A stretch of 64,000 bases of DNA from Candidatus Eiseniibacteriota bacterium. GTDB taxonomy: Bacteria; Orphanbacterota; Orphanbacteria; Orphanbacterales; Orphanbacteraceae. The translations under genes were made by a program, and so were the position numbers. The notes below the pieces were generated by a model, which saw nothing but the letters and a program-made list of their open reading frames with translations, was not told the origin of the DNA and did not search any database. Positions within the stretch are counted from its first letter, which is position 1. Each line of letters begins with the position of its first letter. Shown piece by piece: positions 1 to 64,000 of the stretch. The stretch is taken from contig JAFGGD010000030.1 of the NCBI GenBank assembly GCA_016930695.1, positions 56,321-120,320 on the forward strand. The letters are read 5' to 3'.

Positions 1-2229
1 ATCCGGGATCTGATCACCGGCCGCAGCTCGGCGGGGAGCATCAGCGCCCGGTCCGTGAAGAGCGTGGAGATCATCACCGGCGGTTTCGACGCCGAGTACG
101 GCCAGGCCCTCGCCGGCGTGATCGACATCGAGACCAAGGAGGGGAGCACGGAGCTGCACGGCTACGTGGAAGCGCAGAGCGATCACCTCCCCGGTTTCGG
201 AGACATCTACCGGAACACCGACTTCGACAAACTCGAGGTGCAGATCGAGGGGGAGGAACCGATCCAGCACTTCCTCCTGAAACCCCTCGGCGCCGCGATT
301 CCCGGCAAGCTCACCTTCTTCGTCGACCTTCAGGGAGATTTCGACAACACCTATCTCCCGGTCCAAGCCGCCGACGGAAGCGACAACACCCTCCGTTCCG
401 ATTACGTGGACCGCTTCCTGGGCATGGACATCCGGTACGACAACGACTTCTGGACCCCCCGCGCCGAGAACCGTTGGAGCGGCATGTACAAGGTCGCCTG
501 GCAACCGAACGGCCGGAACAAGGTCTTTCTCTCCTTCCAGAAAAAGCTGGAGATCGACCACGGGTTTTTCCGCAGCCCCCTGATCAGCGCCATCGATCCC
601 GGCGAGGCCACCTCGTCCTACAATTGGGAGTGGAGTCGCCGGAAAGACCACGATTACACGAACACCGACGACAACAACACGATCACCCTCGACTGGCGGC
701 GTATCTGGAACCGCCGGGTGCGGACCACATTCCGGTTCTCCCGCGCCTTCAACGCCTTCTTCCAGAACGTCCACGGGCGCCCGTGGTTCACCTACGAGGA
801 GTCGGACGACACGGACCTCCCGAACGACCAGGACACGGAGTTCTTCGTCGACACGGGCGACAACGACGTCTGGCACAGCCGCTACACCGAGTCCTACACG
901 GGCTATTTCGACATCAACTACTCGCCCGGGGATCATCACGATTTCAAGGGCGGGTTCGAAGCCAGCTACGAGAACCTGCAGTTCGTGACCATCAGCGAAC
1001 CCTGGGTGCAGGACCCGGACGGCCTCGGCCGGAACCACGACCTGTGGCACGTCTATCCGACCACGGGCGCGCTCTTCGTGCAGGACAAATTCCAGTTCGA
1101 GGGGTTCATCGGGAACGTGGGCCTCCGTTACGACTACTGGTTCCCGGGAAAAGCGGCGGAGGACGCCCTCCGGGACACCACCCGGGACGGCTTCAACCAG
1201 GCGCTTCTCGACAAGTACGAGGACGATTCCTTCTCCTTCCTCGGCGGCAACCGGGTGAAGGCGGTATTGGCGCCGCGGTTCCAGGTATCCCATCCGATCA
1301 CGGACCACTCCCACCTCTTCTTTAATTACGGACATTTCTCGCAGCGCCCGAACTACTACTACGTTTATTCCAAGATCAGCAGCGTCTCGAGCGAGGACTT
1401 TCCTCTCGTCGGCAACCTCACGCTAAACCCGAAAAAGACGGTCAAGTACGAGCTGGGGGCGCGGCACCAATTCACCGACGACCTGGCCGTGGATTTCTCG
1501 GTCTACTACAACGACATCTACGATTATCCGAAATCGCTTCGCTTCGAGCGGCCCGGTCTGCCGGACTACTTCGTCTATATCAACGAGGATTTCGCCCGCT
1601 CCCGGGGCTTTGAGGTGGAGCTGCGGAAGCGCCGCAGCCAGTACCTCTGGGGACGCCTTTCCTATTCGTACATGATCGCCACCGGAAAGGCCTCCGATCC
1701 GACGCAGACCAACCTGCTCCAGGAGGAGGTGGGCGCCTTCACACAGGTCGGCCGGGACGAGGAGTACCTCTACTGGAACCGGCCCCACAAGCTGACCCTG
1801 GACCTCACCTTCTCTGTCGGCGAGAGGCAGCAACCCCCGACGTTTTTCGGCTGGACCACGCCGCATGACTGGGATTTTCATCTCTATCTCTGGATGCAGT
1901 CCGGCCGGGCCTTCACGCCGCAAAACGCCAACGAAGAGGAGACGGGGGACCGCTACTCGGCAAACGCCCCCCTGAACAGCACCATCGACATTCGGTTCCG
2001 GAAGGGGTTCCGTCTCGCGGGGACCAAACTGAACTACGTCCTGGAAGTGCGCAACCTCTTCAATCATCGATACGCGAAGCGAATCGATCCGGTCACCGGC
2101 GAGGGATATGTGATCGGCGAGGGGATTCTCGACCACTCCCTGACGGAATGGGAATTGGCGAAATACTCCGATCCCTCTTTCCTCAGCTCGCCCCGCTCGG
2201 TGCGGGTGGGCGTGAGCGGAGAGTTCTAG
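1..2229 (+). CDS. TonB-dependent outer-membrane receptor (N-terminus cut by window edge)
   Basis: Frame-1 ORF is open from nt 1 (IRDLITGRS...). It has the plug-domain-like motif IITGGFDAEYGQALAGVIDIETKEG and a ~700-aa barrel-sized body rich in aromatic/Gly/Asp beta-strand signatures. It ends ...VRVGVSGEF; a terminal Phe is typical of OM beta-barrels. Confidence 0.75.
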   Translation: MRDLITGRSSAGSISARSVKSVEIITGGFDAEYGQALAGVIDIETKEGSTELHGYVEAQSDHLPGFGDIYRNTDFDKLEVQIEGEEPIQHFLLKPLGAAIPGKLTFFVDLQGDFDNTYLPVQAADGSDNTLRSDYVDRFLGMDIRYDNDFWTPRAENRWSGMYKVAWQPNGRNKVFLSFQKKLEIDHGFFRSPLISAIDPGEATSSYNWEWSRRKDHDYTNTDDNNTITLDWRRIWNRRVRTTFRFSRAFNAFFQNVHGRPWFTYEESDDTDLPNDQDTEFFVDTGDNDVWHSRYTESYTGYFDINYSPGDHHDFKGGFEASYENLQFVTISEPWVQDPDGLGRNHDLWHVYPTTGALFVQDKFQFEGFIGNVGLRYDYWFPGKAAEDALRDTTRDGFNQALLDKYEDDSFSFLGGNRVKAVLAPRFQVSHPITDHSHLFFNYGHFSQRPNYYYVYSKISSVSSEDFPLVGNLTLNPKKTVKYELGARHQFTDDLAVDFSVYYNDIYDYPKSLRFERPGLPDYFVYINEDFARSRGFEVELRKRRSQYLWGRLSYSYMIATGKASDPTQTNLLQEEVGAFTQVGRDEEYLYWNRPHKLTLDLTFSVGERQQPPTFFGWTTPHDWDFHLYLWMQSGRAFTPQNANEEETGDRYSANAPLNSTIDIRFRKGFRLAGTKLNYVLEVRNLFNHRYAKRIDPVTGEGYVIGEGILDHSLTEWELAKYSDPSFLSSPRSVRVGVSGEF

Positions 2230-2230
2230 A

Positions 2231-3241
2231 ATGAAACGCGCGGCGGTCATCGGCATCCTCCTCCCGGCCCTTCTCTTTTGGGCGGCCGGCGAGGCGCGCG
2301 CGGGATCGGGACTCGGCAGCGAGCGCGTGGGAACCGCCTCCGGGGCGTTCCTCAAGATCGGCGTGGGCGCAAAGGCCGTCGGCCTGGGCGAGGCCTTCAC
2401 CGCCGTCGCCGACGACGCGACGACGGTCTTCTGGAACCCCGCCGGCCTGACCAACCTGGAGGGACGCCACGCTCTTTTCTCCCATACCTCCTGGATCGCC
2501 GACATCGACTATGAGTATCTCGCCTACGCCCAGAGCCTCCCCTACCTGGGGGGGATGAGCGCCGGAATCCAGATCGGTTCCCTCCGAACCGACATGATGG
2601 AGACCACCGTCTACCAGCCCTACGGCACGGGACGGGAGTTCACCTACTCGGACCTCTTCATCGGCGTCGCCGCGGCGCGGCGTTTCACGGACAAGCTCTC
2701 CCTCGGCTTCGGCCTCAAGTACATCCGCGAGAATTACGGCGCCGCCATCGACGGGCCGGTGGTGAACACCTTCACCATCGATTTCGGCACCTATTATTTC
2801 CTCGGCGTCCGGGACGCGGTCTTCGCCGTCACGCTCCGCAACTTCGGGCCGGAGTGGCAACCGAACGGCACCTACATCGAGTACGGCGGCGACGACACGG
2901 GTCAGGAGATGGATTTCCAGAAGAACAGCTCGCCCACGAGCTTCCAGGCCGGTTTCCAGACCCGAGTCTGGGCGAACGAGACCTTCCGGCAGATCGGCGT
3001 GATCGAAATGTCCCGCCCGCCGGACAACTCGGAGTCGTTCCGGATCGCCACGGAGCTGACCTATCTGGACATGCTCGCCCTCCGCACCGGGTACAACCTG
3101 AACGCGGATGAGCTGAAATGGAGCGGCGGCCTCGGCGTCCGGTTGGAGACGTCGGGCGTGACCAACCGGGTCGACTACGCTTTCACCTATTCCGATTACC
3201 TGGAGCGGATCGACAGAATCTCCTGGGGGGTGGAGTTCTAA
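2231..3241 (+). CDS. FadL/TodX (Toluene_X)-family outer-membrane beta-barrel, possibly PorV-like
   Basis: Signal peptide MKRAAVIGILLPALLFWAAGEARA. N-terminal motif GAKAVGLGEAFTAVADDATTVFWNPAGL matches the FadL/TodX N-terminal signature (G-x-G-x-A...ADDA...NPA-L). C-terminal ...WGVEF. The start is 2 nt after the upstream stop, so the gene is operonic. Confidence 0.55.
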   Translation: MKRAAVIGILLPALLFWAAGEARAGSGLGSERVGTASGAFLKIGVGAKAVGLGEAFTAVADDATTVFWNPAGLTNLEGRHALFSHTSWIADIDYEYLAYAQSLPYLGGMSAGIQIGSLRTDMMETTVYQPYGTGREFTYSDLFIGVAAARRFTDKLSLGFGLKYIRENYGAAIDGPVVNTFTIDFGTYYFLGVRDAVFAVTLRNFGPEWQPNGTYIEYGGDDTGQEMDFQKNSSPTSFQAGFQTRVWANETFRQIGVIEMSRPPDNSESFRIATELTYLDMLALRTGYNLNADELKWSGGLGVRLETSGVTNRVDYAFTYSDYLERIDRISWGVEF

Positions 3242-4449
3242 TGCGCCGGATCACCCTCACCGCCCTCGGCCTTCTCCTTCTCGCGGCGGGCTGCGGAAAC
3301 AAGATGGACCTGCCCACCGAGACGCCGGGCGGACAGATCCCCTTCGACGGCTACTTCGTCTACGGAGTCTGGGAAAACGTGGGCAACGTGACCGACATCC
3401 TGGTCACCCAGAACCAGTGGATCTACGTCGCCGAGGACAGCGCAGTCGTCTCCCGCCTCAAACGGAAGGGGGGGAACGACAACGGCGTCGCCGTCGCCCG
3501 GGTGATCTCCACGTTGGAGGGCTTCCACGCGCCGGTGCGCCTGAGCGAAGGGGCGGAGGATCACATCTTCGTTCTCGACGTCGACACGGCCACCGCCGTC
3601 TTTTACAGCGACCGTTTCCCGAACACGCCCCCCAGCACGGTCCTGCCGATCCCGACGACGGTGGCGATCCCCCGTGTTCGGCTCTACGACCTCTACAGCC
3701 AGGCGATCACCGCCGACTGGATCGATCGGAAGTGGCTCCCGCAGGACAGCACGAACACCTTCACCGGGCGCGATTCCGCCCGGATCAATCACCATTTCGG
3801 AAACACCCTTCTCACCTGTCTCACCGCCGACGACGACGACAACATCTACGTGGGGGGGAGGAACTTCTCCTATCTCCTGAAGGTGAAGCGCGAGTTCGAC
3901 ACCACCTGGGTGGGGACCACGCCCGTTCTGACGCAGACGGGCGCCGAGTCCACCTACGTCGACTCCACCACCGAGTGGTTCGTGCGGAAGTACGACGCCG
4001 AGGGGAGTTTCCTCATCGAGGTCGTCTCCAACGGGAGCGGCCTCGGGTACGGCGAAGAGATCGAGGGGCTCGCCTGGACGCCGGAGGCGCTCTTCTTCGT
4101 CGACCGGGCGACGAACCGCCTGAAGGCGAACGATCCGAACCTCTCCGCGTCGGGGCTGGATTGGCTGACCGGCGACGAGATCAACGACCCCGGCGAGGCG
4201 ATCCCCTTCCTGCTGAATCCGTCGGGGGTCGCCGTGGATCCGCTCGGCCACATCTTCGTGAGCGACGGCGGGAACGGCCGGGTGCTCAAGTACACCGAGA
4301 GCTTCGCGTACAAGGAGCGCGTGGACCGGAACGCCGTCGGCCTCCTCGCCGCGCCGGGCGCGGTGGCGGCCACGGACTCGCTCGTGTACGTCTATGACGA
4401 GGCGGGGGGGAAGATGGTGCTCTTCGAACTCCCCAAACCGCCCGAATGA
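3241..4449 (+). CDS. NHL-repeat beta-propeller lipoprotein
   Basis: Lipobox LLLAAG-C (MRRITLTALGLLLLAAGCGNK). NHL-like blades include NIYVGGRNFSY and HIFVSDGGNGRVLKY. The start ATG abuts the upstream TAA (taATG); the longer ORF from 3118 was rejected as an upstream extension. Confidence 0.55.
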   Translation: MRRITLTALGLLLLAAGCGNKMDLPTETPGGQIPFDGYFVYGVWENVGNVTDILVTQNQWIYVAEDSAVVSRLKRKGGNDNGVAVARVISTLEGFHAPVRLSEGAEDHIFVLDVDTATAVFYSDRFPNTPPSTVLPIPTTVAIPRVRLYDLYSQAITADWIDRKWLPQDSTNTFTGRDSARINHHFGNTLLTCLTADDDDNIYVGGRNFSYLLKVKREFDTTWVGTTPVLTQTGAESTYVDSTTEWFVRKYDAEGSFLIEVVSNGSGLGYGEEIEGLAWTPEALFFVDRATNRLKANDPNLSASGLDWLTGDEINDPGEAIPFLLNPSGVAVDPLGHIFVSDGGNGRVLKYTESFAYKERVDRNAVGLLAAPGAVAATDSLVYVYDEAGGKMVLFELPKPPE

Positions 4450-6332
4450 AACGGATGACCGGAACGATGAAAACCATTTTCTTCCGCACGATCCTCGTGG
4501 CGGCGCTTCTCGCCGCGGCGCCCCTCTCCGCCCAGGATGAATACCGGTCGATCCCGGATCAGAAGTTCACCTCCGTGAACCAGATCGGGCTCATGATCAA
4601 CAACAACGGTTTCCTCGGCACCAACCTGCCGAGCGAACTCTCGCCCCCCTCTTTCGAGTATCCCCTCGGAACCGACCTGGAACGGATGATCCGCGGCGGG
4701 ATCTGGATCGGCGCGATCAACGTGGACAACGACACGCTCGTGAGCCACGCCGCCATCGACGCCTACTACACCGACCCGATCGAATCGGAGTTCCGCGCGG
4801 GACCGCTCATGGATGTCCGCAGCTCTTTGAAAAACGACCCCAACTACGATCCCGACGCGGTGTCGGAACAGGACTACGACTGTTTCTTCGTCGATACCGA
4901 CGCCACCCTGATGAACAACCACGTCCCATTGAACTTGAAGGTGCGGCTCAAGACATACGCATGGAGCTTCCAGCCGGTGGACCAGTTCGTCATTCTGAGC
5001 TACACCATCGAGAACATCGGCCAGAACCGCCTGCAGGACCTTTATGTCGGAATGTACGGCGAGCTGATCAGCTGCTCCAAGTCGTCGGGAGGCTCCTTCC
5101 CGGGCCAGTGCTTCGACACCAAGGCGGTCTTCTACGACGCCGAGCGGCGCGCCGTCGGGAACCGGCACTTCACCTTCGACTATCCCGGTTACGCGGGCTA
5201 CGCGCTCCTCGGATCGCTCCCCGACACGCTCGGGAACAAGACCGTCACCTATGAGTGGATGCGCTGGGATCCGGGCGCCGCCAGCTCCGCCACGGACCCG
5301 GATCGCTACCGGCTCATGTCGAGCGGAGTCATCGATGTCGACTTCGACCCCGTGGCCGATCCGGGGGACACGCTCGTTCCGGTCGACGACCCGACGGAGC
5401 TTCTCTCCGCCGGTCCCTATCGCTTCCTCGATCCGGGGGACACGCTGAACGTGGTCTTCGCTTTCGCCGGCGGGACGGGCTGGGACGATTATCTCTTCCG
5501 CGTCGACTGGGCGCAGAAGACCTTCGAGTCGAACTATCAGATCCCGGAGCCGCCCCCCTCGCCGGCGCTCCACGTCGACCCGGGCCCGAACCGCGTCCGT
5601 CTCTTCTGGGACGCCGCGCCCGAGACGATTCCCGATCCGGTGCTCCCCGATTCGATGGACTTCCAGGGCTACCGAATCTACCTCTCCCGGGACAACCTGG
5701 ATTGGACTCTGGTGGGAGAGTACGACATCGTCGACACCATCGGATTCAACACCGGTTTCGCGTCGATTCTCTCGGACACGACGATCGACGAGTGGGATTA
5801 CAACTACGCCTACGAGATTCCCAATCTGAAGGACGGCTTCGAATACTGGGTGAGCGTGACCAGCTACGATCGGGGCGACCGCGCCCAGGGCGTTCCCCCG
5901 CTCGAGAGCGGTTACAGCCAGAACAGAAACATCATCATCCCCGGCCCGGACGCCAAGGGACCCGGCGATGCACGCCCCGACGTGCTCGTCTTCCCGAATC
6001 CCTATCGAGGGGAGGCGCTCTGGGACGGCCAGTATCCCCGGGAGCGGCTGATCTATTTCGGCAACCTGCCGCGTCTCTGCACGATCCGGATCTACACCAT
6101 CGCCGGCGACCTGGTGGACACCATCGTCTTCGACGCCGAGTCCTACCACGCCCTGGAATCGGCGGCGGTGTACGACCCCGATTTCGATCCCCCCGTGTTG
6201 TCCGGCGGCCTCGCCGCGTGGGACCTGCTGACCAGTCAGGACCAGTCCATCGCCTCCGGCCTCTACGTCTTCTCCGTGGAGGACCGGGAAACGGGCGACG
6301 TGGAGGTCGGAAAGTTCTTGGTGATCCGATGA
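4446..6332 (+). CDS. Secreted protein with fibronectin-III-like domain and T9SS C-terminal sorting domain
   Basis: ATGA overlap with the upstream stop. Signal peptide ...ILVAALLAAAPLSAQ. FnIII-like segment PPPSPALHVDPGPNRVRLFWDA...QGYRIYLSRDNLDW. C-terminus ...ASGLYVFSVEDRETGDVEVGKFLVIR fits the Por_Secre_tail/T9SS CTD pattern. Confidence 0.6.
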   Translation: MKRMTGTMKTIFFRTILVAALLAAAPLSAQDEYRSIPDQKFTSVNQIGLMINNNGFLGTNLPSELSPPSFEYPLGTDLERMIRGGIWIGAINVDNDTLVSHAAIDAYYTDPIESEFRAGPLMDVRSSLKNDPNYDPDAVSEQDYDCFFVDTDATLMNNHVPLNLKVRLKTYAWSFQPVDQFVILSYTIENIGQNRLQDLYVGMYGELISCSKSSGGSFPGQCFDTKAVFYDAERRAVGNRHFTFDYPGYAGYALLGSLPDTLGNKTVTYEWMRWDPGAASSATDPDRYRLMSSGVIDVDFDPVADPGDTLVPVDDPTELLSAGPYRFLDPGDTLNVVFAFAGGTGWDDYLFRVDWAQKTFESNYQIPEPPPSPALHVDPGPNRVRLFWDAAPETIPDPVLPDSMDFQGYRIYLSRDNLDWTLVGEYDIVDTIGFNTGFASILSDTTIDEWDYNYAYEIPNLKDGFEYWVSVTSYDRGDRAQGVPPLESGYSQNRNIIIPGPDAKGPGDARPDVLVFPNPYRGEALWDGQYPRERLIYFGNLPRLCTIRIYTIAGDLVDTIVFDAESYHALESAAVYDPDFDPPVLSGGLAAWDLLTSQDQSIASGLYVFSVEDRETGDVEVGKFLVIR

Positions 6333-7807
6333 GGACGGTGAACGCTCTCCTCTTTCTCTCGGCGCTCCTGGCCGCCGCTCTCGTCTCTTTCGGCGGCTGC
6401 GGCGACAACGCCTTCGATCCGAAGGAGAACCGCGCCCCCGAAACGGGACTCGCCCTGACCGGCGACTCCCTCTCCACCACCATCTATCGCGTGAATCTGA
6501 AGTGGTGGGGGAGCGATCTGGACGGCGAGGTGCACGGCTACGAATACCGTTGGATTCCTCTGCAGGGTCTCACCGAAACCTACGAACTGGACACCGCCTG
6601 GACCTATACCGCCTTCGTGAAAAAGAATTTCGTCCTTCCCGTGCCGGACGCGAACGCGCGCTTCCGCTTCGAGGTCCGCGCCATGGACGACGAGGGGAAG
6701 AGGGATCCGACGCCGGCGACGCAGGAGTATCCTTTCTATAACAATCGTCCTTCGGTGTCGATCCGGTACAAGTCGCTCCTCCCCGATTCCGCCTGGCCGG
6801 TGCTCACCTTCGGCTGGGACTCCGCGGACCCGGACGGCGACTCCACCATCGCCAAACATCTGATCTGGGTGGGGGGACGCGAGGAATCGCCGATGGAGGT
6901 GGACGCCGAGCTGGACACGATTCTCCTTCTGCCGGCGCAATTGGACACTTCCGGCTGGGTGACCGTGTTCCTGCAGACCGTAGACGAGGCCCACTCCGCC
7001 AGCGATCCGGACAGTTTTGACGTGAAACTCTATCCGATTCATGGGGAGATCCTCCTGGTCGACGACTACTCGCTCAACTCGGCGGGATTCGTGGACGCCG
7101 ACTCTTGGTACAAGGACTTCCTGATCGGCCGCGTACAGGAAGACGGCTTCACCCGGATCGACCTCGCCAAAACGCCTTTCAACACGGACGTTCGTTTCGG
7201 CGGCTTCCTGACCGCCTTCAACCACGTGATCTGGTACAGCGGCCACCGCGCGCGATCGGTCTTCAGCGACGAGCAGCGTTTCACCCAGATGGGACGCGCC
7301 GAGAAGGGACTGGGCACATTCCTCGAGCGGGGGGGAGGCCTCTTCCTCTCCTCGCTGAACGCGATCGGCACCTACAGCGGGTTCACGCCCAATTTCTATA
7401 AGACCTACGCCGGTTTCGACACCGTCTTCATCGACACCACGCCGCGCACCCAGACCTTCTCCAACTTCGCGTTCCGCGAGGGGATCTACGCCTACCAGGT
7501 CCCCCTGGAGCCTTTCGAGGGGACCGGTCTTCCCCAGCTGCGCGCCTTCACCGGGCTTCGCTATCACGGGCTCGACTCTCCGGTCGATACCACTGCAACC
7601 TTTGCCGCGGAAAGGCTTTACAAGATTCCGAACGGCAATCTGCAGGGGCAGGCCGCCGACTTCACCGTCGTACTCCGCCGGGATTTACCCGCTCCGGGGG
7701 GACGCCTGGTGCTCTCCACCATTCCCTTCGCCTTCTATTATGGGGAAGGGAACAACGACGAGGTGTTCGGGGCTTTCCTCGACTGGCTGGGAGCGCCGGC
7801 CCGCTAA
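6329..7807 (+). CDS. Lipoprotein of unknown function (last gene of operon)
   Basis: ATGA overlap with the upstream stop. Lipobox LVSFGG-C (MRTVNALLFLSALLAAALVSFGGCGDN). The six-frame ORF extends upstream to 5255, but there is no signal peptide there and that extension lies inside the preceding gene. Confidence 0.5.
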   Translation: MRTVNALLFLSALLAAALVSFGGCGDNAFDPKENRAPETGLALTGDSLSTTIYRVNLKWWGSDLDGEVHGYEYRWIPLQGLTETYELDTAWTYTAFVKKNFVLPVPDANARFRFEVRAMDDEGKRDPTPATQEYPFYNNRPSVSIRYKSLLPDSAWPVLTFGWDSADPDGDSTIAKHLIWVGGREESPMEVDAELDTILLLPAQLDTSGWVTVFLQTVDEAHSASDPDSFDVKLYPIHGEILLVDDYSLNSAGFVDADSWYKDFLIGRVQEDGFTRIDLAKTPFNTDVRFGGFLTAFNHVIWYSGHRARSVFSDEQRFTQMGRAEKGLGTFLERGGGLFLSSLNAIGTYSGFTPNFYKTYAGFDTVFIDTTPRTQTFSNFAFREGIYAYQVPLEPFEGTGLPQLRAFTGLRYHGLDSPVDTTATFAAERLYKIPNGNLQGQAADFTVVLRRDLPAPGGRLVLSTIPFAFYYGEGNNDEVFGAFLDWLGAPAR

Positions 7808-7842
7808 GTCCCGGCTGTGCCTCGACATCCTTAACCTTCATC

Positions 7843-7871
7843 TTGACTTGACGTTGCGTTTCTGGTAACAT
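7843..7871 (+). promoter_or_regulatory. Sigma-70-like promoter candidate (TTGACT-N17-TAACAT) upstream of 8014 gene
   Basis: Hexamers read directly, with 17-nt spacer; about 140 nt upstream of the start codon, followed by a weak hairpin plus T6 at 7892-7910. Confidence 0.3.
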
Positions 7872-8013
7872 TGTTTCGCCGTCTATATACAGCGGCGATG
7901 CGCTTTTTTCCCCCGGCGGCGCCGGCGGGAAGGGCGGCCGAAAAAACGTTCCTGATGCCGAATTTCGGAAACCGAATCCGCGAGTCCCACCGGGCCGCAA
8001 GGAGGAATGTCCC

Positions 8014-9927
8014 ATGAAGCGATCGATCCTGTTTCTCGCCCTGGCCGCGCTGGCGACGGCGACTTTCGCGTACGCCGAATGTCCCGAACCGGTCGATACG
8101 GTCACGGTCCAGCAGATCCAGCTGGGTATGGGCGTGATCGTAAACGAGATTTATTACGTGGACAGCATCGTCGTCACCGGTCTCGGCGAGGCCGGCTTCT
8201 ACGCCCAGGAGCTGGAAGACACGGGAAGCGCTTTCTCCGGCATCTACGTGTATACCGGCGCCGAGCCGACCGACTACAGCCGCGGCGATCTGGTGAACGT
8301 GATCGGCACACTGCAGGAGTACTTCGAATGGACCGAACTCCGGGTCACGAGCGATTACTACGGGTGCGTTTTCATCATCGGCACCGCCGATGTGCCCGTG
8401 CCGGCGATGGTCACCTGCTGCGACATCAACGACTCGGTGAACGTGGAGGCGGAGAAGTGGGAGAGCGTTCTCGTGCAGGTCGATTCGGTCCGCGTGACGA
8501 ATGATAATTACTCCCAATACGGAGAGTGGACGGTCGTGGAGTTCGACGGCGACGCCGGTTGCGCCGCCCAGGAAACGCTCATTTGCGACGACGAGATGCT
8601 TCAGCCGGTCGCCGTGCCGGACAGCGGCACGCATCTCCAAGGCATCATCGGCTGCATCTCCTACAACTTCGACTTCTTCAAGCTGAACCCGCGGAACAAC
8701 GCCGACCTCCTTTACATCGGCCTGCCGCCGGCGCCGAACACCCGCTTCTGCTATCCCATCGACAACAGCCATCTCGGCGTCGCCTTCGACAAGCAGTTGG
8801 ACGAGGTTTCCGCGGAGAACGCCAGCAACTACTACATCGCGGAGTTCGACATCACCATCTCCTCCGCGCAGATGCAGGACGACTCCCTCACGGTGATCCT
8901 CACCACGAGCGACATGTCCGGCTTCACCGGGAGCGCCTTCCGCAGCCTGGTGGTGGAGAACGTGAAGAACGCCCAGGGCGTGCCGATGGCGGCCAACATC
9001 GAAGAGTTCATCCCCGGTGTGAAGAACTGCGAGTTCGCGCATCTCACCGACAGCGCCACCGTGGCCGGGCGTCCCTTCGCCATCGGCGCCGTGGTCACCG
9101 CTACGCCGACCGAGGCCTACGCGGATCGTTACATGTTCATCCAGGACCGGAACACCGCCTTCGGCTACGGCTTGATCCTTTACACCGGAAGCTACATCGA
9201 CGTGGACGAGGTCGGCATCGAGAGGGGCGACTCGGTCCTCGTCTCCGGCCTGGTTTCGCCCTACTTCGGCCTGATCGAGATGGGCGTGGTGGATTACATC
9301 GGCATCGTCACCCCGGGCCTCGCCGTTCCGGCGCCGGTCGTGGTTTCCGTCGCCACCGCCCGCACCGATCCTTACGAGGGGAAGCTGGTGCGCGTCGAGA
9401 ACGTGCGCGTGCGCACCGACTCGATCGGCTGGGGCGAGTGGTCCGTCGACAACGTGCTGGGCGACACTCTCTGCATCGACAACATCTTCAGCCCGGGCAT
9501 CGACAACTACGAGCCCGCGCCCGGCGACTCCTTCACCTTCATCGCCGGCCCGATGTGGTATGAGTACAGCCACCGGAAGATCAACCCACGCGACTACGAC
9601 GACATCTACATCGTCGGCGTCACCGACGTGGACGACGGCGCGCCGAAGTTCATGAACGCCCTGGATCAGAACCGGCCGAACCCGTTCAACCCGGTCACCA
9701 CGATCCAGTTCTCGCTCCAGAGGCCGACGGACGTGGCTCTCCGGATCTACGACGTTTCCGGCCGCGAGGTGCGGACGCTGACCAAGTCGAACCTCCAGGC
9801 GGGCCGGTACGAAGCGGTTTGGCACGGACAGAACAACGCCGGCCAGAACGTCTCCTCCGGCGTCTACTTCTACCGTCTCGAGGCGGGCGAATACACCGCC
9901 ACGCGCAAGATGGTGCTGATCCGCTAA
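8014..9927 (+). CDS. Secreted protein with two OB-fold-like modules, Ig-like domain and T9SS C-terminal sorting domain
   Basis: RBS-like GGAGGA ahead of the ATG. Signal peptide MKRSILFLALAALATATFAYA. The module (V/I)QQIQ...G..V.V.G(V/I)VT......GF..Q.....S.GI.VYTG.......RGD.V.V.G.L.E recurs at residues ~30-110 and ~360-440. It resembles the N-terminal OB-fold of ExeM/NucH-type extracellular nuclease precursors, but no catalytic domain was recognised. C-terminus ...GVYFYRLEAGEYTATRKMVLIR is a T9SS CTD. Confidence 0.6.
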   Translation: MKRSILFLALAALATATFAYAECPEPVDTVTVQQIQLGMGVIVNEIYYVDSIVVTGLGEAGFYAQELEDTGSAFSGIYVYTGAEPTDYSRGDLVNVIGTLQEYFEWTELRVTSDYYGCVFIIGTADVPVPAMVTCCDINDSVNVEAEKWESVLVQVDSVRVTNDNYSQYGEWTVVEFDGDAGCAAQETLICDDEMLQPVAVPDSGTHLQGIIGCISYNFDFFKLNPRNNADLLYIGLPPAPNTRFCYPIDNSHLGVAFDKQLDEVSAENASNYYIAEFDITISSAQMQDDSLTVILTTSDMSGFTGSAFRSLVVENVKNAQGVPMAANIEEFIPGVKNCEFAHLTDSATVAGRPFAIGAVVTATPTEAYADRYMFIQDRNTAFGYGLILYTGSYIDVDEVGIERGDSVLVSGLVSPYFGLIEMGVVDYIGIVTPGLAVPAPVVVSVATARTDPYEGKLVRVENVRVRTDSIGWGEWSVDNVLGDTLCIDNIFSPGIDNYEPAPGDSFTFIAGPMWYEYSHRKINPRDYDDIYIVGVTDVDDGAPKFMNALDQNRPNPFNPVTTIQFSLQRPTDVALRIYDVSGREVRTLTKSNLQAGRYEAVWHGQNNAGQNVSSGVYFYRLEAGEYTATRKMVLIR

Positions 9928-9953
9928 GCGCCTTCCCAAAACGCAACGCGGAA

Positions 9954-9980
9954 GGGGGGACCGTCGGGTCCCCCCTTTTT
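9954..9980 (+). terminator. Intrinsic terminator after 8014-9927 gene
   Basis: GGGGGGACC-gtcg-GGTCCCCCC perfect 9-bp stem followed by TTTTT, 27 nt after the stop codon. Confidence 0.6.
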
Positions 9981-10118
9981 CTGTGCGGTTTTTGCACACG
10001 CCTCCACGCCGCTCCTCTTCGCCCGGACCTTCGGATTCCGCTTCTTTCCCTCTCCGCGTAACGCGCGCGGCGCGCTTCTGCGCGATTTTTGCGCGTTTCA
10101 GCCCGCCTGTGCCGTTTC

Positions 10119-10134
10119 GGCCGGCTTTTTGCAA
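10119..10134 (+). promoter_or_regulatory. Weak sigma-54-like -24/-12 element (CGGCCG-N5-TTGCA)
   Basis: GG and GC dinucleotides at correct spacing, about 90 nt upstream of the 10224 start. The -24 box deviates from TGGCAC at two positions. Confidence 0.2.
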
Positions 10135-10223
10135 TTTCATTGCGCGGGCGGTTCCCCGACCGTCCGGCCCACACGGGCCGATCCCCGGTCCGCCGAAAGA
10201 GTGAACGCAGAAGGGATGGAACC

Positions 10224-11180
10224 ATGATTAGAAAATGCGCCGCCGCGATCGCCACTCTTCTCATCGTCTCCGGCGCCTCCCGCGCCGCGGGGGAAGAGCG
10301 CGCCGGGATTCGCGACATACAGCAGGGAGCCTATCCCCCATACTCGTGGGTTCTCGTGGAGAGCGTCACCGTTACCGCGGTCGCGCCGGACGGTTTCTTC
10401 GCGGAGGAGGAGGGGGGAGGCCCGTGGAGCGGGATCTGGATCAACCGGCAGAAGACCCCCGCGGTTTCCGTCGGCGACCGGGTGCGCGTCCGGGGCTACT
10501 ACGCGGAGATCCGCGGTCTCTCCCTGGTCAGCGCGACCGATGCGCTGTGGGGCTCTGTGGAATGGATCGACCGCGCGCGATCCGCCCCGGCCGCGGAGAA
10601 AATCGCCGCGGGCGATGTGGGGGAACCCTACGAGGGGGTGCTCGTCTCCATCGGCGAGTTGATCGTCCTCGGCCCTGTCGGCGGCGGGGAGTGGCTCGCG
10701 CTCTCCTTCGGCGAAGGCGAGGCGGGAGACACGATCCGCGCGGGGGGGACGATGGCCTACACCATCCCCGAAACGGGGGACACCCTCGCCCTCCTCACGG
10801 GCCCGGTTCACACCGTCGACGGCGCCTATCGGATCGAGCCGCGCAATGACGACGATATCGTGTTGATGGAGGAAGCGACCGGCGCCGCCGGCGGCGCGCC
10901 CGCCCGCTTCCGTTTGTACGGCAACCAACCGAATCCGTTCAATCCATCCACCCACATCGCCTTCGATCTCCCCGCGGAAGGGAGGACGAGGGCGGACGTT
11001 TACGATCTATCCGGCCGCCTGGTCCGCGTCCTGTCGGACCGCACCCTTTCCGCCGGATCGCACACGATCCGGTGGGACGGCACGGACGACCGGGGGAACG
11101 AAGTCTCTTCGGCTGTTTACTTCTGCCGCGTCACTCACGGGGGGAACACCGAGGTGATCAAGATGTCGCTCGTCCGCTGA
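10224..11180 (+). CDS. Secreted single-module OB-fold-like protein with T9SS C-terminal sorting domain (paralog of 8014 gene)
   Basis: RBS-like GAAGGGA ahead of the ATG. Signal peptide MIRKCAAAIATLLIVSGASRAAG. GIRDIQQGAYPPYSWVLVESVTVTAV...GFFAEEE...SGIWINRQ...VGDRVRVRGYYAEIRG matches the module of the 8014 protein. C-terminus ...SAVYFCRVTHGGNTEVIKMSLVR is a T9SS CTD. The upstream extension to 10089 was rejected. Confidence 0.55.
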   Translation: MIRKCAAAIATLLIVSGASRAAGEERAGIRDIQQGAYPPYSWVLVESVTVTAVAPDGFFAEEEGGGPWSGIWINRQKTPAVSVGDRVRVRGYYAEIRGLSLVSATDALWGSVEWIDRARSAPAAEKIAAGDVGEPYEGVLVSIGELIVLGPVGGGEWLALSFGEGEAGDTIRAGGTMAYTIPETGDTLALLTGPVHTVDGAYRIEPRNDDDIVLMEEATGAAGGAPARFRLYGNQPNPFNPSTHIAFDLPAEGRTRADVYDLSGRLVRVLSDRTLSAGSHTIRWDGTDDRGNEVSSAVYFCRVTHGGNTEVIKMSLVR

Positions 11181-11704
11181 GCGGCGCGCCGCCGAACGTG
11201 AAATACAAACGTCCGGCCGGGGGTTTCCCGGATGCCCGTTCGTAAGGACCGGGCATCTTAGAGGAGGGTCCGGCATGTCGCGCATCGATCCTTCCCACGC
11301 GCTACCGGCCGTCCACGGAAAGGGTCCGGAAGAGGACCTTTCCCGCGGTGCCGTGGGAAGAAGCGGCGGGGACTCGCATGGCGCGAAGCGTCCCGTCGCA
11401 CGGCACAATCATCCGCTCCCCTTCGCCCCGTCCGCCGGCGCTTCCGCCGCCCCGGCTCCGCGCAAAGGGGGATCTCCCCCTCTCCCGCTCCACGGCTCCG
11501 GCGCCATCCCCTCCTGTTCGGAAATTTTACGGATGCTTTTGGAGATGAAGATGTCCGCGGCGATGCGCGCCCTTCTCTTTCCGGAACCGCGCCGGGAGAA
11601 CGAGGAATGATCCGGAGAGGGAGGGGGTGACGAAACGATGCGCCCGTCGGTCCCGGATTCTCCCTTCACGATCTCGGGAAGCGAAAAGGGATGCGGCACC
11701 GAAA

Positions 11705-12109
11705 TCAGCGCAGGTGCTTTTCCAGGTCGGAGAGATCCATCGGTAGGAACTCGCGGAAGGGAACCGAGCGGATCGAACCTTCCCCGCCGGCGAGGATCAC
11801 TTCGCCGGTACTCTTATCCACCCACTCGGCGAGAACGCCGAGGCACGCCCCGCAGGGGACCAGGTGGAAGCCGGTATCGCTCCAGATGGCGACGCGCCGG
11901 AAACCGGTCGCGCCCTCGCTGATCGCTTTGAAGAGCGCCACCCTCTCGGCGCAGAGCGTGAGGCTGAACGAGGCGTTTTCGATGTTACAGCCGGTGAATA
12001 CCCGCCCGTCCGTCGTTTCCAAAGCGCAGCCGACGCGCACCTTGGAATAAGGGGAATAGGAACGCTCCGCCGCTTCCTTCGCCCGCCCCGCGAGTTCCTC
12101 CGCTTTCAT
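11705..12109 (-). CDS. cdd: Cytidine deaminase
   Basis: 134 aa with the zinc-binding motifs CAERVAL...PCGACLGVL in the spacing typical of homotetrameric cytidine deaminases. Confidence 0.85.
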   Translation of the reverse strand: MKAEELAGRAKEAAERSYSPYSKVRVGCALETTDGRVFTGCNIENASFSLTLCAERVALFKAISEGATGFRRVAIWSDTGFHLVPCGACLGVLAEWVDKSTGEVILAGGEGSIRSVPFREFLPMDLSDLEKHLR

Positions 12110-12196
12110 GAAACACCTCCCGTGAGGGGGACCGCACTGTACCGGACATACGGAGCATCGTCAAGCGAAAGGAACGCCTTGAATCCCCTCTTTCCC

Positions 12197-12224
12197 TTGA
12201 CCTCTTCGCCAGCGGCGTTATCCT
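12197..12224 (+). promoter_or_regulatory. Sigma-70-like promoter candidate (TTGACC-N16-TATCCT)
   Basis: Hexamers read directly in the divergent cdd/membrane-protein intergenic region, about 45 nt upstream of the 12267 ATG. Confidence 0.3.
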
Positions 12225-12266
12225 GTCGTGGAAACGCTTTCGCCGCGCCAAAGAGGAGAGAAAAGC

Positions 12267-12908
12267 ATGGACTTCCTTCGCGTGTACTGGCCGTCCCTGA
12301 TCGGCCTGCTCTTAGTCCTTCTGCACCTGGGCGTTCTTCTCGGACGGTCCGGGGGCCGGACCACCGAGGGGCGCGGATCGGACCACGGAGACCGGGTCTT
12401 TTCGATCCTCGTCTCCCTTCTCCTCCTGATCCTCCTGTCGGGCGCCCAAGTCGCCAATCGGAACGCTTTCCGGGCGCTCGCCGAAAGGGAACGACGTAGC
12501 GACGGCGCCGAGGAAGCGCTCCAACGGGCGAATCAGGAATGGTCCCTTCGCCTCGCCCGCGCCGAGGGGGAACGCGATTCCCTCCACGCTGCCTTGGACG
12601 CGATCGAGGAAGGGGCGCGAGAGAAATTCCATTTCGAAGGCCTGGTTTTGAACGAGGAGGACGGCGGCCCGATTCGCGGCGCGCGGATCTCCCTCTTCCG
12701 GAGAGCGGGGGGGCGCACCGGTCGCGAGCGCGCGGTCGCGCGCGACCTGCTCACGGACGGGGAGGGACGGTTCCGCGCTGAAATTTCCCGCCTGCGCTCC
12801 GGCGAGGCGCTCCGCCTGGAGGTGACCGCCGCCGGTTTCGCCCCGGCGAAAGAGTGGGTCCCGCCATCCCTTCCCGAGGGACCCGTGACGATTCGTATGC
12901 GCCCCTGA
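12267..12908 (+). CDS. Membrane protein with coiled-coil and CarboxypepD_reg-like (transthyretin-fold) C-terminal domain
   Basis: RBS AGGAGAG ahead of the ATG. Two TM helices (LIGLLLVLLHLGVLLG and VFSILVSLLLLILLSGAQVA). C-terminal GLVLNEEDGGPIRGARISLF...GEGRFRAEI resembles carboxypeptidase-regulatory-like beta-sandwiches. Confidence 0.45.
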   Translation: MDFLRVYWPSLIGLLLVLLHLGVLLGRSGGRTTEGRGSDHGDRVFSILVSLLLLILLSGAQVANRNAFRALAERERRSDGAEEALQRANQEWSLRLARAEGERDSLHAALDAIEEGAREKFHFEGLVLNEEDGGPIRGARISLFRRAGGRTGRERAVARDLLTDGEGRFRAEISRLRSGEALRLEVTAAGFAPAKEWVPPSLPEGPVTIRMRP

Positions 12909-12983
12909 TTCCCGGTCCGCGCACCGAGGAAGGGTCTCGATCTCCCGCGCCCGCGCGGGCGGACCCCGCGAAACGGACGGCCC

Positions 12984-14513
12984 ATGAAACAGCGTTTCGA
13001 AGAGACGAACGACGCCCCCTTCGAGGCGATCCGCAAGGCGGTCCGTTTCGACGGCGCGGAGGAGGAAGCCCTGCGGGAGGTGGCGGCGGAGTTCGCTCCG
13101 GCGGTCGATCTCCACATCGAGGCATGGCTTCCCGATTGGCCCGACGAGGAACGCGCCCTCTACCGCGCCCTCTTTTTCGAGGGGCCACGCGATGGGGACT
13201 ACCCGGAGCGCCGGAAGAAGATCCGAGAGAGGGTCCTCGCGGCGGGAGGGAACGACGGCCGGGGGGCCGCGGTCTGGGCGGCGGGGCTGATCCGTCTGGC
13301 GGAGGAGCGGTTCGGCGGCGATCCGGTTCGGCTCGCCCGCGCCGTCGCGGCGATCGGGAGGGCCGCCCTGCTCGACAGGGAGGCGGCCCGCGCACCCTTC
13401 ACTCCTGAAGGACCGGGTCCGGGCGAGATCCTGAAGACGATCGGCCCCGGCTTCAGCCTCCCCGCGGAGGGGGAACTGGAAGAGGGGACCGATCCGGCGA
13501 TGGTCCTGGTCCTCTTCCGGGACGGGCGTTTCGCGGACGCCAACCAGACCGCCCTCGACGCGCTCGGCTTCCGCCGGGACGAGATTCGCCGCCTCACCAT
13601 ACGGAACGTGCTCCCCGAAGAGCAGCACGCGCGGGTGCGGATGCACCTGGAGAGGGTCGCCCGGAGCGGCCACGACCACGTGGCGGCGCACATCATCGAC
13701 CGGGAGGGGCAGGCGACCCACGTGGAGATGATCAGCAGCGCCATCTACGACGACGGGGGGCGCCTGCAGGGAACGCGCATCTTTCTCCGCGACCTGACCC
13801 ATCAGAAACGACTGGAGGAGGAGAAGCTCCGCTGGGAGCGTCTGGTCGCCGTGGGGAGCATGGCCGCCAAGGTCGCCCACGAGATCCGCAACCCTCTCTC
13901 GTCGATCTCGCTCAACGTGGAGCTTCTCATGGATCAGCTGGGCGGCCTCCCCGACGAGGACCGCGCCGAGGCGGGGCAACTGGTCAACTCGATCCTCTCC
14001 GAAATCGATCGCCTGACCAATGTGATCGAGGAGTACCTCAGTTTCGGCCGGCTCCCCAGCCCCTCTCTGGAGCCGGTGCGCGTCCGGGATTTCCTGCGCT
14101 CCGTCTCGGACTTCGTCCGGCCGGACCTCAGAAGCCACGGGATCGGCCTCACGATCGACGTGCTCCCCGGTACGCCGCGTCTCCTGGCCGACACGAGCCA
14201 GGCGAGGCAGTGCCTCCTCAACCTCTTCCGGAACGCCCAGGAGGCGATGAACGCCGGCGGCGAGATCCAGGTGACCGCGGGCCCGCGGGAGGGGAATGTG
14301 CTCGTCGAGGTCCGTGACACCGGCGCCGGCATCCCCCGGGAAAATCTCTCCAAGATCTTCGACCCCTTCTACACGACCAAGGACTTCGGGACCGGCCTCG
14401 GCCTCGCCTTCGTGCAGCAGGTGATGCGCGAACACGGCGGCCGGGTGGTCTGCCGGAGCCGCGAGGGGAAGGGGACCGTATTCGGTCTCTATTTCCCCGC
14501 CGACGAGGCCTGA
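12984..14513 (+). CDS. Cytoplasmic sensor histidine kinase (PAS + HisKA + HATPase_c)
   Basis: No TM segment. PAS-like segment MVLVLFRDGRFADANQTALDALGFRRDEIRRLTIRNVLPEE. H-box MAAKVAHEIRNPLSSISLNVELL. N, G1 and G2 boxes (LLNLFRNAQEAM, VRDTGAGIP, GTGLGLAFVQQVMREHGG). Confidence 0.85.
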   Translation: MKQRFEETNDAPFEAIRKAVRFDGAEEEALREVAAEFAPAVDLHIEAWLPDWPDEERALYRALFFEGPRDGDYPERRKKIRERVLAAGGNDGRGAAVWAAGLIRLAEERFGGDPVRLARAVAAIGRAALLDREAARAPFTPEGPGPGEILKTIGPGFSLPAEGELEEGTDPAMVLVLFRDGRFADANQTALDALGFRRDEIRRLTIRNVLPEEQHARVRMHLERVARSGHDHVAAHIIDREGQATHVEMISSAIYDDGGRLQGTRIFLRDLTHQKRLEEEKLRWERLVAVGSMAAKVAHEIRNPLSSISLNVELLMDQLGGLPDEDRAEAGQLVNSILSEIDRLTNVIEEYLSFGRLPSPSLEPVRVRDFLRSVSDFVRPDLRSHGIGLTIDVLPGTPRLLADTSQARQCLLNLFRNAQEAMNAGGEIQVTAGPREGNVLVEVRDTGAGIPRENLSKIFDPFYTTKDFGTGLGLAFVQQVMREHGGRVVCRSREGKGTVFGLYFPADEA

Positions 14514-14516
14514 TCC

Positions 14517-15731
14517 TTGGGCCGTCCGATCGCACTCGCGGGCGGCGGCCTCGCGGCTCACCTCCGCGCCGACCGTACGGTGATCGAGAGGACGAACGGC
14601 GCCGAGGCGGTCGCGTGGGACGCCGAGGGGCGCCTCCTCACCGACCAGGTCGGCCGGTGCGTCCTCAGGCGAGGGCTCTCCGGCCGTTTCCTACTCCGGG
14701 AACGCGCCGGGGCGGGCGGGCGGCCTCTCGATGCGGGAGAAGAAGGAGAGGTGATCGAGAGGACCCTCCGGATCGCCCGCGACGCGGCGGATCGCCTGGA
14801 GGGGAGTGACGCGGGGCCGGAGGAGAGGAGAGAACTCGTCGAACGCCTCGCGAGGATCCTCTCCCGGGACGCGGCGCGCTACGCCGAAGACGCGCGTCGT
14901 TTCAACCGCATCTGGAAACCGATTCCCATCCTCCCCCCGGATCGCGGCCTCGCCCTCGTGGCGCAGGGGACGGAGGGGTGTTCCTGGGGGCGCTGCCTCT
15001 TCTGCGGCCTCTATCCGGATGGGAGTTTCCGGGTGAAAGGGGAAGAGGAGTTCGCCCGTCACATTCGGGACGCCCTCTCCTTCCTCGGCCGCTCCGCGCT
15101 CACCCGGAACGCGCTCTTTTTCGGCGACGGCGATCCATTCGCCGCTCCGGACCGCCTGCTCCTCCCCTTGGTGGACCGCCTTCTCGCCGAGATGGACGCC
15201 GCCGCGCGGAGGGGCGATCCGGTCCCCCTCACCCGCGACCTGTACGCCTTCGCCCGCCTCTCCACGCTCGCCGGGCGCGACGCCGCCTCGCTCGCCGCCT
15301 ACGGCCGCCGCGGCTTCCGGCGGCTCTACATCGGCGTCGAGACGGGCGACCCGGAACTCTACGCGATCCTGCGCAAACCGGGCGACTCGGGCGAACTCCC
15401 CCGCGCGGTCCGCGCCGTACACGAGGCGGGAATGCGTGTGGGCCTGATCTTTCTCGCCGGGGTGGGAGGGAGGCGTTTCCGCGCAAGCCACCGCGCCGGA
15501 ACCATTCGGCTTTTAGAACGAGTGGAGCCGCGAGAAGGAGATCTGGTCTATCTCTCCCCGATCGTCGAGACGCCCGGTTCCGGCTACAGGATATGGATGG
15601 AGGAAGAGGGGATCGAGCCTCTCGGCGAAGATGAAATGGAGAAGGAGGCGAGGACGCTGATGGAGGGGATTCGCGCCCGATCGGGCCGGGCGAAGGTGGC
15701 GTTCTACCCCCTCCGCTCCTTCGTGTATTGA
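14517..15731 (+). CDS. Radical-SAM-like enzyme with non-canonical CX4CX2C cluster motif
   Basis: TTG start 4 nt after the kinase stop, with a long Arg/Ala-rich N-terminus, so the exact start is uncertain. ALVAQGTEGCSWGRCLFCG gives a CX4CX2C motif with an aromatic residue before the last Cys. A glycine-rich SAM-motif-like FFGDGDP lies ~35 aa later, and a GVQS-like ribose motif YIGVETGDPELYAILRK follows. Confidence 0.5.
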   Translation: MGRPIALAGGGLAAHLRADRTVIERTNGAEAVAWDAEGRLLTDQVGRCVLRRGLSGRFLLRERAGAGGRPLDAGEEGEVIERTLRIARDAADRLEGSDAGPEERRELVERLARILSRDAARYAEDARRFNRIWKPIPILPPDRGLALVAQGTEGCSWGRCLFCGLYPDGSFRVKGEEEFARHIRDALSFLGRSALTRNALFFGDGDPFAAPDRLLLPLVDRLLAEMDAAARRGDPVPLTRDLYAFARLSTLAGRDAASLAAYGRRGFRRLYIGVETGDPELYAILRKPGDSGELPRAVRAVHEAGMRVGLIFLAGVGGRRFRASHRAGTIRLLERVEPREGDLVYLSPIVETPGSGYRIWMEEEGIEPLGEDEMEKEARTLMEGIRARSGRAKVAFYPLRSFVY

Positions 15732-15786
15732 AACAGGGGGGAACCGGGCGCGGGAAATCGCTCGAAAGGCCGCTTCCAAACCCCGG

Positions 15787-15815
15787 TGGACAAGGGACTT
15801 CCCCCTTGATACACT
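15787..15815 (+). promoter_or_regulatory. Sigma-70-like promoter candidate (TGGACA-N17-TACACT)
   Basis: Hexamers read directly, about 50 nt upstream of the response-regulator start. Confidence 0.25.
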
Positions 15816-15863
15816 CCCTCGCGTGGGCTCCCCCCGGCCGGGAAATCGCCCCGGAAGGAGAGG

Positions 15864-17249
15864 ATGTTGGCGGAGAAAGAGACTAGGCGGAAGGCGGCGG
15901 TTCTCGTCATCGACGACGAAGCGGAGATCCGCCAGTCCCTCCAGAAACTGCTCACCAGGGAAGGGTACGAAGTCCACGCCGCCGCCGACGGCAAGGAGGC
16001 GATGAGCCTCGTCCGGACCCACCGTTTCCCCGTCGCCCTCTCCGACCTCCGCCTACCCGACGTGGACGGCCTCGACCTCCTGAAGATGCTCAAGATCGCT
16101 TCTCCCGAGACGGAAGTGGTGATGATCACCGGGTACGGCACCGTGGACGACGCGGTCCGGGCGATGAAGGACGGCGCCTACGACTTCATCCAGAAGCCGG
16201 TCAAGCGCCATCTGATCCTGAAGTCGGTGGAGAAAGCGCTGGAGAGAAGAGCGCTCGCCTCCGAGAACCGGGAGCTGCGCGCCCGGATTCGTTCCATGGA
16301 GAGAACGACCAGCCCGGTCAGCGCATCCCCGTCGATGCAGAAGGTCATCGAGATGGCGGAGCAGGTGGCGCCGAGCGCCGCGTCGGTGCTGATCCAGGGG
16401 GAGAGCGGGACCGGCAAGGAGGTGATCGCCGACATCATCCACGCCGCGAGCCTCCGCAAGGACGCCCCCTTCATCAAGGTGAACTGCGCCGCCATCCCGG
16501 AGACGCTCCTGGAGGCGGAACTCTTCGGCCATGAAAAGGGCTCCTTTACGGGCGCGGTCTCACGGCGAATCGGGCGCTTCGAACTGGCCGACGGGGGCAC
16601 CCTCTTCCTCGACGAAATCGGCGAGATGTCGCAAGCGACGCAGGTGAAGCTGCTCCGCGTGCTCCAGGAGGGTGAGTTCGAGAGGGTGGGGGGGGCGGAG
16701 ACTCTACGCGTGGACGTGCGGATTCTGGCCGCCACCAACGCCGACCTGGAGGAAGCGATCCGGTCGAGGCGCTTCCGCGAGGATCTCTACTACCGTCTGA
16801 ACGTGGTCACCATCCACATCCCTCCCCTCCGGGAACGGCCGGAGGACATCCCCCTTTTGGCGGAGCGCTTCATGCGCGCCTTCAACGAGAGGAACAACAA
16901 GGCGATCGAGGGGCTCTCGCCGGAGGTGATCGATCGCTTTCTCCAGTACGGCTGGCCCGGCAACGTACGTGAGCTGGAGAACGTGATCGAGAGGGCGGTC
17001 GTCCTCGGAAAAGGGAGGTTCGTCGAGCCCGAGGATCTTCCCCCGTCGCTCCATCGCCGGGAAGGGGTGGAGAGCGCCGTCCGCGTCCCCTTCGGCATGA
17101 CCATGGCGCAGGCGGAGCACCGGATCATCACCGAGACCCTTCGCCGCACCCGCGGAAACAAGGAGATGGCGGCCCGCCTCCTCGGCATCGCCGCACGAAC
17201 CATCTATCGAAAATTGGAGAACCCCCCGCCCCCGTTTCAGGCGGAATGA
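15864..17249 (+). CDS. Sigma-54-dependent response regulator (NtrC family: REC + AAA+ sigma-54 activator + HTH)
   Basis: Receiver domain [11 protein letters not shown]...[14 protein letters not shown]. Walker [15 protein letters not shown]-like box GSFTGA and [10 protein letters not shown]-like [11 protein letters not shown]-terminal Fis-type [25 protein letters not shown]. Confidence 0.9.
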
Positions 17250-17434
17250 TGATCCCCCTCCGGGGATTGCGCGAATCGGACCGGTCTGTTACGCTCCTTT
17301 CGTCTTGTCAAAATGTCCCGTCCGAGGTTTCGCGGCGGGTTCATCTTGTCAGTCCCCCCGGAAGCCCCGAAGGGAGGGCTGCCCTTAAAGCAATACAAAT
17401 CAACCGGTTGCATTCTTTCTTTCCTTCCGGTTGG

Positions 17435-17450
17435 TGGCATGAGCCTTGCG
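17435..17450 (+). promoter_or_regulatory. Sigma-54 promoter (TGGCAT-N5-TTGCG) upstream of kor operon
   Basis: -24 GG and -12 GC at canonical spacing, read directly. 89 nt upstream of the korD ATG and 186 nt downstream of the sigma-54 activator gene. Confidence 0.6.
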
Positions 17451-17538
17451 ATGCACGGATACGGACTTTTTATTCACGGTAAGGCGAAAGCCCGTTATTA
17501 ACCCCCAGTCCGCGGCACGCGGAGGAAGGGATTCCCGA

Positions 17539-17799
17539 ATGGCGGAACAGAAAACCAAGAGCACCAAGGGGTGGATCGAGATCTTCGAGGAGTACTGCAA
17601 GGGCTGCTACCTCTGCGTGGAGGACTGTCCCCAGAAAGACATCGAGATCGCCGATCACCTGAACACCAAAGGATTTCACCCGGCCAAACCGATCGGGCTC
17701 CGATGCGTCGGCTGCGGGATCTGCTTCATGGCGTGTCCCGAACCGCGGGCGATCCGGGTGCACAAAACGGTCCCGGAGAAAAAAGGAGGGGATCGCTGA
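17539..17799 (+). CDS. korD: 2-oxoacid:ferredoxin oxidoreductase delta subunit (2x[4Fe-4S] ferredoxin)
   Basis: RBS GGAGGAAGGG. Two CxxCxxCxxxCP motifs ([12 protein letters not shown] and [12 protein letters not shown]) in an 86-aa protein. Confidence 0.8.
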
Positions 17800-18860
17800 T
17801 GGCCCGGAAACTGATGAAGGGGAACGTAGCGGTGGTCATGGGGGCGATCCTCGCGGACTGCCGCGCCTTCTTCGGATACCCGATCACGCCGGCGAGCGAG
17901 ATCACCGAGACGGCGGCGGACCTGTTCCCCCGCCTCGGCCGCGTCTTCCTGCAGGCGGAGAGCGAAGTGGCCGCGATCAACATGGTCTACGGCGCCGCGT
18001 CGACGGGAACCCGCACCATGACCGCCTCCTCTTCGCCGGGGATCAGCCTGAAGCAGGAAGGAATCTCTTACTGCGCCGGCTCGGAACTGCCGTGCGTGAT
18101 CGTCGACGTGGTGCGCGGCGGCCCGGGCTTGGGCAACATCGCGCCGGAACAGGCGGACTACTTCCAGATGGTCAAAGGGGGCGGCCACGGCAACTACAGG
18201 AACATCGTCCTCGCCCCCAACTGCGCCCAGGAGATGTGCGACTTCACCAAGCTCGCCTTCGACCTGGCCGATAAGTACCGCAACCCGGTGGTGATTCTCA
18301 CGGACGGTTTCATCGGGCAGATGATGGAGCCGGTGGAACTGGAATACGACCCGGTCACGGCGCCGAAGAAAGAGTGGTCCGTGGACGGAACGAGCGCCAC
18401 GCAGGGGAATCTGGTTTGCTCCATTCAGCTCGCCCCGGAGGAGCTGGAACAGCACGTGTACCATTTGTACGAGAAGTATGCAAAGGTCGAGGCGGCGGAG
18501 ATCCGCTTCGAGGAATACCTCACCGAAGACGCGGAGATCATCACCGTCGGATACGGCGTGATGTCCCGCATCCTCACGTCCGTGGTGGACGAGGCGCGCC
18601 GCCGGGGGATCAAGGCGGGCATGATCCGTCCCATCTCCCTTTGGCCCTTCCCGACGGAGATCATCCGGAAGTACGCCGACTCGGACCGGGTGAAGGAGTT
18701 CTTCGTGGGCGAGCTGGCGATGGGACAGATGGTGGAGGACGTCCGCCTCGCCGTGGAGGGCCGGAAGCCGGTCCGCCAGTTCCACCGCGTCGGCGGCATG
18801 GTGCCCGACGAGGCCGAGGTTCTGGAAGCCCTCATGGCGCCGAAGGGGGTGGCGAAGTGA
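17799..18860 (+). CDS. korA: 2-oxoacid:ferredoxin oxidoreductase alpha subunit
   Basis: TGATG overlap with the korD stop. N-terminus [35 protein letters not shown] is typical of POR/KOR alpha subunits. Confidence 0.85.
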
Positions 18861-20272
18861 CGGAAAAGATCATCGAGAAACCGCGAAGCATTCTGGACGA
18901 ATACAAATACAAACCGGGGGCGGACAAGACTTCGACCCACTACTGCCCCGGCTGCGGCCACGGCAACATCCACAAGCTGATCGGCATGGCCGTGGACGAG
19001 CTGGACGTGGCGGACCGCACCATCCTGATCAGCCCGGTCGGGTGCAGCGTTTTCGCCTACTACTACTTCAACTTCGGCAACATCCAGGTCCCCCACGGCC
19101 GGGCGCCGGCGGCGGCGACGGGCGCCAAACGAAGCCGTCCGGACTCGATCGTCATCTCCTACCAGGGGGACGGCGACCTGGCGGCCATCGGCGGGAACAA
19201 CATCCTGCAGGCGGCCAACCGCGGCGAGAACATCACCGTCTTTTTCGTGAACAACGCGATCTACGGGATGACCGGAGGCCAGATGGCCCCCACCACCCTC
19301 GTCGGACAGAGCACCTCCACCACCCCCCGGGGGCGCACGATCCGGAACGAGGGCTACCCGATCCGCGTGTGCGAGCTTCTCTCCTCGCTCGAGGCGCCGG
19401 CCTACCTCGAGAGGGTCGCCCTCATCGATCCCAAGCACGTCGCCAAGGCGCGCAAGGCGATCAAGAAGGCGATCCAGACTCAGGTCGAAGGGAAAGGTTT
19501 CTCGCTCGTGGAGATTCTCTCCCCCTGCCCGACGGGTTGGAAGATCACGCCGGTGCAGTCGCGCAAATGGATCGAAGAGACGATGCTTCCCATCTTCCCG
19601 CTGGGCGTCTACCGGGACAAGACCGGCGACGAACCCGGCTCATTCGACGAGCTTGATCCGGAACCGGTGGAGAGGGTGCTCGGCATCGGCGGCGACGACG
19701 GCGGCGATAAAGCGCCCCGGCAAAAACTGGACCGGGAGATCCGGATGAAGGTCGCCGGTTTCGGCGGCCAGGGAATCCTCTTCCTCGGCGAAGTGCTCGC
19801 GGACGCGGGTATGCACGCCGGCTATCACGTCACCTGGCTCCCTTCCTATGGACCGGAGATGCGGGGGGGAACGGCGAACTGCCAGGTCGTCGTCAGCGAA
19901 GAGCGGATCGGCGCGCCCCTGGTCTCGCGGCCGACCGTGCTGATCGCCATGAACCGGCCTTCCTTCGAGCGATTCACTCCCGACCTTCAGCCCGGGGGAA
20001 CGGTGATCTACGACTCCTCGTTGATCGAGAACGTGACCGTCCCGGAGGGGATCAAGGGATACGGCGTGCCGGCCACCAAGATCGCCGATGATCTGGGGAA
20101 CACCCGTGTGGCGAACGTGGTCGCGATGGGCGCCTACCTGGGGGTCACCGATCTCTTCTCGAGGGAGCAGGCCGAGAAGGCTCTCCGTCTGCACATCAAG
20201 AAGGAGAAGCTCATTCCCCTGAACCTGAAGGCGCTCGACGCCGGCATTCAGGCGGCCAAGGCGCTCCTGTAG
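18857..20272 (+). CDS. korB: 2-oxoacid:ferredoxin oxidoreductase beta subunit (TPP-binding) fused to gamma subunit
   Basis: GTG start overlapping the korA stop (GTGA). Beta-subunit hallmarks YCPGCGHG and GDGD...GGNN (TPP-binding). An in-frame C-terminal ~190 aa beginning [29 protein letters not shown] matches gamma subunits (GFGGQG...YGPEMRGG). Confidence 0.8.
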
Positions 20273-20312
20273 AAAACCCCGGCGGACCCGCCCCGGCGAG
20301 GGAGGTCCGCGT

Positions 20313-20675
20313 ATGGCTCGGAAAGCGCGAATCCTCGTGATCGAGGACGATCTAGGGCTCAGGGCGTCGCTCTGCGCCCTTTTTCGTCGCGCCCGTTACG
20401 ACCCTCTCGGCGTCTCCTCTCCGGAAGGGCTCCGTCTCCTCCGGAAGGGGCTGGACGTGGACTTGATCGTCGCGGATCTCTGGGACGGGCCGCCGGAGGG
20501 AAGGGCCCTCCTCCGCCTTCTCGACCGGACGGGCCGACGCGGCATGCTCCTTCGCCTTTCCGATCCTCGCGGCGGCGGCGGCGGGGAAGAGGAGCGTGAG
20601 GAGGATCTCTCCGTGACCGACAATATCCTCCACCGCGGCAGGCTGCTCGATCAGGTCGCACGCATGCTCGAATGA
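20313..20675 (+). CDS. Single-domain receiver-like protein (atypical/orphan REC)
   Basis: MARKARILVIEDDLGLR...DLIVADL keeps the acidic pocket residues, but the conserved T/S and K are not evident. The C-terminus is Gly/Glu-rich and low-complexity. Confidence 0.4.
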   Translation: MARKARILVIEDDLGLRASLCALFRRARYDPLGVSSPEGLRLLRKGLDVDLIVADLWDGPPEGRALLRLLDRTGRRGMLLRLSDPRGGGGGEEEREEDLSVTDNILHRGRLLDQVARMLE

Positions 20676-20818
20676 GGGCGGCGTTTCCTCCGGAAAGCCC
20701 GGAAATCTCTCGGCGCCGGGAACGCGGCGACGGCCGAATTTTTACCAGTGGCGACCCGCAGAACCCTCACTATACTGAGTAAAGAAGACCGATCGAAAAC
20801 AGACGAGGAGGAAGATCG

Positions 20819-21106
20819 ATGGTCCGTCCAGAAGAGGACGGGAGAATCCTCTTTCGCTTCTCCTGTCCGGAAAGGCAGGGACCGGTTTTCCTGGTGGGGG
20901 ACTTCAACGGGTGGAGCGAGAGAAGACACCCGATGGAGCGTACCCCGGACGGCCACTGGCGAATCCGCATACCGCTTCCGCCCGGACGCTACGCCTTCAA
21001 GTACCTCTGCCGGGGAGACTGGTACAACGACCCGCAGGCGGACGCCTACCGCGAGAACGCCTGGGGGAGCGTCGACTCCCTGATCAGCATCCCCCGTTCG
21101 CGTTGA
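20819..21106 (+). CDS. Stand-alone CBM48 (glycogen-binding/early-set) domain protein
   Basis: 95 aa. RFSCPERQGPVFLVGDFNGWSERRHPMERTPDGHWRIRIPLPPGRYAFKY resembles the N-terminal CBM48 of isoamylases/branching enzymes and the AMPK-beta GBD. Confidence 0.55.
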   Translation: MVRPEEDGRILFRFSCPERQGPVFLVGDFNGWSERRHPMERTPDGHWRIRIPLPPGRYAFKYLCRGDWYNDPQADAYRENAWGSVDSLISIPRSR

Positions 21107-21349
21107 CCCTACCGTTTTCTTCCGGGAAAGGGCGGCCGTTCCTTTCCGCGCGCGGGTGAGGGGGAGCGCCGCGGTCCGTCCTTTCGAGGACCCGCGGGAC
21201 GATTGCCCGCCCGCGCCGCCGACACCGGTTTTTCAGACTTCCCGCCTCGCTTCTTGTCCCCGAACCGATCCTCCGGTAGCATTCCCTCGAATCCCGAGAG
21301 CAACTGAGCCCGGGCGGACGCCGCGGGTGGGCGAAAGAGGGAGCGGAAC

Positions 21350-23698
21350 ATGAGCCGAATCGACCGCTTGTACGAGGAGTCGGAACCGCATTTTCCCCGA
21401 TGGGAAACGATCAAGGATTGCGTCGATCAGTTCATTGATTTGATGCTCAATTATCGCCAGAGCGGCCACCCGGGGGGCTCGCGTTCCAAAACGCACGCCC
21501 TTGTGGCGACACTGCTCGGCGGTGTGATGCGCTGGGACATCCGCCGCCCCGACGCCCCCTTCGGCGATCGCTTCGTTCTGGTGGCCGGACACACCGTTCC
21601 CCTGGTCTACGCCACCCTGGCGGTGCTGAACGAGTCGCTGCGCGCCCGGCACCGCGAAACCGGCGACCCCCGCTTCCTCATCCGCAAGGAAGAGGAACGC
21701 GCCCTCTACGCGGAGCACCTGCTCGGCTTCCGCCGGAACGGAGGCCTATCGGGACACGCCGAGATGGAAGGGCGGACCCTCTTCCTCAAGTTCAACACCG
21801 GCCCATCCGGCCACGGCTCGCCGGCGGCGGCGGGCGAGGCGCTGGCGCTGAGGCGCGCCGGGGCGGCGGGCGTTCGCGTCTTCGCCTTCGAGGGGGAAGG
21901 GGGGCACTCCGCCGGTGCGATCCACGAAACCAAGAACTCCGCCTGGGGGCTCGGCCTGGACAATCTGATCTACGTGCTCGACTGGAACGACTTCGGGATC
22001 GACGACCACCGGGTCTCCTCGGTGATCGCCGGCGGACCGGAGGATTGGTTCGGCGCCTACGGGTGGAGGGTGCGCGGGGCGGAGGAAGGAAGCGCCTGGG
22101 GTCCCGTCACGCGGGCCCTTCTCGAGATCGTCCACGATCCGGATCCGGGAGGGCGGCCCGGCGCCGTTTGGATCCGCACCCGAAAGGGACGCGGCTACCT
22201 GAAATACGACAACAAATCCCACGGCTCGCCGCACGCGGCGAACTCGGAACTCTTCTGGGAGACGAAGCGGGAATTCGCCGAGAAGTACGGCGTTCGCTTC
22301 GAGGGTTTCGGCCGGCCCCTCCCGTCGGATCCGGAGGCGGTGCGGGAACAGGCGGCGGCCAACTACCAAATCGTGCTCGACGTCATCCGGAAGGACCGGG
22401 ATCTTCTCCACTACCTGACCGACCGCCTCGTGGAGATCGGCGAGTCGGTGCCGGACCGGCTCGAAGGCTTCCGCATCCCGGAGGAACGGAACCCGGCCGA
22501 GGACGAAACATTCTTCGATTGCCGCGCCTACCCGGAAACGATCTGGGCGAAGCCGGGCGAGAAGAAACCGAACCGGGCCGCCCTCGCCTCGTGGGGCGCC
22601 TGGATCAACTCGGCGAGCCGGGAACGATACGGGAGGCCCCTCTTCATCGCCTGCAGCGCCGACCTGGCCGATTCGACCAACATCTCCGGCTTCGGAAACG
22701 GGTGGGAAGGGTCGGAGGGATGGGGCTGGTACGAACGGGAGACGAACCCGGAGGGAGCCCTCCTCCCGCAGGAGATCACCGAGTTCACCAACGCGGGGAT
22801 CATGGCGGGACTGGCGTCGGTGAACTTCTCCCGGGAGCCGGAGAAGCGGTTCAACGGGTTCTGGGGGGCCTGCTCCACCTACGGTTCCTTTTCGTACCTC
22901 AAGTATGGGCCGATGCGTCTCTTCAGCCAGCTCGCGCAGGACTGCGACCTGCGGGTCGGCCGCGTCCTCTGGGTGGCGGGCCACTCCGGCCCGGAAACGG
23001 CGGACGATTCGCGCACCCATTTCGGCATCTTCGCCCCCGGCGTAACCGATCTCTTTCCGCGGGGCCGGGTGGTGAACCTCCATCCCTGGGAGTACAACGA
23101 GGTGCCAGTGGTGCTCGCCGAGGCCTTTCGCGGCGACTGGCCGATCGTGGTCCTTCATCTCACCCGCCCGCCCGTGGAAATCCCGGACCGGGAGGCGCTC
23201 GGGATGGCGCATCACTTCGAGGCGGCCCGCGGCGCCTACCTGATCCGGCCCTACCGGGAGGACAAGCCCCGGGGCGGCGTTCTTTTCGTGCAGGGGACGT
23301 CCACCACGGCCAATCTGATTCGCGTGTTGCCGGAGCTGGACCGAGAAGGTTTGAATGTAAAGATCGTGGCGGCGATCTCCCGGGAGCTGTTCGACCGGCA
23401 GCCGGAGCCTTACAGAAACGGCCTCGTTTCCGACGCGGACTGGATCGACTCGACGGTGATCACCAACCGCTCCCGCCTCCTCGCCGGACCCTGGTTGGCG
23501 CACCGGGACGCGGAGGCTTACGCCATATCCTCGGACTGGGACGACCGTTGGCGGACCGGAGGCACGTTGGAGGAGGTGTGCGAGGAGGCGCGCATCTCGC
23601 CGGAGTGGATCCTACGCGGGATCGAGCGTTTCGTCCGGGACCGGGAAAAGCGTCTCGGCCGGATCGCCGGCGCGCTGGCGAGGGCGCGAAAAGAGTGA
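21350..23698 (+). CDS. Transketolase-family TPP-dependent enzyme (unusually long, 782 aa)
   Basis: SGHPGGS and DRFVLVAGH align to the transketolase N-terminal motifs SGHPG and DRFVLSNGH. GEGGHSAG, NLIYVLDWNDFGIDD and FGAYGWRV align to the GDGCMMEG, NLI..DDNGISIDG and FEAYGWHV region. About 120 extra residues relative to classical Tkt. Confidence 0.7.
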   Translation: MSRIDRLYEESEPHFPRWETIKDCVDQFIDLMLNYRQSGHPGGSRSKTHALVATLLGGVMRWDIRRPDAPFGDRFVLVAGHTVPLVYATLAVLNESLRARHRETGDPRFLIRKEEERALYAEHLLGFRRNGGLSGHAEMEGRTLFLKFNTGPSGHGSPAAAGEALALRRAGAAGVRVFAFEGEGGHSAGAIHETKNSAWGLGLDNLIYVLDWNDFGIDDHRVSSVIAGGPEDWFGAYGWRVRGAEEGSAWGPVTRALLEIVHDPDPGGRPGAVWIRTRKGRGYLKYDNKSHGSPHAANSELFWETKREFAEKYGVRFEGFGRPLPSDPEAVREQAAANYQIVLDVIRKDRDLLHYLTDRLVEIGESVPDRLEGFRIPEERNPAEDETFFDCRAYPETIWAKPGEKKPNRAALASWGAWINSASRERYGRPLFIACSADLADSTNISGFGNGWEGSEGWGWYERETNPEGALLPQEITEFTNAGIMAGLASVNFSREPEKRFNGFWGACSTYGSFSYLKYGPMRLFSQLAQDCDLRVGRVLWVAGHSGPETADDSRTHFGIFAPGVTDLFPRGRVVNLHPWEYNEVPVVLAEAFRGDWPIVVLHLTRPPVEIPDREALGMAHHFEAARGAYLIRPYREDKPRGGVLFVQGTSTTANLIRVLPELDREGLNVKIVAAISRELFDRQPEPYRNGLVSDADWIDSTVITNRSRLLAGPWLAHRDAEAYAISSDWDDRWRTGGTLEEVCEEARISPEWILRGIERFVRDREKRLGRIAGALARARKE

Positions 23699-23726
23699 GC
23701 CGGCCGGAGGGAAGGCGTGAACGGAA

Positions 23727-23758
23727 GAGGGGAGGTCCCGGCGGGGCCTCCCCTCTTT
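23727..23758. terminator. Bidirectional hairpin terminator between convergent genes
   Basis: GAGGGGAGG-tcccggcgggg-CCTCCCCTC 9-bp stem followed by TTTGC, lying between the 3' ends of the transketolase-like gene (+) and the FG-GAP gene (-). Confidence 0.5.
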
Positions 23759-23780
23759 GCTTGCCCCTCGATTTCGCGGA

Positions 23781-25532
23781 TCAGCGGATCAGCGTCATTT
23801 TGCGGACCACGCTCTCTCCGTTCGCATCGAGCCGGTAGAGATAGACGCCGGAAGCGACGGAGCGGCCGGCGTCCGTCGTGCCGTCCCAGACCTTCTCGTG
23901 ATCCCCCGCGCCGACCTCGCCCCGGAAGAGGGTTCGGACGATCCGTCCGGAGGGGTCGAGGACCGTCAACGCCACGCGGGAGGGATTCTCCACGCGGAAG
24001 GGAAGAACGGTGGCCGGGTTGAAGGGGTTCGGCCGGTTGGGAAGGAGAACGAAGGCGGCGGGCGGCGCGCCGGCGGCGATCGCCGTCGCCGTCTCGTGGA
24101 GGAAGGCGATGTTCGGGTCGTCCGGATCCCAGTTGGTGACCACCAGGTCGAGGTTCTCGGAATAGACGTAGTCGATCTCCACGTTCCCCGAACCGGCGGG
24201 CGGGGCGGAGGCGAGCGAGATCCATCCCTTGTCCAGGTCGTAGGCGTAGGCGCCGTAGGGGACGGGGTTCCCGTTCACCCGGATCGCGTCGATACGGCGG
24301 AGGGGGAAGTTTTCCGTATAAAACACCTTCGCCGCACCGTCGCCGCTCTTCGACTCACCGGTCACGGCGACGGAACCGAAGTTGTCCAGGTCCCCCCAGA
24401 CGCAGCTCTCCACCACGAGTCCTTTGGCCGGGTTGGGGAAGATGTAGGAGAAGGAGGCGGTCGGCTCCAGGGCGCCGCCGAGGTTCTCGTACACGACCGC
24501 ATGCTCCCACCAGCCTCCCGAGGCGAGGTCGAGGTCGCCGTCGCCGTCCGCGTCGGCGAGGGAGACGGCGGAGTAGTACTGCTTCGGGTCCGAACAGATC
24601 CAGGAGGCGTTCGCCTCCAGCGTGCCGCCGGTGTTGAAGTAAACGCGCACGTCCGACGCGCCGCCGAGCTGGCCGTTGTTCGCCACCGCCAGGTCGAGCA
24701 GACCGTCGCCGTTCACGTCCCCCCAATCGAGCTGGAGGGTGTTCTCCGTGTCCGCCGACTCCCAGAAGGGAACCGAATCGAGCCCCGCGCCGTTGTTCCG
24801 GTACACCCGGTTGGGGCCGAACTCGTTCGCCACCGCCAAGTCGAGGTCGCCGTCGCCGTCCAGGTCCCCCCACGCCACGTCGAGGGAGTAGTCCACCGGA
24901 CCGGTGGTCCAAACCGCGCCGGTCGTCAGCACGCCGCCGTCGTTCCTGTACAGCTTGCTCTTCTGCGGCACCGACGTGTAAGTCTCGCCGCAGGCGACCG
25001 CCAGGTCGAGGTCGCCGTCGCCGTCCGCGTCCCCCCACGCGAGATCGAAGCTGTTGTCCAGGTCGCCGGAAGTCCAAACCGGCAGCGAGGAGAAGGTTCC
25101 CCCCTGGTTCTCGTACACCTTGTCGTACTGGGGCGTCCCCGGATCGCCGAGCAGCGCGACGGCGAGATCCAGGTCGCCGTCGCCGTCCATGTCGCCCAAA
25201 TCGATGTGACAGTGGTAGCCCACGTCGGCGCTGCTCCAAGAGGCGGTTCTCTCGAGCATGCCGCCCAGGTTGTAGTACACGCGGTTCGGATTCCGAGCCA
25301 TGTCATTGCCGTTTCCGGTCACCAGATCGAGATAGCCGTCGCCATCCACATCGGCGAGAGCCCCGCCGGTGCTGTAGTCCCCGTCGATGGACCGCCAGTC
25401 CGGCGGTTTGATCAGGGGCACCACCCCACGCGCCGGGAGGGGTGCCGCGAGAAGGAGCGGCAGGGGAAGAAGGAGAAGGAGCGTTCGGAAAAAAGCGGGA
25501 AGGGATAGGGTTCGGATCCCGGCACCGGACAT
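23781..25532 (-). CDS. FG-GAP/VCBS-repeat beta-propeller protein with T9SS C-terminal sorting domain
   Basis: Signal peptide ...LLLLLPLPLLLAAPLPARG. Repeated DxDGDGxxDLxV calcium-binding repeats (DVDGDGYLDLVTG, DMDGDGDLDLAVA, DADGDGDLDLAVA, DLDGDGDLDLAVA, DVNGDGLLDLAVA, DADGDGDLDLASG). C-terminus ...SGVYLYRLDANGESVVRKMTLIR. The mirror ORF 23757-25508 (+) was rejected. Confidence 0.75.
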   Translation of the reverse strand: MSGAGIRTLSLPAFFRTLLLLLPLPLLLAAPLPARGVVPLIKPPDWRSIDGDYSTGGALADVDGDGYLDLVTGNGNDMARNPNRVYYNLGGMLERTASWSSADVGYHCHIDLGDMDGDGDLDLAVALLGDPGTPQYDKVYENQGGTFSSLPVWTSGDLDNSFDLAWGDADGDGDLDLAVACGETYTSVPQKSKLYRNDGGVLTTGAVWTTGPVDYSLDVAWGDLDGDGDLDLAVANEFGPNRVYRNNGAGLDSVPFWESADTENTLQLDWGDVNGDGLLDLAVANNGQLGGASDVRVYFNTGGTLEANASWICSDPKQYYSAVSLADADGDGDLDLASGGWWEHAVVYENLGGALEPTASFSYIFPNPAKGLVVESCVWGDLDNFGSVAVTGESKSGDGAAKVFYTENFPLRRIDAIRVNGNPVPYGAYAYDLDKGWISLASAPPAGSGNVEIDYVYSENLDLVVTNWDPDDPNIAFLHETATAIAAGAPPAAFVLLPNRPNPFNPATVLPFRVENPSRVALTVLDPSGRIVRTLFRGEVGAGDHEKVWDGTTDAGRSVASGVYLYRLDANGESVVRKMTLIR

Positions 25533-25608
25533 GATCGCACCTCGCTTGCGTGTGTTCGGCTTCGGCGTTCCGGGGAGCGTGGTGGGAGGGGAACGCTCGG
25601 CGTTCAGA

Positions 25609-25693
25609 TGCCGGAGGTCGGAATCGAACCGACACGAGGCTAAGCCTCGGGGGATTTTGAGTCCCCTGCGTCTACCAATTTCACCACTCCGGC
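25609..25693 (-). tRNA. tRNA-Leu (anticodon CAA)
   Basis: Reverse complement reads GCCGGAGTGGTGAAATTGGTAGACGCAGGGGACTCAAAATCCCCCGAGGCTTAGCCTCGTGTCGGTTCGATTCCGACCTCCGGCA. It has a 7-bp acceptor stem, anticodon loop CUCAAAA (CAA), a long variable arm and a GTTCGATTC T-loop. It is close to the E. coli leuX sequence as recalled. CCA is not encoded. Confidence 0.85.
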
Positions 25694-25836
25694 GCGATCT
25701 ACCTTATAATTCTACAGGTCGTTTCGCGCGCCGTCAACGGCTTCCCGAGAGGAGGGAGAACGCCTTTTCGTGTTGACGGAAACGAGCCGAAAGGGTATCT
25801 TCTCACTCTGATCGGCGCCTATTGCGAAGAGGAATG

Positions 25837-25909
25837 GGGGCTGTAGCTCAGCTGGGAGAGCACTTGACTGGCAGTCAAGAGGCCACGGGTTCGAGCCCCG
25901 TCAGCTCCA
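25837..25909 (+). tRNA. tRNA-Ala (anticodon GGC)
   Basis: GGGGCTGTAGCTCAGCTGGGAGAGCACTTGACTGGCAGTCAAGAGGCCACGGGTTCGAGCCCCGTCAGCTCCA. G3:U70 Ala identity pair, anticodon loop CUGGCAG, GTTCGAGCC T-arm. CCA is not encoded. Confidence 0.9.
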
Positions 25910-25930
25910 TTTTTCTTTTCCCCGACCGCT

Positions 25931-26551
25931 CTATTCCCAGTCGAACTTCCATGTGTGGTGCTGCACCATTTCGCCATCGTGATACGCTTCGAATACGACC
26001 GAGGAGATGGATCGATCGAGCCGGAACGGGAAAGTAACGTCCGCTATGCTCCCCCAGATCGAAGTGCCGCGAATCGACGCTTCCTGCAGCTCGGCGCCCC
26101 GCACCTCCTCGATGGCGGCCGGATCGAAAACCCCTTCGTCCCCGCCGCGGAGGCGGAAATTCCACCGTTCCAAATCGACCATGTCGGCACGATCCCCCCA
26201 GATGACGACGCGGAAGCTGATCCCCCGGTCGATGAACCGTTCCCGCATCGACCGGAGGGCCTGATCGGCGCCCGACTTGTCGCCGACCCGCTTGACCAGG
26301 TACGCGTAATCATAGAGAAGAACGGACGTGGTTCCGGAGGTCTCCATCAGCGTTCGTCCCGTGTAGGGACGGACGAAATACGCCTCCAGTTCCTCGAGGG
26401 AGAGGTTCCGATAACTCATGTGAATCTGTTCGTCCACGGTAGGGTGGACGGGTTCCATAAAGAAGGCGGGGGGGGAGCATGAGAGGAGCGGGAGGAAAAG
26501 CGCGAAGGCGATCGGGGCGAGGGCGAGGCAGGTGACTTTTCTCTTATGCAT
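25931..26551 (-). CDS. Lipoprotein of unknown function
   Basis: Lipobox LPLLS-C in MHKRKVTCLALAPIAFALFLPLLSCSPP. The start was chosen at the Met preceding the signal peptide; the ORF track allows 26581. Confidence 0.5.
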   Translation of the reverse strand: MHKRKVTCLALAPIAFALFLPLLSCSPPAFFMEPVHPTVDEQIHMSYRNLSLEELEAYFVRPYTGRTLMETSGTTSVLLYDYAYLVKRVGDKSGADQALRSMRERFIDRGISFRVVIWGDRADMVDLERWNFRLRGGDEGVFDPAAIEEVRGAELQEASIRGTSIWGSIADVTFPFRLDRSISSVVFEAYHDGEMVQHHTWKFDWE

Positions 26552-26986
26552 CACGAATCCCTCCGGGCAACACCGTACCAACGGCGCCGATGTGAGTCAA
26601 GATCGACGCAATCCGCATCGCCCCCTCGCATTCTGGATTCCGCCCTTCTTGACACAACGCCTCTATTGCATTAAAATAAATATCGACAACGGCTTAAGGT
26701 TGGTGCGCGCCTTTTCCCCATCATGCGGGAAAAGACCCTCGAGCCGGAATCGATTGTGCCGCAACCGAGTACCGGGACATCCCCCCCGCACTCCCGGAGA
26801 GGTGTGAGGCAAAACGCCTTACATCGCTCGATCGACCGTGAGAGGGTTCTTCTTCCTGAAAGGGAGAGAGGGCGAGGAGCGGGTGTTGCCCATGAACCGT
26901 GATTTCATTCTAGCAAACGGTTTGTACCGCGGACCTCAGAAATCACCCGAGGTCCCTCTGTGCTTTCTTTGCACACCCCCTATCCC

Positions 26987-27002
26987 TGGCACCCCCCTTG
27001 CA
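26987..27002 (+). promoter_or_regulatory. Sigma-54 promoter (TGGCAC-N5-TTGCA), near-consensus
   Basis: Exact -24 TGGCAC and -12 TTGCA with a 5-nt spacer, read directly, 215 nt upstream of the 27218 start codon. Confidence 0.6.
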
Positions 27003-27217
27003 ATTTCTCACCGGCAAATACGAAGCGGTAGATGGGGATTCGTTCCCTGCGCTACCCGTGGTTTGCCGGGTCGTGGGCTGATCTCATTCGACTTGGATTC
27101 GAGTTTCACGGTTACCTGTGCACACGGTAGGGGCGGGGAACCCCCTTCTTTCCGCATCCCCCATTTCCTTTCGGCGCCCGCGCCGCCCTCGGCGATCCCC
27201 TTTGCCGCGGCGGAGGG

Positions 27218-30200
27218 TTGACGATGCGCTTCCTTCGAACTATTCCGGCGCTTTCGATCCTGGCCGGCGCGCTTCTCTGCGCGGCCCTCCCCGCGGCGGC
27301 GGTCGAAGGGCTCCTTCTGATCGCGCCGGGCGGGGCGGGCTGGACCGATTCGCGGGACGCCATCGAGGGAGCGGGCGGCCGTCTCCTCTTCGCCTTCCCA
27401 CCGGGGGGTGCGGTGATTGAGGGACCGGATTCCTTCTGGGAGAGGATCGCCGGGCTACGCGACGATTGGACCGTCCGTTTCGACGCGATCCCCGAGTCGG
27501 AGTCGGCCGGGTTCGAGCGGACCGCGCGTTTCGCGGCGCATGCTTGGAACAGGAGGCTCTCGCCGCCGGCGCGGGGGGCGCATCGCGCCGGAGAGCCGGG
27601 AGAGAGCCGCGCCGGTCCGGCCCCCGCCGGCGACGGGGGCATGATGAAGGCGCCTCCGGGCGGCAATTTCTTCGACACGAGCGAGTTCTTCCTCGGCACG
27701 GTCGCGATCGCCATCCTCCTTCCGGAGAGCGACGGTTCGATCGATCCCTCCACCGAAAACTGGTCCGCCGCGCGGATCGACTCCGTGATCGCCGAGGTGC
27801 AGGAGGGAGCGGCCTGGTGGATCGGGAAGGCGCCGGGCGGGCGGCTTTCCTTCGTGTATGAAATCCCCGATCCGATCCCCTGTCCCTATGAGCCGATCTC
27901 ACGCAACGCGTTCGTGGCGAAACAGGAGACCCTCTGGGTCCGCACCGTTTTCGATTCCCTGGGCTACGCCTCCGGCGACACATGGTTTCGCGGCCGTTCC
28001 TACCTGAACGACGTGCGGGACACCCACGGCGCCGACTGGGCGGTGGCGGTTTTCGTCGCCGACTCCGAGAACGATCCGGACGGGAGGTTCGCCAACAGCC
28101 TGATCGGGTTCTCCTACTACGGCGGGCCCTACCACTGCATGACCTACGACTGCGGTTCCTACGGGATCGGGGGGATGCGCGCCGTCGAGGCGCACGAGCT
28201 GGCGCACAATTTCTACGCCCTCGACGAATACTACTCGGCCCACAAGGGGTGCGCCCTGAAGGCGGGATACCTTTACGCGGAGAACCAGAACAGCGAATAC
28301 GGTTCCTGCATTCTCGACGAATCGTGCATCATGCGGGACGACCTGCAGGCGGCCTACGACTCGAGCGCCGCCTGCGTCTACACCCTCGCGCAGGTCGGGA
28401 TGGCCGACGACGACGAAGACGGGATCGCCGATATTCTGGACACCCATCCGAGCACCCTCTTCGACGCCTTCCCCGACTCGACCGACGATGTGACTCCGAC
28501 CGTCGGCGGCGCCGCCGAGGTGAATCCCCGCACCAACCGGAACGCGCTCGGCGAAGGGAACGACATCACGCTGAACACGATTTCCGCCGTGCAGGTCCGC
28601 ATAGACGGGGGGGAATGGCTCGTCGCGCAGCCGGCGGACGGCGTATTCGATTCCACCTGGGAAGCCTTCACCTTCACCGCTCCGGCGGTGACCGAGACCG
28701 CCCACGTCTTCGAGGCCCGGGCGATCAACTCCGAGGGGAACGCGGACACGGTCTTCGCCGCGGAGACGCTCCTCGTCTACGACGGCACGCCGCCGTCACC
28801 GGTGGCATCGCCCGTCGCCGCGGCCCTCGACTCATCGGTCACGCTGGCCTGGGTCGCGCCCGAGGACGGCGACTACGAAGCGGTGATGATCCGCTTCGGC
28901 ACCGCCGCCTACCCGGCGGACACGCTCGACGGTTTCCTCCTGGAACGGCGCGCCGGCGCCCCCGGCGAACCGGACACGACGATCCACGCCGGCCTCTTCC
29001 CGGACACCACCTACTATTACGCCTTCTTCTCTCTCGACGAGGCGTCCAACCCCTCGGCGCGCGCGGAGGCCACCGCCACGCCTCTCTACCCGCTCCCGCC
29101 GGCGGCCCTCCTCGCGCCCCCGGCCGGATCGCTTTATGTCGAAATCGAAACGGACTTTCTCTGGAGCGCGATCCCCCTCGATGATCCGCTCGACACATTG
29201 ATCGCCTACGCCGTGCAGATCGCCCGGGACAGCCTGTTCACCGACGTGCTGGTGGACAGCGAAGCGACCGCCGGATCGCCTGCGGACACCTTCTGGACCT
29301 GCGCCGGCCTCCCCGAGGGGACCATCCTCTGGTGGCGCGCGCGCGGCCTGGACGTCCTCTCCGGCACATGGGGCCTTTGGGGCGTGGGATCGCGATTCGC
29401 CACCCGGCTCCCCCTCGCGGGGATCGCCTTCCTCGACTCCACGCTCTCCGGCTACACCAACTTCGCCGACGGCGATTCGCTTCTCCCCAACGAGGACGCG
29501 CGCGTCGAGGTCCGTATCGAACCGGCGGACACTCTCGACATCGGCGGCTTCGCCGGCTGGGTCCGCTGGGAGGGAACCACGACCGACTCCGCGCCCCTCG
29601 CCCTGGACAGGAACGAGGGGGGATACGGCTACTGGCGGGGCGAGATCCCCTATGGAACCGCCTTCCACCGCGGGGACACGGTCTCCTTTTACGTCTCCGC
29701 CGGAGCCCCCTACCAAGCGGGTCTGCGGGACAAGAACGCCGGGGACGACTACGCCTTCACGGCGGGGAGGAGCAAGCTCGCCGCGCTCCACGTGCCGGAG
29801 CAGACGGACCCCTATGTGCCGATGCGGTATCCCTTCATCCCGAGCGACGCGGATCCGTCGATCACTCTGACGATCCGCGCCGAGCCTTCCGGGAACGTCA
29901 CCGGCGGCGCGGCCGTTCTCCGTGTCGCCGGCGATCCGAACTACTCTCTCTTCCCGGTCCTTTCGGACACGCTGATCGGCGGCGTCGATTACCTCACCGT
30001 TCTCGTCGATTCCACCTTCGACGTCGACGACGTGGTGGAGTACTACCTGCGGGTCTGGGGTGACCCGTCGCTTTGGGACACCACCTTCCTCTACGGGACC
30101 AACGACACGAGCCGGACCGCCTCCGTCGAGGCGAGCGCCGCGGGCGCGCCCTTCACCTTCCTCGTGCACAGCGTGACCGGGCTTCCCGCGGCGGGAGACG

Positions 30201-30490
30201 GGCTCCTCCCGTCCCGAAACGAACTTCTTCCGAACGCGCCCAATCCGTTCAACCCGACGACCACCCTCTCCTTCGCACTCACCCGCGCCGAGCGCGTCAG
30301 CCTCGCACTCTTCGACGTGCGGGGACGGCTGGTCCGCGTGCTGATGGACGACGCCCGCCCGCCGGGCTGGCACGAAATCGCCTGGAACGGCTTGGACGGC
30401 GGCGGGAAGGAAGCGCCGAGCGGCGTCTACTTCTCCGTGCTCCGGGGGAACGGCTGGAACCAAACCCGCAAGATCGTCCTCATCCGTTAA
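27218..30490 (+). CDS. Large secreted zinc metallopeptidase-like protein (HEXXH) with T9SS C-terminal sorting domain
   Basis: Signal peptide MTMRFLRTIPALSILAGALLCAALPAAA. MRAVEAHELAHNFYALDEYY contains HEXXH with a downstream acidic residue. 1090 aa with a Gly/Asp-rich beta-rich body. C-terminus ...SGVYFSVLRGNGWNQTRKIVLIR. Confidence 0.65.
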   Translation: MTMRFLRTIPALSILAGALLCAALPAAAVEGLLLIAPGGAGWTDSRDAIEGAGGRLLFAFPPGGAVIEGPDSFWERIAGLRDDWTVRFDAIPESESAGFERTARFAAHAWNRRLSPPARGAHRAGEPGESRAGPAPAGDGGMMKAPPGGNFFDTSEFFLGTVAIAILLPESDGSIDPSTENWSAARIDSVIAEVQEGAAWWIGKAPGGRLSFVYEIPDPIPCPYEPISRNAFVAKQETLWVRTVFDSLGYASGDTWFRGRSYLNDVRDTHGADWAVAVFVADSENDPDGRFANSLIGFSYYGGPYHCMTYDCGSYGIGGMRAVEAHELAHNFYALDEYYSAHKGCALKAGYLYAENQNSEYGSCILDESCIMRDDLQAAYDSSAACVYTLAQVGMADDDEDGIADILDTHPSTLFDAFPDSTDDVTPTVGGAAEVNPRTNRNALGEGNDITLNTISAVQVRIDGGEWLVAQPADGVFDSTWEAFTFTAPAVTETAHVFEARAINSEGNADTVFAAETLLVYDGTPPSPVASPVAAALDSSVTLAWVAPEDGDYEAVMIRFGTAAYPADTLDGFLLERRAGAPGEPDTTIHAGLFPDTTYYYAFFSLDEASNPSARAEATATPLYPLPPAALLAPPAGSLYVEIETDFLWSAIPLDDPLDTLIAYAVQIARDSLFTDVLVDSEATAGSPADTFWTCAGLPEGTILWWRARGLDVLSGTWGLWGVGSRFATRLPLAGIAFLDSTLSGYTNFADGDSLLPNEDARVEVRIEPADTLDIGGFAGWVRWEGTTTDSAPLALDRNEGGYGYWRGEIPYGTAFHRGDTVSFYVSAGAPYQAGLRDKNAGDDYAFTAGRSKLAALHVPEQTDPYVPMRYPFIPSDADPSITLTIRAEPSGNVTGGAAVLRVAGDPNYSLFPVLSDTLIGGVDYLTVLVDSTFDVDDVVEYYLRVWGDPSLWDTTFLYGTNDTSRTASVEASAAGAPFTFLVHSVTGLPAAGDGLLPSRNELLPNAPNPFNPTTTLSFALTRAERVSLALFDVRGRLVRVLMDDARPPGWHEIAWNGLDGGGKEAPSGVYFSVLRGNGWNQTRKIVLIR

Positions 30491-30569
30491 AGAGACGCGC
30501 GGGGACGCGCCCCTCTTCGATTCTCCCCTCCATTCCGCGCCGGAACCGCATGAGATCAGCGCGTTTCCG

Positions 30570-30599
30570 TTGACAGCGCACGGCCCCCTCTGCTACGTT
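30570..30599 (+). promoter_or_regulatory. Sigma-70-like promoter (TTGACA-N18-TACGTT) of the BMC operon
   Basis: Consensus -35 and a 4/6 -10 with 18-nt spacer, about 70 nt upstream of the BMC-H start. RBS AAGGAGGAG ahead of the ATG. Confidence 0.45.
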
Positions 30600-30670
30600 C
30601 CACGAGATTCTCGAGGAAACACACCCCGATCCGAGCCGCCCGTCGGCCGGATCGTCGCAAGGAGGAGAGC

Positions 30671-30964
30671 ATGGGCGAAGCGTTGGGCATGATCGAGTGT
30701 CGCGGGTTCATCGGCGTGGTGGAAGCCGCGGACGCGATGGTGAAGGCGGCCAAGGTCACCCTGGTGCACTACGAACGGATCGGCGGCGGTTACGCCACGG
30801 CGATCATCCGCGGAGACGTGGCCGCCGTGCGCGCCGCGACCGAAGCGGGTTCCGCCGCGGCGAGCAAGGTGGGCGAACTGGTCTCGGTGCATGTCATTCC
30901 CCGCCCCCATTCGAACCTGGAAGAGGTGCTCCCCATCGGGAAGCGCTCCGGCGACAACGACTGA
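30671..30964 (+). CDS. Bacterial microcompartment shell protein BMC-H (PduA/EutM/CcmK family)
   Basis: [76 protein letters not shown] matches the canonical BMC-domain sequence almost residue by residue. Confidence 0.9.
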
Positions 30965-30989
30965 ACGAGGTTCCGGGGAGGGAGCGTAG

Positions 30990-31283
30990 ATGGTACTGGG
31001 CAGGGTGGACGGCACGGTGGTCGCCACGCGGAAAGACGCCAAGCTGGAGGGCCTCAAGCTCCTCCTGGTCCGCGTGGTCGATCATCAGGGTAATCCGTCC
31101 GGCGGCGCCTTCGTCGCCGTCGATTCCGTGGGCGCCGGCGTCGGCGAGGTGGTTCTCTGCGCCCAAGGAAGTTCCTCCCGCCTCACCCCCGCCACGGAAA
31201 ACCGGCCGGTCGACGCGGTGATCCTCGCCATCGTCGATCTGGTCGAGGCGGAGGGGCGGGTCACCTACCGGAAGGACGCGTAG
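30990..31283 (+). CDS. Bacterial microcompartment vertex protein BMC-P (EutN/CcmL/PduN family), copy 1
   Basis: [31 protein letters not shown]...[15 protein letters not shown] shows the typical EutN/CcmL N-terminal pattern (M.LG.V.GTVV.T.K...L.G.KLL.V). Confidence 0.85.
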
Positions 31284-31288
31284 GACCG

Positions 31289-32713
31289 GTGGAGAAGGGC
31301 GATTCCTACATCGACGCGATCGTCGACCGCGTGCTGGAGAGGCTGACCGCGGGGGCGTCCGGGACGCGCCCGGCCCCGTCCACGGCGGGGGACGGCCTCT
31401 TCGACACCCTGGACGAAGCGGCGCGCGCCGCGGCGGAGGCGTTTCGCGCATTCTCCGCGCTCCCGCTGGAGGCGCGCCGCAGGACGGTCGCCGCCGTCCG
31501 CCGCGCGGCGGTGGAGGGGGCGGACGAACTCTCCCGCCTCGCCGTGGCGGAGACCGGCATGGGGCGTGTGGAGGACAAGGTCCGCAAGAACGTCCTCGCC
31601 GCCGAGAAAACGCCCGGACCGGAGATCCTCGATCCCGACGCGGTGACCGGCGACCACGGGCTCACGCTGACCGACCGCGCCCCCTACGGCGTGATCGGAT
31701 CGATCACCCCCTCCACCAACCCGAGCGAAACGATCATCCACAACGGCATCTCCATGATGGCCGGCGGGAACGCCGTCGTCTTCAACGGACACCCGGGCGC
31801 CAAGGAGACCACCGCGCGGACCATCGTCCTCCTGAACCGCGCCATCCACGACGCGGGCGGGCCTCCCTTCCTCTTCACCGCCGTGCGGGAGCCGACCATC
31901 GAAACCGCGCAGGCGCTGATGACGCACCCGGGGATCCGCCTTCTGGTGGTGACCGGCGGGCCGGGAGTGGTGGCGGCGGCGATGCGGAGCGGGAAGAGGG
32001 TGGTGGCGGCCGGGCCGGGAAATCCGCCCGCCGTGGTGGACGAAACCGCCGACGTGGAGAGGGCGGGGAAGGATCTGGTCCTCGGTTCCTCGTTGGACAA
32101 CAACATCATCTGCGTCGACGAGAAAGAGGTGATCTGCGTCGCCGCCGTCGCGGATCGCCTTCGCGACGCGATGGTCCGCGCCGGCGCGCACCTTCTGGAA
32201 CCGAACCGCCTGGAGGCGCTGGAAAAGCTGGTCCTCGCGGAGAACGCCGGCCCGGGACGACACGGCGCCCCGCGCAAGGAATGGGTCGGACGGGACGCGA
32301 GCCGCATTCTCGACGCCCTCGGCGTCCCCGCCGCGGGGGATCCCCGAATCGTTCTGGTCGAGACGGAGCCGGATCACCCGTTCGTCTGGACCGAGCTTCT
32401 CATGCCGGTCATCCCTCTCTGCCGCGTGCCGGACGTGGACGCGGCGATCGACCTGGCGGTCCGGGTGGAGCAGGGCTTCGGTCACACCGCCAGCATGCAC
32501 TCCCGGAACCTGGACGCCCTCAGCCGGATGGCCCGAGCGGTGAATACATCCATTTTCGTGAAGAACGGCCCCAACTACTCCGGACTCGGTTTCGGCGGCG
32601 AGGGGCACACCAGCTTCACCATCGCCAGCCCCACCGGCGAGGGGCTGACCGACGCCCGCACCTTCACCCGGCCGCGCCGTTGCGTGCTCGTCGACCGGTT
32701 CCGAATCGTTTAG
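31289..32713 (+). CDS. CoA-acylating aldehyde dehydrogenase (PduP/EutE-like, BMC-associated)
   Basis: GTG start. AGPGNPPAVVDETADVERAGKDLVLGSSLDNNIICVDEKEV aligns closely to the PduP active-site region (AGAGNPPV..DETADIEKA...SFDNNLPCIAEKEV), including the catalytic Cys. The N-terminal amphipathic helix IDAIVDRVLERL looks like an encapsulation peptide. Confidence 0.85.
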   Translation: MEKGDSYIDAIVDRVLERLTAGASGTRPAPSTAGDGLFDTLDEAARAAAEAFRAFSALPLEARRRTVAAVRRAAVEGADELSRLAVAETGMGRVEDKVRKNVLAAEKTPGPEILDPDAVTGDHGLTLTDRAPYGVIGSITPSTNPSETIIHNGISMMAGGNAVVFNGHPGAKETTARTIVLLNRAIHDAGGPPFLFTAVREPTIETAQALMTHPGIRLLVVTGGPGVVAAAMRSGKRVVAAGPGNPPAVVDETADVERAGKDLVLGSSLDNNIICVDEKEVICVAAVADRLRDAMVRAGAHLLEPNRLEALEKLVLAENAGPGRHGAPRKEWVGRDASRILDALGVPAAGDPRIVLVETEPDHPFVWTELLMPVIPLCRVPDVDAAIDLAVRVEQGFGHTASMHSRNLDALSRMARAVNTSIFVKNGPNYSGLGFGGEGHTSFTIASPTGEGLTDARTFTRPRRCVLVDRFRIV

Positions 32714-32722
32714 GCGGAAACC

Positions 32723-33280
32723 ATGGAAGCGCTCGCCCTGCTCGAACTGGACTCCATCGCCGGGGGATACCGCGCCGCCGACGCGTTGATGAAAGCCGCG
32801 CGGGTGCGGCTCCTGGAGATGCGCCCCCTGGACCCGGGCAAGTTCCTGATTCTCTTTCGCGGCCCGGTGGGGGAGGTGGACGCCGCCTATCGGCGCGGCC
32901 GGGAGACCGCCGGCGAGGATTTGGTGGACGAGGTCTACCTGCCCGCCGCCCACCCGTCCCTTTTCCCGCTGCTCGAGGGGAAACGGCCGGCGGCGTCCAT
33001 CGAGGCGCTCGGCGTGATCGAGACCGGCTCCGCCGCCTCCGCGGTGTGCGCGGCGGACGCGGCGGCGAAAGCGGCGGAAGTCGCGCTTCTCCGGGTGCAT
33101 CTCGCCCGAAGGATCGGCGGCAAGGGATATCTGCTCCTCACCGGCGGCCAGGCGGACGTGGAGGCGGCGGTCGCCGCGGGAGCGGCGCGGGCCCGGGAGC
33201 GGGAACGGCTGGTGGCGGAGGTGGTGATCCCCGCGCCGACCGAGGAGATCTTCGAACGGCTCACCGCGGAGTGGCTCTAG
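32723..33280 (+). CDS. Tandem-BMC-domain shell protein BMC-T (PduT-like, 185 aa)
   Basis: Two BMC-like halves: LALLELDSIAGGYRAADALMKAARVRLLEMRP... and LGVIETGSAASAVCAADAAAKAAEVALLRVHLARRIGGKGYLLLTGGQADVEAAV. The size matches PduT-type BMC-T proteins. Confidence 0.7.
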   Translation: MEALALLELDSIAGGYRAADALMKAARVRLLEMRPLDPGKFLILFRGPVGEVDAAYRRGRETAGEDLVDEVYLPAAHPSLFPLLEGKRPAASIEALGVIETGSAASAVCAADAAAKAAEVALLRVHLARRIGGKGYLLLTGGQADVEAAVAAGAARARERERLVAEVVIPAPTEEIFERLTAEWL

Positions 33281-33281
33281 C

Positions 33282-33551
33282 ATGCGGATCGGCGACGTGA
33301 TCGGCACGGTGACGGCGACGCAGAAAGCGGAGAGCCTCGTCGGCAGGCGCCTTCTTCTGGTGCAACCGTTGGACGAGCGGGGCCGCCCGACCGAGGCGCC
33401 CCTCGTGGCGATCGACACGGTGAGCGCCGCCCCCGGCCAGAGGGTTTACTTCGTGGAGAAGCGAGAGGCGGCCAAGGCGTTCTTCGGACCTCAACTGCCG
33501 AGCGACGTGACCATCCTGGGAATCGTCGATCGGATCGACCTCGAGCCATGA
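33282..33551 (+). CDS. BMC vertex protein BMC-P, copy 2
   Basis: MRIGDVIGTVTATQKAESLVGRRLLLVQPLD...VAIDTVSAAPGQRVY has the EutN/CcmL pattern. The start is 2 nt after the BMC-T stop. Confidence 0.8.
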   Translation: MRIGDVIGTVTATQKAESLVGRRLLLVQPLDERGRPTEAPLVAIDTVSAAPGQRVYFVEKREAAKAFFGPQLPSDVTILGIVDRIDLEP

Positions 33552-33850
33552 TTCTCGGCGACGTCATCGGCACGGTAACTTCCACCGTCAAGCACGGGTC
33601 CCTCGCGGGGAGACGTCTCCTCTTGGTCCGCCCCGTCACGCCGGAAGGGGAGCCGTCGGGGGAGACGGAGATCGCCCTCGATTCGGTGGACGCCGGGATC
33701 GGCGACCGGGTGCTGGTCAACCGCGAGGGACGCTCCGCCGAAGCGATTTTGGGCGCCGACGGCATCCCGGTCCGCAGCGTGATCACGGCGGTGGTGGACG
33801 AGGTGGTGAGCGGCGGGCTCGTCGCCTACCGGAAAGGCGATGCGCCGTGA
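33548..33850 (+). CDS. BMC vertex protein BMC-P, copy 3
   Basis: ATGA overlap with copy 2. MILGDVIGTVTSTVKHGSLAGRRLLLVRPV...ALDSVDAGIGDRVLV. Confidence 0.8.
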   Translation: MILGDVIGTVTSTVKHGSLAGRRLLLVRPVTPEGEPSGETEIALDSVDAGIGDRVLVNREGRSAEAILGADGIPVRSVITAVVDEVVSGGLVAYRKGDAP

Positions 33851-34593
33851 ATCCGTCCGACCCCACCTCGCAGATCATCGAGGTCGGCCGTCTTCTTTAT
33901 GACCGTAGTTTATTGATCGGTACCGAGGGAAACCTCTCGATCCGCCTGGAGAGAAACCGGTTTCTGGTCACCGCCGCCGGTGTCTGCAAGGGGAGACTCC
34001 GGTCGATCGACCTGGTCACCGTCGACGGCGAAGGTCGAAAGATCGCCGGCGGCGGGCGGCCCTCTTCGGAGATCCTCCTTCACCTCGCCCTCTACCGCCT
34101 CCGGCCGGAGATCCGCGCCGTGGCGCACGCCCACCCGCCCACCGCCACCGGTTTCGCCGTCGCCGGCGTTTCCCTGGACGGGGCGGTCCTTCCCGAGGTC
34201 GTCGTCTCCGTCGGTTCCGTTCCGACCGCCCCTTACGGCACACCCTCCACGGAATCGCTCGCGGAGGCGGCGCTTCCCGTCGCCCGTTGCCACGACGCTT
34301 TTCTCCTAAAGAATCACGGCGCGGTCACTCTGGGCCGGAAGGATCTCTGGGAGGCGTTCCATCGGATGGAGATGGTGGAGAGCCTGGCGCGGATCACGCT
34401 CACCGCGCGCCTCCTCGGCGGCGCTCAGCCGCTCTGCGGGGACGAGGTGGAGCGCCTGATCCGTCTCCACGGCGATCCCACGCCGCCCGGCTGCGGCTTT
34501 CCCGGCGGAGGGCCGCCCCCGACGCCGGAGGAGGAGGATCTGATCGGGAAGGCGCTCCGTCGCCTCGAGGAGCGTCTCGGCGGGCGGGATTGA
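33847..34593 (+). CDS. Class II aldolase/adducin-family enzyme (fuculose/rhamnulose-1-phosphate aldolase-like) with C-terminal encapsulation-peptide-like helix
   Basis: GTGA overlap with the upstream gene. Class II aldolase metal/catalytic motifs SSEILLHLALY, AVAHAHPP and LLKNHGAVTLG. A Pro/Gly linker (PGCGFPGGGPPPTPEEE) then an amphipathic helix DLIGKALRRLEERLGG at the extreme C-terminus. Confidence 0.8.
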   Translation: MNPSDPTSQIIEVGRLLYDRSLLIGTEGNLSIRLERNRFLVTAAGVCKGRLRSIDLVTVDGEGRKIAGGGRPSSEILLHLALYRLRPEIRAVAHAHPPTATGFAVAGVSLDGAVLPEVVVSVGSVPTAPYGTPSTESLAEAALPVARCHDAFLLKNHGAVTLGRKDLWEAFHRMEMVESLARITLTARLLGGAQPLCGDEVERLIRLHGDPTPPGCGFPGGGPPPTPEEEDLIGKALRRLEERLGGRD

Positions 34594-34614
34594 AGAGACC
34601 GGAAAAACGGGAAA

Positions 34615-34655
34615 AACGGCCGGCGCCGGACGCGTCGGCCGTTCTCTTTTCTCTT
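34615..34655. terminator. Bidirectional terminator between BMC operon and rpsT
   Basis: AACGGCCG-gcgccggacgcgt-CGGCCGTT 8-bp stem, then CTCTTTTCTCTT on the + strand and an A-rich tract (GAAAAACGGGAAAAAC) upstream on the other strand. Lies between convergent 3' ends. Confidence 0.55.
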
Positions 34656-34665
34656 CCGCCGTCCC

Positions 34666-34929
34666 TTAGGAGGACGCGGTGAGGCTGTTGATCCGTTTCT
34701 GGGCGCGGGATTTCCGGCGGGCCACCTGGTTCTTGTGGCAGATGTTGGTCTTCTCCGCCTTGTCGAGGCTGGAGACCAGCTGCCGGAGCGCCGCCGCCGC
34801 CTGTTCCGGATCTTCCGTCTCCCGCACCTTTCGGGTGAGGGTTCGGATCACGGATCGCTTGATGCGGTTGGCGATGTTACTCTTCTTGTTGGTGCGCAAC
34901 CGCTTCTTCGCGGAAACATGATGAGGCAT
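34666..34929 (-). CDS. rpsT: 30S ribosomal protein S20
   Basis: MPHHVSAKKRLRTNKKSNIANRIKRSVIRTLTRK... has the typical S20 N-terminal pattern (SAKKR.R.N.K). ATG at 34929 is preceded by GGAGGAG. The six-frame ORF track calls a longer form from a TTG at 34953, which I judge less likely. Confidence 0.85.
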   Translation of the reverse strand: MPHHVSAKKRLRTNKKSNIANRIKRSVIRTLTRKVRETEDPEQAAAALRQLVSSLDKAEKTNICHKNQVARRKSRAQKRINSLTASS

Positions 34930-35170
34930 CGAATTCTCCTCCGTTGTCGACAACGATCCTAAAATCTATCATTTCCGCCTCGAGGGGGTCAAGAGGAGAA
35001 TCGATCTTCGAGCGGAGGGGGCGATCCTGCGGAAAAGGGGTCCGCGCCGCCCGACGGGCAGGACGCGCCTTGACAGGGAGCCGTGGTGTTCCTATAGTGA
35101 CCACAAATCGTTGTGATTCAACGCGTCCCGGCGAAACAACGCCGTGCGAAACCTTAACCGGAGGGGCGGC

Positions 35171-36463
35171 ATGCCGAAACGGTACTTCCTGATCCTCATC
35201 GGGATCGCCCTCGCGTTTCCCACCGGCGCGGCGCGAGCCAAAGAGAACAATCGCTTCCTGAACTCGGAATTTCTCCCTCTCGGAGCCCGGTACGCCGGGA
35301 TGGGAGGAACCCACGTCGCCCTTCCGGGCGGCGTCGCCTGCGCCTATACGAACCCGGCGATCCTCCCCTGGACCTCGGACCTGGAGTTCACCTTGGAGGG
35401 GGTCTTCACCGGGGGCCCGGACCACGTCAGCGGGGAGGGGGACAACGCGCTCACCTACCAGGAGAGGAACGAGCTCGGTCTGATCGGCATACGCTTTCCG
35501 GATCGCGGAGGCTTCAGTTTCGCGATCATGGAGGTGACCCGTTACGATCACGACATCCGGGGGCATCTCTTCGGACTCCTCCCGGAGGGGGGGACCAAGC
35601 CGGTATACACGAAGAAGGCCGAGGAGGACCCGGACAAACTGATCAGCGATTACCAGGACCGCGCTCAGATCCGTTCCTTCGGTTTCACCACGGGGTATCG
35701 GTTCACTCCCAACGCCAGCTTCGGCCTCGGCTTCTGGATCGACCGAAAGAAGGTTTTCAAGAAGATCGACTACTACAGCTCGCCGGTCTCCAGCGGCGAG
35801 GAGATGGACGACCTGATCGAGAAAGACTACGTGGACCGGGAGGGGAACACCAACGACGTCACCCTGCGGATCACGGGGGGACTCTACTACCGTCTCACCG
35901 ACCGGATCGACGGCGCCCTCGCCTTCGGCACCGGTTCGGAGCTGCAGAGCGGGCTTCTCGTGGACGCCCGGACCACCATGATCTACGCCAAGGACAACCG
36001 GACCGTCTTCGACAAAACCCCCTGGAACATGCAGGCGGGCTTCTCCTTCTACTGGAGCGAGGGACTCCGTTTCGCCGGCGACGTCTCCTACCAGCACTGG
36101 AAGGACGTGCACCCGTATCTGAAATCCACCTTCCAGTTCGGCCTGGGCGCCGAGTGGGACTTCGACGAGAGGGTCACTTTTCGAGGCGGTTTCCGCACCT
36201 CCTTCGACCCGACCGATCTGCCGAGCACGGACGAGTTCCCGGGGGACGCGGCGTGGCGTGAGGAGCTCCGGGACATCGAGTGGAGCGGAACCCTCTTTCC
36301 GGCGGACGAGTACTTCCTGACCGCCGGCGTCGGCTACCGGCTCTCGCCGATCCTGCAGATCGACTTGGGCGTTCAGAACAGCGACCTGCTTAGCGCCGAG
36401 GACGGCCGCACCATGGTCACCGTGGGGGCCCGTTTCGTCACCGAGCAGCCCGACGACGACTAG
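35171..36463 (+). CDS. FadL/TodX-family (PorV-like) outer-membrane beta-barrel, second copy
   Basis: Signal peptide MPKRYFLILIGIALAFPTGAARA. LGARYAGMGGTHVALPGGVACAYTNPAIL matches the FadL/TodX N-terminal signature, as in the 2231 gene. 430 aa, barrel-sized. Confidence 0.5.
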   Translation: MPKRYFLILIGIALAFPTGAARAKENNRFLNSEFLPLGARYAGMGGTHVALPGGVACAYTNPAILPWTSDLEFTLEGVFTGGPDHVSGEGDNALTYQERNELGLIGIRFPDRGGFSFAIMEVTRYDHDIRGHLFGLLPEGGTKPVYTKKAEEDPDKLISDYQDRAQIRSFGFTTGYRFTPNASFGLGFWIDRKKVFKKIDYYSSPVSSGEEMDDLIEKDYVDREGNTNDVTLRITGGLYYRLTDRIDGALAFGTGSELQSGLLVDARTTMIYAKDNRTVFDKTPWNMQAGFSFYWSEGLRFAGDVSYQHWKDVHPYLKSTFQFGLGAEWDFDERVTFRGGFRTSFDPTDLPSTDEFPGDAAWREELRDIEWSGTLFPADEYFLTAGVGYRLSPILQIDLGVQNSDLLSAEDGRTMVTVGARFVTEQPDDD

Positions 36464-36519
36464 CCCGGACGGGACGGACGGCGCCGGCCGCGCCCCGGCG
36501 GGAACTCGCGAGGAAGTTC

Positions 36520-37152
36520 TTGGAGAAGGTTCCGATCGGCGTGCTCGCCTCCGGCAGGGGAAGCAATCTGCAGGCGATTCTCCGAGCCGCCGCCGGGCCC
36601 GCGTACCCGGCGCGGGTTGCGGTGGTACTCTCCGACGCGGCGGAAGCGCCCGCCCTCGATCACGCCCGCGTCGCCGGCGCCGATGCCGTGCATGTTCCGC
36701 CCGGACGGAAGGGGGCGCGCCTCTCTCCGGAAGCCGAGAGGCGGATGGTGGAGGAGCTGCGGGCCCGGAACGTCCGCCTCGTCGCGCTGGCCGGTTTCAT
36801 GCGTATCCTCTCCGGCGATTTTCTCGCCTACTTTCCCCGGGCGGTCCTGAACATCCATCCGTCCCTTCTCCCCGCCTTCCCCGGTCTGGACGTCCAACGC
36901 AAGGCGCTCGAACACGGCGTCCGTTTCTCGGGTTGCACCGTGCATTTCGTGGATGAAGGAATCGACAGCGGACCGATCCTGCTGCAGGCGGCGGTCCCGG
37001 TGGAGGATCGCGACACGCCGGAGACGCTCGCCGAGCGCATTCTGGAAGAGGAGCACAGGATCTACCCCGAGGCGATACGGATGGTGCTGGAAGGGGGGAT
37101 TCGCGTCGAGGGGAGGCGCGTCCTTCGCGCGAAAAAGGAGGGGGGAGCTTGA
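36520..37152 (+). CDS. purN: Phosphoribosylglycinamide formyltransferase
   Basis: TTG start. GVLASGRGSNLQAIL, LAGFMRIL and NIHPSLLPAFPG...SGCTVHFVDEGIDSGPIL are the PurN folate-binding and catalytic motifs. Confidence 0.85.
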   Translation: MEKVPIGVLASGRGSNLQAILRAAAGPAYPARVAVVLSDAAEAPALDHARVAGADAVHVPPGRKGARLSPEAERRMVEELRARNVRLVALAGFMRILSGDFLAYFPRAVLNIHPSLLPAFPGLDVQRKALEHGVRFSGCTVHFVDEGIDSGPILLQAAVPVEDRDTPETLAERILEEEHRIYPEAIRMVLEGGIRVEGRRVLRAKKEGGA

Positions 37153-38045
37153 GCGAGCGGGGCTCGGAAATCGCGACCGTCGCGGGACGGCGCCCGGACC
37201 GGAGCGGCAAGGTCAGGGATATCTTCGACCTGGGCGAACAAATGTTGATCGTCACCAGCGACCGGATCAGCGCCTTCGACCGGGTCCTCGCCACCCCGGT
37301 CTCGGGGAAAGGAAAGGTATTGAACCGTCTCTCCGCCTTCTGGTTCGACCGGCTCTCTTCCATCGCGCCGAACCACAAGATCACGATCCAAACGGCGGAA
37401 TTCCCCGAGCCCTTCCGCGGTGAGACTCTGCTCGAGGGGAGATCGATGCTGGTCCATAAGGCGCGGGTCTTTCCGTTCGAGTGCGTGGTGCGCGGCTATC
37501 TCGCCGGCTCGGGATGGCGGGACTACCGGAAAGAGGGGGGAGTGAGCGGCGTCTCGCTGCCGCCGGGGCTTCGTCTTTCGGAGCGCCTCCCCGAACCGAT
37601 TTTCACCCCCAGCACGAAGGCGGAGAACGGCCACGACGAGCCGGTCCCCTTCGAGCGGATGGAGCGGGAACTCGGAGTCGAGACGGCGAGGCGCCTCCGG
37701 GACCTTTCTCTCGCCCTCTTCCGAGAGGCGACCACGCACGCCGAGGCGCGGGGAATTCTCCTCGCGGACACCAAGTTCGAGTTCGGACTCGGGCGGGACG
37801 ACCGGATTCTGCTGGTCGACGAAGCGCTCTCCCCCGACTCTTCCCGCTTCTGGAAGGCGGAGCGTTATCGCGCCGGCGAACCGCAGGAAGGCTACGACAA
37901 ACAGCACGTTCGGGAGTACCTTCTCGGGATCGGCTGGCGCGGAGAGGCGCCCGCGCCCGGCCTGCCGCCGGAGGTGATCCGCTCCACCCTGGCGCGCTAT
38001 GAAGAGATTTTCGCCATCCTGACCGGTCCGGCCGCCGCCGCCTGA
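37149..38045 (+). CDS. purC: Phosphoribosylaminoimidazole-succinocarboxamide (SAICAR) synthase
   Basis: TTG start overlapping the purN stop. GKVRDIFDLGEQMLIVTSDRISAFD and ILLADTKFEFG are PurC signature segments. Confidence 0.85.
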   Translation: MSERGSEIATVAGRRPDRSGKVRDIFDLGEQMLIVTSDRISAFDRVLATPVSGKGKVLNRLSAFWFDRLSSIAPNHKITIQTAEFPEPFRGETLLEGRSMLVHKARVFPFECVVRGYLAGSGWRDYRKEGGVSGVSLPPGLRLSERLPEPIFTPSTKAENGHDEPVPFERMERELGVETARRLRDLSLALFREATTHAEARGILLADTKFEFGLGRDDRILLVDEALSPDSSRFWKAERYRAGEPQEGYDKQHVREYLLGIGWRGEAPAPGLPPEVIRSTLARYEEIFAILTGPAAAA

Positions 38046-38105
38046 GAGCCGGCCGCCGGAAATCGACCGCTCACCCGAAGGGAAGAGAAGAACCGGAGGA
38101 ACACG

Positions 38106-39647
38106 ATGAAGCGGATTGCCCGGGCGATCCTGTCGGTTTCGGACAAGGAGGGGATCGTCGAACTGGGCCGCGCCCTCGCCGCCGGCGGTACGACGATCCT
38201 CTCGACCGGCGGCACCGCCCGCCGCCTCCGCGAAGAGGGGGTGCCGGTCCGCGAAGTGGGAGAGGCGACCGGCTTTCCGGAGATGCTCGGAGGGCGCGTG
38301 CGCACGCTGCACCCCATCATCTTCGGCGGCATCCTCGGACGGCGCTCCCGGGAGGGGGACCGCCGCGAGATGGAGAAACACGGCATCGAACCGATCGACC
38401 TGGTGGTGGTGAATTTCTATCCCTTCCGGGAAACGGCGGCCACGCCGGGCGCGACGGAGGAGGAGATCGTCGAGTCGATCGACATCGGCGGTCCCTCTCT
38501 CCTCCGGGCGGCGGCGAAATCCTTCGAGGACGTGGCCGTGCTGCACCGGCCGGACCAGTACGTTCCCTTCCTGGAACGGCTCGCCTCTCCGGAGGGGGCG
38601 GACCTCGCGTATCGACGGGAGCTGGCCGCCGCCGCCTTCCGGCACGTGGAGGAGTACGACGCGGCGATCCGCGACTGGTTCGACGAGGGGGGGGAAGGGG
38701 AGGAGCACCCCCGGCGTTTTCGCCTGGAAGGGACGCTGCGCCGGGCGCTCCGCTACGGAGAGAACCCGCATCAGAGTGCGGCTTGGTACGATCGGTCCGG
38801 CTCGACGGACCGCTTTCGCGTGCTCCAGGGGAAGGAGCTCTCCTACAACAACCTGCTCGACGCGGACGCCGCCCTCCGCTTGGTGCGTGAGTTCGACGGT
38901 CCCGCCGCGGTGGTGGTCAAGCATGGAAACCCCTGCGGCGCCGCGGCCCTTGCGGACCCCCGCGAGGCGTTCCTCGCCGCCTACGCCGGCGACCCGCAAT
39001 CCGCCTTCGGCGGGATCGTGGCGCTGAACCGCCCGGTGGACGGCCTCCTCGCGTCGGAGATGAAACCCCACTTTCTCGAAGTGATCGCCGCCCCCGGTTT
39101 CGACGACGAGGCGCTCGATCTTTTAGGAAAAAAGAAAAACCTGCGGCTCCTCCTCGTCGAGGGTGCGGGCGCCGGCGCGCGGCCGCCGGAGATCCGCGTC
39201 CTGGCGGACGGTTTTCTGACGATGGATCCGGACCCGATCGGACCGTCCGGCGAGAGATGGCGCGTGGCGACCGAACGGGCGCCGACGGAGGCGGAGGCGC
39301 TGGACCTCCGCTTCGCCTGGAAGGTCGTGAAGCATGTCCGCTCCAACGCGATCCTTCTCGCCCGGAAAGGCAGGACCCTGGGCGTGGGCGCGGGACAGAT
39401 GAGCCGCGTCGACGCGGCGGAACTGGCCGTGACGAAGGCGCGGGGGGCGGGGCACGAAACGGCGGGGGCGGTGCTCGCCTCGGACGGTTTCTTCCCCTTC
39501 CCCGACGGCGTGGAGCGGGCCGCCGAAGCGGGGATCGTCGCGTTGATCCAGCCCGGCGGCTCGATACGGGACGCGGAGGTGATCGCCGAGGCGGACCGCC
39601 GGGGCCTCGCGATGGTTCTCACCGGCGTGCGCCACTTCCGCCACTAG
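38106..39647 (+). CDS. purH: Bifunctional AICAR transformylase / IMP cyclohydrolase
   Basis: MKRIARAILSVSDKEGIVELGRALAAGGTTILSTGGTARRL is the PurH MGS-like N-terminal domain. 513 aa. Confidence 0.9.
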   Translation: MKRIARAILSVSDKEGIVELGRALAAGGTTILSTGGTARRLREEGVPVREVGEATGFPEMLGGRVRTLHPIIFGGILGRRSREGDRREMEKHGIEPIDLVVVNFYPFRETAATPGATEEEIVESIDIGGPSLLRAAAKSFEDVAVLHRPDQYVPFLERLASPEGADLAYRRELAAAAFRHVEEYDAAIRDWFDEGGEGEEHPRRFRLEGTLRRALRYGENPHQSAAWYDRSGSTDRFRVLQGKELSYNNLLDADAALRLVREFDGPAAVVVKHGNPCGAAALADPREAFLAAYAGDPQSAFGGIVALNRPVDGLLASEMKPHFLEVIAAPGFDDEALDLLGKKKNLRLLLVEGAGAGARPPEIRVLADGFLTMDPDPIGPSGERWRVATERAPTEAEALDLRFAWKVVKHVRSNAILLARKGRTLGVGAGQMSRVDAAELAVTKARGAGHETAGAVLASDGFFPFPDGVERAAEAGIVALIQPGGSIRDAEVIAEADRRGLAMVLTGVRHFRH

Positions 39648-39656
39648 GAGGGCTCG

Positions 39657-41204
39657 ATGGAACGTCAGGAGTGGATCCTCATACTCGATTTCGGGTCCCA
39701 ATACACCCAGCTGATCGCTCGGCGGATCCGCGAAGCGGGCGTTCTCTCACGAATCCATGCGCCGGACCGCGTGAACGATTCCGTCCTGGACGATTCTTCC
39801 CTCAAAGGAATCGTGCTGAGCGGCGGACCCGCTTCGGTTTTCGCCGTGGGGGCGCCGTCCCTTCCGGACTGGTTCCCGCGGTGGCGGGGGCCCGTGCTCG
39901 GCATCTGTTACGGCATGCATCTTCTCGCCCGCGCCGAGGGAGGAGAGGTGGAGGGGGGGGACGCGCGGGAGTATGGGCCGGCGCGCCTGGAGGTCGACGA
40001 AGTCTCGCCCCTCTTCGACGGCGTGAGCGCCTCCACCGACGTTTGGATGAGCCACGGCGATCGGGTGGTCCGGCCCCCCGCCGGGTACCGAATCGCCGCC
40101 CGCACCGCCGACGTCCGCTGCGCCGCTCTCGCCGATCCCGGACGCGGGCGCTACGCCTTGCAGTTCCACCCCGAGGTGGTCCACACCCCGGAAGGGCCGG
40201 CGATGATCCGTAACTTCCTCTTACGGGTCTGCGACTGCCGCGGCGACCGGACGCCGGACCGCGTGGCGGAGCGGGAGATCGAGCGCGCCCGGGAGCGGAT
40301 CGGACCGGAAGGCGAGGTGCTCTGCGCGGTGAGCGGCGGCGTGGACTCCACCGTGATGGCCCGCCTCCTGCACCGCGCCATCGGCGAGAGGCTCCACGCG
40401 GTCTTCGTGGACAACGGCCTCCTCCGCCTCGGCGAAAGGGAGGAGGTTCTCCGGAACTTCCGGGAATTGCTCCGGATCGACGTGGACCTGATCGATGGAG
40501 CGAGTCTTTTCCTCCGCCGGCTCGAGGGTGTCGCCGACCCCGAGGAAAAGCGGCGGATCATCGGCCGCACCTTCATCGACCTTTTCCAGGAATGGGCGGA
40601 GCGATGGAAGGGAGTCCGCTTCCTCGCCCAGGGCACGCTCTACCCGGACGTGATCGAATCGACCAGCACCGCCGGGCCGTCGGCGACCATCAAGACGCAC
40701 CACAACGTGGGGGGGCTGCCGGAGACGCTCCACCTCGAGCTGATCGAGCCCTTCCGTGAACTGTTCAAGGATGAAGTGCGCGCCATCGGCCGCGCCATCG
40801 GCGTTCCGGAGGAGATGGTCGCCCGTCACCCCTTCCCCGGGCCGGGCCTGGCGGTCCGCATCCTCGGGGCGGTGACTCCCCGCGATCTGGAACTTCTCCG
40901 GCGCTGCGACGACATCTTCATCCGCGCCCTCCGGGAATCCGGCGAGTACGACCGGGTCTGGCAGGCGCTCGCCGTGCTTCTCCCCGTCGAGACGGTGGGG
41001 GTGATGGGGGACGGCCGCACCTACGAGCGGGTGGTGGCCCTTCGGGCGGTGACCAGCGTGGACGGCATGACCGCCGACTGGGCCCGCCTTCCCCACGATT
41101 TTCTCTCACGGGTTTCGACACGGATCCTGAACGGCGTGCCCGGCGTGAACCGGGTCGTTTATGATGTCAGCTCCAAGCCCCCCGCGACGATCGAATGGGA
41201 GTGA
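39657..41204 (+). CDS. guaA: GMP synthase (glutamine-hydrolysing)
   Basis: GATase N-terminus ILILDFGSQYTQLIARRIRE...GICYGMH. ATP-PPase motif VLCAVSGGVDSTV. C-terminal ...PATIEWE. Confidence 0.9.
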   Translation: MERQEWILILDFGSQYTQLIARRIREAGVLSRIHAPDRVNDSVLDDSSLKGIVLSGGPASVFAVGAPSLPDWFPRWRGPVLGICYGMHLLARAEGGEVEGGDAREYGPARLEVDEVSPLFDGVSASTDVWMSHGDRVVRPPAGYRIAARTADVRCAALADPGRGRYALQFHPEVVHTPEGPAMIRNFLLRVCDCRGDRTPDRVAEREIERARERIGPEGEVLCAVSGGVDSTVMARLLHRAIGERLHAVFVDNGLLRLGEREEVLRNFRELLRIDVDLIDGASLFLRRLEGVADPEEKRRIIGRTFIDLFQEWAERWKGVRFLAQGTLYPDVIESTSTAGPSATIKTHHNVGGLPETLHLELIEPFRELFKDEVRAIGRAIGVPEEMVARHPFPGPGLAVRILGAVTPRDLELLRRCDDIFIRALRESGEYDRVWQALAVLLPVETVGVMGDGRTYERVVALRAVTSVDGMTADWARLPHDFLSRVSTRILNGVPGVNRVVYDVSSKPPATIEWE

Positions 41205-43579
41205 ACGTGAACCGCGCTCTCCGCCCAGCCGCCGCGGCGCTTCTCGCCGTCTCCGTCCTCACCGTCCCCGCGGCGCCGGCGGATATTTCACCCCTCGACC
41301 TTCCAGACCGGCCCATCGGCTGGCTCGCCCTCCCGGACGACTCGATCCTCGCCCAACCCGCTCCCGCTCGAGAGGGGATTCTCCGCATCTGCGCCGAGAT
41401 GGGGTGGGCGGAGCGGGAGTACCGCCTCCGCGCCGCCCTCCAGGAGAGACCCCGCGTAACCGACCCGCGGCTACGGGCCAGGGAGAGGAGCCGAATCGCC
41501 CGTCTGGCGGTCCGCGCCGGAAGAGACGGGGAAGCGGTTCTTTGGATCGAAAGAATCGGCGCGGAGGAGCCCTTCTTCTCCGCGGCGGCCGCACTCGCCG
41601 AGCTCCGTCTCGGCCGGACCGAGGCGGGCGCGGCGCGGCTCGAGCGGGTCCTCGAGGAGGGCGGTTTCGACGCGCCCGCGGCGGACCTCCTCCGTTACCG
41701 GCTCGCCGGAGCGCTCGGGATGAGCGGAGAGACCGACCGCTCCATCGCGCTCTACCGTTCCCTCGCCGCCGACCGGGAGAGCCGCTTCCGCTCTTCCTCC
41801 CGGCGGGAAGCGGCGAGGCTCCTCTTCGACAGCGGCGACGCCGGGGACGCCCTCGATCTCCTCCGCGAGGGATACGGCGCGTCCCTCGCCGATCTGACGG
41901 ACCGGGACCTTCTGTCGCGAGCGGCCCGCTACGAGCGGGGCCGCGGGCGAAACGCGAACGCGGCGGCCCTCTGGTCCCGTCTGCTCGAAACGTGGCCCGG
42001 GGACCGGCGCGCCCGGGAGGCGTACCGGGTCCTCCTCGCGATGCAAGAGGAGGGGAAAACGGAAAGGAACGAGCGCCTCCCCCTGCTTGGCGCCCGCGCC
42101 TCCGCCCGGAGCGGGAGAACGGACGAGGCGCTCCGCATCCTCGCCCCTCTGCTCGCCCTCCCGGAATCGGATCCTCTCGCCGGCGAGGCCGCCCTGGAAG
42201 CGGGCCGCGCGCTGTACGAGGCGGGCCGTTTTCGCGAAGCGCTCCGCCGCGTGCTTCCCCTCTCGGCGGGGGAGGGGGCGAGCGCGCGGGAAGCGCTCCT
42301 CTACGTCGCCCGCTGCCGTAAAAAGTCGGGGGAGTGGCGGGAGTCGATCGAGTCGTACAGGGAGTACACGCGGCGCTATCCGTCGAGTTCCATCGCGCCG
42401 GAGGCGGGGTGGGAGATCGCCTGGCGGCTCCGCCTCGCGGGCGAGAACGCCGAGGCGGCGGACGCATTCGCCGATCTGGAGCGCCTCTTCCCGCGGAGCG
42501 ACTACGCGGTCCGGGCCCCGCTTTACCGGTCCTTCTGCCTGGCGGCGACCGGGCGCGCCGGGGAGGCGTTCCAAGCCCTGGAAAAGATGACCGGCGGCGG
42601 AGGGGGCGGAAAGGACCGTGAGGACGCCCTTTTCTGGAGGGCGGAAGCCCTCGCGGATCGAGGAGAGAAGGAGGGCGCCGAGGAGGTCTACAGGGAGGTG
42701 GCGGAAGAATACGCCGAGACCTACTACGGGATCCGCGCGGCGAGCCGGATCGGGCTCCGCACCGTGCTCCCGCCGCCGGTGGGGAGGGGCGGCGACGATC
42801 CCCTTCTCCGTTGGATCCGCTCCTGGCACGGCGGCGCGAAAGGGACGGAACCGGACACGAATCTCCTCATCCTTTACCGGGACCTGGGAGAGAACGACGA
42901 GGCGCGGCGCGAGGCGAACCGGCTGCGGAAACGACACGAGAACGATCCGGAGGCGCTCCTCGGCATCGCGCGGGAATGCCGTCGCCTGGGACTCTTCGAC
43001 CGCGCCATCCCCTGCGCGCGCCGAATCCAAGCCCTCGCGGAAAAGAAGGGAGAAAACGCCCTCGTTCCGGAGCTCCTCGCCTTGATCTATCCCCTCGGTT
43101 ACCTGGACCGCGTGGAGGAGGCGATCCGTCCCTACCGCGTCTTCGGTCCCTTCCTCGTCCTCGCGCTGATGCGTCAGGAGAGCTGGTTTCACGAAGAGGC
43201 GCACTCCCCGGCGGACGCGCGCGGTCTACTGCAGGTCCTCCCCTCCACGGGGCGGCGGATCGCGCGCGCCCTAGGCGAGCCGGACGACTTCCCGTCGGAG
43301 GAACTCTTCCGGGCGGACCGGAACATCCGCTACGGGCTGTGGTATCTTCAGAGCCTGATCGACCGTTACGACGGCGACCTCGCCGTCGTGGCGAGCGCCT
43401 ACAACGCGGGGGAGGGGATGGCGGACCTTTGGCGGGCGGGGCTCACGCCGGGCGAACCGGGGGGCTACATCGAGAGGCTTCATTTTTCGGAGACCCGGGA
43501 CTACGTGAAGCGCGCCCTGGCCGGTTACTGGATCTACCGCTATCTGTACCAAAACATTGCTTCGGAACTGTATCAATAA
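41195..43579 (+). CDS. Soluble lytic murein transglycosylase (TPR superhelix + SLT domain)
   Basis: Signal peptide then multiple TPR-like Ala/Leu/Arg-rich repeats. SLT catalytic region LALMRQESWFHEEAHSPADARGLLQVLPSTG...YNAGEG (ES...GLMQ-type motif). The start may be a nearby GTG. Confidence 0.75.
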   Translation: MGVNVNRALRPAAAALLAVSVLTVPAAPADISPLDLPDRPIGWLALPDDSILAQPAPAREGILRICAEMGWAEREYRLRAALQERPRVTDPRLRARERSRIARLAVRAGRDGEAVLWIERIGAEEPFFSAAAALAELRLGRTEAGAARLERVLEEGGFDAPAADLLRYRLAGALGMSGETDRSIALYRSLAADRESRFRSSSRREAARLLFDSGDAGDALDLLREGYGASLADLTDRDLLSRAARYERGRGRNANAAALWSRLLETWPGDRRAREAYRVLLAMQEEGKTERNERLPLLGARASARSGRTDEALRILAPLLALPESDPLAGEAALEAGRALYEAGRFREALRRVLPLSAGEGASAREALLYVARCRKKSGEWRESIESYREYTRRYPSSSIAPEAGWEIAWRLRLAGENAEAADAFADLERLFPRSDYAVRAPLYRSFCLAATGRAGEAFQALEKMTGGGGGGKDREDALFWRAEALADRGEKEGAEEVYREVAEEYAETYYGIRAASRIGLRTVLPPPVGRGGDDPLLRWIRSWHGGAKGTEPDTNLLILYRDLGENDEARREANRLRKRHENDPEALLGIARECRRLGLFDRAIPCARRIQALAEKKGENALVPELLALIYPLGYLDRVEEAIRPYRVFGPFLVLALMRQESWFHEEAHSPADARGLLQVLPSTGRRIARALGEPDDFPSEELFRADRNIRYGLWYLQSLIDRYDGDLAVVASAYNAGEGMADLWRAGLTPGEPGGYIERLHFSETRDYVKRALAGYWIYRYLYQNIASELYQ

Positions 43580-44888
43580 GATCGGAATCGTTCTGCTTCT
43601 CGCGGGCGCCGCCGCCGCGGGAGGGCCGGACGAGTCCACCCTGGTCTATCCCCCCTTCCGTCACGACTTCGGCCTCCACCACGTGAGCGACTTTCACCTT
43701 CGCCTCTACACGGGAAACCGGGACCGCTTTCTCGCTCCGAAGGGGATCGCGGCGGTGAAGCTGATCGAGAGGGACCGGCCGGACAAGACCGGCGACGACG
43801 ACGAGCTGACCGTTTTCGGCCTCAACTCGGCGGCCCACCAACTCATCTACAACGATTCCCAGACCTCGATCCGCGTGTACGGCGGCAAGGGGAGCGGCGA
43901 GGGGGAGTTTCTCTTCCCCTGGGCGATCGCCGCGTCCCCCTCCGGCGATGTCTATGTCGCGGATACCGGAAACGACCGGATCGTCCATCTACGCTACCGG
44001 GGCGGGGACCTCTTCTTCCTGCGCTCCTTCGAGGAGGCGAAGGGGGACACCGCGCGTTTCCGCTCCCCCCGCGGCGTGGCCCTCGCCACCGACGGAACGA
44101 TTTACCTGTGCGACACCGGAAACCAACGCGTGCTGGCGATCGACCGCACCGGTCGGCTTCTGCGCGTTCTCGGCGGCGCGGAGATCTTCTCGCACCCCGA
44201 GGCGATCGCGGTGGTCGACTCCGGCGACCCCTGGACCTGGCGCAAGGAGGACTTCCTGATCGTGGTGGACCGGAACGGCAAGCGGATCCGCAAGCTCTCG
44301 CCGGACGGGACGATCCTCGCCGAAACCGACGCGGAGACCCTCGGATCGCCCACATCCCTCTTCCGCGGCGTCGCCGTCGACCATTACCATCAGGTTTGGC
44401 TCACCGACGAGGCGAACCACCGTCTCGTCAAGCTGGACCGGTCTCTCCGCTTCCTCGCCTTTTTCGGCCGCGAAGGGGGCGGGGACGGCGAGTTCCGTTC
44501 CCCCTTCGGCATCACCATCTGGCGGCGGTACGGGCAGGTCTTCGTTTCCGAGAGGAGCGGCGCGCAGTACTACTGGATCGGCGCGGACCTTCTCGATCCG
44601 CGGGTGGAGAAGGGGGCCGACTCCCCGGGCGCGCGCTTTTTCTTCCGTCTCACCGAGCGCGCGCGGCTCACCGTCACGATCGAAGACCGCCGGGGAAGGT
44701 CGGTGCGCGTCCTCGCCGAGGAGAGGCTTTTCCCGCCCGGAGAGCGCCGCCTCATCTGGGACGGCCTGAACGACTCCGGCGAACCGGCCCCGCCGGGCGC
44801 CTACCGGGCCCGCTTCGAGATACGGGCGACCTACTCCTCGTCCAAGCACTTTCAAAAGAAAGTTGCAATCCCGTTCGACGTCGGATAG
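43557..44888 (+). CDS. Secreted NHL-repeat beta-propeller protein with C-terminal Ig-like (FlgD-like) domain
   Basis: NHL blades YVADTGNDRIVHL, YLCDTGNQRVLAID, WLTDEANHRLVKLD and FVSERSGAQYYW. The C-terminal LIWDGLNDSGEPAPPGAYRARFEI resembles T9SS-CTD/FlgD-Ig sequence but is not terminal. Confidence 0.55.
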   Translation: MLRNCINKIGIVLLLAGAAAAGGPDESTLVYPPFRHDFGLHHVSDFHLRLYTGNRDRFLAPKGIAAVKLIERDRPDKTGDDDELTVFGLNSAAHQLIYNDSQTSIRVYGGKGSGEGEFLFPWAIAASPSGDVYVADTGNDRIVHLRYRGGDLFFLRSFEEAKGDTARFRSPRGVALATDGTIYLCDTGNQRVLAIDRTGRLLRVLGGAEIFSHPEAIAVVDSGDPWTWRKEDFLIVVDRNGKRIRKLSPDGTILAETDAETLGSPTSLFRGVAVDHYHQVWLTDEANHRLVKLDRSLRFLAFFGREGGGDGEFRSPFGITIWRRYGQVFVSERSGAQYYWIGADLLDPRVEKGADSPGARFFFRLTERARLTVTIEDRRGRSVRVLAEERLFPPGERRLIWDGLNDSGEPAPPGAYRARFEIRATYSSSKHFQKKVAIPFDVG

Positions 44889-44934
44889 CCTCCGAGCCGT
44901 CACCGGAAGCACATCCTCCGAAGCGAGGTTCGCC

Positions 44935-46701
44935 ATGTCCGCACCCTGCGCACGATGGGACACGCTCACCTACGACGGCAGCGCCCCCGGACGCGCCGTT
45001 CCGACGCTTCACGTCTTCTTGAAACCCCTCGACCGCGAGGGCCCCGTTCCGGACACGGCGCAGCGCCTCTTCCAGGACCTGATCTCCCGCTTCTACTCCG
45101 GACCGCCCTTCCTGACGCCCGAGGAGAAGCTCACCGACACGATCCGCTACGCCCGAGAGGAAGCGGCGCACGCCGGATGCGGAGAACACCTGGAGAGGAT
45201 CCGCCTCGCCGCGGCGATCGTGGACCGCGGGGCGGGAAAGGTCCACCTCTACCGGAGCGGCGACATGCGTCTCTACAGGCCCGGCCGGGACGAATCGCCC
45301 GTCAAGGGAGAGGGCCGGGAAAGCCTTTCCGCCGAGGATCTGCGCGGTTTCGCGCTCCTGGACGGCGACGGGGCCGACGCGATCGCCGGAAAGATCGGCG
45401 GCGATCCCGGCGACGGCGGGGGGGAGGATTGCGAACGATTGATCCATGAAGGGAAAACGGCCGGCATTTGGGTCTCTCTCGGCGGAGGAGAACATGTCCG
45501 GCGCCGCGCGCCGGCGCCGGAGCCCGAGCGGCCCGGACCGGTGGAAAGCGCAGCCGGGAAGTCGGAACCGGCGGGCGTCCGCGGACGGCGGAGAACGGGC
45601 CTCTCCCTTCTTCCCCTCGCCCTGGTGCTTCTCATTTTCCTCGTCGCCGTATTCTGGAACCGGCGCGCCGGAGAGAGCCCGCCCGCCCGCGGCGTCGTGC
45701 CGTCGGAGGAGGAGCTGGTCCTCGGCCCCTCTCCTGCGGGAACGCTGATCTGGCAGTTTACCGCGGGCGCGGCGGTCACGTCGTCCCCCTATCTGGAAGG
45801 GGGGATGGTCTTCGTCGGAAGCCGGGACGGCAATCTCTACGCGCTCAGCCGCGCCGACGGGAGGCGTGTTTGGTCGGCGAAAGGGCCGGGGGGCGTCGGA
45901 TCTTCGCCGGCCGTCGCCGACGGGAAGGTCTTCTTCGGTGAATACGGGGGCTGCCTCGTCGCCGTCTCCGCCGAAACGGGCGCCGAGGTCTGGCGAAGGC
46001 CGACGGGGGCCAAGGTCGTCTCGTCCCCCGTCGTCGACGCCGGCCGCGTCTACGTGGGAAGCTTCGATAGGAACCTCTGGACGGTGGACGCGGCGACCGG
46101 CGAAACGCTCTGGAAGTTCCCGACCGGGGGCGCGATTTGGTCCTCGCCGCGCGTCTCCGAGGGGCGGGTCTTTTTCGGCTCGTTGGACGGGATCCTATAC
46201 GCCGTCGACGCCTCCGACGGGACCGAGATCTGGCGCTACGACGCCGGCGCCCGCGTGTACGCCGCGCCGGCGATCGACGGCGGGCGCGTCCACTTCGGCG
46301 CGCAGGACGGGCGCTTCCACTGCCTGCTGGCGTCGACCGGATCGCCGGTCTGGACGGTGGACACCGGCAGCCCGGTCCAGTCGGGAGCCGCGGTCGCCGA
46401 GGACCGGGTCGTCTTCGGCGGCGAGGACGGGACGATCCACGCACTTTACCGCGAAACCGGCGAGACGCTCTGGACCTTTCCCGCCGGCGAACGTGTTCCG
46501 TCCACGCCGGCGATCCGAGAAGGGGTCGTTTACGTCGGTTCCTATGATCGTTTTCTGTACGCCCTCGACCTGGAACTGGGGCATCCGATCTGGCGCGTCG
46601 ATCTGGGGGCGGCGATCTACTCCAGCCCCGCCGTGGACGACGATGCGATCGTCCTGGGCACCATCGGAGGTCGCGTGGCGGCGGTGGCCATCGGCCACTG
46701 A
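44935..46701 (+). CDS. Membrane protein: cytoplasmic PP2C-like domain + TM helix + periplasmic PQQ-type beta-propeller
   Basis: LAAAIVDRGAGKVHLYRSGDMRLYR resembles the PP2C AALIDGNRLYVANVGDSRAYLLR segment. TM helix LSLLPLALVLLIFLVAVFW. Then 7-8 PQQ/BamB-like repeats (GSRDGNLYALSRADGRRVWS, FGEYGGCLVAVSAETGAEVWR, GSFDRNLWTVDAATGETLWKF ...). The start was chosen at the ATG with RBS; the ORF track extends to 44863. Confidence 0.6.
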   Translation: MSAPCARWDTLTYDGSAPGRAVPTLHVFLKPLDREGPVPDTAQRLFQDLISRFYSGPPFLTPEEKLTDTIRYAREEAAHAGCGEHLERIRLAAAIVDRGAGKVHLYRSGDMRLYRPGRDESPVKGEGRESLSAEDLRGFALLDGDGADAIAGKIGGDPGDGGGEDCERLIHEGKTAGIWVSLGGGEHVRRRAPAPEPERPGPVESAAGKSEPAGVRGRRRTGLSLLPLALVLLIFLVAVFWNRRAGESPPARGVVPSEEELVLGPSPAGTLIWQFTAGAAVTSSPYLEGGMVFVGSRDGNLYALSRADGRRVWSAKGPGGVGSSPAVADGKVFFGEYGGCLVAVSAETGAEVWRRPTGAKVVSSPVVDAGRVYVGSFDRNLWTVDAATGETLWKFPTGGAIWSSPRVSEGRVFFGSLDGILYAVDASDGTEIWRYDAGARVYAAPAIDGGRVHFGAQDGRFHCLLASTGSPVWTVDTGSPVQSGAAVAEDRVVFGGEDGTIHALYRETGETLWTFPAGERVPSTPAIREGVVYVGSYDRFLYALDLELGHPIWRVDLGAAIYSSPAVDDDAIVLGTIGGRVAAVAIGH

Positions 46702-46973
46702 GCTCGAGGGGGGCCCCTTGACAACCCGGCGAACCGGTTGTAGTTTGGGGGCGTCCGCGTTCTCCCGGCCCCCGGGGCGGGATGCGAAGGGTTTATCCGT
46801 GCGGGACGCGACCGGCCGATCGGCGCGGATCGTAATGGGGGAACCACCGCGGAAAGGGCTCGCATCGTTCCCTATCGCGTGACCAGGCGAACCCCGAGGA
46901 CGACCTTCGGGGTTCCTGTTTGTTCGGAAGCGCCGGCGCGAAGCCTCGCCGATTCACGGAGAGCGGCCTCGAG

Positions 46974-49955
<2,982 letters not shown>

Positions 49956-50029
49956 GCTTGCCCCGACCGGGCGGAGGTCTTAGCTTCCAAACGGACCGGA
50001 GGACGGGCCTTTCTTAAAGGAGAGCGAAG

Positions 50030-50467
50030 GTGTCGATGGACCATGGGGAAAGGGAGATCCGGGATCTGCTCGCCCTGTTGGACGGGGACGACGATCTTCT
50101 GGACGCCCTTCAGAGGAGCCTGGGACCGGGCGGCGACCCGGATGAAACGCTGGTCCGCCTGGACCGCGAGGAGGACGGGAACGCCCCGCCGCACCCGGCG
50201 GCGATCCGGCCGCTCCTTGCCGAAGAGCGCCTCCCCTTCCGGCCCGGCGCGGAAGGGCTTCTGATCGAGCTGGCGCTGATCGGCGTTCTCTCCTCCGACC
50301 TCCGCGAGAGGCTCCTGGAAAGACTGCAGATCGAGGACGCCGGAACGATCGGCCGGGAGGAGACGGTGGAGTTGCTCGCCGGTCTTCTCCGGGAAGAGTC
50401 CTTGGACCGCGCCGGCGCGAGCCGCTTCACCCTCCGGGAACTCGGCAAGATCATGACCGTTCAGTAA
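50030..50467 (+). CDS. Acidic hypothetical protein
   Basis: GTG start 7 nt after AAGGAG. 145 aa, Asp/Glu/Leu-rich, no recognisable motif. The coding call rests on the RBS and on sitting in the gap between secA and topA. Confidence 0.35.
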   Translation: MSMDHGEREIRDLLALLDGDDDLLDALQRSLGPGGDPDETLVRLDREEDGNAPPHPAAIRPLLAEERLPFRPGAEGLLIELALIGVLSSDLRERLLERLQIEDAGTIGREETVELLAGLLREESLDRAGASRFTLRELGKIMTVQ

Positions 50468-50735
50468 AGAGTCACGTTTTCACCCGGACCGTGCAGAAAG
50501 TACCCCGCGAGGACTCGCGACACGAAGCGAGAGACCGAGTCGAGTGAGCCGCACCCGGAGGCGCGGTCACGCGTCGCCGCCCGAGGAGCGGCGGGTGAGG
50601 GGAAGCTCCGCGGGAGCGATCGAAAAAGAAAATTCGCGCACGATCCAATATCGATTAAAGCCCGGTCGGCGCGCGACCGAACACTCGGGAGACGCTTCAC
50701 CGGTCAGTGGGCAGTTCATCGAAGGCAAGGTACGC

Positions 50736-52982
50736 ATGGCCAAATCACTCGTAATCGTAGAGTCGCCCGCCAAGGCGCGGACAATCAACAAGTTCCTGGG
50801 TCGCGCCTTCACGGTCAAGGCTTCCATGGGCCACGTCAAGGACCTCCCCAAGCGGGAGCTGGGCGTGGATTTGGAGAACAGCTTCGAGCCCCGCTACATC
50901 GTGATCCGCGGCAAGGGGAAGGTGCTCAAGGAGATCAAGAAGGCCGCCGCCGGCGCCGATCGGATCTTCCTCGCCCCCGACTTCGACCGCGAAGGGGAAG
51001 CGATCGCCGCGCACCTCGCCGAGTACCTCAAGAACGGAAACGGCGACACCGAGATCCACAGGATTCTCTTCAACGAGATCACCGAGAAGGCGATCAAGGA
51101 AGCGATCCGCCGCCCTCTGCCGATCGATCTGCAGAAGGTGAACGCCCAGCAGGCGCGGCGGGTGTTGGATCGTCTCGTCGGTTACCTGGTCAGTCCCCTC
51201 CTCTGGAAGGCGGTTTATCGAGGGACCAGCGCGGGCCGCGTCCAAACCGTGGCGCTCCGCATGATCGTGGAGCGGGAGGAGGAGATCGAGGCTTTCGTCC
51301 AGGAAGAATATTGGACGATCGACGCCTCCTTCACCGGCGACGCCGGTGAACCCTTCACCGCCTCCCTGGCGGAGATGGACGGTGAAAAGCCGAAGATCGA
51401 GAAGGGGGAGGAAGCCGAGCGGATCGTCGCCGCGGTGAAGGAGCAGGAATACGTCGCTTCCAAGGTGGAGAAGAAGGTCCGCCGGCGCAAACCGGCGCCC
51501 CCCTTCATCACCTCGACTCTTCAGCAGGAAGCGGCCAAACGTTTCCATTACTCCGCGCGGAAGACGATGCAGATCGCCCAGACCCTCTACGAAGGGGTCG
51601 ACATGCCGGGCGAGGGTCCGGTCGGCTTGATTACCTACATGCGAACCGACTCGACCCGTGTCGCCCAGGAGGCGATCGACGACGTCCGCCGACACATCGG
51701 GGAAGCCTACGGCGCCGGCGAGTTGCCGGACAAGCCGAACGAGTACAAGAAGGGGAAAGGGGCGCAGGACGCCCACGAGGCGATCCGGCCCACCGCCGTC
51801 TCCCGCACGCCGGAATCGCTCAAGGACCATCTCACGCGGGACCAGTACCGGATCTACGACCTGATCTGGAGCCGCTTCACGGCGAGCCAGATGATGCCCG
51901 CCGTCTATGACCAGACCACCCTCTCCCTGACCGGCGGCCCCTTCGTCTTCCGCGCCACCGGCTCGGTGATCCGCAAGAAGGGTTTCCTCCTGGTCTTCCA
52001 GGAGAGCAGCGGGAACGGCGAGGGCGAGGGGAACGGAAACGGCAAGGACCGCCTTCTGCCGCGTGTGGAGGAAGGGGAGAAGCTTGCCCTCGGAGAGGTG
52101 GAACCGGAACAGCACTTTACCCAGCCGCCTCCCCGCTACTCCGACGCGAGCCTGGTGAAGGAGTTGGAAGCGAACGGCATCGGCCGGCCGAGCACCTACG
52201 CCAACATCGCCTCCACCCTGACCGACCGGAAATACATGGAGCGCAAGAGCGGCCGCTTCTACCCGACCGATCTGGGGCGGCACGTCCTCAAGTTCCTCCT
52301 CATCAACTTCGAAAACATTTTTAACGTGAAGTTTACGGCCCGGATGGAATCGGAGCTGGACCGGGTCGAGGCGGGGGAGGACAGCTGGCAGGACGTCGTG
52401 GACTCCTTCTACCAGCGCTTCCGCAAGGACCTGGAGACGGTGGAGGACAAGTCGGCGGAAGTGATGAAGGAACTGAAGTCGGAAACCGGCATCGAGTGCG
52501 AGAAGTGCGGCAAGCCGATGATCGAACGTTGGGGGCGAAACGGCCGTTTCCTCGCCTGCAGCGGCTATCCGGAGTGTCGGAACACGAAACCGATCAACGG
52601 CGAGGAGCCTGAGCCGACAGGTGAGACGTGCGAGAAGTGCGGCGGAGAGATGATCGTCAAGACCGGCCGTTTCGGACGCTTTCTCGCCTGCTCCAATTAT
52701 CCGGAGTGCAAGAGCACGCGATCCATCCCGGTGGGCGTTCCCTGCCCCGAAGAGGGATGCGGCGGGCAGCTGACCGAGAAAAGGACGAAGAACGGCCGCG
52801 TCTTCTACGGTTGCTCCCGCTACCCGGACTGCAAGTTCGCCGTCTGGAACCGGCCGGTGGCGGAGAAGTGCGCCGCCTGCGGTCATCCTCTCCTCCTGGA
52901 GAAGCGGACCAAGGCGCAGGGGGACTTCCTCGAGTGCCCGCAGTGCAAGGCGCGCAAGGAGGCGGCGCCGGAGAAGGCCTGA
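50736..52982 (+). CDS. topA: DNA topoisomerase I
   Basis: TOPRIM N-terminus MAKSLVIVESPAKARTINKFLG...ASMGHVKDLP...LAPDFDREGEAIAAHL, Topo IA core, and three C-terminal C4 zinc ribbons (CEKCGKPM...C..C). Confidence 0.9.
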   Translation: MAKSLVIVESPAKARTINKFLGRAFTVKASMGHVKDLPKRELGVDLENSFEPRYIVIRGKGKVLKEIKKAAAGADRIFLAPDFDREGEAIAAHLAEYLKNGNGDTEIHRILFNEITEKAIKEAIRRPLPIDLQKVNAQQARRVLDRLVGYLVSPLLWKAVYRGTSAGRVQTVALRMIVEREEEIEAFVQEEYWTIDASFTGDAGEPFTASLAEMDGEKPKIEKGEEAERIVAAVKEQEYVASKVEKKVRRRKPAPPFITSTLQQEAAKRFHYSARKTMQIAQTLYEGVDMPGEGPVGLITYMRTDSTRVAQEAIDDVRRHIGEAYGAGELPDKPNEYKKGKGAQDAHEAIRPTAVSRTPESLKDHLTRDQYRIYDLIWSRFTASQMMPAVYDQTTLSLTGGPFVFRATGSVIRKKGFLLVFQESSGNGEGEGNGNGKDRLLPRVEEGEKLALGEVEPEQHFTQPPPRYSDASLVKELEANGIGRPSTYANIASTLTDRKYMERKSGRFYPTDLGRHVLKFLLINFENIFNVKFTARMESELDRVEAGEDSWQDVVDSFYQRFRKDLETVEDKSAEVMKELKSETGIECEKCGKPMIERWGRNGRFLACSGYPECRNTKPINGEEPEPTGETCEKCGGEMIVKTGRFGRFLACSNYPECKSTRSIPVGVPCPEEGCGGQLTEKRTKNGRVFYGCSRYPDCKFAVWNRPVAEKCAACGHPLLLEKRTKAQGDFLECPQCKARKEAAPEKA

Positions 52983-53006
52983 CCGCGGCGAAAGAGTGAA
53001 CGACGG

Positions 53007-53035
53007 GGCGCGGACGCGGATCCGCGCCTTTTTTT
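53007..53035 (+). terminator. Intrinsic terminator after topA
   Basis: GGCGCGGA-cgcgga-TCCGCGCC stem followed by TTTTTTT, 25 nt after the topA stop. Confidence 0.65.
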
Positions 53036-53090
53036 ATCCCCCCCGTAGGGATCGTTGGGGGCGCCGGGCGAATTCCGTTAGAATCGGGAC

Positions 53091-54449
53091 ATGCGGGAAA
53101 ACGGCGTCATCGTCATCGGGGGAGGGCTCGCGGGTTGCGAGGCGTCCTGGCAGCTCGCGAAGCGGGGCGTACCGGTCCGCCTCGTGGAGATGCGCCCGGA
53201 GAAAACCACGGGGGCGCACCGCACCGGCCTGCTCGCCGAGCTCGTCTGCTCCAATTCCCTGAAATCGGACCGGCCTCCCACGGCGCACGCCCTCTTGAAG
53301 GAAGAGTTGAAGAGGCTCGGTTCGCTTCTTCTGGAGACGGCGGAGAGGACGCGCGTCCCCGCCGGCACCGCCCTCGCCGTCGACCGCGACCGCTTCGCGC
53401 GGGAGGTGACGGGGCGGATCGACGGAGAGCCGCTCATCCGGATCGAGCGAACCGAAGCGATCTCCCTCCCCGAAGAGGGCCCGGTGATCGTGGCGACGGG
53501 GCCGCTCACCTCCGAAGCGATGGCGGCCGCGCTTCTCCGCCTCGTCGGGGAGAACCGCCTCTTCTTCCACGACGCGATCGCCCCGGTTCTCTCCGCGGAA
53601 TCCCTCGACAGGGAGCGTCTCTTCGCCGCCTCGCGGTACGGGAAGGGGGGGGAGGACTACTGGAACATCCCGCTCGATCCGGAGGAGTATGAGCGCTTCG
53701 TCGACGCGATCCTCGCCGCCGACCTTCATCCCCTCCACGCCTGCGAGGAGAACCCTTTCTTCGACGCCTGCCTCCCTATCGAGGAGATCGCCCGGCGCGG
53801 ACGGGAGGCGCTTCGCTTCGGTCCCTTCAAGCCGGTCGGGCTGGTCGATCCCGCCACGGGACGGCGCCCCTGGGCGGCGATCCAACTCCGCCGGGAGAAC
53901 AAGGGGGGGACCGCCTGGAACCTGGTCGGCTGCCAGACGCGCATGAAGCAAGGGGAACAGAGACGGATTTTCCGAACCCTCCCCGGTCTCGCCCGCGCGG
54001 AATTCCTCCGTTACGGCTCTCTCCACCGGAACACCTACCTGCGCGCCCCCGTGATTTTAGAGGGGGGGATCCGCCTCCGCGCCGAACCGCGGATTCGCCT
54101 CGCCGGGCAGATCACGGGCGTGGAGGGATATGTGGAGTCGATCGCTTCCGGGCTGGCCGCCGGGATGGACGCGGCACGGGAAGCGCGCGGCGGGCCGCTC
54201 GTCACGTGGCCCCGGGAAACCGCGATCGGTTCTCTTCTTCATTATTTATCCGTCTCCGACGGGAGCGGCTTCCAACCGACCAATGTCCACTTCGGCCTCT
54301 TCCCGCCCCTGGCGTCCGCCCCGCGGGGTAGACGGGGGAAAAAGGAGAGGAACGAGGCGATGACCGAACGGGCGCGCCGCGCATTAGAGAGGGTTCTCTC
54401 CGCCGAAGAAGGAGAGTCCGGAAGTCCCCCTTCGTCCAACAGCTTGTGA
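53091..54449 (+). CDS. trmFO: Methylenetetrahydrofolate--tRNA-(uracil-5-)-methyltransferase TrmFO
   Basis: FAD-binding N-terminus VIVIGGGLAGCEASWQLAKRG...ELVCSNSLKS and overall length (452 aa) fit TrmFO/Gid. Confidence 0.85.
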   Translation: MRENGVIVIGGGLAGCEASWQLAKRGVPVRLVEMRPEKTTGAHRTGLLAELVCSNSLKSDRPPTAHALLKEELKRLGSLLLETAERTRVPAGTALAVDRDRFAREVTGRIDGEPLIRIERTEAISLPEEGPVIVATGPLTSEAMAAALLRLVGENRLFFHDAIAPVLSAESLDRERLFAASRYGKGGEDYWNIPLDPEEYERFVDAILAADLHPLHACEENPFFDACLPIEEIARRGREALRFGPFKPVGLVDPATGRRPWAAIQLRRENKGGTAWNLVGCQTRMKQGEQRRIFRTLPGLARAEFLRYGSLHRNTYLRAPVILEGGIRLRAEPRIRLAGQITGVEGYVESIASGLAAGMDAAREARGGPLVTWPRETAIGSLLHYLSVSDGSGFQPTNVHFGLFPPLASAPRGRRGKKERNEAMTERARRALERVLSAEEGESGSPPSSNSL

Positions 54450-54512
54450 TTTCATAAAATACGCGCTATAATCGGTTGCGCGGCTCTCGCCCGCCGGGGA
54501 CCGCGCATACCT

Positions 54513-56426
54513 TTGCAAGCCCTATCCGAGGACGAATCGTTGCGAATACGTATCCTGCGCGCGGCATGGCTCCCCCTTGCCCTCGCCATCGCCCCGCAAG
54601 GGTGGGCGTCGGCCGCGCCTTCCCCCGGCGATCCTCTCGACGATCCCCTCCCGATTCTCGAACCGACTCTCGACCCTCTCTTCGTCGGACCGGCCGGTCA
54701 CGCCGTCGACACTTCCCAGTCGCCCCCCTGCGGCGGAGACGTCCCCTGCGGTTGCGGCATGCGGCTTACCGAAAGCACGTTGCTCCGAGCGGACCTCACC
54801 GCCTGCTCCGGCATCGGGATTCGGATCGACGCAGACGACGTGATTCTCGACTGCGGCGGCCGGTGCATCGAAGGAGACGGTTGGGGAACCGGCGTATGGA
54901 GTCCGGGCCGCCGGGGAATCGTGATCCGGAACTGCGTGATCCGCGGTTTCCGCGTCGGCGTGCTCGCCTCTCCCGGCCTGGACGTGACCTTGGAGAACTG
55001 CGTCTTCGAGGAGAACGGCATCGCCGGAATCTGGATGCGCGGGGGGGAAGGCTCCACCCTCCGCTCGAATCGCTTCGAGAGATGCGGCGTCGTGGGGCTG
55101 GGCCGCAAACACGGCGGCGCCGTCACTCTCGATCGCTGCCGAGGCGGTGTGGTCGAGGGAAACACCGCCCTCGACTGCGGCAACGGTCAATTGCACGTGG
55201 GCGGCATTCTCCTCTACGACTCCGACCGGAATCGGATCGAGGGGAACCGTCTCGAACGGGTCGCCGAGGACAACATCTGGATCCGCATGGGGAGCGACGA
55301 CAACCAGGTCCTCCGCAACGTGATCCACGATTCGGGAATGGACGGGATCTGGATCCGCGAGAGCGACGGCAACCGTGTGGAGGGGAACGACGTGGAGGGC
55401 GCGGAGCGTTATGGGATCTTCGTGCGGAGCGGCCGGAGAAACCTCGTCCTAAACAACGATGTCCTCCGCGCCGGTCGGGAGCGGTACGCCGGCATCGGCG
55501 TGGGAGGGCTCGAACGAGCCTCGACGGAGAACACCGTCGCCGGAAACCGGATCGGCCTCTCCACCGAAGGGCTCCGCGTCGAGGAGCGCGCTCACGGGAA
55601 CCGCTTCGAGGGGAACGAGGTCCGCGGCTGCGCGACCGGAGTCCGGCTCGGCGAGGGGATCCGGGATCTCCCCAACCGTTTCATTCGTGAACGTATCGAG
55701 GAATCCGGCGGCCCTTCGGTCCTCGTCGCCGGCGAGCGGATGCTCGCCCACTTCATCGACGCCTCGTTCGGCGGCGGCGCGATCCTCTTCGACGGACCCT
55801 GCCGGGAAAGCCGTGTGGAGATCCGCTGGCTTCTCGACGTTCTCGTCGAGGACCAAGATGGGCATCCGGTTCCGGGCGCGGAGGTGACGCTCCGGGACGC
55901 GCGGGGAGATACGGTCTTCCAAGGCGCTTCCGCGGCGGACGGCGCCGCGCCCCGTATCGAGGCGGTCGCCTTCGCCCGGACCAAGGAGGGGACGGTCGAC
56001 TACAACGATCACCTCCTCCGCGTGCGACGGGAAGGATACGCGCCGGAGGAACGATCCTTCCGCCTGGAAGGAAACCGGACGGAACGGTTCGTCCTCACGC
56101 CGGTTCGGACAGGCGTCGGCGGCGCCGGAGAGCGGTCCACGTCCATTGCCTCCGCGCTCCTCACCGCCGCGCCGAATCCGGTTCGGGAGGGAACACGCCT
56201 CCTCTTTTCTCTCGCCGAGCCGGGCCCGGCGACCCTCCGCGTTTATGATCTGCGAGGCCGCGCGGTGACGACCCTCGCGGACGGTTCCTTCGCCGCCGGC
56301 GCGCACGACCTCTCCTGGGATCGCCGCGACGACGCCGGCCGGCCGGTCCCCTCCGGCGTCTACTTCGTCCGTCTCCTCGCCGGGGGGCGCTCCCGAATGG
56401 TCAAACTGATCGTCGCCGCCCCCTGA
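54513..56426 (+). CDS. Secreted right-handed parallel beta-helix protein with CarboxypepD_reg-like domain and T9SS-type C-terminal domain
   Basis: Signal peptide ...LPLALAIAPQGWASAAP. Repeated beta-helix rungs NCVIRGFRVGV, NRIEGNRLERV, NRVEGNDVEGAERYGIFV and NTVAGNRIGLS. Transthyretin-like segment RWLLDVLVEDQDGHPVPGAEVTLRDARGDTVFQG. C-terminus ...SGVYFVRLLAGGRSRMVKLIVAAP is a CTD variant. Confidence 0.6.
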   Translation: MQALSEDESLRIRILRAAWLPLALAIAPQGWASAAPSPGDPLDDPLPILEPTLDPLFVGPAGHAVDTSQSPPCGGDVPCGCGMRLTESTLLRADLTACSGIGIRIDADDVILDCGGRCIEGDGWGTGVWSPGRRGIVIRNCVIRGFRVGVLASPGLDVTLENCVFEENGIAGIWMRGGEGSTLRSNRFERCGVVGLGRKHGGAVTLDRCRGGVVEGNTALDCGNGQLHVGGILLYDSDRNRIEGNRLERVAEDNIWIRMGSDDNQVLRNVIHDSGMDGIWIRESDGNRVEGNDVEGAERYGIFVRSGRRNLVLNNDVLRAGRERYAGIGVGGLERASTENTVAGNRIGLSTEGLRVEERAHGNRFEGNEVRGCATGVRLGEGIRDLPNRFIRERIEESGGPSVLVAGERMLAHFIDASFGGGAILFDGPCRESRVEIRWLLDVLVEDQDGHPVPGAEVTLRDARGDTVFQGASAADGAAPRIEAVAFARTKEGTVDYNDHLLRVRREGYAPEERSFRLEGNRTERFVLTPVRTGVGGAGERSTSIASALLTAAPNPVREGTRLLFSLAEPGPATLRVYDLRGRAVTTLADGSFAAGAHDLSWDRRDDAGRPVPSGVYFVRLLAGGRSRMVKLIVAAP

Positions 56427-56483
56427 TCCGCGGGCGCGCCCTCCGCGCCGTGCCGGTTGCCGGACCGCCCTTCCGCCGTTACC

Positions 56484-57407
56484 ATGGGGGTGTCGGAGGG
56501 AAAGGTCTTGCGGGAATCGATCGACGCCTTTTTACGAACCCTGCGGAACCGGCGCTATTCGCCGCGAACGCTCCGCGCCTACCGGGACGATTTGGAGCGT
56601 TTCCTCGAATTCCTCGTCGAAGGGAGCGGGGAGAAAGACGCGGCCCCCGATCCGTCGTCGATCACCCCCTCGGACATCCGCCTCTATCTGGCGCATCTCT
56701 ACGACGCCGGGGCGGCGCGGTCCACGCGCGCCCGCGCCCTCGCGGCGATCAAGTCCTTCTTCAAGGATTGCCACAGGGAGGAACGGATTGACGCCAATCC
56801 GGCCGCCCTCGTATCCTTTCCCAAGCCGGAGAAACGGTTGCCCAAGTTCCTCTCGAAGGACGAGATCGAACGCCTCGTTCATCTGCCCGAGGGGGCGCTG
56901 GCGGCTCGCGATTTGGCGCTCATCGAACTGATCTACGGGGCGGGAATCCGTCTCTCCGAGGCGCATCACCTCGACGTGGGGGACCTGGACCTGGAGGAGA
57001 GGGAGGCGCACGTTCTGGGCAAGGGGAACCGGGAGAGAATCGTCCCCTTCGGGCGGGAGGCGGCCGCCGCCGTCCGGACCTATCTGACGCTCCGCGCTCA
57101 TGAGGATCCGATCCGTATGCGCGCGGCGCCGGAGGACCCGCTCTTTCTGAACCGGGTGGGCGGGCGCCTCTCGACGCGCGGGATCCAGAGGCGCGTCGGC
57201 CGTTATCTGAGACGGGTCGGCGACGGCCTCTCGGTTCACTCGCTTCGGCACTCCTTCGCCACCCATCTGATGGACGGAGGGGCGGACATCCGCGCCGTGC
57301 AGGAACTCCTGGGCCACCGGCACCTGTCGAGCACCCAGCGGTACACCCACCTGACCCCGGAACGTCTGATCCGGGTTTACCGCCGGGCTCACCCCCGGGG
57401 GGAGTAA
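56484..57407 (+). CDS. xerC: Tyrosine site-specific recombinase XerC/XerD
   Basis: Catalytic residues in context ...AGIRLSEAHHLDVGDL, HSLRHSFATHLMDGGADIRAVQELLGHRHLSSTQRYTHL (R...HxxR...Y). Lies immediately upstream of hslVU, the classical xerC position. The exact start is uncertain (ATG 56484 or TTG ~56502). Confidence 0.7.
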   Translation: MGVSEGKVLRESIDAFLRTLRNRRYSPRTLRAYRDDLERFLEFLVEGSGEKDAAPDPSSITPSDIRLYLAHLYDAGAARSTRARALAAIKSFFKDCHREERIDANPAALVSFPKPEKRLPKFLSKDEIERLVHLPEGALAARDLALIELIYGAGIRLSEAHHLDVGDLDLEEREAHVLGKGNRERIVPFGREAAAAVRTYLTLRAHEDPIRMRAAPEDPLFLNRVGGRLSTRGIQRRVGRYLRRVGDGLSVHSLRHSFATHLMDGGADIRAVQELLGHRHLSSTQRYTHLTPERLIRVYRRAHPRGE

Positions 57408-57413
57408 AGGACC

Positions 57414-57941
57414 ATGCGCAGCACCACCATTCTCGGCGTGCGACGCGGCGAAAAGGTCGCCATGGGAGGCGACGGCCAGGTCACGCTGGACAAGCAGATC
57501 ATGAAGGCGACGGCGCGCAAGGTGCGTCCCATCTACCAGGGCCGGATCCTCGTCGGTTTCGCCGGCGCCGTGGCGGACGCCTTCACCCTCTTCGACAGGC
57601 TGGAGACGCGGCTCGACGCGCACCACGGCAACCTGCACCGCGCCGCGGTGGAACTCGCCCGTGAATGGAGGACCGATCGGGTCCTGCGCCGCCTCGAAGC
57701 GCTCCTCGCCGCGATGGACCGGGAACACACCTTTCTCATCAGCGGCACCGGCGAGGTGATCGAACCGGACGACGGACTGATCGGTATCGGTTCCGGAGGC
57801 GGGTACGCCATCGCGGCCGCGCGGGGCCTCATCACCCACACCGACCTCCCCCCGGCGCGGATCGTGGAGGAATCGCTCCGCATCGCCGCCGGCCTCTGCA
57901 TCTACACCAACGACCACATCGTGGTGGAGGAGCTGGCGTGA
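57414..57941 (+). CDS. hslV: ATP-dependent protease subunit HslV
   Basis: [11 protein letters not shown]... gives N-terminal Thr after Met. [14 protein letters not shown] is the HslV signature. Confidence 0.9.
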
Positions 57942-59326
57942 GCGGCGAGGGGCTAAGCGGGCGGCCGACTGCGCCCGAGGTGGTGCGCGAGCTGGACCGT
58001 TTCATCATCGGGCAGGGACGCGCGAAGAAAGCGGTGGCGATCGCGCTGCGCAACCGATGGCGCCGCCGCGGGGCGGACGAGGGGATCCGCGACGAGATCC
58101 TCCCGAACAACATCCTGATGATCGGGCCTACCGGCGTCGGAAAAACCGAGATCAGCCGCCGCCTCGCCCGGGTCGCCCGAGCCCCCTTCCTGAAGGTGGA
58201 GGCGTCCAAGTTCACCGAAGTCGGATACGTGGGCCGGGACGTGGAGTCCATGATCCGCGATCTGGTCGAGGTGGGAATCAACGAAGCGGAGCGGGAGATG
58301 CGGGAGGCGGCCGAGCCGGAGGCGCTGCGCCGCTCCGAGGAGAGACTCCTCCGGATGATCGAGCCGGAGACGCCCGCCGGCGCGCCGAAGGGGGAAGGGG
58401 AGGTGTTCGCCGTGGACGCGGCCGGCGTCGCGGAAAAACGCGTTCCCCCCGAGAAGACGGATACACCCCTCGACCGGCTCCGTTCGGGCGAGTGGGACGA
58501 CCGGTTGGTGAACGTGGAGGTCCCCGAGAAAGGGATTCCTCTCTTCGACATCTTCGCCGCGAGCGGCATGGACCACGTGGACCGGAACGTGCAGGACGCC
58601 CTCGGTTCTTTGCTTCCTAAGAAAAAGAAAAAAAGCCGGGTGCCGGTTCGCGAGGCGAGGAGGATCCTTCTCGATCAGGAACTGGACGCCATGGTGGACC
58701 GGGAAAGGGCCGTGGAAGAGGGGCGGCGGCGGGTCGAAGAGGCGGGAATCGTCTTCCTCGACGAGATCGACAAGGTCGCCGGCGGGGGCGGCGGCCAGGG
58801 ACCGGACGTCTCCCGCGAAGGGGTGCAGAGGGATCTCCTCCCGGTGGTGGAGGGGTCCCGCGTGCCGACCAAGTACGGTCTCGTCTCGACGGAGCACATC
58901 CTCTTCATCGGCGCCGGCGCCTTTCACCAGAACCGCCCCTCCGACCTGATCCCCGAGCTGCAGGGACGGTTTCCGATCCGTGTGGAGCTGGATTCCCTGA
59001 CCGCCGACGACTTCTTCCGCATTCTGACGGAGCCGGAGAACGCGCTGGTCAAGCAGTACGCGGCGATGCTGCAGGCGGAAGAGGTGGAGCTGCGTTTCGA
59101 GGAAGAGGCCCTTCGGGAGATCGCCCGGATCGCGGAGCGGGTGAACGAGCGGACGGAGAACATCGGCGCCCGCCGCCTTCACACGCTTCTCTCCACGCTG
59201 CTCGAGGAGATCCTCTATGAGGTCCCCGAGACGCCGGTGAAGCGCTTCCTGGTGGACGAGAAAATGGTGCGGGAGCGGCTCGGCGCGATCGCAGAGGACG
59301 TGGATCTCTCCCGTTACATACTTTAG
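57938..59326 (+). CDS. hslU: ATP-dependent protease ATPase subunit HslU
   Basis: GTG start overlapping the hslV stop (GTGA). [31 protein letters not shown], Walker [12 protein letters not shown], and [10 protein letters not shown]. Confidence 0.9.
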
Positions 59327-59395
59327 ATTAAAATCACCTGCGACGGGAAAGGCCGGCGGCGGCCCGAACCGAATCGACCGAGGAGGAACACGAAG

Positions 59396-60310
59396 ATGCT
59401 GCAAAAGGATTTCCTGTCGATCGCCCAGCTCGACCGGGGGGAGATGGAATCGCTCCTCCGCCGCGCGATCGAGATGAAGAAGGAGTGGAAGGAGGGGAAG
59501 GCCGGCCTGCCTCTGGCGGGGAAGACGCTCGGCCTGATCTTCCACAAACCGAGCCTCCGGACCCGGGTCAGCTTCCAGGTCGGCATGTATCAGCTCGGCG
59601 GCCAGGTGGTGTATCTCACGGACGCGGAGATCGGCCTCGGCAAGAGAGAGGCGATCCAGGACGTGGGCGAAGTGCTCGGCCGCTACGTGGACGGGATCAT
59701 GATCCGCACCTTCGCCCATTCCCACGCCGAGGAACTCGCCGCGCACGCGCCGATCCCGGTCATCAACGGATTGACCGACCTGCTCCATCCCTGCCAGATC
59801 CTGGCGGACCTGATGACCGTGCTGGAGCACCGCGGAAACCTGGACGACTTGACCGTCTCCTATTTCGGCGACGGGAACAACGTGGCGAACTCCTGGGTGA
59901 ACGCCGCCGGCGTCCTCCCCTTCGCCTTCCGCATCGCCTGCCCCGAGGGGTACGAGCCGGACGCGGAGATCCTCGCCGCCGCCCGCGCCCGCGGCGCCGG
60001 AACGATCGAGGTGACCCACGACGCGAAAGCGGCCGCGAAAGACACGGACGTGCTTTACGCGGACGTCTGGGCGAGCATGGGGCAGGAAGCGGAGAAAGCG
60101 GCGCGGGCGAAGATCTTCGCCCCTTATCAGTTGAACGCCGGACTCGCCGCTCTGGCACGAAAAGACCACCTGGTGCTCCACTGCCTTCCGGCGCATCGCG
60201 GGGAGGAGATCACCGCCGAGGTGATCGACGGTTCCCATTCCGTCATCTACGACGAGGCGGAGAATCGGATGCACGCGCAAAAGGCGATCCTGGAACGGTT
60301 GATGGCATGA
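59396..60310 (+). CDS. argF: Ornithine carbamoyltransferase
   Basis: SLRTRVSF (STRTR motif), HPCQILADLMT (HPxQ) and LHCLPAHRGEE (HCLP, the OTC-type signature, as opposed to HPLP in ATCase). Confidence 0.8.
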   Translation: MLQKDFLSIAQLDRGEMESLLRRAIEMKKEWKEGKAGLPLAGKTLGLIFHKPSLRTRVSFQVGMYQLGGQVVYLTDAEIGLGKREAIQDVGEVLGRYVDGIMIRTFAHSHAEELAAHAPIPVINGLTDLLHPCQILADLMTVLEHRGNLDDLTVSYFGDGNNVANSWVNAAGVLPFAFRIACPEGYEPDAEILAAARARGAGTIEVTHDAKAAAKDTDVLYADVWASMGQEAEKAARAKIFAPYQLNAGLAALARKDHLVLHCLPAHRGEEITAEVIDGSHSVIYDEAENRMHAQKAILERLMA

Positions 60311-61362
60311 TCCGGCGCCTCCTCCTCACGGCGGTCCTCCTGCTGGCGCCCTCCTGCGCCCAGCAGGGACCGCCGCCCGGAGGCCCGGTGGACGACACCC
60401 CGCCGGAGGTGATCTTCACCATGCCGGCGGCGGACTCCACAGGCTTCCGTCCGCCCTACGTGCTCGCCGTCGCGTTCAGCGAGAAGATGGACAAGAGAAG
60501 CGTGCAGAGAAACCTCCGGATCTATCCTCGGCCTGAATGGATTCGGACCGAGTGGGAGGGGACGACGCTTTTGATTCGCACCGATCACGGAGCCGGCGAG
60601 CGACCGGACGGCGGGGAGATCGTCACGGTGACCGTCTCCGCCAAGTCGATGGACCGGCGAGACAATCTGATGGCGGCCCCCTTCTCTTTCTCCTTCACAT
60701 CCGCCGACTCCCTGCCCGCCGGTGTCGCGACGGGACGGGTGGAGGGGATACGGCGGGGGAGGGAGGTGCCCGCGGTGATTCTGCGCGCCCTCCGGCCGGC
60801 GGCGGCGGACTCTCTTCCGGCGACGGTGATCACCGAGACCGAGGCGGGGAACGACGGCACATTCCGGATCGACCACCTCCCCACCACTCCGGGGGACCGC
60901 TTTCTCCTCGCCGCGTTCATCGACGACGACGAGAATCTCGTACTGGACCGAGACCGCGAGGATTACGGGTTCAGCGACACGCTCTCCTTCCCCCCGGAGG
61001 GCGCGCGGATCGACTCGCTCGTCATCCCGTTGATCAACGCCGAAACACCCGCCAAGCTCTCCGGCCGCATCACCTTGGAACTCTCCTACGACTCGGTGAT
61101 CGTCGAGGCGATCGCCGAGGGGGATAGCGCCGGGCCGCAGTACGCCGAGCCGGACAGCACCGGAGCCTATGCGTTCGCCAGGCTCCCGGCGGGGGAGTAC
61201 CGCGTTCGTATCCTGCTCGGAACACGACAGATGGCGCTCCACGCCGAGCCGGAAAGCCCTTTGGAAACGCTTTCCGAGCGCCTCCTGCGGCTCGAACCGG
61301 GCGAGGAGAGGGTTTCCTTCCTCCTGCCTGAACGGGAGCGGGAGGCCCAAGTTACGCAATAA
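60307..61362 (+). CDS. Lipoprotein with Ig-like (SbsA-type) domain, unknown function
   Basis: ATGA overlap with the argF stop. Lipobox LLLAPS-C. DDTPPEVIFTMPAADSTG is like bacterial Ig-like domain openings. A CarboxypepD_reg-like YRVRILLG segment lies near the C-terminus. Confidence 0.5.
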   Translation: MIRRLLLTAVLLLAPSCAQQGPPPGGPVDDTPPEVIFTMPAADSTGFRPPYVLAVAFSEKMDKRSVQRNLRIYPRPEWIRTEWEGTTLLIRTDHGAGERPDGGEIVTVTVSAKSMDRRDNLMAAPFSFSFTSADSLPAGVATGRVEGIRRGREVPAVILRALRPAAADSLPATVITETEAGNDGTFRIDHLPTTPGDRFLLAAFIDDDENLVLDRDREDYGFSDTLSFPPEGARIDSLVIPLINAETPAKLSGRITLELSYDSVIVEAIAEGDSAGPQYAEPDSTGAYAFARLPAGEYRVRILLGTRQMALHAEPESPLETLSERLLRLEPGEERVSFLLPEREREAQVTQ

Positions 61363-61468
61363 AAAAGAGTTGACAGGCTCAAAACGCCCGTGATAGCGTT
61401 TCGCAGAGTCGTCTGTCTGGTATTTCGGCGTTCCCGGGGGACCGGGGACTTGGACCGGGAGGGAACCG

Positions 61469-61825
61469 ATGACCAAAGCGGATCTGGTGGACGAAGTCGT
61501 TGCCGCAACCGGCCTTCACAAGAAGGACGTCGCGCTAATCGTCGACGGGTTCCTCGAATCGATTTGCCAGACGCTGATCAACAACGGCCATGTGGAGATC
61601 CGCGGCTTCGGCAGCTTCAAAATCAAGTACGCCAAAGCCCGTATCGCCCGTAATCCTCGCTCCGGAGAGACGGTGCACGTCCCCGCCAAGCTGGTGCCCT
61701 TCTTCAAGGTCTCCCGCGAGCTCAAAGACTTGGTCGACCAGGCCCTTCCCGCCTCGGAAGAGGCGGATGAGCCACGCGTCGCCCACGAACCGGCGGCGGG
61801 CGAAGGCGCGTCGGAGTCGATGTAA
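61469..61825 (+). CDS. HU/IHF-family nucleoid protein with acidic C-terminal tail
   Basis: MTKADLVDEVVAATGLHKKDVALIVDGFLESI...GFGSFKIKYAKARIARNPRSGETVHVPAKLVPFFKVSREL is the HU fold signature (GFG.F....R.ARNP.TGE...). Plus a 30-aa Glu/Ala-rich tail. Confidence 0.85.
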   Translation: MTKADLVDEVVAATGLHKKDVALIVDGFLESICQTLINNGHVEIRGFGSFKIKYAKARIARNPRSGETVHVPAKLVPFFKVSRELKDLVDQALPASEEADEPRVAHEPAAGEGASESM

Positions 61826-61858
61826 ACCTATCTGCAGGAGGAAGCCGGAGGGGTTCCC

Positions 61859-61954
61859 ATGCCGAGCGGCAAGAAGAGAAAGCGCGCGAAGATCGCGACG
61901 CACAAGCGCAAGAAGCGCTTGAAAAAAGACCGTCACAAGAAGAAGAACCACTAG
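61859..61954 (+). CDS. Unannotated 31-aa ultra-basic ORF (bS22-like small ribosomal-type protein?)
   Basis: Not in the ORF track (too short). ATG 8 nt after GGAGGAAGCCGGAGGGG. Encodes MPSGKKRKRAKIATHKRKKRLKKDRHKKKNH (19 of 31 residues Lys/Arg). It resembles my recollection of the mycobacterial bS22 peptide (..[20 protein letters not shown]..). Confidence 0.35.
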   Translation: MPSGKKRKRAKIATHKRKKRLKKDRHKKKNH

Positions 61955-62017
61955 GACGCGAGCCTCCCGGACACCCGAGGATCCCCTTTCCCTTCCCCTT
62001 CTCGTACACGGGCATCC

Positions 62018-62851
62018 ATGGGCACCGAAGCGAATCGAGGGGCGAACCGCTGGAACCTGAAAAGGGCCCTGCTGGTTTCGCTTGTCCTTCATTTGCTTGC
62101 GCCGATTTTGGTCTCCCATCTCGGCAAAGCGACGGGTTGGTTGAAGGCGGAGGAACTCCCGGCGCCCGAGCGGCGGGAGCCGATCGTCTTCGAGTTCGTC
62201 GAGCCCTCGCCCGGCCCGGAGGCGGAGGTGGCGCCGGAGTCCGATCTGGTCTCGACCAAAAGTACCGAGGCCCGGTCGCCGGACGCGCCGGGATCGGAAC
62301 GGAACGACCTTCCCGTTTCGCGCGGCGAATCCCCCATAAAGGAGAGCCGTCCCGCCGCGTCGGCGGAGGAGCCCCAAGAGGCGGCGCCCGCGCCGGAGAA
62401 GCCGCAGGAGGAGGGGGAGTCCCCGGCCGCCGCCGCGCGCCCCTCCATACGCTCTCCCTCGACGATCCGCAGCAACGTCAGCCGCTCCATCGAGGAGAGC
62501 CGCTCGGACAATCGGGAGGGACGCCGTGCCATCCCCGGCGATCTTTCGTTCAACACGATCGATTTCGAGTTCGCGCCCTACCTGCTCGAGTTGAAGCGCC
62601 GGATCGAGGCGCACTGGTTTCCGCCCGTCGCCTTCCGCGGCGGCCTTCCCTACCGAGGCGACACGGTGGTCCGGTTCGCCGTGGACCGGGAAGGGAACCT
62701 GACTCTCCTGGAGCGGGTGTCCGGAGCGGATCACGAATCACTGGACACGGCGGCGCTCAGCGCGGTCCGCTTCGGCGCCCCCTTCCCGCCGCTCCCGGAG
62801 AATTTCCCGGAGGAACGGTGGGTGATCACCTGCACCTTCTACTACCGATGA
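62018..62851 (+). CDS. tonB: TonB-family energy transducer
   Basis: N-terminal TM anchor LLVSLVLHLLAPILVSHL, Pro/Glu-rich periplasmic spacer, and C-terminal TonB domain ...YLLELKRRIEAHWFPP...GDTVVRFAVDREGNL...VSGADHESLDTAALSAV. Confidence 0.7.
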   Translation: MGTEANRGANRWNLKRALLVSLVLHLLAPILVSHLGKATGWLKAEELPAPERREPIVFEFVEPSPGPEAEVAPESDLVSTKSTEARSPDAPGSERNDLPVSRGESPIKESRPAASAEEPQEAAPAPEKPQEEGESPAAAARPSIRSPSTIRSNVSRSIEESRSDNREGRRAIPGDLSFNTIDFEFAPYLLELKRRIEAHWFPPVAFRGGLPYRGDTVVRFAVDREGNLTLLERVSGADHESLDTAALSAVRFGAPFPPLPENFPEERWVITCTFYYR

Positions 62852-62858
62852 GGCGCCC

Positions 62859-63506
62859 ATGAAATCGTTGATCGCTTTCCTCGTCGCCGGCGGCCCTCTC
62901 ATGATCCCGCTCGGCCTCTGCTCGGTGATCGCCCTCGCCGTTATTCTGGAGCGGGCGATCAACCTGCGCCGCCGCCGCATCCTCGTTCCGGAGATCGTGC
63001 GGCTCATCGAAACGATCCGAGGTCCCGGCGATCTCTCCCTCTCCCTCGCCATCCTGGAAAAGAATCCGGGGAGTTTCGCCAACGTGGTGCGCGCCGCGCT
63101 GGAGAACCGGAACCTTCCGGCGGAGGAGATCCGGGAAATGGTCGGCGACGCGGGGCGGCGCGAGGCGAAACGCGTCCGCAAGGGGCTGATCGCCCTCGAA
63201 GCGATCGCCGGCGTGGCGCCGTTGCTCGGGCTTCTCGGCACGGTGATCGGCATGATCCGCGTCTTCCGCGTGATCGCCCTGGTCGGCGTGGGAAACGCGA
63301 ACGCCCTCAGCGGCGGCATCTCTCAGGCGCTGATCACCACCGCCGTCGGTCTCTCGGTCGCGATCCCGGCGCTTGCCGCCTATCACCTTTTCGCGAGCCG
63401 GGCCGGAGAAATCGTTTCGGACATGGAGCATCACGCGGGCGTGCTCCTCGCCAAGCTGCGGGGGATGCGCATCGCCGGGACTCCGGCGGGGGAGGAGGCG
63501 CGATGA
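62859..63506 (+). CDS. exbB: MotA/TolQ/ExbB-family proton channel
   Basis: Three TM helices. LGLLGTVIGMIRVF and TTAVGLSVAIPALAAYHLF are ExbB/TolQ signature segments. Follows tonB. Confidence 0.85.
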   Translation: MKSLIAFLVAGGPLMIPLGLCSVIALAVILERAINLRRRRILVPEIVRLIETIRGPGDLSLSLAILEKNPGSFANVVRAALENRNLPAEEIREMVGDAGRREAKRVRKGLIALEAIAGVAPLLGLLGTVIGMIRVFRVIALVGVGNANALSGGISQALITTAVGLSVAIPALAAYHLFASRAGEIVSDMEHHAGVLLAKLRGMRIAGTPAGEEAR

Positions 63507-63922
63507 AGTTCGACGGGGAAGAGGGACGCTCGCCGATGGTGAACGTGACGCCCCTGATCGACGCGCTCTTCCTGCTCCTCATCTTTTTCATGGTCAGCTC
63601 CACGTTCCGGGACCTCCCCGGGATCCCTCTCGACCTGCCGGAGGCGAAGTCGGGCGAAGCGACCCGTTCCTCGGGAGTGGAGATCCAGATCGACCGTGAA
63701 GGGGTGGTCCGCCTGGAGGGGCGGATCGTCGGCGACAGGGACCTTACCGAGCGTCTCGCGGAAGCGCTGGACGCGGCCGATTCGCGGGACCTGGTTCTCC
63801 GAGCGGACCGGGACGTTCCCTACGGCGAAGTGGTGCGGGTGATGGACGCGGCACGGCAATCGCGGGTGGGGAAGCTGGTGGTGGCGACGGAAAATCTACC
63901 GCCGGCCGGGGAAAACCGTTAG
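63503..63922 (+). CDS. exbD: ExbD/TolR-family biopolymer transport protein
   Basis: ATGA overlap with exbB. VNVTPLIDALFLLLIFFMVS single TM with the conserved Asp, and a periplasmic domain. Confidence 0.8.
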   Translation: MKFDGEEGRSPMVNVTPLIDALFLLLIFFMVSSTFRDLPGIPLDLPEAKSGEATRSSGVEIQIDREGVVRLEGRIVGDRDLTERLAEALDAADSRDLVLRADRDVPYGEVVRVMDAARQSRVGKLVVATENLPPAGENR

Positions 63923-64000
63923 ATTCTTCGAGCGGGGGAAACGCTCCTCCGCTCGAACGAGAGACAAGAAGCCCACGAGCACCCCGACGGGGTACACCCG

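Follow-up and report, generated by a model that had tools for sequence, protein, structure and literature searches.

How a radical SAM (rSAM) gene came to lie between the genes of a histidine kinase and an NtrC-type activator, and whether it takes part in their signalling, are the questions raised by this locus, found in a 64-kb stretch of Candidatus Eisenbacteria DNA (the window). An earlier note had described a membrane protein gene followed by a kinase gene, a 404-amino-acid rSAM gene and an activator gene, and had proposed that the enzyme makes, senses or modifies the signal or is the first regulated target. ORFs and Pfam domains bore out the gene order: a two-TM protein, a soluble PAS histidine kinase, a 404-amino-acid rSAM protein and an NtrC-type activator are encoded head-to-tail on the + strand (Table 1). 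The genes are packed as tightly as had been described, with the TGA stop codon of the kinase ending at 14513, the TTG start of the rSAM gene at 14517 after 3 bases, and the activator gene following the rSAM gene after 132 nt. The region has a GC content of 68% and contains many long shadow ORFs.

Table 1 Features of the locus, with positions in the window.
Feature	Positions	Strand	Basis or remark
Sigma-70-like promoter match TTGACC-16-TATCCT	12197..12224	+	Consensus scan, 9/12 positions; weak evidence
Membrane protein	12267..12908	+	ATG start; hydrophobic segments at the N-terminus, interpreted as two TM helices; KD19 maximum 2.45
Soluble sensor histidine kinase	12984..14513	+	Pfam: PAS_4, HisKA, HATPase_c; degenerate globin-like N-terminal region
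Radical SAM protein, uncharacterised family	14517..15731	+	TTG start; residues 1-135 form a beta-meander and three helices, followed by the rSAM barrel
Promoter-like element TGGACA-17-TACACT (with TG)	15787..15815	+	Scan; directly after the rSAM stop
NtrC-family sigma-54 activator	15864..17249	+	Pfam: Response_reg, Sigma54_activat, AAA_lid_14, HTH_8
Conserved upstream block 1 TGTCAAAATGTCCCG	17306..17320	+	Candidate activator-binding site
Conserved upstream block 2 TGTCAG	17347..17352	+	About 40 bp after block 1; alignment of intergenic regions
Predicted sigma-54 promoter TGGCATGAGCCTTGC	17435..17449	+	Consensus scan; 186 nt after the activator gene, 90 nt before the ferredoxin ATG
4Fe-4S ferredoxin-like OFOR delta subunit	17539..17799	+	Fer4 family matches; delta-subunit models below cut-offs
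2-Oxoacid:ferredoxin oxidoreductase (OFOR) alpha, VorB subfamily	17796..18860	+	POR_N, PFOR_II; NF005507 523 bits (cut-off 399)
OFOR beta-gamma fusion	18857..20272	+	TPP_enzyme_C (TPP-binding) and POR gamma domain; beta and gamma models match

The middle gene encodes a genuine rSAM protein, as judged by Pfam, a conserved cysteine triad and the fold. Over residues 152-318 its product scored 40.4 bits with Radical_SAM (PF04055; cut-off 29.5, E 4.6e-10), so the assignment made in the earlier note held, and the confident AF2 model has a partial (beta/alpha)6 TIM-barrel fold. The cluster motif CX4CX2C (C155, C160 and C163) was 99-100% conserved among 159 family sequences, and its spacing, a known variant of the canonical CX3CX2C (PMC9477430), was found in 143 of the 148 family sequences scanned. 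Many family members have only three cysteines, which argues against an auxiliary cluster. No NCBIfam model of a curated rSAM subfamily (BioB, LipA, MiaB, HemN, PflA, SPASM maturases and others) matched at E<=0.01, and a PDB sequence search returned only noise, with no match at E<0.1. The protein belongs to a widespread family with neither a curated model nor a known function, whose members have about 400 residues, one cluster, a MORN-like domain at the N-terminus and an invariant FVY at the C-terminus. The TTG start and the abundance of long shadow ORFs in such high-GC DNA could suggest a decaying remnant or a chance ORF. This explanation is effectively refuted: the protein is of full length, hundreds of relatives align with it from end to end, every family-invariant residue is present, the AF2 model is confident, and a GAGG Shine-Dalgarno sequence lies 8 nt upstream of the TTG. 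The start is also consistent with the N-termini of relatives and with an identical 404-amino-acid protein in the public database.

The kinase is of the HisKA type (PF00512, 55.7 bits; PF02518, 92.9 bits), with an H-box, HEIRNPL, that is invariant in the alignment of orthologues. It has no hydrophobic segment (KD19 maximum 0.83) and is therefore predicted to be cytoplasmic. Its best NCBIfam match was AtoS, at 240 bits well short of the equivalog cut-off of 646. Alignment with orthologues showed that the globin-like N-terminal region is shortened in the window kinase: the Protoglobin domain scored 12.3 bits (E 0.17; cut-off 25) in this protein, but exceeded the threshold in the orthologues of loci L001 (46 bits) and L007 (36 bits). 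By eye, the kinase alignment showed no conserved histidine where the proximal one would be expected. Upstream, the membrane protein continues from its N-terminal segments into a charged helical stretch resembling a coiled coil and then a CarboxypepD_reg-like beta-sandwich (PF13620, 25.8 bits, below the cut-off of 32.3). Homologues with 34% identity precede the kinase gene in L007 and L010, and CarboxypepD_reg genes hold this position in L173 and L174; the gene is absent from the L001 and L008 loci. We also considered the rSAM-plus-lipoprotein pairing of TIGR04133/TIGR04134. The upstream protein scored 16.3 bits against the lipo_with_rSAM cut-off of 39.8, a similarity at the domain level only, and the rSAM protein gave no match, so this pairing was rejected.

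The activator has the domains of the NtrC family (PF00072; PF00158, 250 bits; PF25601; PF02954), including a Fis-type HTH and a GSFTGA loop of the GAFTGA type. It is 72-77% identical to its orthologues, and its best NCBIfam match, AtoC, reached 487 bits against an equivalog cut-off of 714. The earlier note had the kinase and activator feeding sigma-54 promoters 0.2 kb and 9.7 kb downstream. Two matches to the sigma-54 consensus, GG at -24 and GC at -12 with fixed spacing, were indeed observed in the window, compared with 0.08 expected in shuffles. The nearer one, TGGCATGAGCCTTGC, keeps its position in L001, L007 and L011, and L173 and L174 have a variant with ATGC at -12. Upstream block 1, TGTCAAAATGTCCCG, is kept in the window, L001, L007, L011, L173 and L174 and has its sole exact match within the 64 kb at this site; in L171, the upstream elements differ. 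The second match, TGGCACCCCCCTTGC at 26987-27001, exists as described, but we found no copy of the upstream blocks there and did not assign it to the window activator. Since TGGCATGAGCCTTGC and the blocks are conserved in orthologous loci, only the first promoter is tied to the activator, and it would drive the ferredoxin and OFOR genes. No Eisenbacteria locus has more than one sigma-54 match, and in no locus does it precede the kinase gene. The idea of the rSAM gene as the first regulated target does not hold, there being no such promoter before the kinase–rSAM unit. An Rfam scan of 11.5-21.4 kb for riboswitches gave one sub-threshold chance match only.

Comparison with related genomes revealed three forms of the locus. 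Form A, kinase–rSAM–activator, comprises the window and L171. Form B (L001, L007, L008 and L011) carries three biotin-dependent acyl-CoA carboxylase genes between the rSAM and activator genes. Form C (L173 and L174) has the carboxylase but not the rSAM gene between kinase and activator, with no member of the rSAM family within 9 kb and the rest of the locus kept. The kinase, activator, activator-binding-like blocks, sigma-54 promoter and OFOR genes recur across all three. We looked for carboxylase genes or their remnants in the window and found none; the leader of the window activator, CCGGAAGGAGAGG-ATG, matches that of the L001 carboxyltransferase, which fits a clean indel of the three genes. 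The kinase and OFOR-alpha trees are ((A,B),C) and the activator tree is (A,(B,C)), so that the trees do not agree on the order of gain and loss. Because sister genomes keep the regulatory locus without the enzyme, the rSAM protein seems to be an optional passenger and not part of the signalling core, and signal transduction can probably do without it. The idea of an enzyme integral to the signalling arrangement was not supported by this comparison, nor was that of a conserved, obligate triad, since rSAM is missing from form C, three genes intervene in form B and no triad was found in 77 loci of other phyla. Loci with and without rSAM, and with and without the carboxylase, offer a natural three-way comparison for the influence of rSAM on kinase output.

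The gene junctions bear on whether the rSAM protein has nevertheless been co-opted as an accessory input to, or modifier of, the kinase. In 7/7 rSAM-bearing lineages the kinase–rSAM junction is tight, with a 4-nt overlap, abutting genes or a gap of 3-5 nt. The promoter-like element after the rSAM stop is the same in L001 and L008, a close variant (TGGACA...TAGACT) in L007 and weaker in L011, and L171 has a different promoter-like sequence there; the sigma-70-like match stands upstream of the membrane-protein, kinase and rSAM genes. The intervening element makes it probable, on sequence grounds, that the triad is split into two predicted transcription units. It suggests that the kinase shares a transcript with rSAM and not with its cognate response regulator, the arrangement expected of an accessory signalling protein. 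Wherever rSAM is present, no feature of the locus is as tight or as constant as the kinase–rSAM junction, which survived loss of the carboxylase genes, an observation that counts against a passenger role. Such close packing is not peculiar to these two genes, however, because the BCCP and activator genes and the OFOR subunit genes likewise overlap in Eisenbacteria loci. The entire 12-kb neighbourhood is collinear among relatives, including unrelated cytidine deaminase and CBM48/transketolase genes, so that adjacency at such divergence is weak evidence for a functional link.

Sequence divergence could also be read in favour of an accessory role. The rSAM protein and the kinase sensor region are the fastest-evolving parts of the locus (47-52% identity, compared with 72-77% for the activator and OFOR alpha). 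The kinase-linked rSAM clade carries the substitutions Q143R, Y144 to G/I/T/V/S, N206D and A207P/L at sites where the remainder of the family is 79-97% conserved, which suggests an altered substrate or partner. Possible mechanisms include gating of kinase activity by an oxygen-labile 4Fe-4S cluster or by SAM occupancy, post-translational modification of the kinase, or production of a ligand for its PAS or globin-like domain, in which case the oxygen-sensitive OFOR would be expressed according to redox or SAM status. Such a role would place an rSAM protein within a two-component pathway controlling an oxygen-sensitive ferredoxin oxidoreductase and add radical SAM/Fe-S chemistry to two-component input mechanisms. 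We nonetheless consider it unlikely, if worth keeping in view, because form C retains the kinase, activator, cis elements and OFOR without rSAM, family members in other phyla are not associated with signalling, and the catalytic-looking invariant residues are all kept, as in an ordinary enzyme. The specific history in which a stand-alone rSAM was captured behind the kinase, diverged at active-site-proximal Q143R, Y144X and N206D and now serves as an Fe-S/SAM-dependent kinase input or modifier is likewise unlikely.

The distribution of the family provides a further test of the link. We found 793 clusters at 50% identity (E<=1e-30) and 462 matching stretches in species genomes. None of about 77 family loci outside Eisenbacteria has the kinase–rSAM–activator arrangement; this regulatory locus is specific to Candidatus Eisenbacteria. 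All-vs-all clustering of flanking ORFs in the 77 loci gave no conserved neighbour: the only groups were paralogous ABC ATPases, whose positions were scattered, and a few small clusters confined to 5-6 loci each (HisF, a Tct transporter and a DUF77/YkoF-like protein). Conversely, in 80 loci from a metagenome scan with the kinase alignment, which relied on generic HisKA peptides and gave only distant kinases, an activator was nearby in 48 and an rSAM of this family in none; in L175, which has a distant kinase homologue, the activator lies directly 3' of the kinase. Literature searches found nothing relevant on operons of radical SAM, histidine kinase and sigma-54 genes, and nothing helpful on Eisenbacteria and ferredoxin oxidoreductase.

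The same loci address whether rSAM is instead tied to the regulated metabolism, as a pathway enzyme or as a maturation or repair factor for the OFOR/acyl-CoA branch. In every Eisenbacteria locus that carries it, the rSAM gene lies 1.5-6 kb before the OFOR operon, and the carboxylase genes directly follow it in form B. In the acidobacterial locus L029, an OFOR alpha/beta/gamma set, with an alpha subunit 50% identical to that of the window, begins 150 nt after a family member and on its strand, and in L028 an OFOR adjoins the family member on the opposite strand. Overall, however, an OFOR occurred within 8 kb in just 3/77 loci outside Eisenbacteria, not significantly different from 0/80 in the distant-kinase loci used as controls. 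Moreover, rSAM is not behind the sigma-54 promoter, and form C has both OFOR and carboxylase without it. No need for an rSAM partner is known for OFORs or biotin carboxylases. We regard a metabolic tie as improbable.

The explanation that we favour, with modest confidence, is that the OFOR operon is under the control of an AtoSC-like system, with rSAM as lineage-specific cargo on the transcript of the kinase. The soluble PAS kinase, with its globin-like N-terminal region, would phosphorylate the NtrC-type activator, which would bind the conserved TGTCA-containing blocks and switch on the sigma-54 promoter of the ferredoxin and VorB-type OFOR operon. The interval separating kinase and activator genes would serve as a variable cargo slot for rSAM, rSAM and carboxylase, or carboxylase. 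We infer that an rSAM from a normally stand-alone family landed behind the kinase gene in one Eisenbacteria lineage, where it would be translated in tandem with the kinase. It would most likely be a co-expressed putative enzyme with the chemistry of its family, using a single 4Fe-4S cluster, which binds SAM, and no auxiliary one. If so, the locus is an ordinary NtrC-type regulon with a clear VorB-type OFOR target in an uncultured phylum.

Known systems offer partial parallels. The closest solved folds to the rSAM protein, RimO/MiaB, MgmA, Elp3 and HemN, share the partial TIM-barrel core, the cluster-binding Cys triad after beta-1 and GGE-like and GxIxGxxE-like motifs, but sequence identity is just 12-15%, and the window protein lacks the UPF0004/TRAM, KAT or HemN C-terminal domains. 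The CX4CX2C spacing has been reported for OxsB (PMC9204698) and for RadicalSAM.org Megacluster-4-11 (PMC9477430), and the likeness to the latter is one of spacing; the window protein has no cobalamin-binding domain and is thus not OxsB-like. Like globin-coupled sensor kinases, form B orthologues have a Protoglobin domain that passes the Pfam threshold and precedes PAS-HisKA-HATPase, and the distant homologue of L175 has the same architecture, whereas the region in the window is shortened and sub-threshold. Among the closest systems are E. coli AtoS/AtoC and related NtrB/NtrC-type systems, which also pair a PAS-HisKA-HATPase kinase with a REC-AAA+-HTH_8 activator. Unlike AtoS, the window kinase is soluble and has a globin-like N-terminal region in place of the membrane anchor; an OFOR, not atoDAEB, is the target, and cargo genes part the kinase and activator genes. 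With a sigma-54 promoter before genes of short-chain or 2-oxoacid and acyl-CoA metabolism in both cases, and with AtoS and AtoC as best, if sub-equivalog, matches, the logic of the locus appears to resemble AtoS/AtoC control of acyl-CoA metabolism.

Seven plus-strand genes lie head-to-tail within 12.2–20.3 kb of the window, whose GC content is 62–71% (see the table below). An earlier note had read three of them, encoding a kinase, a radical SAM-like protein (rSAM) and a sigma-54 activator, as an integrated signalling unit feeding sigma-54 promoters 0.2 kb and 9.7 kb downstream. The gene order, the tight kinase–rSAM junction, the 132-nt gap between the rSAM and activator genes and both sigma-54 matches are all present in the sequence, and the radical SAM call on the middle gene was correct. 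The TGA stop of the kinase gene and the TTG start of rSAM are three bases apart, and the TTG is preceded by GAGG at a distance of 8 nt. The kinase has no hydrophobic segment and is thus predicted to be soluble.

Features of the window at and around the kinase–rSAM–activator locus
Feature	Position	Strand	Details
Secreted protein (predicted)	8014-9927	+	large
Secreted protein (predicted)	10089-11180	+	large
Membrane protein	12267-12908	+	N-terminal hydrophobic segments, read as two TM helices; CarboxypepD_reg match below threshold
Sensor kinase	12984-14513	+	509 aa; one PAS domain, HisKA, HATPase_c
Globin-like region of kinase	12984-13490	+	N-terminal ~170 aa
rSAM	14517-15731	+	404 aa; Pfam Radical_SAM, 40.4 bits (cut-off 29.5)
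Sigma-54 activator	15864-17249	+	REC/AAA+/HTH_8
Block 1	17306-17320		TGTCAAAATGTCCCG, candidate activator-binding sequence
Block 2	17347-17352		TGTCAG
Sigma-54 match	17435		TGGCAY-N5-TTGC
4Fe-4S ferredoxin-like gene		+	downstream of activator
OFOR alpha		+	VorB subfamily; NF005507, 523 bits (cut-off 399)
OFOR beta-gamma fusion		+	last of the seven genes
Small ORF	20313-20675	+	120 aa
Terminator-like hairpin	20361-20380		inside the small ORF
CBM48 protein and 782-aa protein	20819-23698	+	small CBM48/AMPK-type carbohydrate-binding protein; weak Transketolase_N match only in the 782-aa protein
Secreted protein (predicted)	23781-25532	-	large; FlgD_ig match
Sigma-54 match	26987-27001	+	TGGCACCCCCCTTGCA, perfect consensus; ~230 nt before the next ORF
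ORF	27218-30490		1090 aa; C-terminal FlgD_ig-type match below threshold

Contexts fetched through homologues of rSAM and the kinase revealed three forms of the orthologous locus. Form A, kinase–rSAM–activator–ferredoxin–2-oxoacid:ferredoxin oxidoreductase (OFOR), occurs in the window and in one other Eisenbacteria lineage (L171/L172), whose kinase is 52–58% and rSAM protein 47% identical to that of the window. In form B (L001, L007, L008 and L011), carboxyltransferase, biotin carboxylase and BCCP genes, in that order, stand between rSAM and the activator; the sequence of another relative, L010, stops at the rSAM gene. Form C (L173, GCA_024276995.1, and L174) has the form B order without rSAM. 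The carboxylase resembles propionyl/acyl-CoA carboxylase: its carboxyltransferase is mmdA-like (799 bits) and its biotin carboxylase AccC-like, with BCCP as the third component. None of its genes occurs anywhere in the window. The proposed integrated signalling triad has only partial support, and the rSAM-free loci count against it. Among 80 loci of distant kinase homologues, 48 have an activator nearby and none has an rSAM of the window's type. In L175, the activator gene comes directly after that of the kinase. Neighbour-joining trees of the kinase and OFOR alpha place form C outside A and B, whereas the activator tree places A outside B and C; because of this conflict, no single order of gain and loss emerges. 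Under either order, the rSAM gene would have been gained or lost at least once, leaving the regulatory core intact.

The kinases themselves vary at the N terminus. A Protoglobin domain scores above threshold in form B orthologues (46 and 36 bits), and the window kinase carries a shortened copy (12 bits only). By eye, the alignment shows no conserved histidine in this region where the proximal one would be expected, so the sensor may be globin-like but free of heme.

The pattern TGGCAY-N5-TTGC matches the window twice, against 0.08 expected. The sigma-54 promoter in the activator-to-ferredoxin spacer is positionally conserved among the window, L001, L007 and L011, and L173 and L174 have a variant element with ATGC at −12. 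Two upstream blocks, TGTCA-N4-TGTCCCGG and, ~40 bp later, TGTCAG, are kept in all six loci; both are good candidates for activator-binding sites, and nothing else in the window closely matches the first. In L171, the corresponding spacer (L171 13270-13600) is quite different and AT-richer: it contains the perfect inverted repeat TGTTCT-N5-AGAACA and lacks a canonical TGGCA-N6-TTGC match, which suggests turnover of the cis elements in this lineage. Both upstream blocks are absent at the second sigma-54 promoter, which presumably answers to another activator and leaves the proposed link of this activator to a promoter 9.7 kb downstream unsupported.

The second promoter precedes an ORF whose C terminus matches a FlgD_ig-type domain below threshold. 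Three large predicted secreted proteins of the window have seemingly similar C-terminal tails, confirmed by a domain match for the minus-strand protein only and judged from C-terminal sequence for the other two. Equivalent genes in relatives have FlgD_ig/Por_Secre_tail matches; such domains are typical of FCB-group and Eisenbacteria genomes.

No locus has a sigma-54 match upstream of the kinase, so rSAM is not the regulated target, one of the roles that the note had suggested for it. Directly after the rSAM stop, TGGACA-17-TACACT occurs in L001 and L008 as well as in the window; L007 and L011 have variants of it, and L171 has a different promoter-like sequence. The leader of the window activator, CCGGAAGGAGAGG-ATG, is that of the carboxyltransferase in L001, as expected if the three carboxylase genes had been cleanly inserted or deleted. 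The form C kinase gene either overlaps that of the carboxyltransferase or lies 22 nt from it. On this basis, the likely transcription units in forms A and B are [membrane protein]–kinase–rSAM; a promoter driving (carboxylase)–activator; and a sigma-54 promoter driving ferredoxin–OFOR. No Rfam elements are present at the locus.

Beyond the OFOR operon, a small ORF encodes what looks like a degenerated receiver, with a Response_reg E value of 0.12 and 43 aa that are 37% identical to the activator REC, and contains a terminator-like hairpin; L007 has no room for a counterpart there. This ORF could be the remnant of a gene in decay, or could have arisen by chance across the terminator of the operon. 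The CBM48 and 782-aa gene pair also follows the OFOR operon in L007, as does the CBM48 gene in L171.

rSAM itself matched no NCBIfam model and no PDB sequence. A word-indexed search found only 13 relatives, and exhaustive searching with a profile recovered 793 clusters (50% identity; E<=1e-30), the top listed matches being ~400 aa and nearly all aligned almost end to end. In species-representative genomes, a pattern scan located 462 stretches encoding relatives, in Chloroflexota, Acidobacteriota, Bacillota, Deinococcota, Armatimonadota, Bacteroidota and others, named just 'radical SAM protein' at source or given the generic IMG label 'YgiQ'. The cluster motif is C155-x4-C160-x2-C163, a spacing found in 143 of the 148 family sequences scanned; since 48 of 147 members have only three cysteines in total, the family lacks an auxiliary cluster. 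The C terminus, Y397...F402-V-Y404, is 90–98% conserved among 159 members, and the protein ends exactly at the tyrosine, which hints at a functional tail, although its pLDDT in the model is low.

This widespread family normally occurs as a stand-alone gene. Fetched loci were searched with the window's kinase core, activator AAA+ domain and OFOR subunits: a kinase directly upstream and an activator downstream of rSAM occurred in Eisenbacteria loci only, and in none of ~77 loci from other phyla. When flanking ORFs were clustered all against all, no neighbour common to several phyla emerged. In an Acidobacteriota MAG (L029 5125-9262), OFOR alpha, beta and gamma genes follow a family member on its strand after ~150 nt, and the alpha subunit has 50% identity to that of the window; no other of the 77 loci from outside Eisenbacteria has this order, and one case is statistically not meaningful. 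We consider a metabolic link of rSAM to OFOR or the acyl-CoA branch very unlikely.

Could rSAM instead be an accessory sensor or modifier of the kinase? Wherever rSAM is present, its gene sits tightly behind that of the kinase; it would probably be transcribed with the kinase and not with the activator; and the kinase-linked clade is substituted (Q143R, Y144 to G/I/T/V/S, N206D, A207P/L) at positions that are 79–97% conserved in the remaining family, while keeping the Cys triad, H182, H325, D342, S347, Y397 and Y404. However, the neighbourhood is collinear among relatives, including unrelated cytidine deaminase and CBM48/transketolase genes, so that at this divergence conserved adjacency is a weak sign of a functional link, and overlapping gene pairs are present elsewhere in Eisenbacteria loci too. 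Given also the variable slot, in which rSAM and the carboxylase would be interchangeable cargo between two regulator genes, we regard the modifier role as improbable and give a little better than even chances to rSAM being a co-transcribed passenger enzyme that keeps its family's function. The locus is useful mainly as an entry point to an orphan family, and the set of loci offers a natural comparison with and without rSAM.

The CX4CX2C spacing of rSAM is shared with variants reported for OxsB (PMC9204698) and for Megacluster-4-11 of RadicalSAM.org (PMC9477430). What stays constant in the locus is the kinase and activator, the OFOR operon, its sigma-54 promoter and the binding-site-like blocks, which together define a predicted AtoSC-like regulon that would serve 2-oxoacid and acyl-CoA metabolism; among NCBIfam models, AtoS and AtoC match the kinase and activator best, yet below threshold.

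Follow-up and report, generated by a model that had tools for sequence, protein, structure and literature searches.

The 289-bp spacer that separates the gene of an NtrC-family activator from korD, the first gene of a 2-oxoacid:ferredoxin oxidoreductase operon, very probably forms a complete enhancer-dependent sigma-54 promoter region that would be fired by the adjacent activator. A sequence-only reading of the window (the whole stretch of 64,000 nucleotides analysed here, which belongs to a metagenome-assembled genome of the uncultivated Candidatus Eisenbacteria) had proposed that a sigma-54 promoter places this operon under the adjacent activator. The proposal is supported by the co-occurrence of promoter and activator gene in related loci (7 of 7 against 1 of 123), by upstream blocks at fixed distances, by the nearly invariant helix-turn-helix (HTH) domain of the activator, and by spacer scans in which neither a sigma-70 promoter nor a terminator was found. 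The features on which the proposal turns are the following.

15864 to 17249, + strand: NtrC-family activator with the domain order REC-Sigma54_activat-HTH_8 (Pfam), the proposed activator of the promoter.
17435 to 17450, + strand: predicted sigma-54 -24/-12 promoter element, TGGCATGAGCCTTGCG, from sequence reading, pattern and weight-matrix scans, and conservation.
17539 to 17799, + strand: delta subunit (korD) with two [4Fe-4S] clusters, first gene of the target operon (Pfam, NCBIfam).

The promoter element is made up of TGGCAT (17435–17440), the spacer GAGCC (17441–17445), and TTGCG (17446–17450), with the diagnostic doublets GG at 17436–17437 and GC at 17448–17449. It starts 186 nt past the activator stop (17249), and 89 nt lie between its last base (17450) and the korD ATG (17539); the motif TGGCAT-N5-TTGCG, its position, and both gene distances, all given by the sequence-only reading, proved exact when the sequence was read again. 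Compared with the consensus TGGCAC-N5-TTGCW, the element keeps GG and GC 10 bp apart and deviates at two positions, and its -11 base is G where the consensus has A/T. The pattern TGGCAY-N5-TTGC was matched twice in the window (both strands, 128 kb) against 0.07 matches expected, and none of 100 dinucleotide shuffles reached two matches. Both matches are intergenic and have the same orientation as the gene that follows, and the one at 17435 adjoins the sole sigma-54 activator gene of the window. With a weight matrix that approximates the published consensus TGGCACG-N4-TTGCW, the site at 26987 scored 16.7 and the site at 17435 scored 15.25, and the third best score in the window was 11.46. A Markov null gives 0.125 matches per window at a score of at least 15.25, so a single match is suggestive and no more.

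The higher-scoring consensus site (26987–27002) lies 5' of an unrelated secreted-protein gene, and its presence argues that sigma-54 is functional in this organism and is served by at least two activators. No RpoN box was found when the window and the first 86 of 165 fetched loci were translated in six frames, and the searched literature held no link of Eisenbacteria to sigma-54 or rpoN. Transcription from a sigma-54 promoter is expected to start about 12 nt past the GC doublet; from the position of the element, a start near 17461 is predicted.

Related loci were collected by two routes. Homologues of the radical SAM protein encoded upstream of the activator gene (n = 13) led to two syntenic Eisenbacteria loci, L001 and L004, and the alpha subunit (KorA), used as an anchor, gave 80 loci from species-representative genomes and 80 from metagenomes. 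The delta/alpha/beta-gamma operon was widespread, being present in Eisenbacteria, Zixibacteria, KSB1, Marinimicrobia, Fermentibacteria, Acidobacteriota, and other groups; an activator gene directly 5' of the operon was seen only in the clade nearest the window (KorA identity of at least 73%). Co-occurrence was counted over the loci that extend 700 nt or more upstream of korD, and a match was defined as a weight-matrix score of at least 12 within 400 nt of korD. All seven loci that have an adjacent activator gene showed a sigma-54 match, compared with 1 of the 123 loci that lack one (Fisher p = 7.6e-11, a value that overstates independence, since the seven loci amount to about five independent lineages of a single clade in which L001, L087, and L007 are close). 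The putative promoter and the activator gene thus appear together in an all-or-none pattern, and we consider this comparative evidence decisive. Two TA06 loci, L018 and L099, were considered as further cases and were not counted: their kinase and activator genes lie 2.8 kb 5' of korD, and their sole TGGCAC-like site has the wrong GG-GC spacing.

The element is non-coding, lies 5' of the operon in the same orientation, and is kept in the orthologous loci L001, L004, L006, L007, L008, L086, and L087, in which the flanking DNA has diverged. In the spacers of L001 and L004 (about 250 nt), a sigma-54 element that is almost perfect lies 88 nt upstream of the ATG and reads TGGCACGTGCCTTGCA in L001 and TGGCATGGGCCTTGCA in L004. 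The closest relative, L086 (KorA 93% identical), has its contig end inside the spacer and keeps TGGCATGGGCCTTGCG, with one spacer change, 89 nt from the ATG. The distance from the element to the korD ATG is 88–94 nt even in loci whose radical SAM proteins are just 48% identical, and is 36 nt in L008. A MAFFT alignment of six spacers gave a mean column identity of 59%, with the invariant columns gathered in four islands (window numbering): TTGTCA...TGTCCCG at 17305–17320, CA..TGTCA at 17342–17351, TGGCA.G....TGC at 17435–17449, and the Shine-Dalgarno sequence with the ATG. No second strong sigma-54 site was found in the kinase-to-activator operons of the relatives.

The conservation also bears on whether the element is a chance resemblance or the site of an unrelated dimeric regulator. 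The Markov null leaves some room for the former, and internal dyads in two relatives (GGCAC-GTGCC in L001 and GGCATG-ATC-CATGCC in L008) would suit the latter; however, such a dyad is absent from the window, L004, L006, and L086, whereas GG-N10-GC is invariant, and neither the orientation of the element nor its strict tie to a sigma-54 activator gene would be expected by chance. We therefore regard this explanation as extremely improbable. Three features stand out in the DNA that precedes the element.

17306 to 17320, + strand: candidate enhancer site UAS1, TGTCAAAATGTCCCG (TGYCA-N3-TGTCCCG), 129 bp upstream of the T of TGGCA, formed of invariant alignment columns.
17347 to 17351, + strand: candidate enhancer site UAS2, TGTCA, 88 bp upstream of TGGCA, invariant in the alignment.
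17385 to 17426, + strand: A/T-rich island, a possible DNA-bending site between the enhancer blocks and the promoter, which holds AATCAACCGGTTG and a palindrome.

Across the six full-length loci, UAS1 lies at -127 to -131 and UAS2 at -86 to -90 from the T of TGGCA, and the spacing between the two is exactly 41 bp in 6 of 6, including L008 with its leader shorter by about 50 nt. The invariant blocks at about -129 and -88 fall within the range of roughly 80–150 bp from the promoter that is looked for in upstream sites, and they show no clear dyad. Upstream sites at such a distance and four helical turns apart are the classical geometry of NtrC-type systems. The pattern TGYCA-N3-TGTCCCG has one match in the window and one per locus in 6 of 6 related loci, and it is matched in none of the 159 other fetched loci (1.2 Mb of fetched DNA). 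NtrC-type dimers typically bind inverted repeats, and the two blocks look like direct TGTC repeats in which clear dyad symmetry was not seen; because they are direct repeats instead of a dyad, their assignment as activator sites is one that we infer. The C-terminal HTH_8 domain of the activator is nearly invariant among six orthologues, which fits the recognition of a shared site. By sequence and geometry, the conserved TGTCA blocks, and not the palindrome, are the best enhancer candidates and are likely sites of the activator.

A related question is whether the promoter, if real, is fired by an enhancer-binding protein encoded elsewhere, with the adjacent activator regulating other genes and its adjacency being merely syntenic. 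A pattern search of the window found no UAS1-like motif 5' of the promoter at 26987 or of the kinase operon; with no such motif at 26987, at least one further activator must exist, and several enhancer-binding proteins cross-regulating one operon have been documented in Desulfovibrio (PMC4641369). Against this, the promoter is absent from 122 of the 123 loci that lack an adjacent activator gene and present in every locus that has one, and the HTH domain and the upstream blocks are conserved together, with the UAS1 pattern confined to those loci. Control by a distant activator is thus unlikely, and the adjacent activator remains the preferred candidate.

The palindrome in the A/T-rich island, CAACCGGTTG at 17401–17410, had been singled out by the sequence-only reading. 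It is present and perfect over 10 bp, but nothing marks it as a conserved element or one beyond chance. With 128 perfect palindromes of 10 bp in the window (about 2 per kb), finding one in the 289-bp spacer is no surprise, and the palindrome is kept in no relative, the closest of them (L086, at 93% KorA identity) reading CAAACGGTTA; it was dropped as a functional site. A role as an operator or enhancer controlling the operon, for which the position of a perfect dyad 25 bp upstream of the -24 element and a second CCGGTTG 23 bp downstream of the palindrome might speak, is very improbable given this chance-level frequency and lack of conservation, and typical enhancers lie farther from the -24 element than the palindrome does. 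The position is better explained by an IHF-like bending site, though this too is conserved just as A/T richness. The sequence AATCAACCGGTTG (17398–17410) contains the palindrome and is placed downstream of the enhancer blocks but before the -24 element; it matches the IHF consensus WATCAANNNNTTR perfectly, as no other site of the window does (0.13 matches expected). Many sigma-54 promoters have an IHF site between the enhancer and the -24 element. All relatives carry an A/T-rich block at the equivalent place amid DNA of 64–68% G+C, with no more than partial matches to the IHF consensus. No IHF/HU gene turned up when the window was searched with crude motifs.

In L001, L004, L006, and L007, the island resembles an extended -10 (TGnTAnAAT), as seen in TGTTAGAAT, TGTTACAAT, and TGCTATAAT, and a weak sigma-70-type start inside the A/T-rich island is possible. 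One may then ask whether korD is transcribed mostly from such an extended -10 or by read-through, with the -24/-12 element just modulating. A consensus scan of the spacers of four loci found no sigma-70 -35/-10 pair, and no + strand terminator was found after the activator gene in the same four; with no terminator there, some read-through into korD is possible. The TG-preceded TAnAAT-like hexamer, at about -30 from TGGCA in the four loci named, also favours such transcription. On the other side, besides the missing -35/-10 pair, the window copy is TACAAAT without TG and matches TATAAT poorly, and this account leaves unexplained the invariance of GG and GC, the constant distance between the element and the upstream blocks, and the restriction of the element to loci with the activator gene. 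We consider it improbable that korD depends mostly on either route. A contribution from read-through or a sigma-70-type start would be compatible with the sigma-54 promoter as the main explanation.

The leader downstream of the promoter contains one further feature.

17510 to 17530, + strand: 5' leader hairpin CCGCG-GCA-CGCGG, followed by the Shine-Dalgarno sequence GGAGGAAGGG, which is invariant in the alignment.

The hairpin before the Shine-Dalgarno sequence covaries weakly (two covarying pairs). A structured RNA element in the leader was considered and dropped: the predicted 78-nt leader is no more stable than its shuffles (z = 0.52), and an Rfam search of the spacer and leader returned no element at the gathering threshold or at E<=1.

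The activator combines a REC domain, an AAA+ domain (Sigma54_activat, 1.1e-74 in Pfam), and a Fis-type HTH_8 domain, as in the NtrC family, and its AAA+ domain has an intact GAFTGA-type loop, as looked for in a cognate enhancer-binding protein; the loop is GSFTGA in the window (encoded at 16539–16556) and GAFTGA in the orthologues. Among solved structures, Aquifex NtrC4 and NtrC1 come closest, and the activator aligns with NtrC4 (4l4u) over its full length at 5.9e-121. Equivalog cut-offs of NCBIfam were not reached for AtoC (486.7 against 714), NtrC (433 against 558.6), or ZraR (425.8 against 760). Two genes precede the activator gene.

12984 to 14513, + strand: sensor histidine kinase with an uncertain N-terminal sensor domain and PAS-HisKA-HATPase (Pfam).
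14517 to 15731, + strand: radical SAM protein of an uncharacterised small family (Pfam); its start abuts the kinase stop.

The kinase is presumed to be the partner of the activator, and its best NCBIfam match is AtoS, under the cut-off. The kinase homologues in L001 and L004 have a Protoglobin match (Pfam) at the N-terminus. A heme-sensing protoglobin input was considered for the window kinase and found unsupported, with a Pfam E of 0.2 and no invariant His in a three-sequence alignment. The radical SAM family, of which 13 homologues were found, has an invariant CX4CX2C motif in the alignment. The AF2 model of the window protein (pLDDT 89.6) matches only generic radical SAM folds (MgmA and Elp3, TM about 0.45), and searches for NCBIfam matches and for PDB sequence relatives of this protein returned none.

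The gene order in L001 and L004 is kinase, radical SAM protein, three acyl-CoA carboxylase genes, activator, spacer, delta, alpha, and beta-gamma. Carboxyltransferase, biotin carboxylase, and biotin carrier genes lie between the radical SAM and activator genes in most relatives; the acyl-CoA carboxylase gene set is absent from the entire window. L008 is without the radical SAM gene. The cassette of kinase, radical SAM protein, and activator described by the sequence-only reading therefore holds in part: the kinase, the activator, and the promoter are constant, but the radical SAM protein, which is missing in L008 and joined by the carboxylase set in most relatives, is not.

A more far-reaching and doubtful interpretation is that the kinase and the radical SAM protein, whose genes are translationally coupled, form a new sensory input module. 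The Fe-S/SAM chemistry of the radical SAM protein might report redox, oxygen, or SAM status to the kinase or modify the kinase, and one clade of Eisenbacteria would have recruited the module via sigma-54 to switch on the oxygen-sensitive oxidoreductase only when Fe-S enzymes can work. If this were true, the acyl-CoA carboxylase set of most relatives would be switched by the same module.

Downstream of korD, the target operon continues with two genes and, past them, an additional open reading frame.

17799 to 18860, + strand: alpha subunit with POR_N and PFOR_II (Pfam); its start overlaps the delta stop.
18857 to 20272, + strand: fused beta (TPP-binding) and gamma subunit of 471 aa (Pfam); its start overlaps the alpha stop.
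20313 to 20675, + strand: receiver-like ORF of 120 aa with weak Response_reg and TorR matches, 40 nt past the oxidoreductase genes.

Together with korD, these genes encode the four domains (delta, alpha, beta, and gamma) of a 2-oxoacid:ferredoxin oxidoreductase (Pfam), and the beta-gamma fusion is also present in most related loci. The labels "kor" and "central carbon" given by the sequence-only reading are unproven: VorB (3-methyl-2-oxobutanoate; PRK07119) is the only NCBIfam subfamily model whose cut-off the alpha subunit passes, with 523 bits against 399, and its score with the 2-oxoglutarate synthase alpha model falls short (213.7 against 579). Its closest solved relatives in the PDB are generic 2-oxoacid:ferredoxin oxidoreductases, and by these model matches a branched-chain or another 2-oxoacid would be equally possible as the substrate. 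The receiver-like ORF, of which L007 has a 38% identical copy in the same place, is possibly co-transcribed with the oxidoreductase genes.

From the motif, its excess and conservation, the co-occurrence, the block geometry, and the protein domains, we infer the following course of activation, with polymerase and activator binding, phosphorylation, looping, a defined start site, and an rpoN gene in the genome. Sigma-54 RNA polymerase would bind 17435–17450 as a closed complex. The kinase would phosphorylate the receiver domain of the activator, probably at Asp61, a residue chosen from its position in the receiver domain. The phosphorylated activator would then oligomerise on UAS1 and UAS2, which are 41 bp (about four helical turns) apart, and a DNA loop across the A/T-rich island, possibly helped by an IHF/HU-like protein at AATCAACCGGTTG, would carry its ATPase to the polymerase. 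Hydrolysis of ATP would open the promoter, and transcription from near 17461 would yield a transcript with the delta, alpha, and fused beta-gamma genes and perhaps the receiver-like ORF.

This proposal gives a concrete circuit, from kinase through NtrC-type activator, two sites, and sigma-54 promoter to oxidoreductase, for Candidatus Eisenbacteria, a phylum known from metagenomes only. It indicates that one clade has placed a widely conserved and otherwise differently regulated oxidoreductase operon under enhancer-dependent control, and it supplies a candidate DNA recognition motif for the activator; its value lies in annotation and regulon reconstruction.

It is textbook knowledge that NtrC-family activators encoded next to catabolic operons control them through sigma-54. 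The arrangement resembles AtoS-AtoC/atoDAEB of Escherichia coli and NtrB-NtrC/glnAp2 in having a PAS-HisKA-HATPase kinase and a REC-AAA+-HTH_8 activator. As in these systems, the activator gene adjoins the catabolic target operon, and the window proteins find their best NCBIfam matches in AtoS and AtoC. AtoC and NtrC systems have two activator sites about 90–130 bp from the -24/-12 promoter, and a bending site may lie between them. In contrast to AtoS/AtoC and NtrC, the window proteins score far below the equivalog cut-offs and are therefore not orthologues. The window also differs from AtoS-AtoC and NtrB-NtrC in its target, a ferredoxin-dependent 2-oxoacid oxidoreductase, in its blocks, which are direct TGTC-like repeats, and in its kinase, which is cytoplasmic, has a divergent N-terminal domain, and is coupled to a radical SAM gene.

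A parallel in metabolic terms is the bkd operon of Bacillus subtilis, reportedly described by Debarbouille et al. in 1999 as dependent on BkdR and SigL. Both systems would use sigma-54 and a dedicated adjacent activator over the oxidative decarboxylation of a 2-oxoacid, and the alpha subunit in the window belongs to the VorB (branched-chain) subfamily. Beside this likeness may be set the acyl-CoA carboxylase genes that the relatives carry in the activator operon. BkdR is a one-component regulator and its target an NAD-dependent lipoamide complex, whereas the window has a two-component system and an oxygen-sensitive TPP/Fe-S enzyme that reduces ferredoxin. More broadly, 2-oxoacid dehydrogenase complexes are enriched in the sigma-54 regulons of Bacilli (PMC12316311).

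A precedent by target is found in Desulfovibrio vulgaris, in which, as proposed for the window, oxidoreductases of the same superfamily are under sigma-54 control. There, the gene DVU3025 is presumably por, for pyruvate:ferredoxin oxidoreductase. The two-component response regulator DVU3023 has been assigned to the sigma-54 operon DVU3025-3033 of pyruvate/lactate metabolism, and at DVU1949-ior the indolepyruvate:ferredoxin oxidoreductase genes are co-transcribed with the gene of an enhancer-binding protein (PMC4641369). GSFTGA loops, as in the window activator, also occur among the enhancer-binding proteins of D. vulgaris that have assigned sigma-54-dependent operons (PMC4641369). The two cases differ in lineage (Desulfobacterota against Eisenbacteria), in enzyme architecture (single-chain Por and two-subunit Ior against delta/alpha/beta-gamma), and in the activator motif. 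The promoter region described here calls on no new mechanism; it is a well-supported, ordinary gene switch, of a kind already documented in the sigma-54 control of related oxidoreductases.

The family of the radical SAM protein (14517-15731, + strand) is uncharacterised and very small, with 13 matches among 5.8 billion proteins; homologues include P0002-P0012. The cluster motif CX4CX2C is invariant in this family. A structural match was sought for its N-terminal beta-rich and helical domain, and none was found. In the window and in the related loci L001 and L004, the radical SAM gene begins directly beside the kinase stop or overlapping it; locus L005 carries a more distant homologue (36% identity) without a kinase neighbour.

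The beta (TPP-binding) and gamma subunits of the 2-oxoacid:ferredoxin oxidoreductase are fused in a single 471-aa ORF (18857-20272, + strand), and in most of the 160 related loci, which span many phyla, tblastn likewise gave one unbroken match across beta and gamma. A short hairpin (CCGCG-GCA-CGCGG, 17510-17522, + strand) lies directly 5' of the Shine-Dalgarno sequence of korD, the delta-subunit gene. An equivalent stem was seen in five loci, with compensatory pairs at 2/13, and the stability of the korD leader overall was not unusual. The oxidoreductase genes are followed by:
20313-20675, + strand, receiver-like ORF of 120 aa, 40 nt 3' of the oxidoreductase genes
20819-21106, small CBM48/AMPK1_CBM protein, between the oxidoreductase operon and the gene for the 782-aa protein
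21350-23698, + strand, 782-aa protein whose sole match is a weak one to Transketolase_N

The similarity of the 120-aa ORF to Response_reg is weak, and a counterpart with 38% identity is present in locus L007 (4568-4909); this ORF could be a co-transcribed single-domain regulator. The 782-aa protein is kept 3' of the oxidoreductase operon in relatives with 76-77% identity (L006, 8727-11027; L007, 5629-7971).

Farther downstream, one 640-nt intergenic region holds two promoter-like matches, the sigma-70 match lying well upstream of the sigma-54 element, and is followed by the gene for a secreted protein:
~26649-26677, + strand, near-perfect sigma-70 match (TTGACA / 17 nt / TAAAAT), spotted by eye
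26987-27002, + strand, second consensus sigma-54 element, TGGCACCCCCCTTGCA, the top-scoring sigma-54 element of the window
27224-30490, + strand, secreted protein of 1088 aa with a FlgD_ig/T9SS-like C-terminus, its gene 222 nt downstream of the sigma-54 element

An Rfam search around the sigma-70 match returned no matches. No motif like UAS1, the candidate enhancer block upstream of korD, was found upstream of the second sigma-54 element, which implies that this element would respond to an activator other than the korD-adjacent one. Weaker sigma-54-like matches, each ranked first in its locus, were observed upstream of korD in a Zixibacteria MAG (L017, ~5228, TGGTACAACTGTTGAA) and in a MAG labelled Gammaproteobacteria (L015, ~571, TGGAAACGGAATTGCA). 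In both loci no activator gene is adjacent to korD, and these matches could be independent cases or chance.

In relatives, the kinase-to-activator operon encloses an acyl-CoA carboxylase set (carboxyltransferase, biotin carboxylase and biotin carrier):
L001, 5185-8803, acyl-CoA carboxylase set
L004, 3638-7254, acyl-CoA carboxylase set
L006, 489-4097, acyl-CoA carboxylase set
L008, 582-4166, acyl-CoA carboxylase set

Because this set lies inside the relatives' operon and is absent throughout the 64-kb window, gene content suggests that the ancestral unit coupled the carboxylase with the oxidoreductase.

Follow-up and report, generated by a model that had tools for sequence, protein, structure and literature searches.

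A conserved structured RNA coupled to a sigma-54 promoter upstream of a microcompartment locus in Candidatus Eisenbacteria

Introduction

Small RNAs transcribed from sigma-54-dependent promoters are well known, e.g. Qrr1-4, GlmY/GlmZ and CrcZ. Regulatory RNA is also found in bacterial microcompartment loci: in the ethanolamine locus of Enterococcus and Listeria, an sRNA containing an AdoCbl riboswitch (EutX/Rli55) is combined with the ANTAR antiterminator EutV. A third relevant group consists of the Rho-dependent riboswitch leaders of the enterobacteria, i.e. the Mg2+ leader of mgtA and the FMN leader of ribB. The phylum Candidatus Eisenbacteria is uncultivated, and we know of no regulatory RNA that has been described in it.

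Here we analyse a stretch of 64,000 nucleotides (the window) from a Candidatus Eisenbacteria metagenome-assembled genome; its contig is also present in run SRR13394437. A preliminary description of the window, made from its sequence alone, had drawn attention to a 666-bp intergenic region containing several palindromes, a sigma-54 promoter and a long leader. We found that the leader contains a conserved element that is well supported as a new structured RNA, either a cis-regulatory leader or an sRNA, coupled to a conserved sigma-54 promoter. Like Qrr1-4, GlmY/GlmZ and CrcZ, it is a short structured RNA directly downstream of a consensus -24/-12 promoter, it is present in single copy beside genes that it may control, and a terminator-like hairpin comes after it in some lineages. 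It differs from them in showing no sequence or structure similarity (Rfam negative), in its fixed distance from a start codon, with at least one locus leaving no room for another promoter, and in having no consistent target complementarity. With the EutX/Rli55-EutV system it shares the presence of a structured regulatory RNA within a microcompartment locus, together with a combination, proposed here, of two-component-type transcriptional input and control of terminator read-through. However, the RNA, the phylum and the sigma-54 type of promoter are different, there is neither an ANTAR protein nor an AdoCbl aptamer here, and the microcompartment is of a class II aldolase / aldehyde dehydrogenase kind, PVM-like according to PMC8217296.

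Results

The non-coding gap and its flanking genes

The non-coding gap (26552-27223; Table 1) is bordered on one side by a divergently oriented lipoprotein gene (minus strand, 25931-26551; lipobox LLSC) and on the other by the gene for a 1088-aa protein (27224-30490) identical to NCBI entry JW958_05860. The likely start of the latter gene is the ATG at 27224, preceded by the RBS GGAGGG at 27212-27217; a TTG at 27218 is in frame. The GC content of the gap is 58.6% compared with 66.3% for the window, in agreement with the lower GC content that had been noticed by eye. The gap is probably also the longest truly non-coding stretch, as had been claimed, because the two larger gaps left by crude gene calling (6333-8013 and 60311-61468) carry long ORFs. 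All of the sequence elements listed in the preliminary description exist, but their coordinates were 3-9 nt off, except for the sigma-54 promoter, which was placed exactly.

On the lipoprotein side, the RBS and the TTGACT and TACGGT blocks are invariant in an alignment of five loci. These blocks, which read on the plus strand as ACCGTA (26572-26577) and AGTCAA (26595-26600), may form the promoter of the lipoprotein gene.

Table 1. Positions of features in and around the non-coding gap of the window.
Feature	Position	Strand	Basis or remark
Lipoprotein start region: RBS (plus-strand CCCTCC, 26559-26564) and promoter-like TTGACT-N17-TACGGT	26559-26600	-	
TTGACA-N17-TAAAAT, sigma-70-type promoter-like	26649-26677	+	Promoter scan, 11/12 consensus positions
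IHF-like core YAA-N4-TTAG (GACAACGGCTTAAG)	26685-26698		Conserved island directly after TAAAAT
Hairpin CTTTTCCC-N8-GGGAAAAG, 8-bp stem	26711-26734	+	
CAAACgGTTTG	26914-26924		Overlaps IHF-like CAA-N4-TT at -73/-72 from TGGCAC
Inverted repeat GGACCTC-N11-GAGGTCC	26931-26955		
TGTGC-N7-GCACA	26959-26975		Window-specific
Sigma-54 promoter TGGCAC-N5-TTGCA (TGGCACCCCCCTTGCA)	26987-27002	+	Exact consensus match
Optional 5' hairpin P0, GGGGA-UUCG-UUCCC	27034-27047	+	Overlaps P1 5' strand
Structured RNA element, ~105 nt	27040-27152	+	Alignments, RNAalifold, covariance model
Helix P1	27041-27050 with 27133-27142		
Helix P2	27054-27060 with 27123-27128		
Helix P3	27067-27070 with 27115-27118		
Helix P4	27072-27079 with 27102-27110		
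Terminal loop, 22 nt	27080-27101		
C-rich, G-poor tract directly after P1	27140-27172	+	Composition
RBS GGAGGG and ATG of the gene for the 1088-aa secreted HExxH / FlgD_ig protein	27212-27226	+	

Orthologous loci and their gene order

Orthologues of the 1088-aa protein were reached via the protein database and their contigs were fetched by exact-protein look-up; a protein-pattern scan of the species genomes with the 1088-aa protein gave no matches. The full-length orthologues are 39-62% identical. In addition, the species genomes and the JGI metagenomes were scanned for an 18-mer from the leader, or for a derivative of it with 20 specified bases, and these scans returned 8 and 10 real loci, along with 9 and 1 chance matches within unrelated coding DNA. 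The scans and the protein look-ups together gave 22 distinct versions of the element. Two loci, L044 and L045, were obtained through protein identity only and so provide an independent test of the element; the covariance model described below placed it at the expected position in both, with scores of 109 and 90 bits.

The gene order is conserved, i.e. tRNA-Leu and tRNA-Ala genes, usually the lipoprotein gene, the non-coding gap (~655-1000 bp across the orthologous loci), the gene for the ~1090-aa protein, and a microcompartment locus. The microcompartment locus encodes BMC-H, EutN, an aldehyde dehydrogenase, a tandem-BMC protein, two more EutN proteins and a class II aldolase, and corresponds to the aldolase-signature type (PVM or PVM-like) in the catalogue of PMC8217296. 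The shell gene in it is provided with a separate, conserved promoter of the sigma-70 type. The ~1090-aa protein is a secreted protein with a signal peptide and a FlgD_ig / T9SS-like C-terminal domain. Residues H324-E325-x-x-H328 and D334 are invariant in 18 homologues, and this HExxH protein belongs to no Pfam peptidase family. The element is followed by the ~1090-aa gene and the class-II-aldolase microcompartment locus in all cases except the L035/L042 lineage, from which the 1090-aa gene is absent; in this lineage the microcompartment promoter and BMC-H come ~60 nt after the element.

A sigma-54 promoter at a fixed place

The sequence TGGCACCCCCCTTGCA is the sole exact match to the sigma-54 consensus in the 64 kb of the window, and 100 shuffled versions of the window yielded none. 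The motif TGGCAY-N5-[TA]TGC occurs at the same place in 22/22 orthologous loci, with 68-85 nt between it and the invariant 18-mer downstream (68-81 nt in 19 loci, 85 nt in L042), so that the promoter proposed in the preliminary description is supported by comparison. This spacing would place the start of the RNA ~27 nt ahead of helix P1, i.e. at about 27013 in the window, and the predicted leader would be 211 nt long up to the ATG at 27224.

An NtrC/AtoC-type activator gene is located at 15864-17249. We found no site of at least 10 nt that is common to the gap and the sigma-54 promoter region beside this activator gene, and no conserved enhancer-like repeat for a sigma-54 activator was identified in the gap.

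The leader contains a four-helix RNA

In the alignment of five loci most of the gap sequence drifts, while one block in the leader is almost unchanged. It contains the 18-mer GGGTCGTGGGCTGATCTC (27068-27085) which, like most loop positions, does not vary among the 22 distinct sequences, although identity between the flanking proteins is only 39-62%. The very high conservation of this part of the leader had been missed in the preliminary description.

RNAalifold folded 20 versions of the element into one long irregular hairpin with four stacked helices, P1 to P4, and the minimum-energy fold of the window sequence alone recovers the same helices. Pairs were counted on a covariance-model-based alignment of the 22 distinct sequences with 28 pairs. 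Standard pairing was present in 96.9% of the cells, falling to 37-51% in a control in which the partners were slid by 1-3 columns. Two-sided compensatory changes occurred in seven pairs (e.g. UA/CG/AU/GC in P1 and AU/GC in P2), and the covariation score was reached by none of 500 column shuffles. The covariation sits in P1 and P2, plus one pair of P3. P3 is otherwise nearly invariant and P4 is invariant, so that covariation neither supports nor contradicts P4 and the remainder of P3. The plus strand is favoured because the helices include invariant G-U pairs, which would be A-C on the other strand, and because the score under the covariance model is 122 bits for the plus strand compared with 14 bits for the minus strand. 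There is one copy of the element per locus, and the model detects no second copy in the 64-kb window.

The suggestion that the region might hold a regulatory leader or sRNA was therefore borne out in so far as an RNA structure with conservation and covariation is present in the leader, and the structure prediction proposed for it at the time yields the four-helix fold with its seven compensated pairs. Conservation in related genomes, which had also been proposed as a test, extends to this element and to the sigma-54 promoter but not to most of the palindrome sequences upstream.

Two further interactions were considered and rejected. A pairing of the P2/P3 junction with the terminal loop as a pseudoknot has a register of only 3 bp and fails in clade C, and an alternative terminal-loop hairpin, ACUUG-GAUK-CGAGU, is broken in L036, L022 and L035, whereas the P4 predicted by RNAalifold is intact in all.

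A covariation-backed structure in the 5' leader of a gene, one of the marks by which riboswitches are recognised, is thus present here, and comparisons with known RNA families were negative. With Rfam 15 (4227 models) no match overlapping the element was obtained at E <= 10 in the region 26000-27800, none to the element was obtained at the gathering score in the whole window, and five other versions of the element had no match at E <= 1. A search of the literature by sequence and by topic found no earlier description of it.

Possible conservation of the leader as DNA or as a coding sequence

The whole gap could in principle be a set of DNA sites, i.e. sites for an activator and IHF and repressor palindromes, with the leader conserved as the target of a DNA-bound protein or as a small ORF. 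We regard this as very improbable. It would account for the IHF-like cores found at fixed positions upstream of the promoter and for the inverted repeat that keeps its position at 26931-26955 (both described below), and one reading frame is indeed open across the element in 18/20 sequences. However, the compensatory changes in P1 and P2 and the invariant G-U pairs point to RNA. The site TGTGCACACGG, which had been put at ~27108-27118, is really at 27117-27127, where it forms the 3' strands of helices P3 and P2, and it is not a palindromic DNA site.

Coding function also fits poorly. Only one frame is mostly open; it lacks a conserved start codon, extends through the promoter and is interrupted by stops in two sequences, and the same nucleotides, e.g. 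GCACACGG, are kept in different frames on either side of frame-shifting indels, with conservation at all three codon positions. We conclude from the stops and the frame shifts that the element is not coding. A reading in terms of DNA sites only is therefore largely refuted for the element at 27040-27152, the sites upstream being a separate matter.

The upstream half of the gap

As a set, the palindromes of the gap are at chance level, which also counts against an interpretation by DNA sites only: the 666 bp contain 12 inverted repeats with stems of at least 5 bp compared with 10.9 expected from dinucleotide shuffles, and 3 with stems of at least 7 bp compared with 0.85 expected (P ~0.09). Individually they fare differently. 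TGTGC-N7-GCACA is not conserved in either the 5-locus or the 19-locus alignment, and with its 5-bp stem, a length that occurs at chance level, it is probably a chance match and not the site that had been suggested. The repeat GGACCTC-N11-GAGGTCC is kept by position but not by sequence, most orthologues having, as judged by eye, a loose inverted repeat yTCAnG...yGAGG in its place; lying between an IHF-like site and the promoter, it is not at the usual position of an enhancer. At the position of the hairpin of 26711-26734 the orthologues have hairpins with other stems, e.g. CCGCCCG/CGGGCGG or CCCCGC/GCGGGG. RNAalifold retains only 3 consensus pairs of it, and in many loci the hairpin is followed by an island, GTCTCCCG.

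The idea that IHF binds in this region receives partial support. CAAACgGTTTG overlaps an IHF-like core, and [CA]AA-N4-TT is found exactly at -72 from TGGCAC in 9/20 loci, with three further loci having it at -63, -67 or -84, but the full IHF consensus WATCAANNNNTTR is matched only partly at the -72 candidate site. The [CA]AA-N4-TT pattern also clusters at -281 to -302 in 8 loci, in the region of the YAA-N4-TTAG island.

Further upstream, the sigma-70-type element TTGACA-N17-TAAAAT, which had gone unnoticed in the preliminary description, is present in 21/22 loci (19/20 plus L044 and L045); in the 20-locus set its position relative to the sigma-54 -24 element is nearly fixed (-319 to -349). The length of the ~300 nt between the two promoter-like elements is conserved. 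We considered whether this stretch is itself one structured RNA and rejected the idea: folding z-scores were mixed (mean ~-0.9) and RNAalifold found two small hairpins only. No conserved ORF was evident in it by eye.

Hairpins and tracts between the element and the start codon

All 13 loci in which the spacing was measured have 67-107 nt from the end of P1 to the start codon (79-85 nt in 9 of them), and this favours an arrangement in cis. In four loci that form clade B (L009, L010, L023 and L044) a hairpin of 13-14 bp with a U/C-rich tail lies between the element and the start codon. The 5' arm of the hairpin (TCCCCGC or TCCTCGC) is complementary to the 3' strand of P1 (GCGGGGA), and its 3' arm repeats GCGGGGA, while the remainder of the hairpin varies between loci. 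The 3' strand of P1 can thus pair with the 5' arm, as in transcription-attenuating riboswitches, and the arms appear to follow the terminator/antiterminator logic of an attenuator. In L044 only ~27 nt separate the hairpin from the ATG, which leaves no room for a separate promoter; the gene would therefore be expressed by read-through only and the hairpin, if the gene is expressed at all, would have to be conditional.

Judged by sequence logic, a candidate expression platform is seen in L009, L010, L023 and L044 and was not found in the clade of the window, where no terminator-like site was called in the region 26300-27500. Sequestration of the RBS was rejected as a substitute, because its predicted accessibility is independent of the state of P1: folds in which P1 was enforced or blocked showed no systematic difference. 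These two results weaken an attenuator reading for the window's clade.

Nearest-neighbour energies place the state with P1 and the terminator 10-22 kcal/mol below the antiterminator state, so that switching would need kinetics or an effector. The predicted default of termination is as expected for protein-mediated antitermination, and one further reading is that the element, within the same architecture, is the platform for an RNA-binding regulatory protein, i.e. an antiterminator or a translational repressor, in place of a small molecule. The long, invariant, single-stranded 22-nt loop, the junction GAUUUGCU and the invariant helices P3/P4 would all suit sequence-specific recognition, and microcompartment loci of the Firmicutes are under the control of the ANTAR antiterminator EutV. 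On the other hand, ANTAR targets have dual hexaloop hairpins while the element consists of one long irregular hairpin, and no gene for an RNA-binding regulator is found in the conserved neighbourhood, where the neighbours are the lipoprotein, an FG-GAP protein and the tRNAs. We consider a protein platform rather improbable.

A competitor for P1 may be provided by the optional hairpin P0, which overlaps the 5' strand of P1. P0-like hairpins (GGGAGC/GCUCCC, GGAAC/GUUCC) occur in many loci, but in only 7/20 are they at 0.08 or below relative to composition-matched shuffles. P0 and the complementarity of the downstream strand beat such shuffles in some loci only (medians 0.34 and 0.23).

In the window, the 40 nt after P1 (27140-27179) have a C content of 0.53 and a G content of 0.10, and the corresponding sequence is G-poor (G <= 0.20) in 6/11 of the closest relatives of the window version. 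From its composition, this tract is a possible Rho-loading site or a possible alternative partner for the 3' strand of P1. Having a C-rich, G-poor tract after the element and no intrinsic terminator, the window's clade resembles the mgtA and ribB leaders; this is a likeness of composition alone, and the tract may be the mere complement of the G-rich P1 strand.

A possible free-standing RNA

The same features can be read in terms of a trans-acting sRNA, transcribed from the sigma-54 promoter and ending at the clade B hairpin or near the pyrimidine tract after P1, which would regulate microcompartment or other mRNAs through base pairing or protein titration; its place before the peptidase gene would then reflect shared regulation or an sRNA derived from a 5'-UTR. 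The element has its own conserved promoter in all loci, a strong hairpin and a U/C-rich tail follow it directly in L009, L010, L023 and L044, and no other predicted state comes close to the terminated one in stability. Moreover, L035 and L042 retain the element without the 1090-aa gene and ahead of the microcompartment gene's own promoter, an arrangement that weakens the cis reading and fits a free-standing RNA at least as well.

Possible targets gave a divided result. In 6/12 loci the duplexes between the loop and the start region of BMC-H are within the lowest 5-11% of shuffles, but in the other six the complementarity is unremarkable, and the pairing rests largely on a pyrimidine-rich loop opposite a Shine-Dalgarno sequence. 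A free-standing gene would also not require the tight 79-85 nt to the start codon. The window's clade has no terminator-like site at which such an RNA would end, the next gene in L044 has no room for a promoter of its own, and the terminator arms mimic the strands of P1, which is typical of attenuators. We consider the sRNA unlikely, while giving it appreciable weight, chiefly because of the L035/L042 lineage, the stability of the terminator and the microcompartment's own promoter.

Discussion

The best reading of the gap is as a compound control region whose core is the sigma-54 promoter and a ~211-nt leader containing the four-helix RNA. As for its function, we judge the chances to be evenly divided for and against the element being a cis-acting, riboswitch-like attenuator of the HExxH gene and, via read-through, of the microcompartment genes. 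In this mechanism an activator ATPase would turn on the sigma-54 promoter and the nascent leader would fold into either a closed form, with P1 formed, or an open form, in which the 5' strand of P1 would be held in P0 and its 3' strand, GCGGGGA, would pair with a C-rich strand downstream. In clade B this C-rich strand would be the 5' arm of the hairpin, so that closure of P1 would permit termination and opening of P1 would prevent it. In the window's clade, which lacks an intrinsic terminator, the C-rich, G-poor tract could load Rho; the tract and the constant 79-85 nt to the ATG in most of its members are compatible with Rho-dependent attenuation. The balance between the closed and open forms would be set by a small molecule or a protein acting on the invariant internal loops.

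The part of this proposal that concerns read-through into the microcompartment genes is weakened by the conserved sigma-70-type promoter of the shell gene. The attenuator model also leaves the conserved upstream TTGACA-N17-TAAAAT unexplained.

Like the transcription-attenuating riboswitches, the element is a conserved multi-helix 5'-leader RNA closed by a P1 helix, with covarying stems around invariant loop and junction nucleotides. Unlike them, it matches no Rfam model and is an orphan with respect to ligand, it would be transcribed from a sigma-54 promoter, the window's clade has no recognisable terminator or RBS-sequestering platform, and the predicted energetics strongly favour the terminated state. 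It is possible, if doubtful, that the element is the aptamer of a new riboswitch class restricted to Candidatus Eisenbacteria and gating a sigma-54-activated operon; the ligand might then be, e.g., a deoxy-sugar phosphate, lactaldehyde, 1,2-propanediol or a product of the secreted peptidase.

The element is a well-defined candidate, known in 22 distinct versions, with a clear model of its helices and with its promoter and gene context both fixed, and the covariance model and alignment from the present analysis are directly usable for annotating Eisenbacteria genomes. If it is an sRNA, sigma-54-dependent riboregulation would be extended to a new phylum. Should a ligand bind to it, the riboswitches would gain an orphan class, and the ligand would name the signal that controls a widespread, uncharacterised microcompartment locus and the secreted metalloprotein associated with it. 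A new riboswitch class at this position would be the first dedicated to an aldolase-type bacterial microcompartment locus, and would exemplify AND-logic in which an enhancer-dependent promoter is combined with an RNA sensor.

The region upstream of the sigma-54 promoter

TTGACA-N17-TAAAAT (window 26649-26800 region) was found in 21 of the 22 loci, where it precedes the sigma-54 promoter by a fixed distance of ∼330 bp, and is followed by short conserved islands i.e. YAA-N4-TTAG, a hairpin kept by position, and GTCTCCCG. In both the window and the orthologous loci, the spacer between TTGACA-N17-TAAAAT and the sigma-54 promoter is conserved in length but not in sequence. A back-to-back tRNA pair also adjoins the locus in L037 and L039 (orthologous loci from other Candidatus Eisenbacteria sequences), matching the window pair in layout and Rfam scores, and in a further orthologue, L045, a tRNA 3' end lies upstream. 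L037 and L045 are members of the clade without the lipoprotein gene.

Features flanking and within the locus (window coordinates)
Feature	Position	Context
tRNA-Leu(CAA) and tRNA-Ala(GGC) pair	25609-25693 (minus) and 25837-25909 (plus)	flanks the locus
GC-rich hairpin AAGAGACGCGCGGGGACGCGCCCCTCTT	30490-30517	starts on the final base of the 1088-aa gene stop codon (TAA 30488-30490) and extends downstream
Sigma-70-type promoter-like element TTGACA-N15-TGCTACGTT	30570-30599	ahead of the microcompartment shell gene BMC-H (30671); conserved across loci

A second sigma-54 promoter

Elsewhere in the window, TGGCATGAGCCTTGC at 17435-17449 is a second sigma-54 promoter, placed directly 3' of the activator gene (15864-17249) and ahead of the pyruvate:ferredoxin oxidoreductase genes. 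Upstream of this promoter are a perfect match to the IHF consensus, AATCAACCGGTTG (17398-17410), and two copies of TCTTGTCA (17303 and 17344).

The 1088-aa protein

The product of the 1088-aa gene (27224-30490), initially described as a metallopeptidase, contains H324-E325-x-x-H328 and D334, with HExxH-x5-D spacing, all invariant in 18 homologues; searches against Pfam and NCBIfam matched it to no peptidase family. Its N-terminal half is common to ∼620-aa proteins from several phyla, some of which carry dockerin or T9SS tails.

Expression of the microcompartment genes

Complementarity between the RNA element's terminal loop (27080-27101) and the BMC-H ribosome-binding region (window 30636-30685) exceeded that of shuffled sequences in six of 12 loci. 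The clade C version of the loop includes UCUCCUU, which resembles an anti-Shine-Dalgarno sequence. The complementarity to the BMC-H start region is a weak hint that the RNA element may act in trans.

TTGACA-N15-TGCTACGTT occupies the same position before BMC-H in all of the loci examined (12/12; the window and 11 others), and the GC-rich hairpin preceding it could possibly be a terminator or processing site between the 1088-aa gene and the microcompartment promoter. In the lineage of L035 (reverse strand) and L042, orthologous loci in which the 1090-aa gene is missing, the RNA element is retained with its sigma-54-like promoter (TGGCAC-N5-ATGCA), and downstream of the element come the microcompartment promoter and two BMC-H genes. 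L035, despite lacking the 1090-aa gene, is among the 12 loci with TTGACA-N15-TGCTACGTT. As BMC-H has its own conserved promoter-like element, the microcompartment genes need not rely solely on the upstream sigma-54 promoter.

Follow-up and report, generated by a model that had tools for sequence, protein, structure and literature searches.

Which kind of bacterial microcompartment (BMC) is encoded by a compact cluster of shell genes and a class II aldolase in a genome of Candidatus Eisenbacteria, and does the aldolase mark it as a fucose/rhamnose metabolosome? Such an assignment (PVM-like) had been proposed in an earlier note on a 64-kb stretch of DNA, here called the window, which is part of a 316-kb contig. 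A genuine operon of seven genes occupies 30671-34593 and encodes a small metabolic organelle with a protein shell. As the note had described, the genes lie co-directionally on the + strand in the order BMC-H, BMC-P, acylating aldehyde dehydrogenase (AldDH), tandem BMC-T, BMC-P, BMC-P and class II aldolase. In profile searches all seven products far exceeded the Pfam cut-offs, the shell proteins with PF00936 or PF03319 and the enzymes with PF00171 and PF00596. The features are as follows.

30570..30599, + strand: promoter-like element, TTGACA with an 18-nt spacer and a weak -10 TACGTT, found by sequence inspection
30659..30667, + strand: ribosome-binding site AAGGAGGAG (AAGGAGG), upstream of the BMC-H start codon
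30671-30964, + strand: H (BMC-H, 97 aa; PF00936, E 7e-30)
30990-31283, + strand: P1 (BMC-P pentamer 1, 97 aa; PF03319, 6e-30)
31289-32713, + strand: AldDH (474 aa, GTG start; PF00171, NCBIfam NF011927)
31304..31345, + strand: N-terminal encapsulation-peptide-like helix of AldDH, SYIDAIVDRVLERL, aa 6-19
32723-33280, + strand: T (standard tandem BMC-T, 185 aa; two PF00936 domains, 3e-38)
33282-33551, + strand: P2 (BMC-P pentamer 2, 89 aa; PF03319, 2e-26)
33548-33850, + strand: P3 (BMC-P pentamer 3, 100 aa; PF03319, 3e-24)
33847-34593, + strand: aldolase (class II family, 248 aa, GTG start; PF00596, 9e-45)
34531..34578, + strand: C-terminal encapsulation-peptide-like amphipathic helix of the aldolase, EEDLIGKALRRLEERL, aa 229-244
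34615..34643, + strand: terminator-like hairpin 3' of the aldolase, 12-bp stem with 9 GC pairs

The start of the locus had been placed at 30570. This position holds the -35-like TTGACA hexamer and is non-coding; the first gene begins at 30671. We regard the promoter-like element as suggestive, because a consensus promoter scan did not detect the TTGACA/TACGTT pair. At the other end, the hairpin closes the operon, with a convergent rpsT on its far side. The genes are tightly linked as claimed, but the reported ATGA/GTGA overlaps are found at only two of the six junctions, P2/P3 (ATGA) and P3/aldolase (GTGA), the others having gaps of 25, 5, 9 and 1 nt. Besides the five shell genes of the operon, no further BMC or EutN ORF was found in the whole 64 kb. 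The operon proteins are already annotated at NCBI (MBN1825773-79) and deposited as Ca. Eisenbacteria, which is the host. A PorV-like gene and Por_Secre_tail/FlgD_ig proteins are encoded in the window, in agreement with the predicted high-GC, T9SS-bearing host outside Planctomycetes and Verrucomicrobia.

The co-location of PF00936 and PF03319 shell genes identifies the operon as a BMC locus, and the acylating AldDH with its catalytic Cys points to a metabolosome. The best PDB match of BMC-H is HO-5815, the hexamer of the Haliangium HO shell (E 2e-39, 69% identity), whose proteins are represented in PDB 5V74/5DJB. The protein carries KAAK and PRPH interface motifs and is named 'EutM' at NCBI (MBN1825773.1). 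Likewise, P1 is closest to 5V74, the BMC-P pentamer of the same shell (E 9e-34, 67% identity), and groups in a clade with HO_5814 as an ortholog of the Haliangium main-locus BMC-P. The gene order H-P-AldDH-T presumably mirrors Hoch_5815 to Hoch_5812. P2 falls into a separate orthologous clade common to all related loci, and P3 into a third. The three pentamers represent three ancient orthologous clades, which are the BMC-P triplet of the catalog of Sutter et al. 2021. There, BMC-P proteins are described as occurring mostly singly or as three paralogs, and the triplet is called 'characteristic' for six types (HO, SPU, MIC7, ACI, FRAG and PVM). Three BMC-P beside one BMC-H, which had been taken for an unusual stoichiometry, are therefore ordinary. 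The presence of a BMC-T had also been seen as a departure. However, HO type II and SPU5 loci with a BMC-T beside an aldolase are on record, and a BMC-T is normal in these types (Sutter et al. 2021). The BMC-T itself is PduT-like, its best PDB matches being 3NWG (4e-41) and PduT (8e-38), with HO-T1 (5DIH) weaker at 4e-24. An assignment as PduT proper was rejected: fold and family fit, but the score against TIGR02526 was 115 bits and did not reach the cut-off of 250, and the pore alignment shows Asp37 in place of Cys38, the Fe-S ligand of PduT.

The AldDH belongs to the CoA-acylating PduP/EutE class (NF011927, 642 bits at a cut-off of 403), with the catalytic Cys276 within DNNIICVDEKE. It matches PDB 5JFL with an E value of 4e-129, and the Cys column is conserved; the entry is labelled just 'Aldehyde dehydrogenase', and we take it to be R. 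palustris GRM3 PduP. Its N-terminal helix leads into a linker rich in Ala, Gly, Pro, Ser and Thr (aa 20-35). The helix motif is conserved across loci of many phyla, each time with a variable linker after it, and N-terminal encapsulation peptides (EPs) are described for AldDh of HO, SPU5 and MIC7 (Sutter et al. 2021). In the aldolase, the C-terminal helix has the highest hydrophobic moment of the protein (0.72, at a mean of 0.26 and an sd of 0.15) and is preceded by a Pro/Gly linker (aa ~208-228). An equivalent terminal helix was found in the aldolases of L003, L045, L023, L028, L059, L047, L008, L072 and L086. By alignment with E. coli FucA, aldolase residues Glu75, His94, His96 and His157 correspond to Glu73, His92, His94 and His155, and the Zn triad and catalytic Glu of the class II aldolase fold are predicted to be kept.

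At least three further genomes (L003, L086 and L087) carry the operon at the same chromosomal site with identical neighbouring genes, a pattern of vertical conservation; the flanks are syntenic with Eisenbacteria MAGs. The 80 loci with the closest AldDH are spread over more than 10 labels at phylum level, and most of them keep the order H-P1-AldDH-T-P2-P3. A class II aldolase is present in 12 of the 80 and directly follows P3 in nine. DeoC (PF01791) and RpiB (PF02502) occur in 45 of the 80, and most of the closest relatives have DeoC and a BMC-Tdp together with the same H-P-AldDH-T-P-P core. By AldDH, the relatives comprise loci of Eisenbacteria and loci of SPU3-, HO- or MIC7-like type. Three aldolase-bearing loci (L047, L008 and L072) resemble the SPU5 arrangement, and MIC7-like loci such as L013 and L019 have two H and no aldolase.

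These relationships probably place the operon in the HO/SPU3/SPU5/MIC7 lineage of the catalog of Sutter et al. 2021, yet no single catalogued type is matched exactly. MIC7 is described from Ca. Eisenbacteria and Latescibacteria, with AldDh as the sole non-shell protein, two BMC-H (one of them specialised) and a satellite BMC-Tdp (Sutter et al. 2021, Suppl. Data 2). It shares with the operon the phylum, the N-terminal EP of AldDh, the BMC-P triplet, the basal BMC-H, the order H-P-AldDh-T-P-P, a BMC-Ts without pore cysteine and the lack of PduS. It differs in its second BMC-H and in having no aldolase, while the operon has one BMC-H and a class II aldolase with a putative C-terminal EP. The AldDH is ~58-59% identical to those of MIC7-like Eisenbacteria loci and falls into a separate clade (92% bootstrap support for the clade of the operon, 100% for the other), and the chromosomal context is different. 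HO type II has an aldolase in the main locus, a single H, three P and one Ts (Sutter et al. 2021). The operon resembles it in the single BMC-H, the triplet, the one BMC-Ts, the N-terminal EP of AldDh and the pfam00596 aldolase after two BMC-P. However, HO has two BMC-Tdp (CsoS1D-like and CcmP-like) and none was found within the 64 kb; the BMC-T is, by PDB match alone, nearer to PduT/3NWG (1e-38 to 1e-41) than to HO-T1; and HO hosts are Myxococcota/Deltaproteobacteria. SPU5 carries an N-terminal EP on AldDh and a C-terminal EP on its pfam00596 aldolase (Sutter et al. 2021), and shares these with the operon as well as one standard BMC-H, the P triplet and the lack of RpiB. In contrast, SPU5 loci include a PduS homolog together with a Cys-pore BMC-Ts, whereas the pore residue here is Asp and the window contains no PduS-like Pfam match. 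SPU5 sometimes includes DeoC and Tdp, and SPU in general carries DeoC and RpiB; none of these is present in the window. In ACI the aldolase is about 50-54% identical, it too has a C-terminal extension, and both have the P triplet, but the order is aldolase-H-P-P-P-2-hydroxyacid dehydrogenase, AldDh is on a satellite locus and there is no BMC-T. Since the HO/SPU5/MIC7 lineage is already catalogued, the operon adds modestly to a known group and is not surprising.

Taken as a single unit, the operon is likely to encode a compact aldehyde-oxidising metabolosome of the HO/SPU3/SPU5/MIC7 lineage. If the solved HO shell of Haliangium is taken as a homologous model, BMC-H hexamers would tile the facets and the BMC-P triplet would provide the vertex pentamers. 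Pseudo-hexameric BMC-T trimers, with a pore Asp instead of the Fe-S cysteine of PduT, would be interspersed among the hexamers. The terminal amphipathic helices and their linkers suggest that AldDH is recruited by an N-terminal and the aldolase by a C-terminal EP. Judging from what is known of the two enzyme families, the Zn-dependent aldolase would split a ketose-1-phosphate inside the shell into DHAP and a short reactive aldehyde, which AldDH would convert with NAD+ and CoA to an acyl-CoA, so that the aldehyde is kept from the cytosol. A Pfam scan of the gene calls in the 64 kb revealed no PTAC (PF06130/PF01515), acetate kinase, alcohol dehydrogenase or DeoR regulator. Because PTAC and alcohol dehydrogenase are absent from the window, CoA and NAD+ recycling may be encoded elsewhere, or the cofactors may cross the shell. 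The same gap is noted for HO and MIC types in the catalog (Sutter et al. 2021). Since neither a BMC-Tdp nor a PTAC, alcohol dehydrogenase, kinase or isomerase gene lies nearby, only part of a pathway is visible.

The nature of the aldehyde depends on the substrate. In a PVM-like fucose/rhamnose metabolosome, L-fuculose-1-phosphate or L-rhamnulose-1-phosphate would yield DHAP and L-lactaldehyde, and AldDH would form lactyl-CoA. PVM has the same enzyme pair and a BMC-P triplet, FucA structures are among the PDB matches of the aldolase (E about 1e-20), and carbohydrate degradation is suggested in the catalog for other pfam00596-bearing BMCs (Sutter et al. 2021). We nevertheless consider this reading quite improbable. 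[quoted passage not shown] 2021); the lack of BMC-T had been stated correctly in the earlier note. According to the accounts in Axen 2014 and Sutter 2021, in part relaying Erbilgin 2014, PVM further includes PTAC, acetate kinase, a DeoR regulator and an LDH-like NAD+ recycler, is confined to Planctomycetes/Verrucomicrobia and has a third BMC-P from a different (purple) clade; the operon and window have none of these. Neither fucose/rhamnose isomerase or kinase genes nor a lactaldehyde reductase were found by Pfam scan in the 64 kb, and the labels Planctomycetes and Verrucomicrobia do not occur among the 80 closest AldDH loci. The label of a fuculose/rhamnulose-phosphate-type aldolase is likewise unproven: every NCBIfam equivalog model scored far below its cut-off, including FucA (TIGR01086, 71.6 bits at a cut-off of 400; NF005302, 100 at 264) and RhaD (NF002963, 38 at 170), and Tyr113 of FucA is not conserved in the alignment. 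On account of the missing PVM enzymes, the HO-nearest H and P1 and the SPU3-/HO-/MIC7-like AldDH relatives, an assignment of the locus to PVM or a PVM-like type is not supported. PVM-like in the sense of Sutter et al. 2021, a Firmicutes type with AldDh, PTAC and BMC-P related to GRM5, was also rejected, as the host is Eisenbacteria and the window contains no PTAC.

A possible, although doubtful, alternative is an SPU-like scavenging of nucleosides or sugar phosphates. The class II aldolase would then replace or complement DeoC and cleave a pentulose-1-phosphate into DHAP and acetaldehyde or glycolaldehyde, to be oxidised by AldDH; by analogy, 5-deoxy-ribulose-1-phosphate or ribulose-1-phosphate might serve as substrate. 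The prevalence of DeoC and BMC-Tdp together with the same core among the closest relatives is consistent with this idea, as is the occurrence of both DeoC and class II aldolase in L038, L057 and L079 (with an RpiB-DeoC fusion in L038 and L079, the two scanned). The AldDHs of DeoC-type and aldolase-type loci are 55-63% identical, which suggests similar small aldehydes. The best partial NCBIfam matches include a model for a ribulose-1-phosphate aldolase of haloarchaea, with a score far under its cut-off. A nucleic-acid-derived substrate is proposed for HO and SPU in the catalog (Sutter et al. 2021). The argument is, however, purely one of context and analogy: the Pfam scan of the window revealed no DeoC, RpiB, nucleoside phosphorylase, kinase or isomerase, and the aldolase-bearing loci share no conserved neighbour of kinase or isomerase type. 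It is very unlikely that the PF00596 protein is a decarboxylase, dehydratase or epimerase, or an unencapsulated neighbour, with the aldehyde source encoded elsewhere as assumed for MIC7. Its top partial NCBIfam match is OtnC, a 3-oxo-tetronate 4-phosphate decarboxylase (121 bits at a cut-off of 250), 6VOQ/6VOP precede FucA in the PDB ranking, the MIC7 relatives of the same phylum entirely lack a PF00596 gene, and the L087 aldolase has no terminal helix. Against this stand the translational coupling to P3 by the GTGA overlap, the recurrence of the gene directly after P3 in related loci and also in HO, SPU5, ACI, MUF2, MIC4 and PVM loci, and the conserved EP-like helix. A decarboxylase yielding DHAP would moreover supply no aldehyde to the co-encoded AldDH.

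We thus retain the aldehyde-oxidising metabolosome of the HO/SPU3/SPU5/MIC7 lineage as the preferred reading. A bolder and unlikely version is that the operon represents a naturally minimal, self-contained HO/MIC7/SPU5 organelle of five shell genes and two EP-tagged enzymes, lacking Tdp, PduS, PTAC and alcohol dehydrogenase, in which the class II aldolase is the long-missing signature enzyme of the group and is interchangeable with DeoC. This would require passage of acyl-CoA, CoA and NAD(H) across the shell, for which the Asp-lined BMC-T pore specific to the clade might serve. The catalog calls HO and MIC7 'enigmatic' or of unknown function (Sutter et al. 2021), and if this version were true, the HO-type shell, structurally the best known, would gain a testable two-enzyme pathway.

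The operon comprises seven linked genes on the plus strand, as the earlier note had it, and all seven ORFs carry the domains assigned to them there. In a Pfam HMM check every protein was matched, the shell proteins as well as the aldehyde dehydrogenase (AldDH) and the aldolase, with E-values between 1e-24 and 1e-45.

Genes of the microcompartment operon
30671-30964, plus strand, BMC-H, 97 aa, PF00936
30990-31283, plus strand, BMC-P1, 97 aa, PF03319
31289-32713, plus strand, aldehyde dehydrogenase, 474 aa, PF00171
32723-33280, plus strand, tandem BMC-T, 185 aa, two PF00936 domains
33282-33551, plus strand, BMC-P2, 89 aa, PF03319
33548-33850, plus strand, BMC-P3, 100 aa, PF03319
33847-34593, plus strand, class II aldolase, 248 aa, PF00596

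Position 30570, previously taken as the start of the locus, corresponds to a noncoding TTGACA hexamer; the BMC-H gene starts at 30671 and is preceded by an AAGGAGG ribosome-binding site. The overlapping junctions described before exist between P2 and P3 (ATGA) and between P3 and the aldolase (GTGA), but the other four junctions are gaps of 25, 5, 9 and 1 nt. A hairpin with a 12-bp stem (34615-34643) lies between the aldolase stop codon and the convergent rpsT gene. No further BMC or EutN ORFs were found in the 64-kb window. A pseudogene or fragmentary locus was ruled out by the seven intact ORFs (7/7) and by identical operon boundaries in three related loci (L003, L086 and L087).

The seven proteins match exactly the GenBank entries MBN1825773.1 to MBN1825779.1, deposited from a 315,885-bp contig of a Candidatus Eisenbacteria MAG, which places the host outside the Planctomycetes and Verrucomicrobia, as had been proposed. 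Their existing names are EutM, EutN/CcmL family, BMC domain-containing and class II aldolase; GenBank already lists the operon genes under microcompartment annotations. The high GC content (0.62-0.71) was confirmed. The assignment of a type IX secretion system (T9SS) to the host was likewise borne out by a PorV-like outer-membrane gene (2216-3241) and several proteins with a C-terminal Por_Secre_tail or FlgD_ig domain. At least six such T9SS sorting-type proteins are large and of secreted type, with FG-GAP, NHL or NosD/beta-helix bodies.

Proteins ending in FlgD_ig or Por_Secre_tail
7852-9927, FlgD_ig/Por_Secre_tail protein
10062-11180, FlgD_ig/Por_Secre_tail protein
23781-25703, minus strand, FlgD_ig/Por_Secre_tail protein
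27131-30490, FlgD_ig/Por_Secre_tail protein
43509-44888, FlgD_ig/Por_Secre_tail protein
54450-56426, FlgD_ig/Por_Secre_tail protein

A block upstream of the operon (12909-20272) encodes a PAS histidine kinase, a radical-SAM protein, a sigma-54 response regulator and a two-gene 2-oxoacid:ferredoxin oxidoreductase (POR_N/PFOR_II and TPP_enzyme_C/POR domains), and suggests an anaerobic or fermentative lifestyle. In the gene-calling pass, two stretches of ∼1.1-1.5 kb each (6333-7851 and 60311-61396) had no long high-GC3 ORF; frame +1 of 6333-7850 contains 13 stops.

The closest matches to the AldDH, with one genome searched per GTDB species, were from Eisenbacteria MAGs (69% identity). All 21 kb of locus L003 are syntenic with the window, and both share the order FG-GAP protein, ∼1,100-aa FlgD_ig protein, operon, rpsT, outer-membrane protein, purN, purC, purH, guaA and SLT. 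The same arrangement was observed in L086 (GCA_025782575.1) and L087 (GCA_029262235.1). This conserved synteny indicates that the operon is a stable, vertically inherited trait of one Eisenbacteria clade. In a neighbour-joining tree of AldDH sequences the clade of the window operon has 92% bootstrap support; at the deeper nodes (10-62%) no sister group was picked among MIC7-like loci, Spirochaete loci with Tdp (a BMC-T subclass) and aldolase, and other loci.

The locus had been read as PVM-like, that is, related to the fucose/rhamnose type of Planctomycetes and Verrucomicrobia. PVM loci are confined to these two phyla, combine two BMC-H and three BMC-P without BMC-T, and contain PTAC (a CoA-recycling enzyme), acetate kinase and a DeoR regulator (Axen 2014, Sutter et al. 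2021). The lack of BMC-T in PVM shells had been stated correctly. The present operon has a BMC-T, a single BMC-H and a non-PVM host, and PTAC, acetate kinase and DeoR were absent from the Pfam-annotated gene calls of the entire window. By architecture, taxonomy and nearest neighbours, the locus is neither PVM nor PVM-like.

The nearest natural solved structures point elsewhere. BMC-H is closest to HO-5815 of Haliangium ochraceum (HO; E 2e-39, 69% identity) and BMC-P1 to the HO pentamer of 5V74 (E 9e-34, 67% identity). The three BMC-P belong to three deep orthologous clades common to all related phyla, of which P1 groups with HO_5814; they represent the "BMC-P triplet" of Sutter et al. 2021, who found BMC-P most commonly single or as three paralogs. 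Three BMC-P per BMC-H and a BMC-T beside an aldolase, both regarded as unusual before, are standard in catalogued types.

To place the operon, its seven proteins were mapped onto the 80 loci closest to the window AldDH. A core with genes ordered H-P1-AldDH-T-P2-P3 is shared by loci of Eisenbacteria, Krumholzibacteriota, Fibrobacteraceae, Neomarinimicrobiota, Gemmatimonadales, Acidobacteriota, KSB1, Spirochaetota and others. BMC-Tdp is added in 50 of the 80 loci and a DeoC aldolase, in some cases as a fusion with RpiB, in 45; these additions are an SPU3-like arrangement. A PduS homolog occurs in 11. Catalog type MIC7 is matched by ten loci (Eisenbacteria or unlabelled MAGs) that lack an aldolase and possess two BMC-H; L016 clusters with them but ends at a contig edge. 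A class II aldolase is present in 12 loci, directly after P3 in nine of those. In a deeper-branching Eisenbacteria locus (L004, 7639-9415), H-P1-AldDH-T-P2 is followed by a class 1 fructose-1,6-bisphosphatase in place of P3 and aldolase.

Shell matches, gene order, the P triplet, the catalog descriptions and the missing PVM genes together assign the locus to the HO/SPU5/MIC7 group. MIC7, from Ca. Latescibacteria and Ca. Eisenbacteria, is described without signature enzyme, with AldDh only, two BMC-H, the triplet, a Ts (standard tandem BMC-T) without pore Cys and a satellite Tdp (Sutter et al. 2021, Supplementary Data 2). The window locus shares the Ts without pore Cys, but has one BMC-H and an aldolase. 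SPU5 carries an N-terminal encapsulation peptide (EP) on AldDh and a C-terminal EP on a pfam00596 aldolase, with PduS and a Cys-pore Ts (Sutter et al. 2021, Supplementary Data 2); the predicted EP arrangement is the same here, whereas PduS is missing from the window and the pore residue is Asp. While H and P1 are nearest to HO shell proteins, BMC-T is nearer to PduT-type trimers (3NWG, 4e-41; PduT, 8e-38) than to HO-T1 (4e-24). Its Asp37 (32831-32833) occupies the position of the Fe-S-ligating Cys38 of PduT. The window's Eisenbacteria clade has Asp here throughout (motif P[LI]DPGK[FY]); the residue is Cys in relatives from Spirochaetes and Auribacterota, either Thr or Ser in MIC7-like Eisenbacteria, and in SPU3-like loci usually His or Ser. 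With three Asp per trimer, the pore would be acidic.

The AldDH falls into the EutE/PduP-type subfamily (NCBIfam NF011927, 642 bits; cut-off, 403), and its sequence shows it to be of the CoA-acylating PduP class with Cys276 as catalytic residue. Class II membership of the aldolase (PF00596) stands, but the fuculose/rhamnulose label is not supported: the curated NCBIfam equivalog models for FucA, RhaD, MtnB, OtnC and ribulose-1-P aldolase all scored far under their cut-offs. Compared with a FucA reference sequence, the zinc ligands and catalytic Glu are retained (Glu75, His94, His96, His157); Tyr113 is not conserved.

At its C-terminus the aldolase has a Pro/Gly-rich linker and then EEDLIGKALRRLEERL, the segment with the top hydrophobic moment of the protein (0.72; mean 0.26, sd 0.15). 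Equivalent helices terminate aldolases in related loci from five phylum-level labels. The AldDH begins with SYIDAIVDRVLERL and an Ala/Gly/Pro/Ser/Thr-rich linker, and this motif is kept in all related loci inspected. Both helices with their linkers have the form expected of EPs as defined by Sutter et al. 2021, and probably target the enzymes as cargo. Comparison of aldolase tails (window, L003, L086, L087, L008, L023, L038, L057, L072) revealed in most a Cys knuckle, CxxCxxC(xxC), between catalytic domain and terminal helix, for example GGCGNCSVCTRCS in L086 and PCNQCGMC in L008. This knuckle may be a metal-binding element. The window aldolase retains the helix and a single Cys (PPGCGFPGG, aa 213-221, 34483-34509); in L087 the knuckle is retained without the helix.

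In the proposed chemistry, an HO-like icosahedral shell would enclose both enzymes; the aldolase would split a ketose-1-phosphate into DHAP and a short aldehyde, which the AldDH would turn into acyl-CoA. Most relatives combine the shell-plus-AldDH module with DeoC; L038, L057 and L079 possess both aldolases. It follows that a small aldehyde released from a sugar-phosphate or nucleoside-derived substrate is no less plausible than the lactaldehyde that PVM obtains from fucose or rhamnose. In loci labelled KSB1 and Deferribacteres, RpiB-DeoC fusions (L038, 5356-6771; L079, 6073-8463, with a SorC-type regulator) accompany class II aldolases after P3 (12834-13520 and 12857-13513), a combination unmentioned in the SPU3 catalog text (Sutter et al. 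2021). Flanking ORFs of all 80 loci were clustered and representatives scanned with Pfam. Only Tdp, DeoC or RpiB-DeoC, PduS, TIM and regulators recurred; other neighbours (sulfatase, esterase, ABC transporter, FBPase) were lineage-specific, and no sugar kinase, isomerase or transporter was consistently linked to the aldolase-bearing relatives. The window contains no cofactor-recycling PTAC or alcohol dehydrogenase. Among distant aldolase homologs, P0086 and P0117 belong to ACI-type loci; P0047 and P0044 have non-BMC surroundings and gave no substrate clue.

Mildly new is an Eisenbacteria clade (the window genome, L002, L003, L086 and L087, with L045 more distant) whose aldolase-bearing variant fits no single 2021 catalog type exactly. 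It has one BMC-H, an Asp-pore Ts, the P triplet, an AldDh with N-terminal and an aldolase with C-terminal putative EP, and no Tdp, PduS or DeoC nearby. We place it as a sublineage with a MIC7-like shell that lacks the second BMC-H, and with an HO-II/SPU5-style aldolase. Literature searches on Eisenbacteria microcompartments, MIC7 and a Haliangium class II aldolase turned up only the 2014 and 2021 catalogs and an unrelated phylum description.

The picture of BMC diversity is unchanged by this finding. HO serves as the principal structural model of BMC shells. For shell engineering, the operon offers a compact set of parts: a single H and a single T, three P, and two putative encapsulation peptides of natural origin. 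The finding adds an aldolase-bearing Candidatus Eisenbacteria sublineage (at least five genomes) to the HO/SPU5/MIC7 family, and the class II aldolase with its predicted EP, in an operon of another lineage of MIC7's phylum, is a concrete candidate enzyme.
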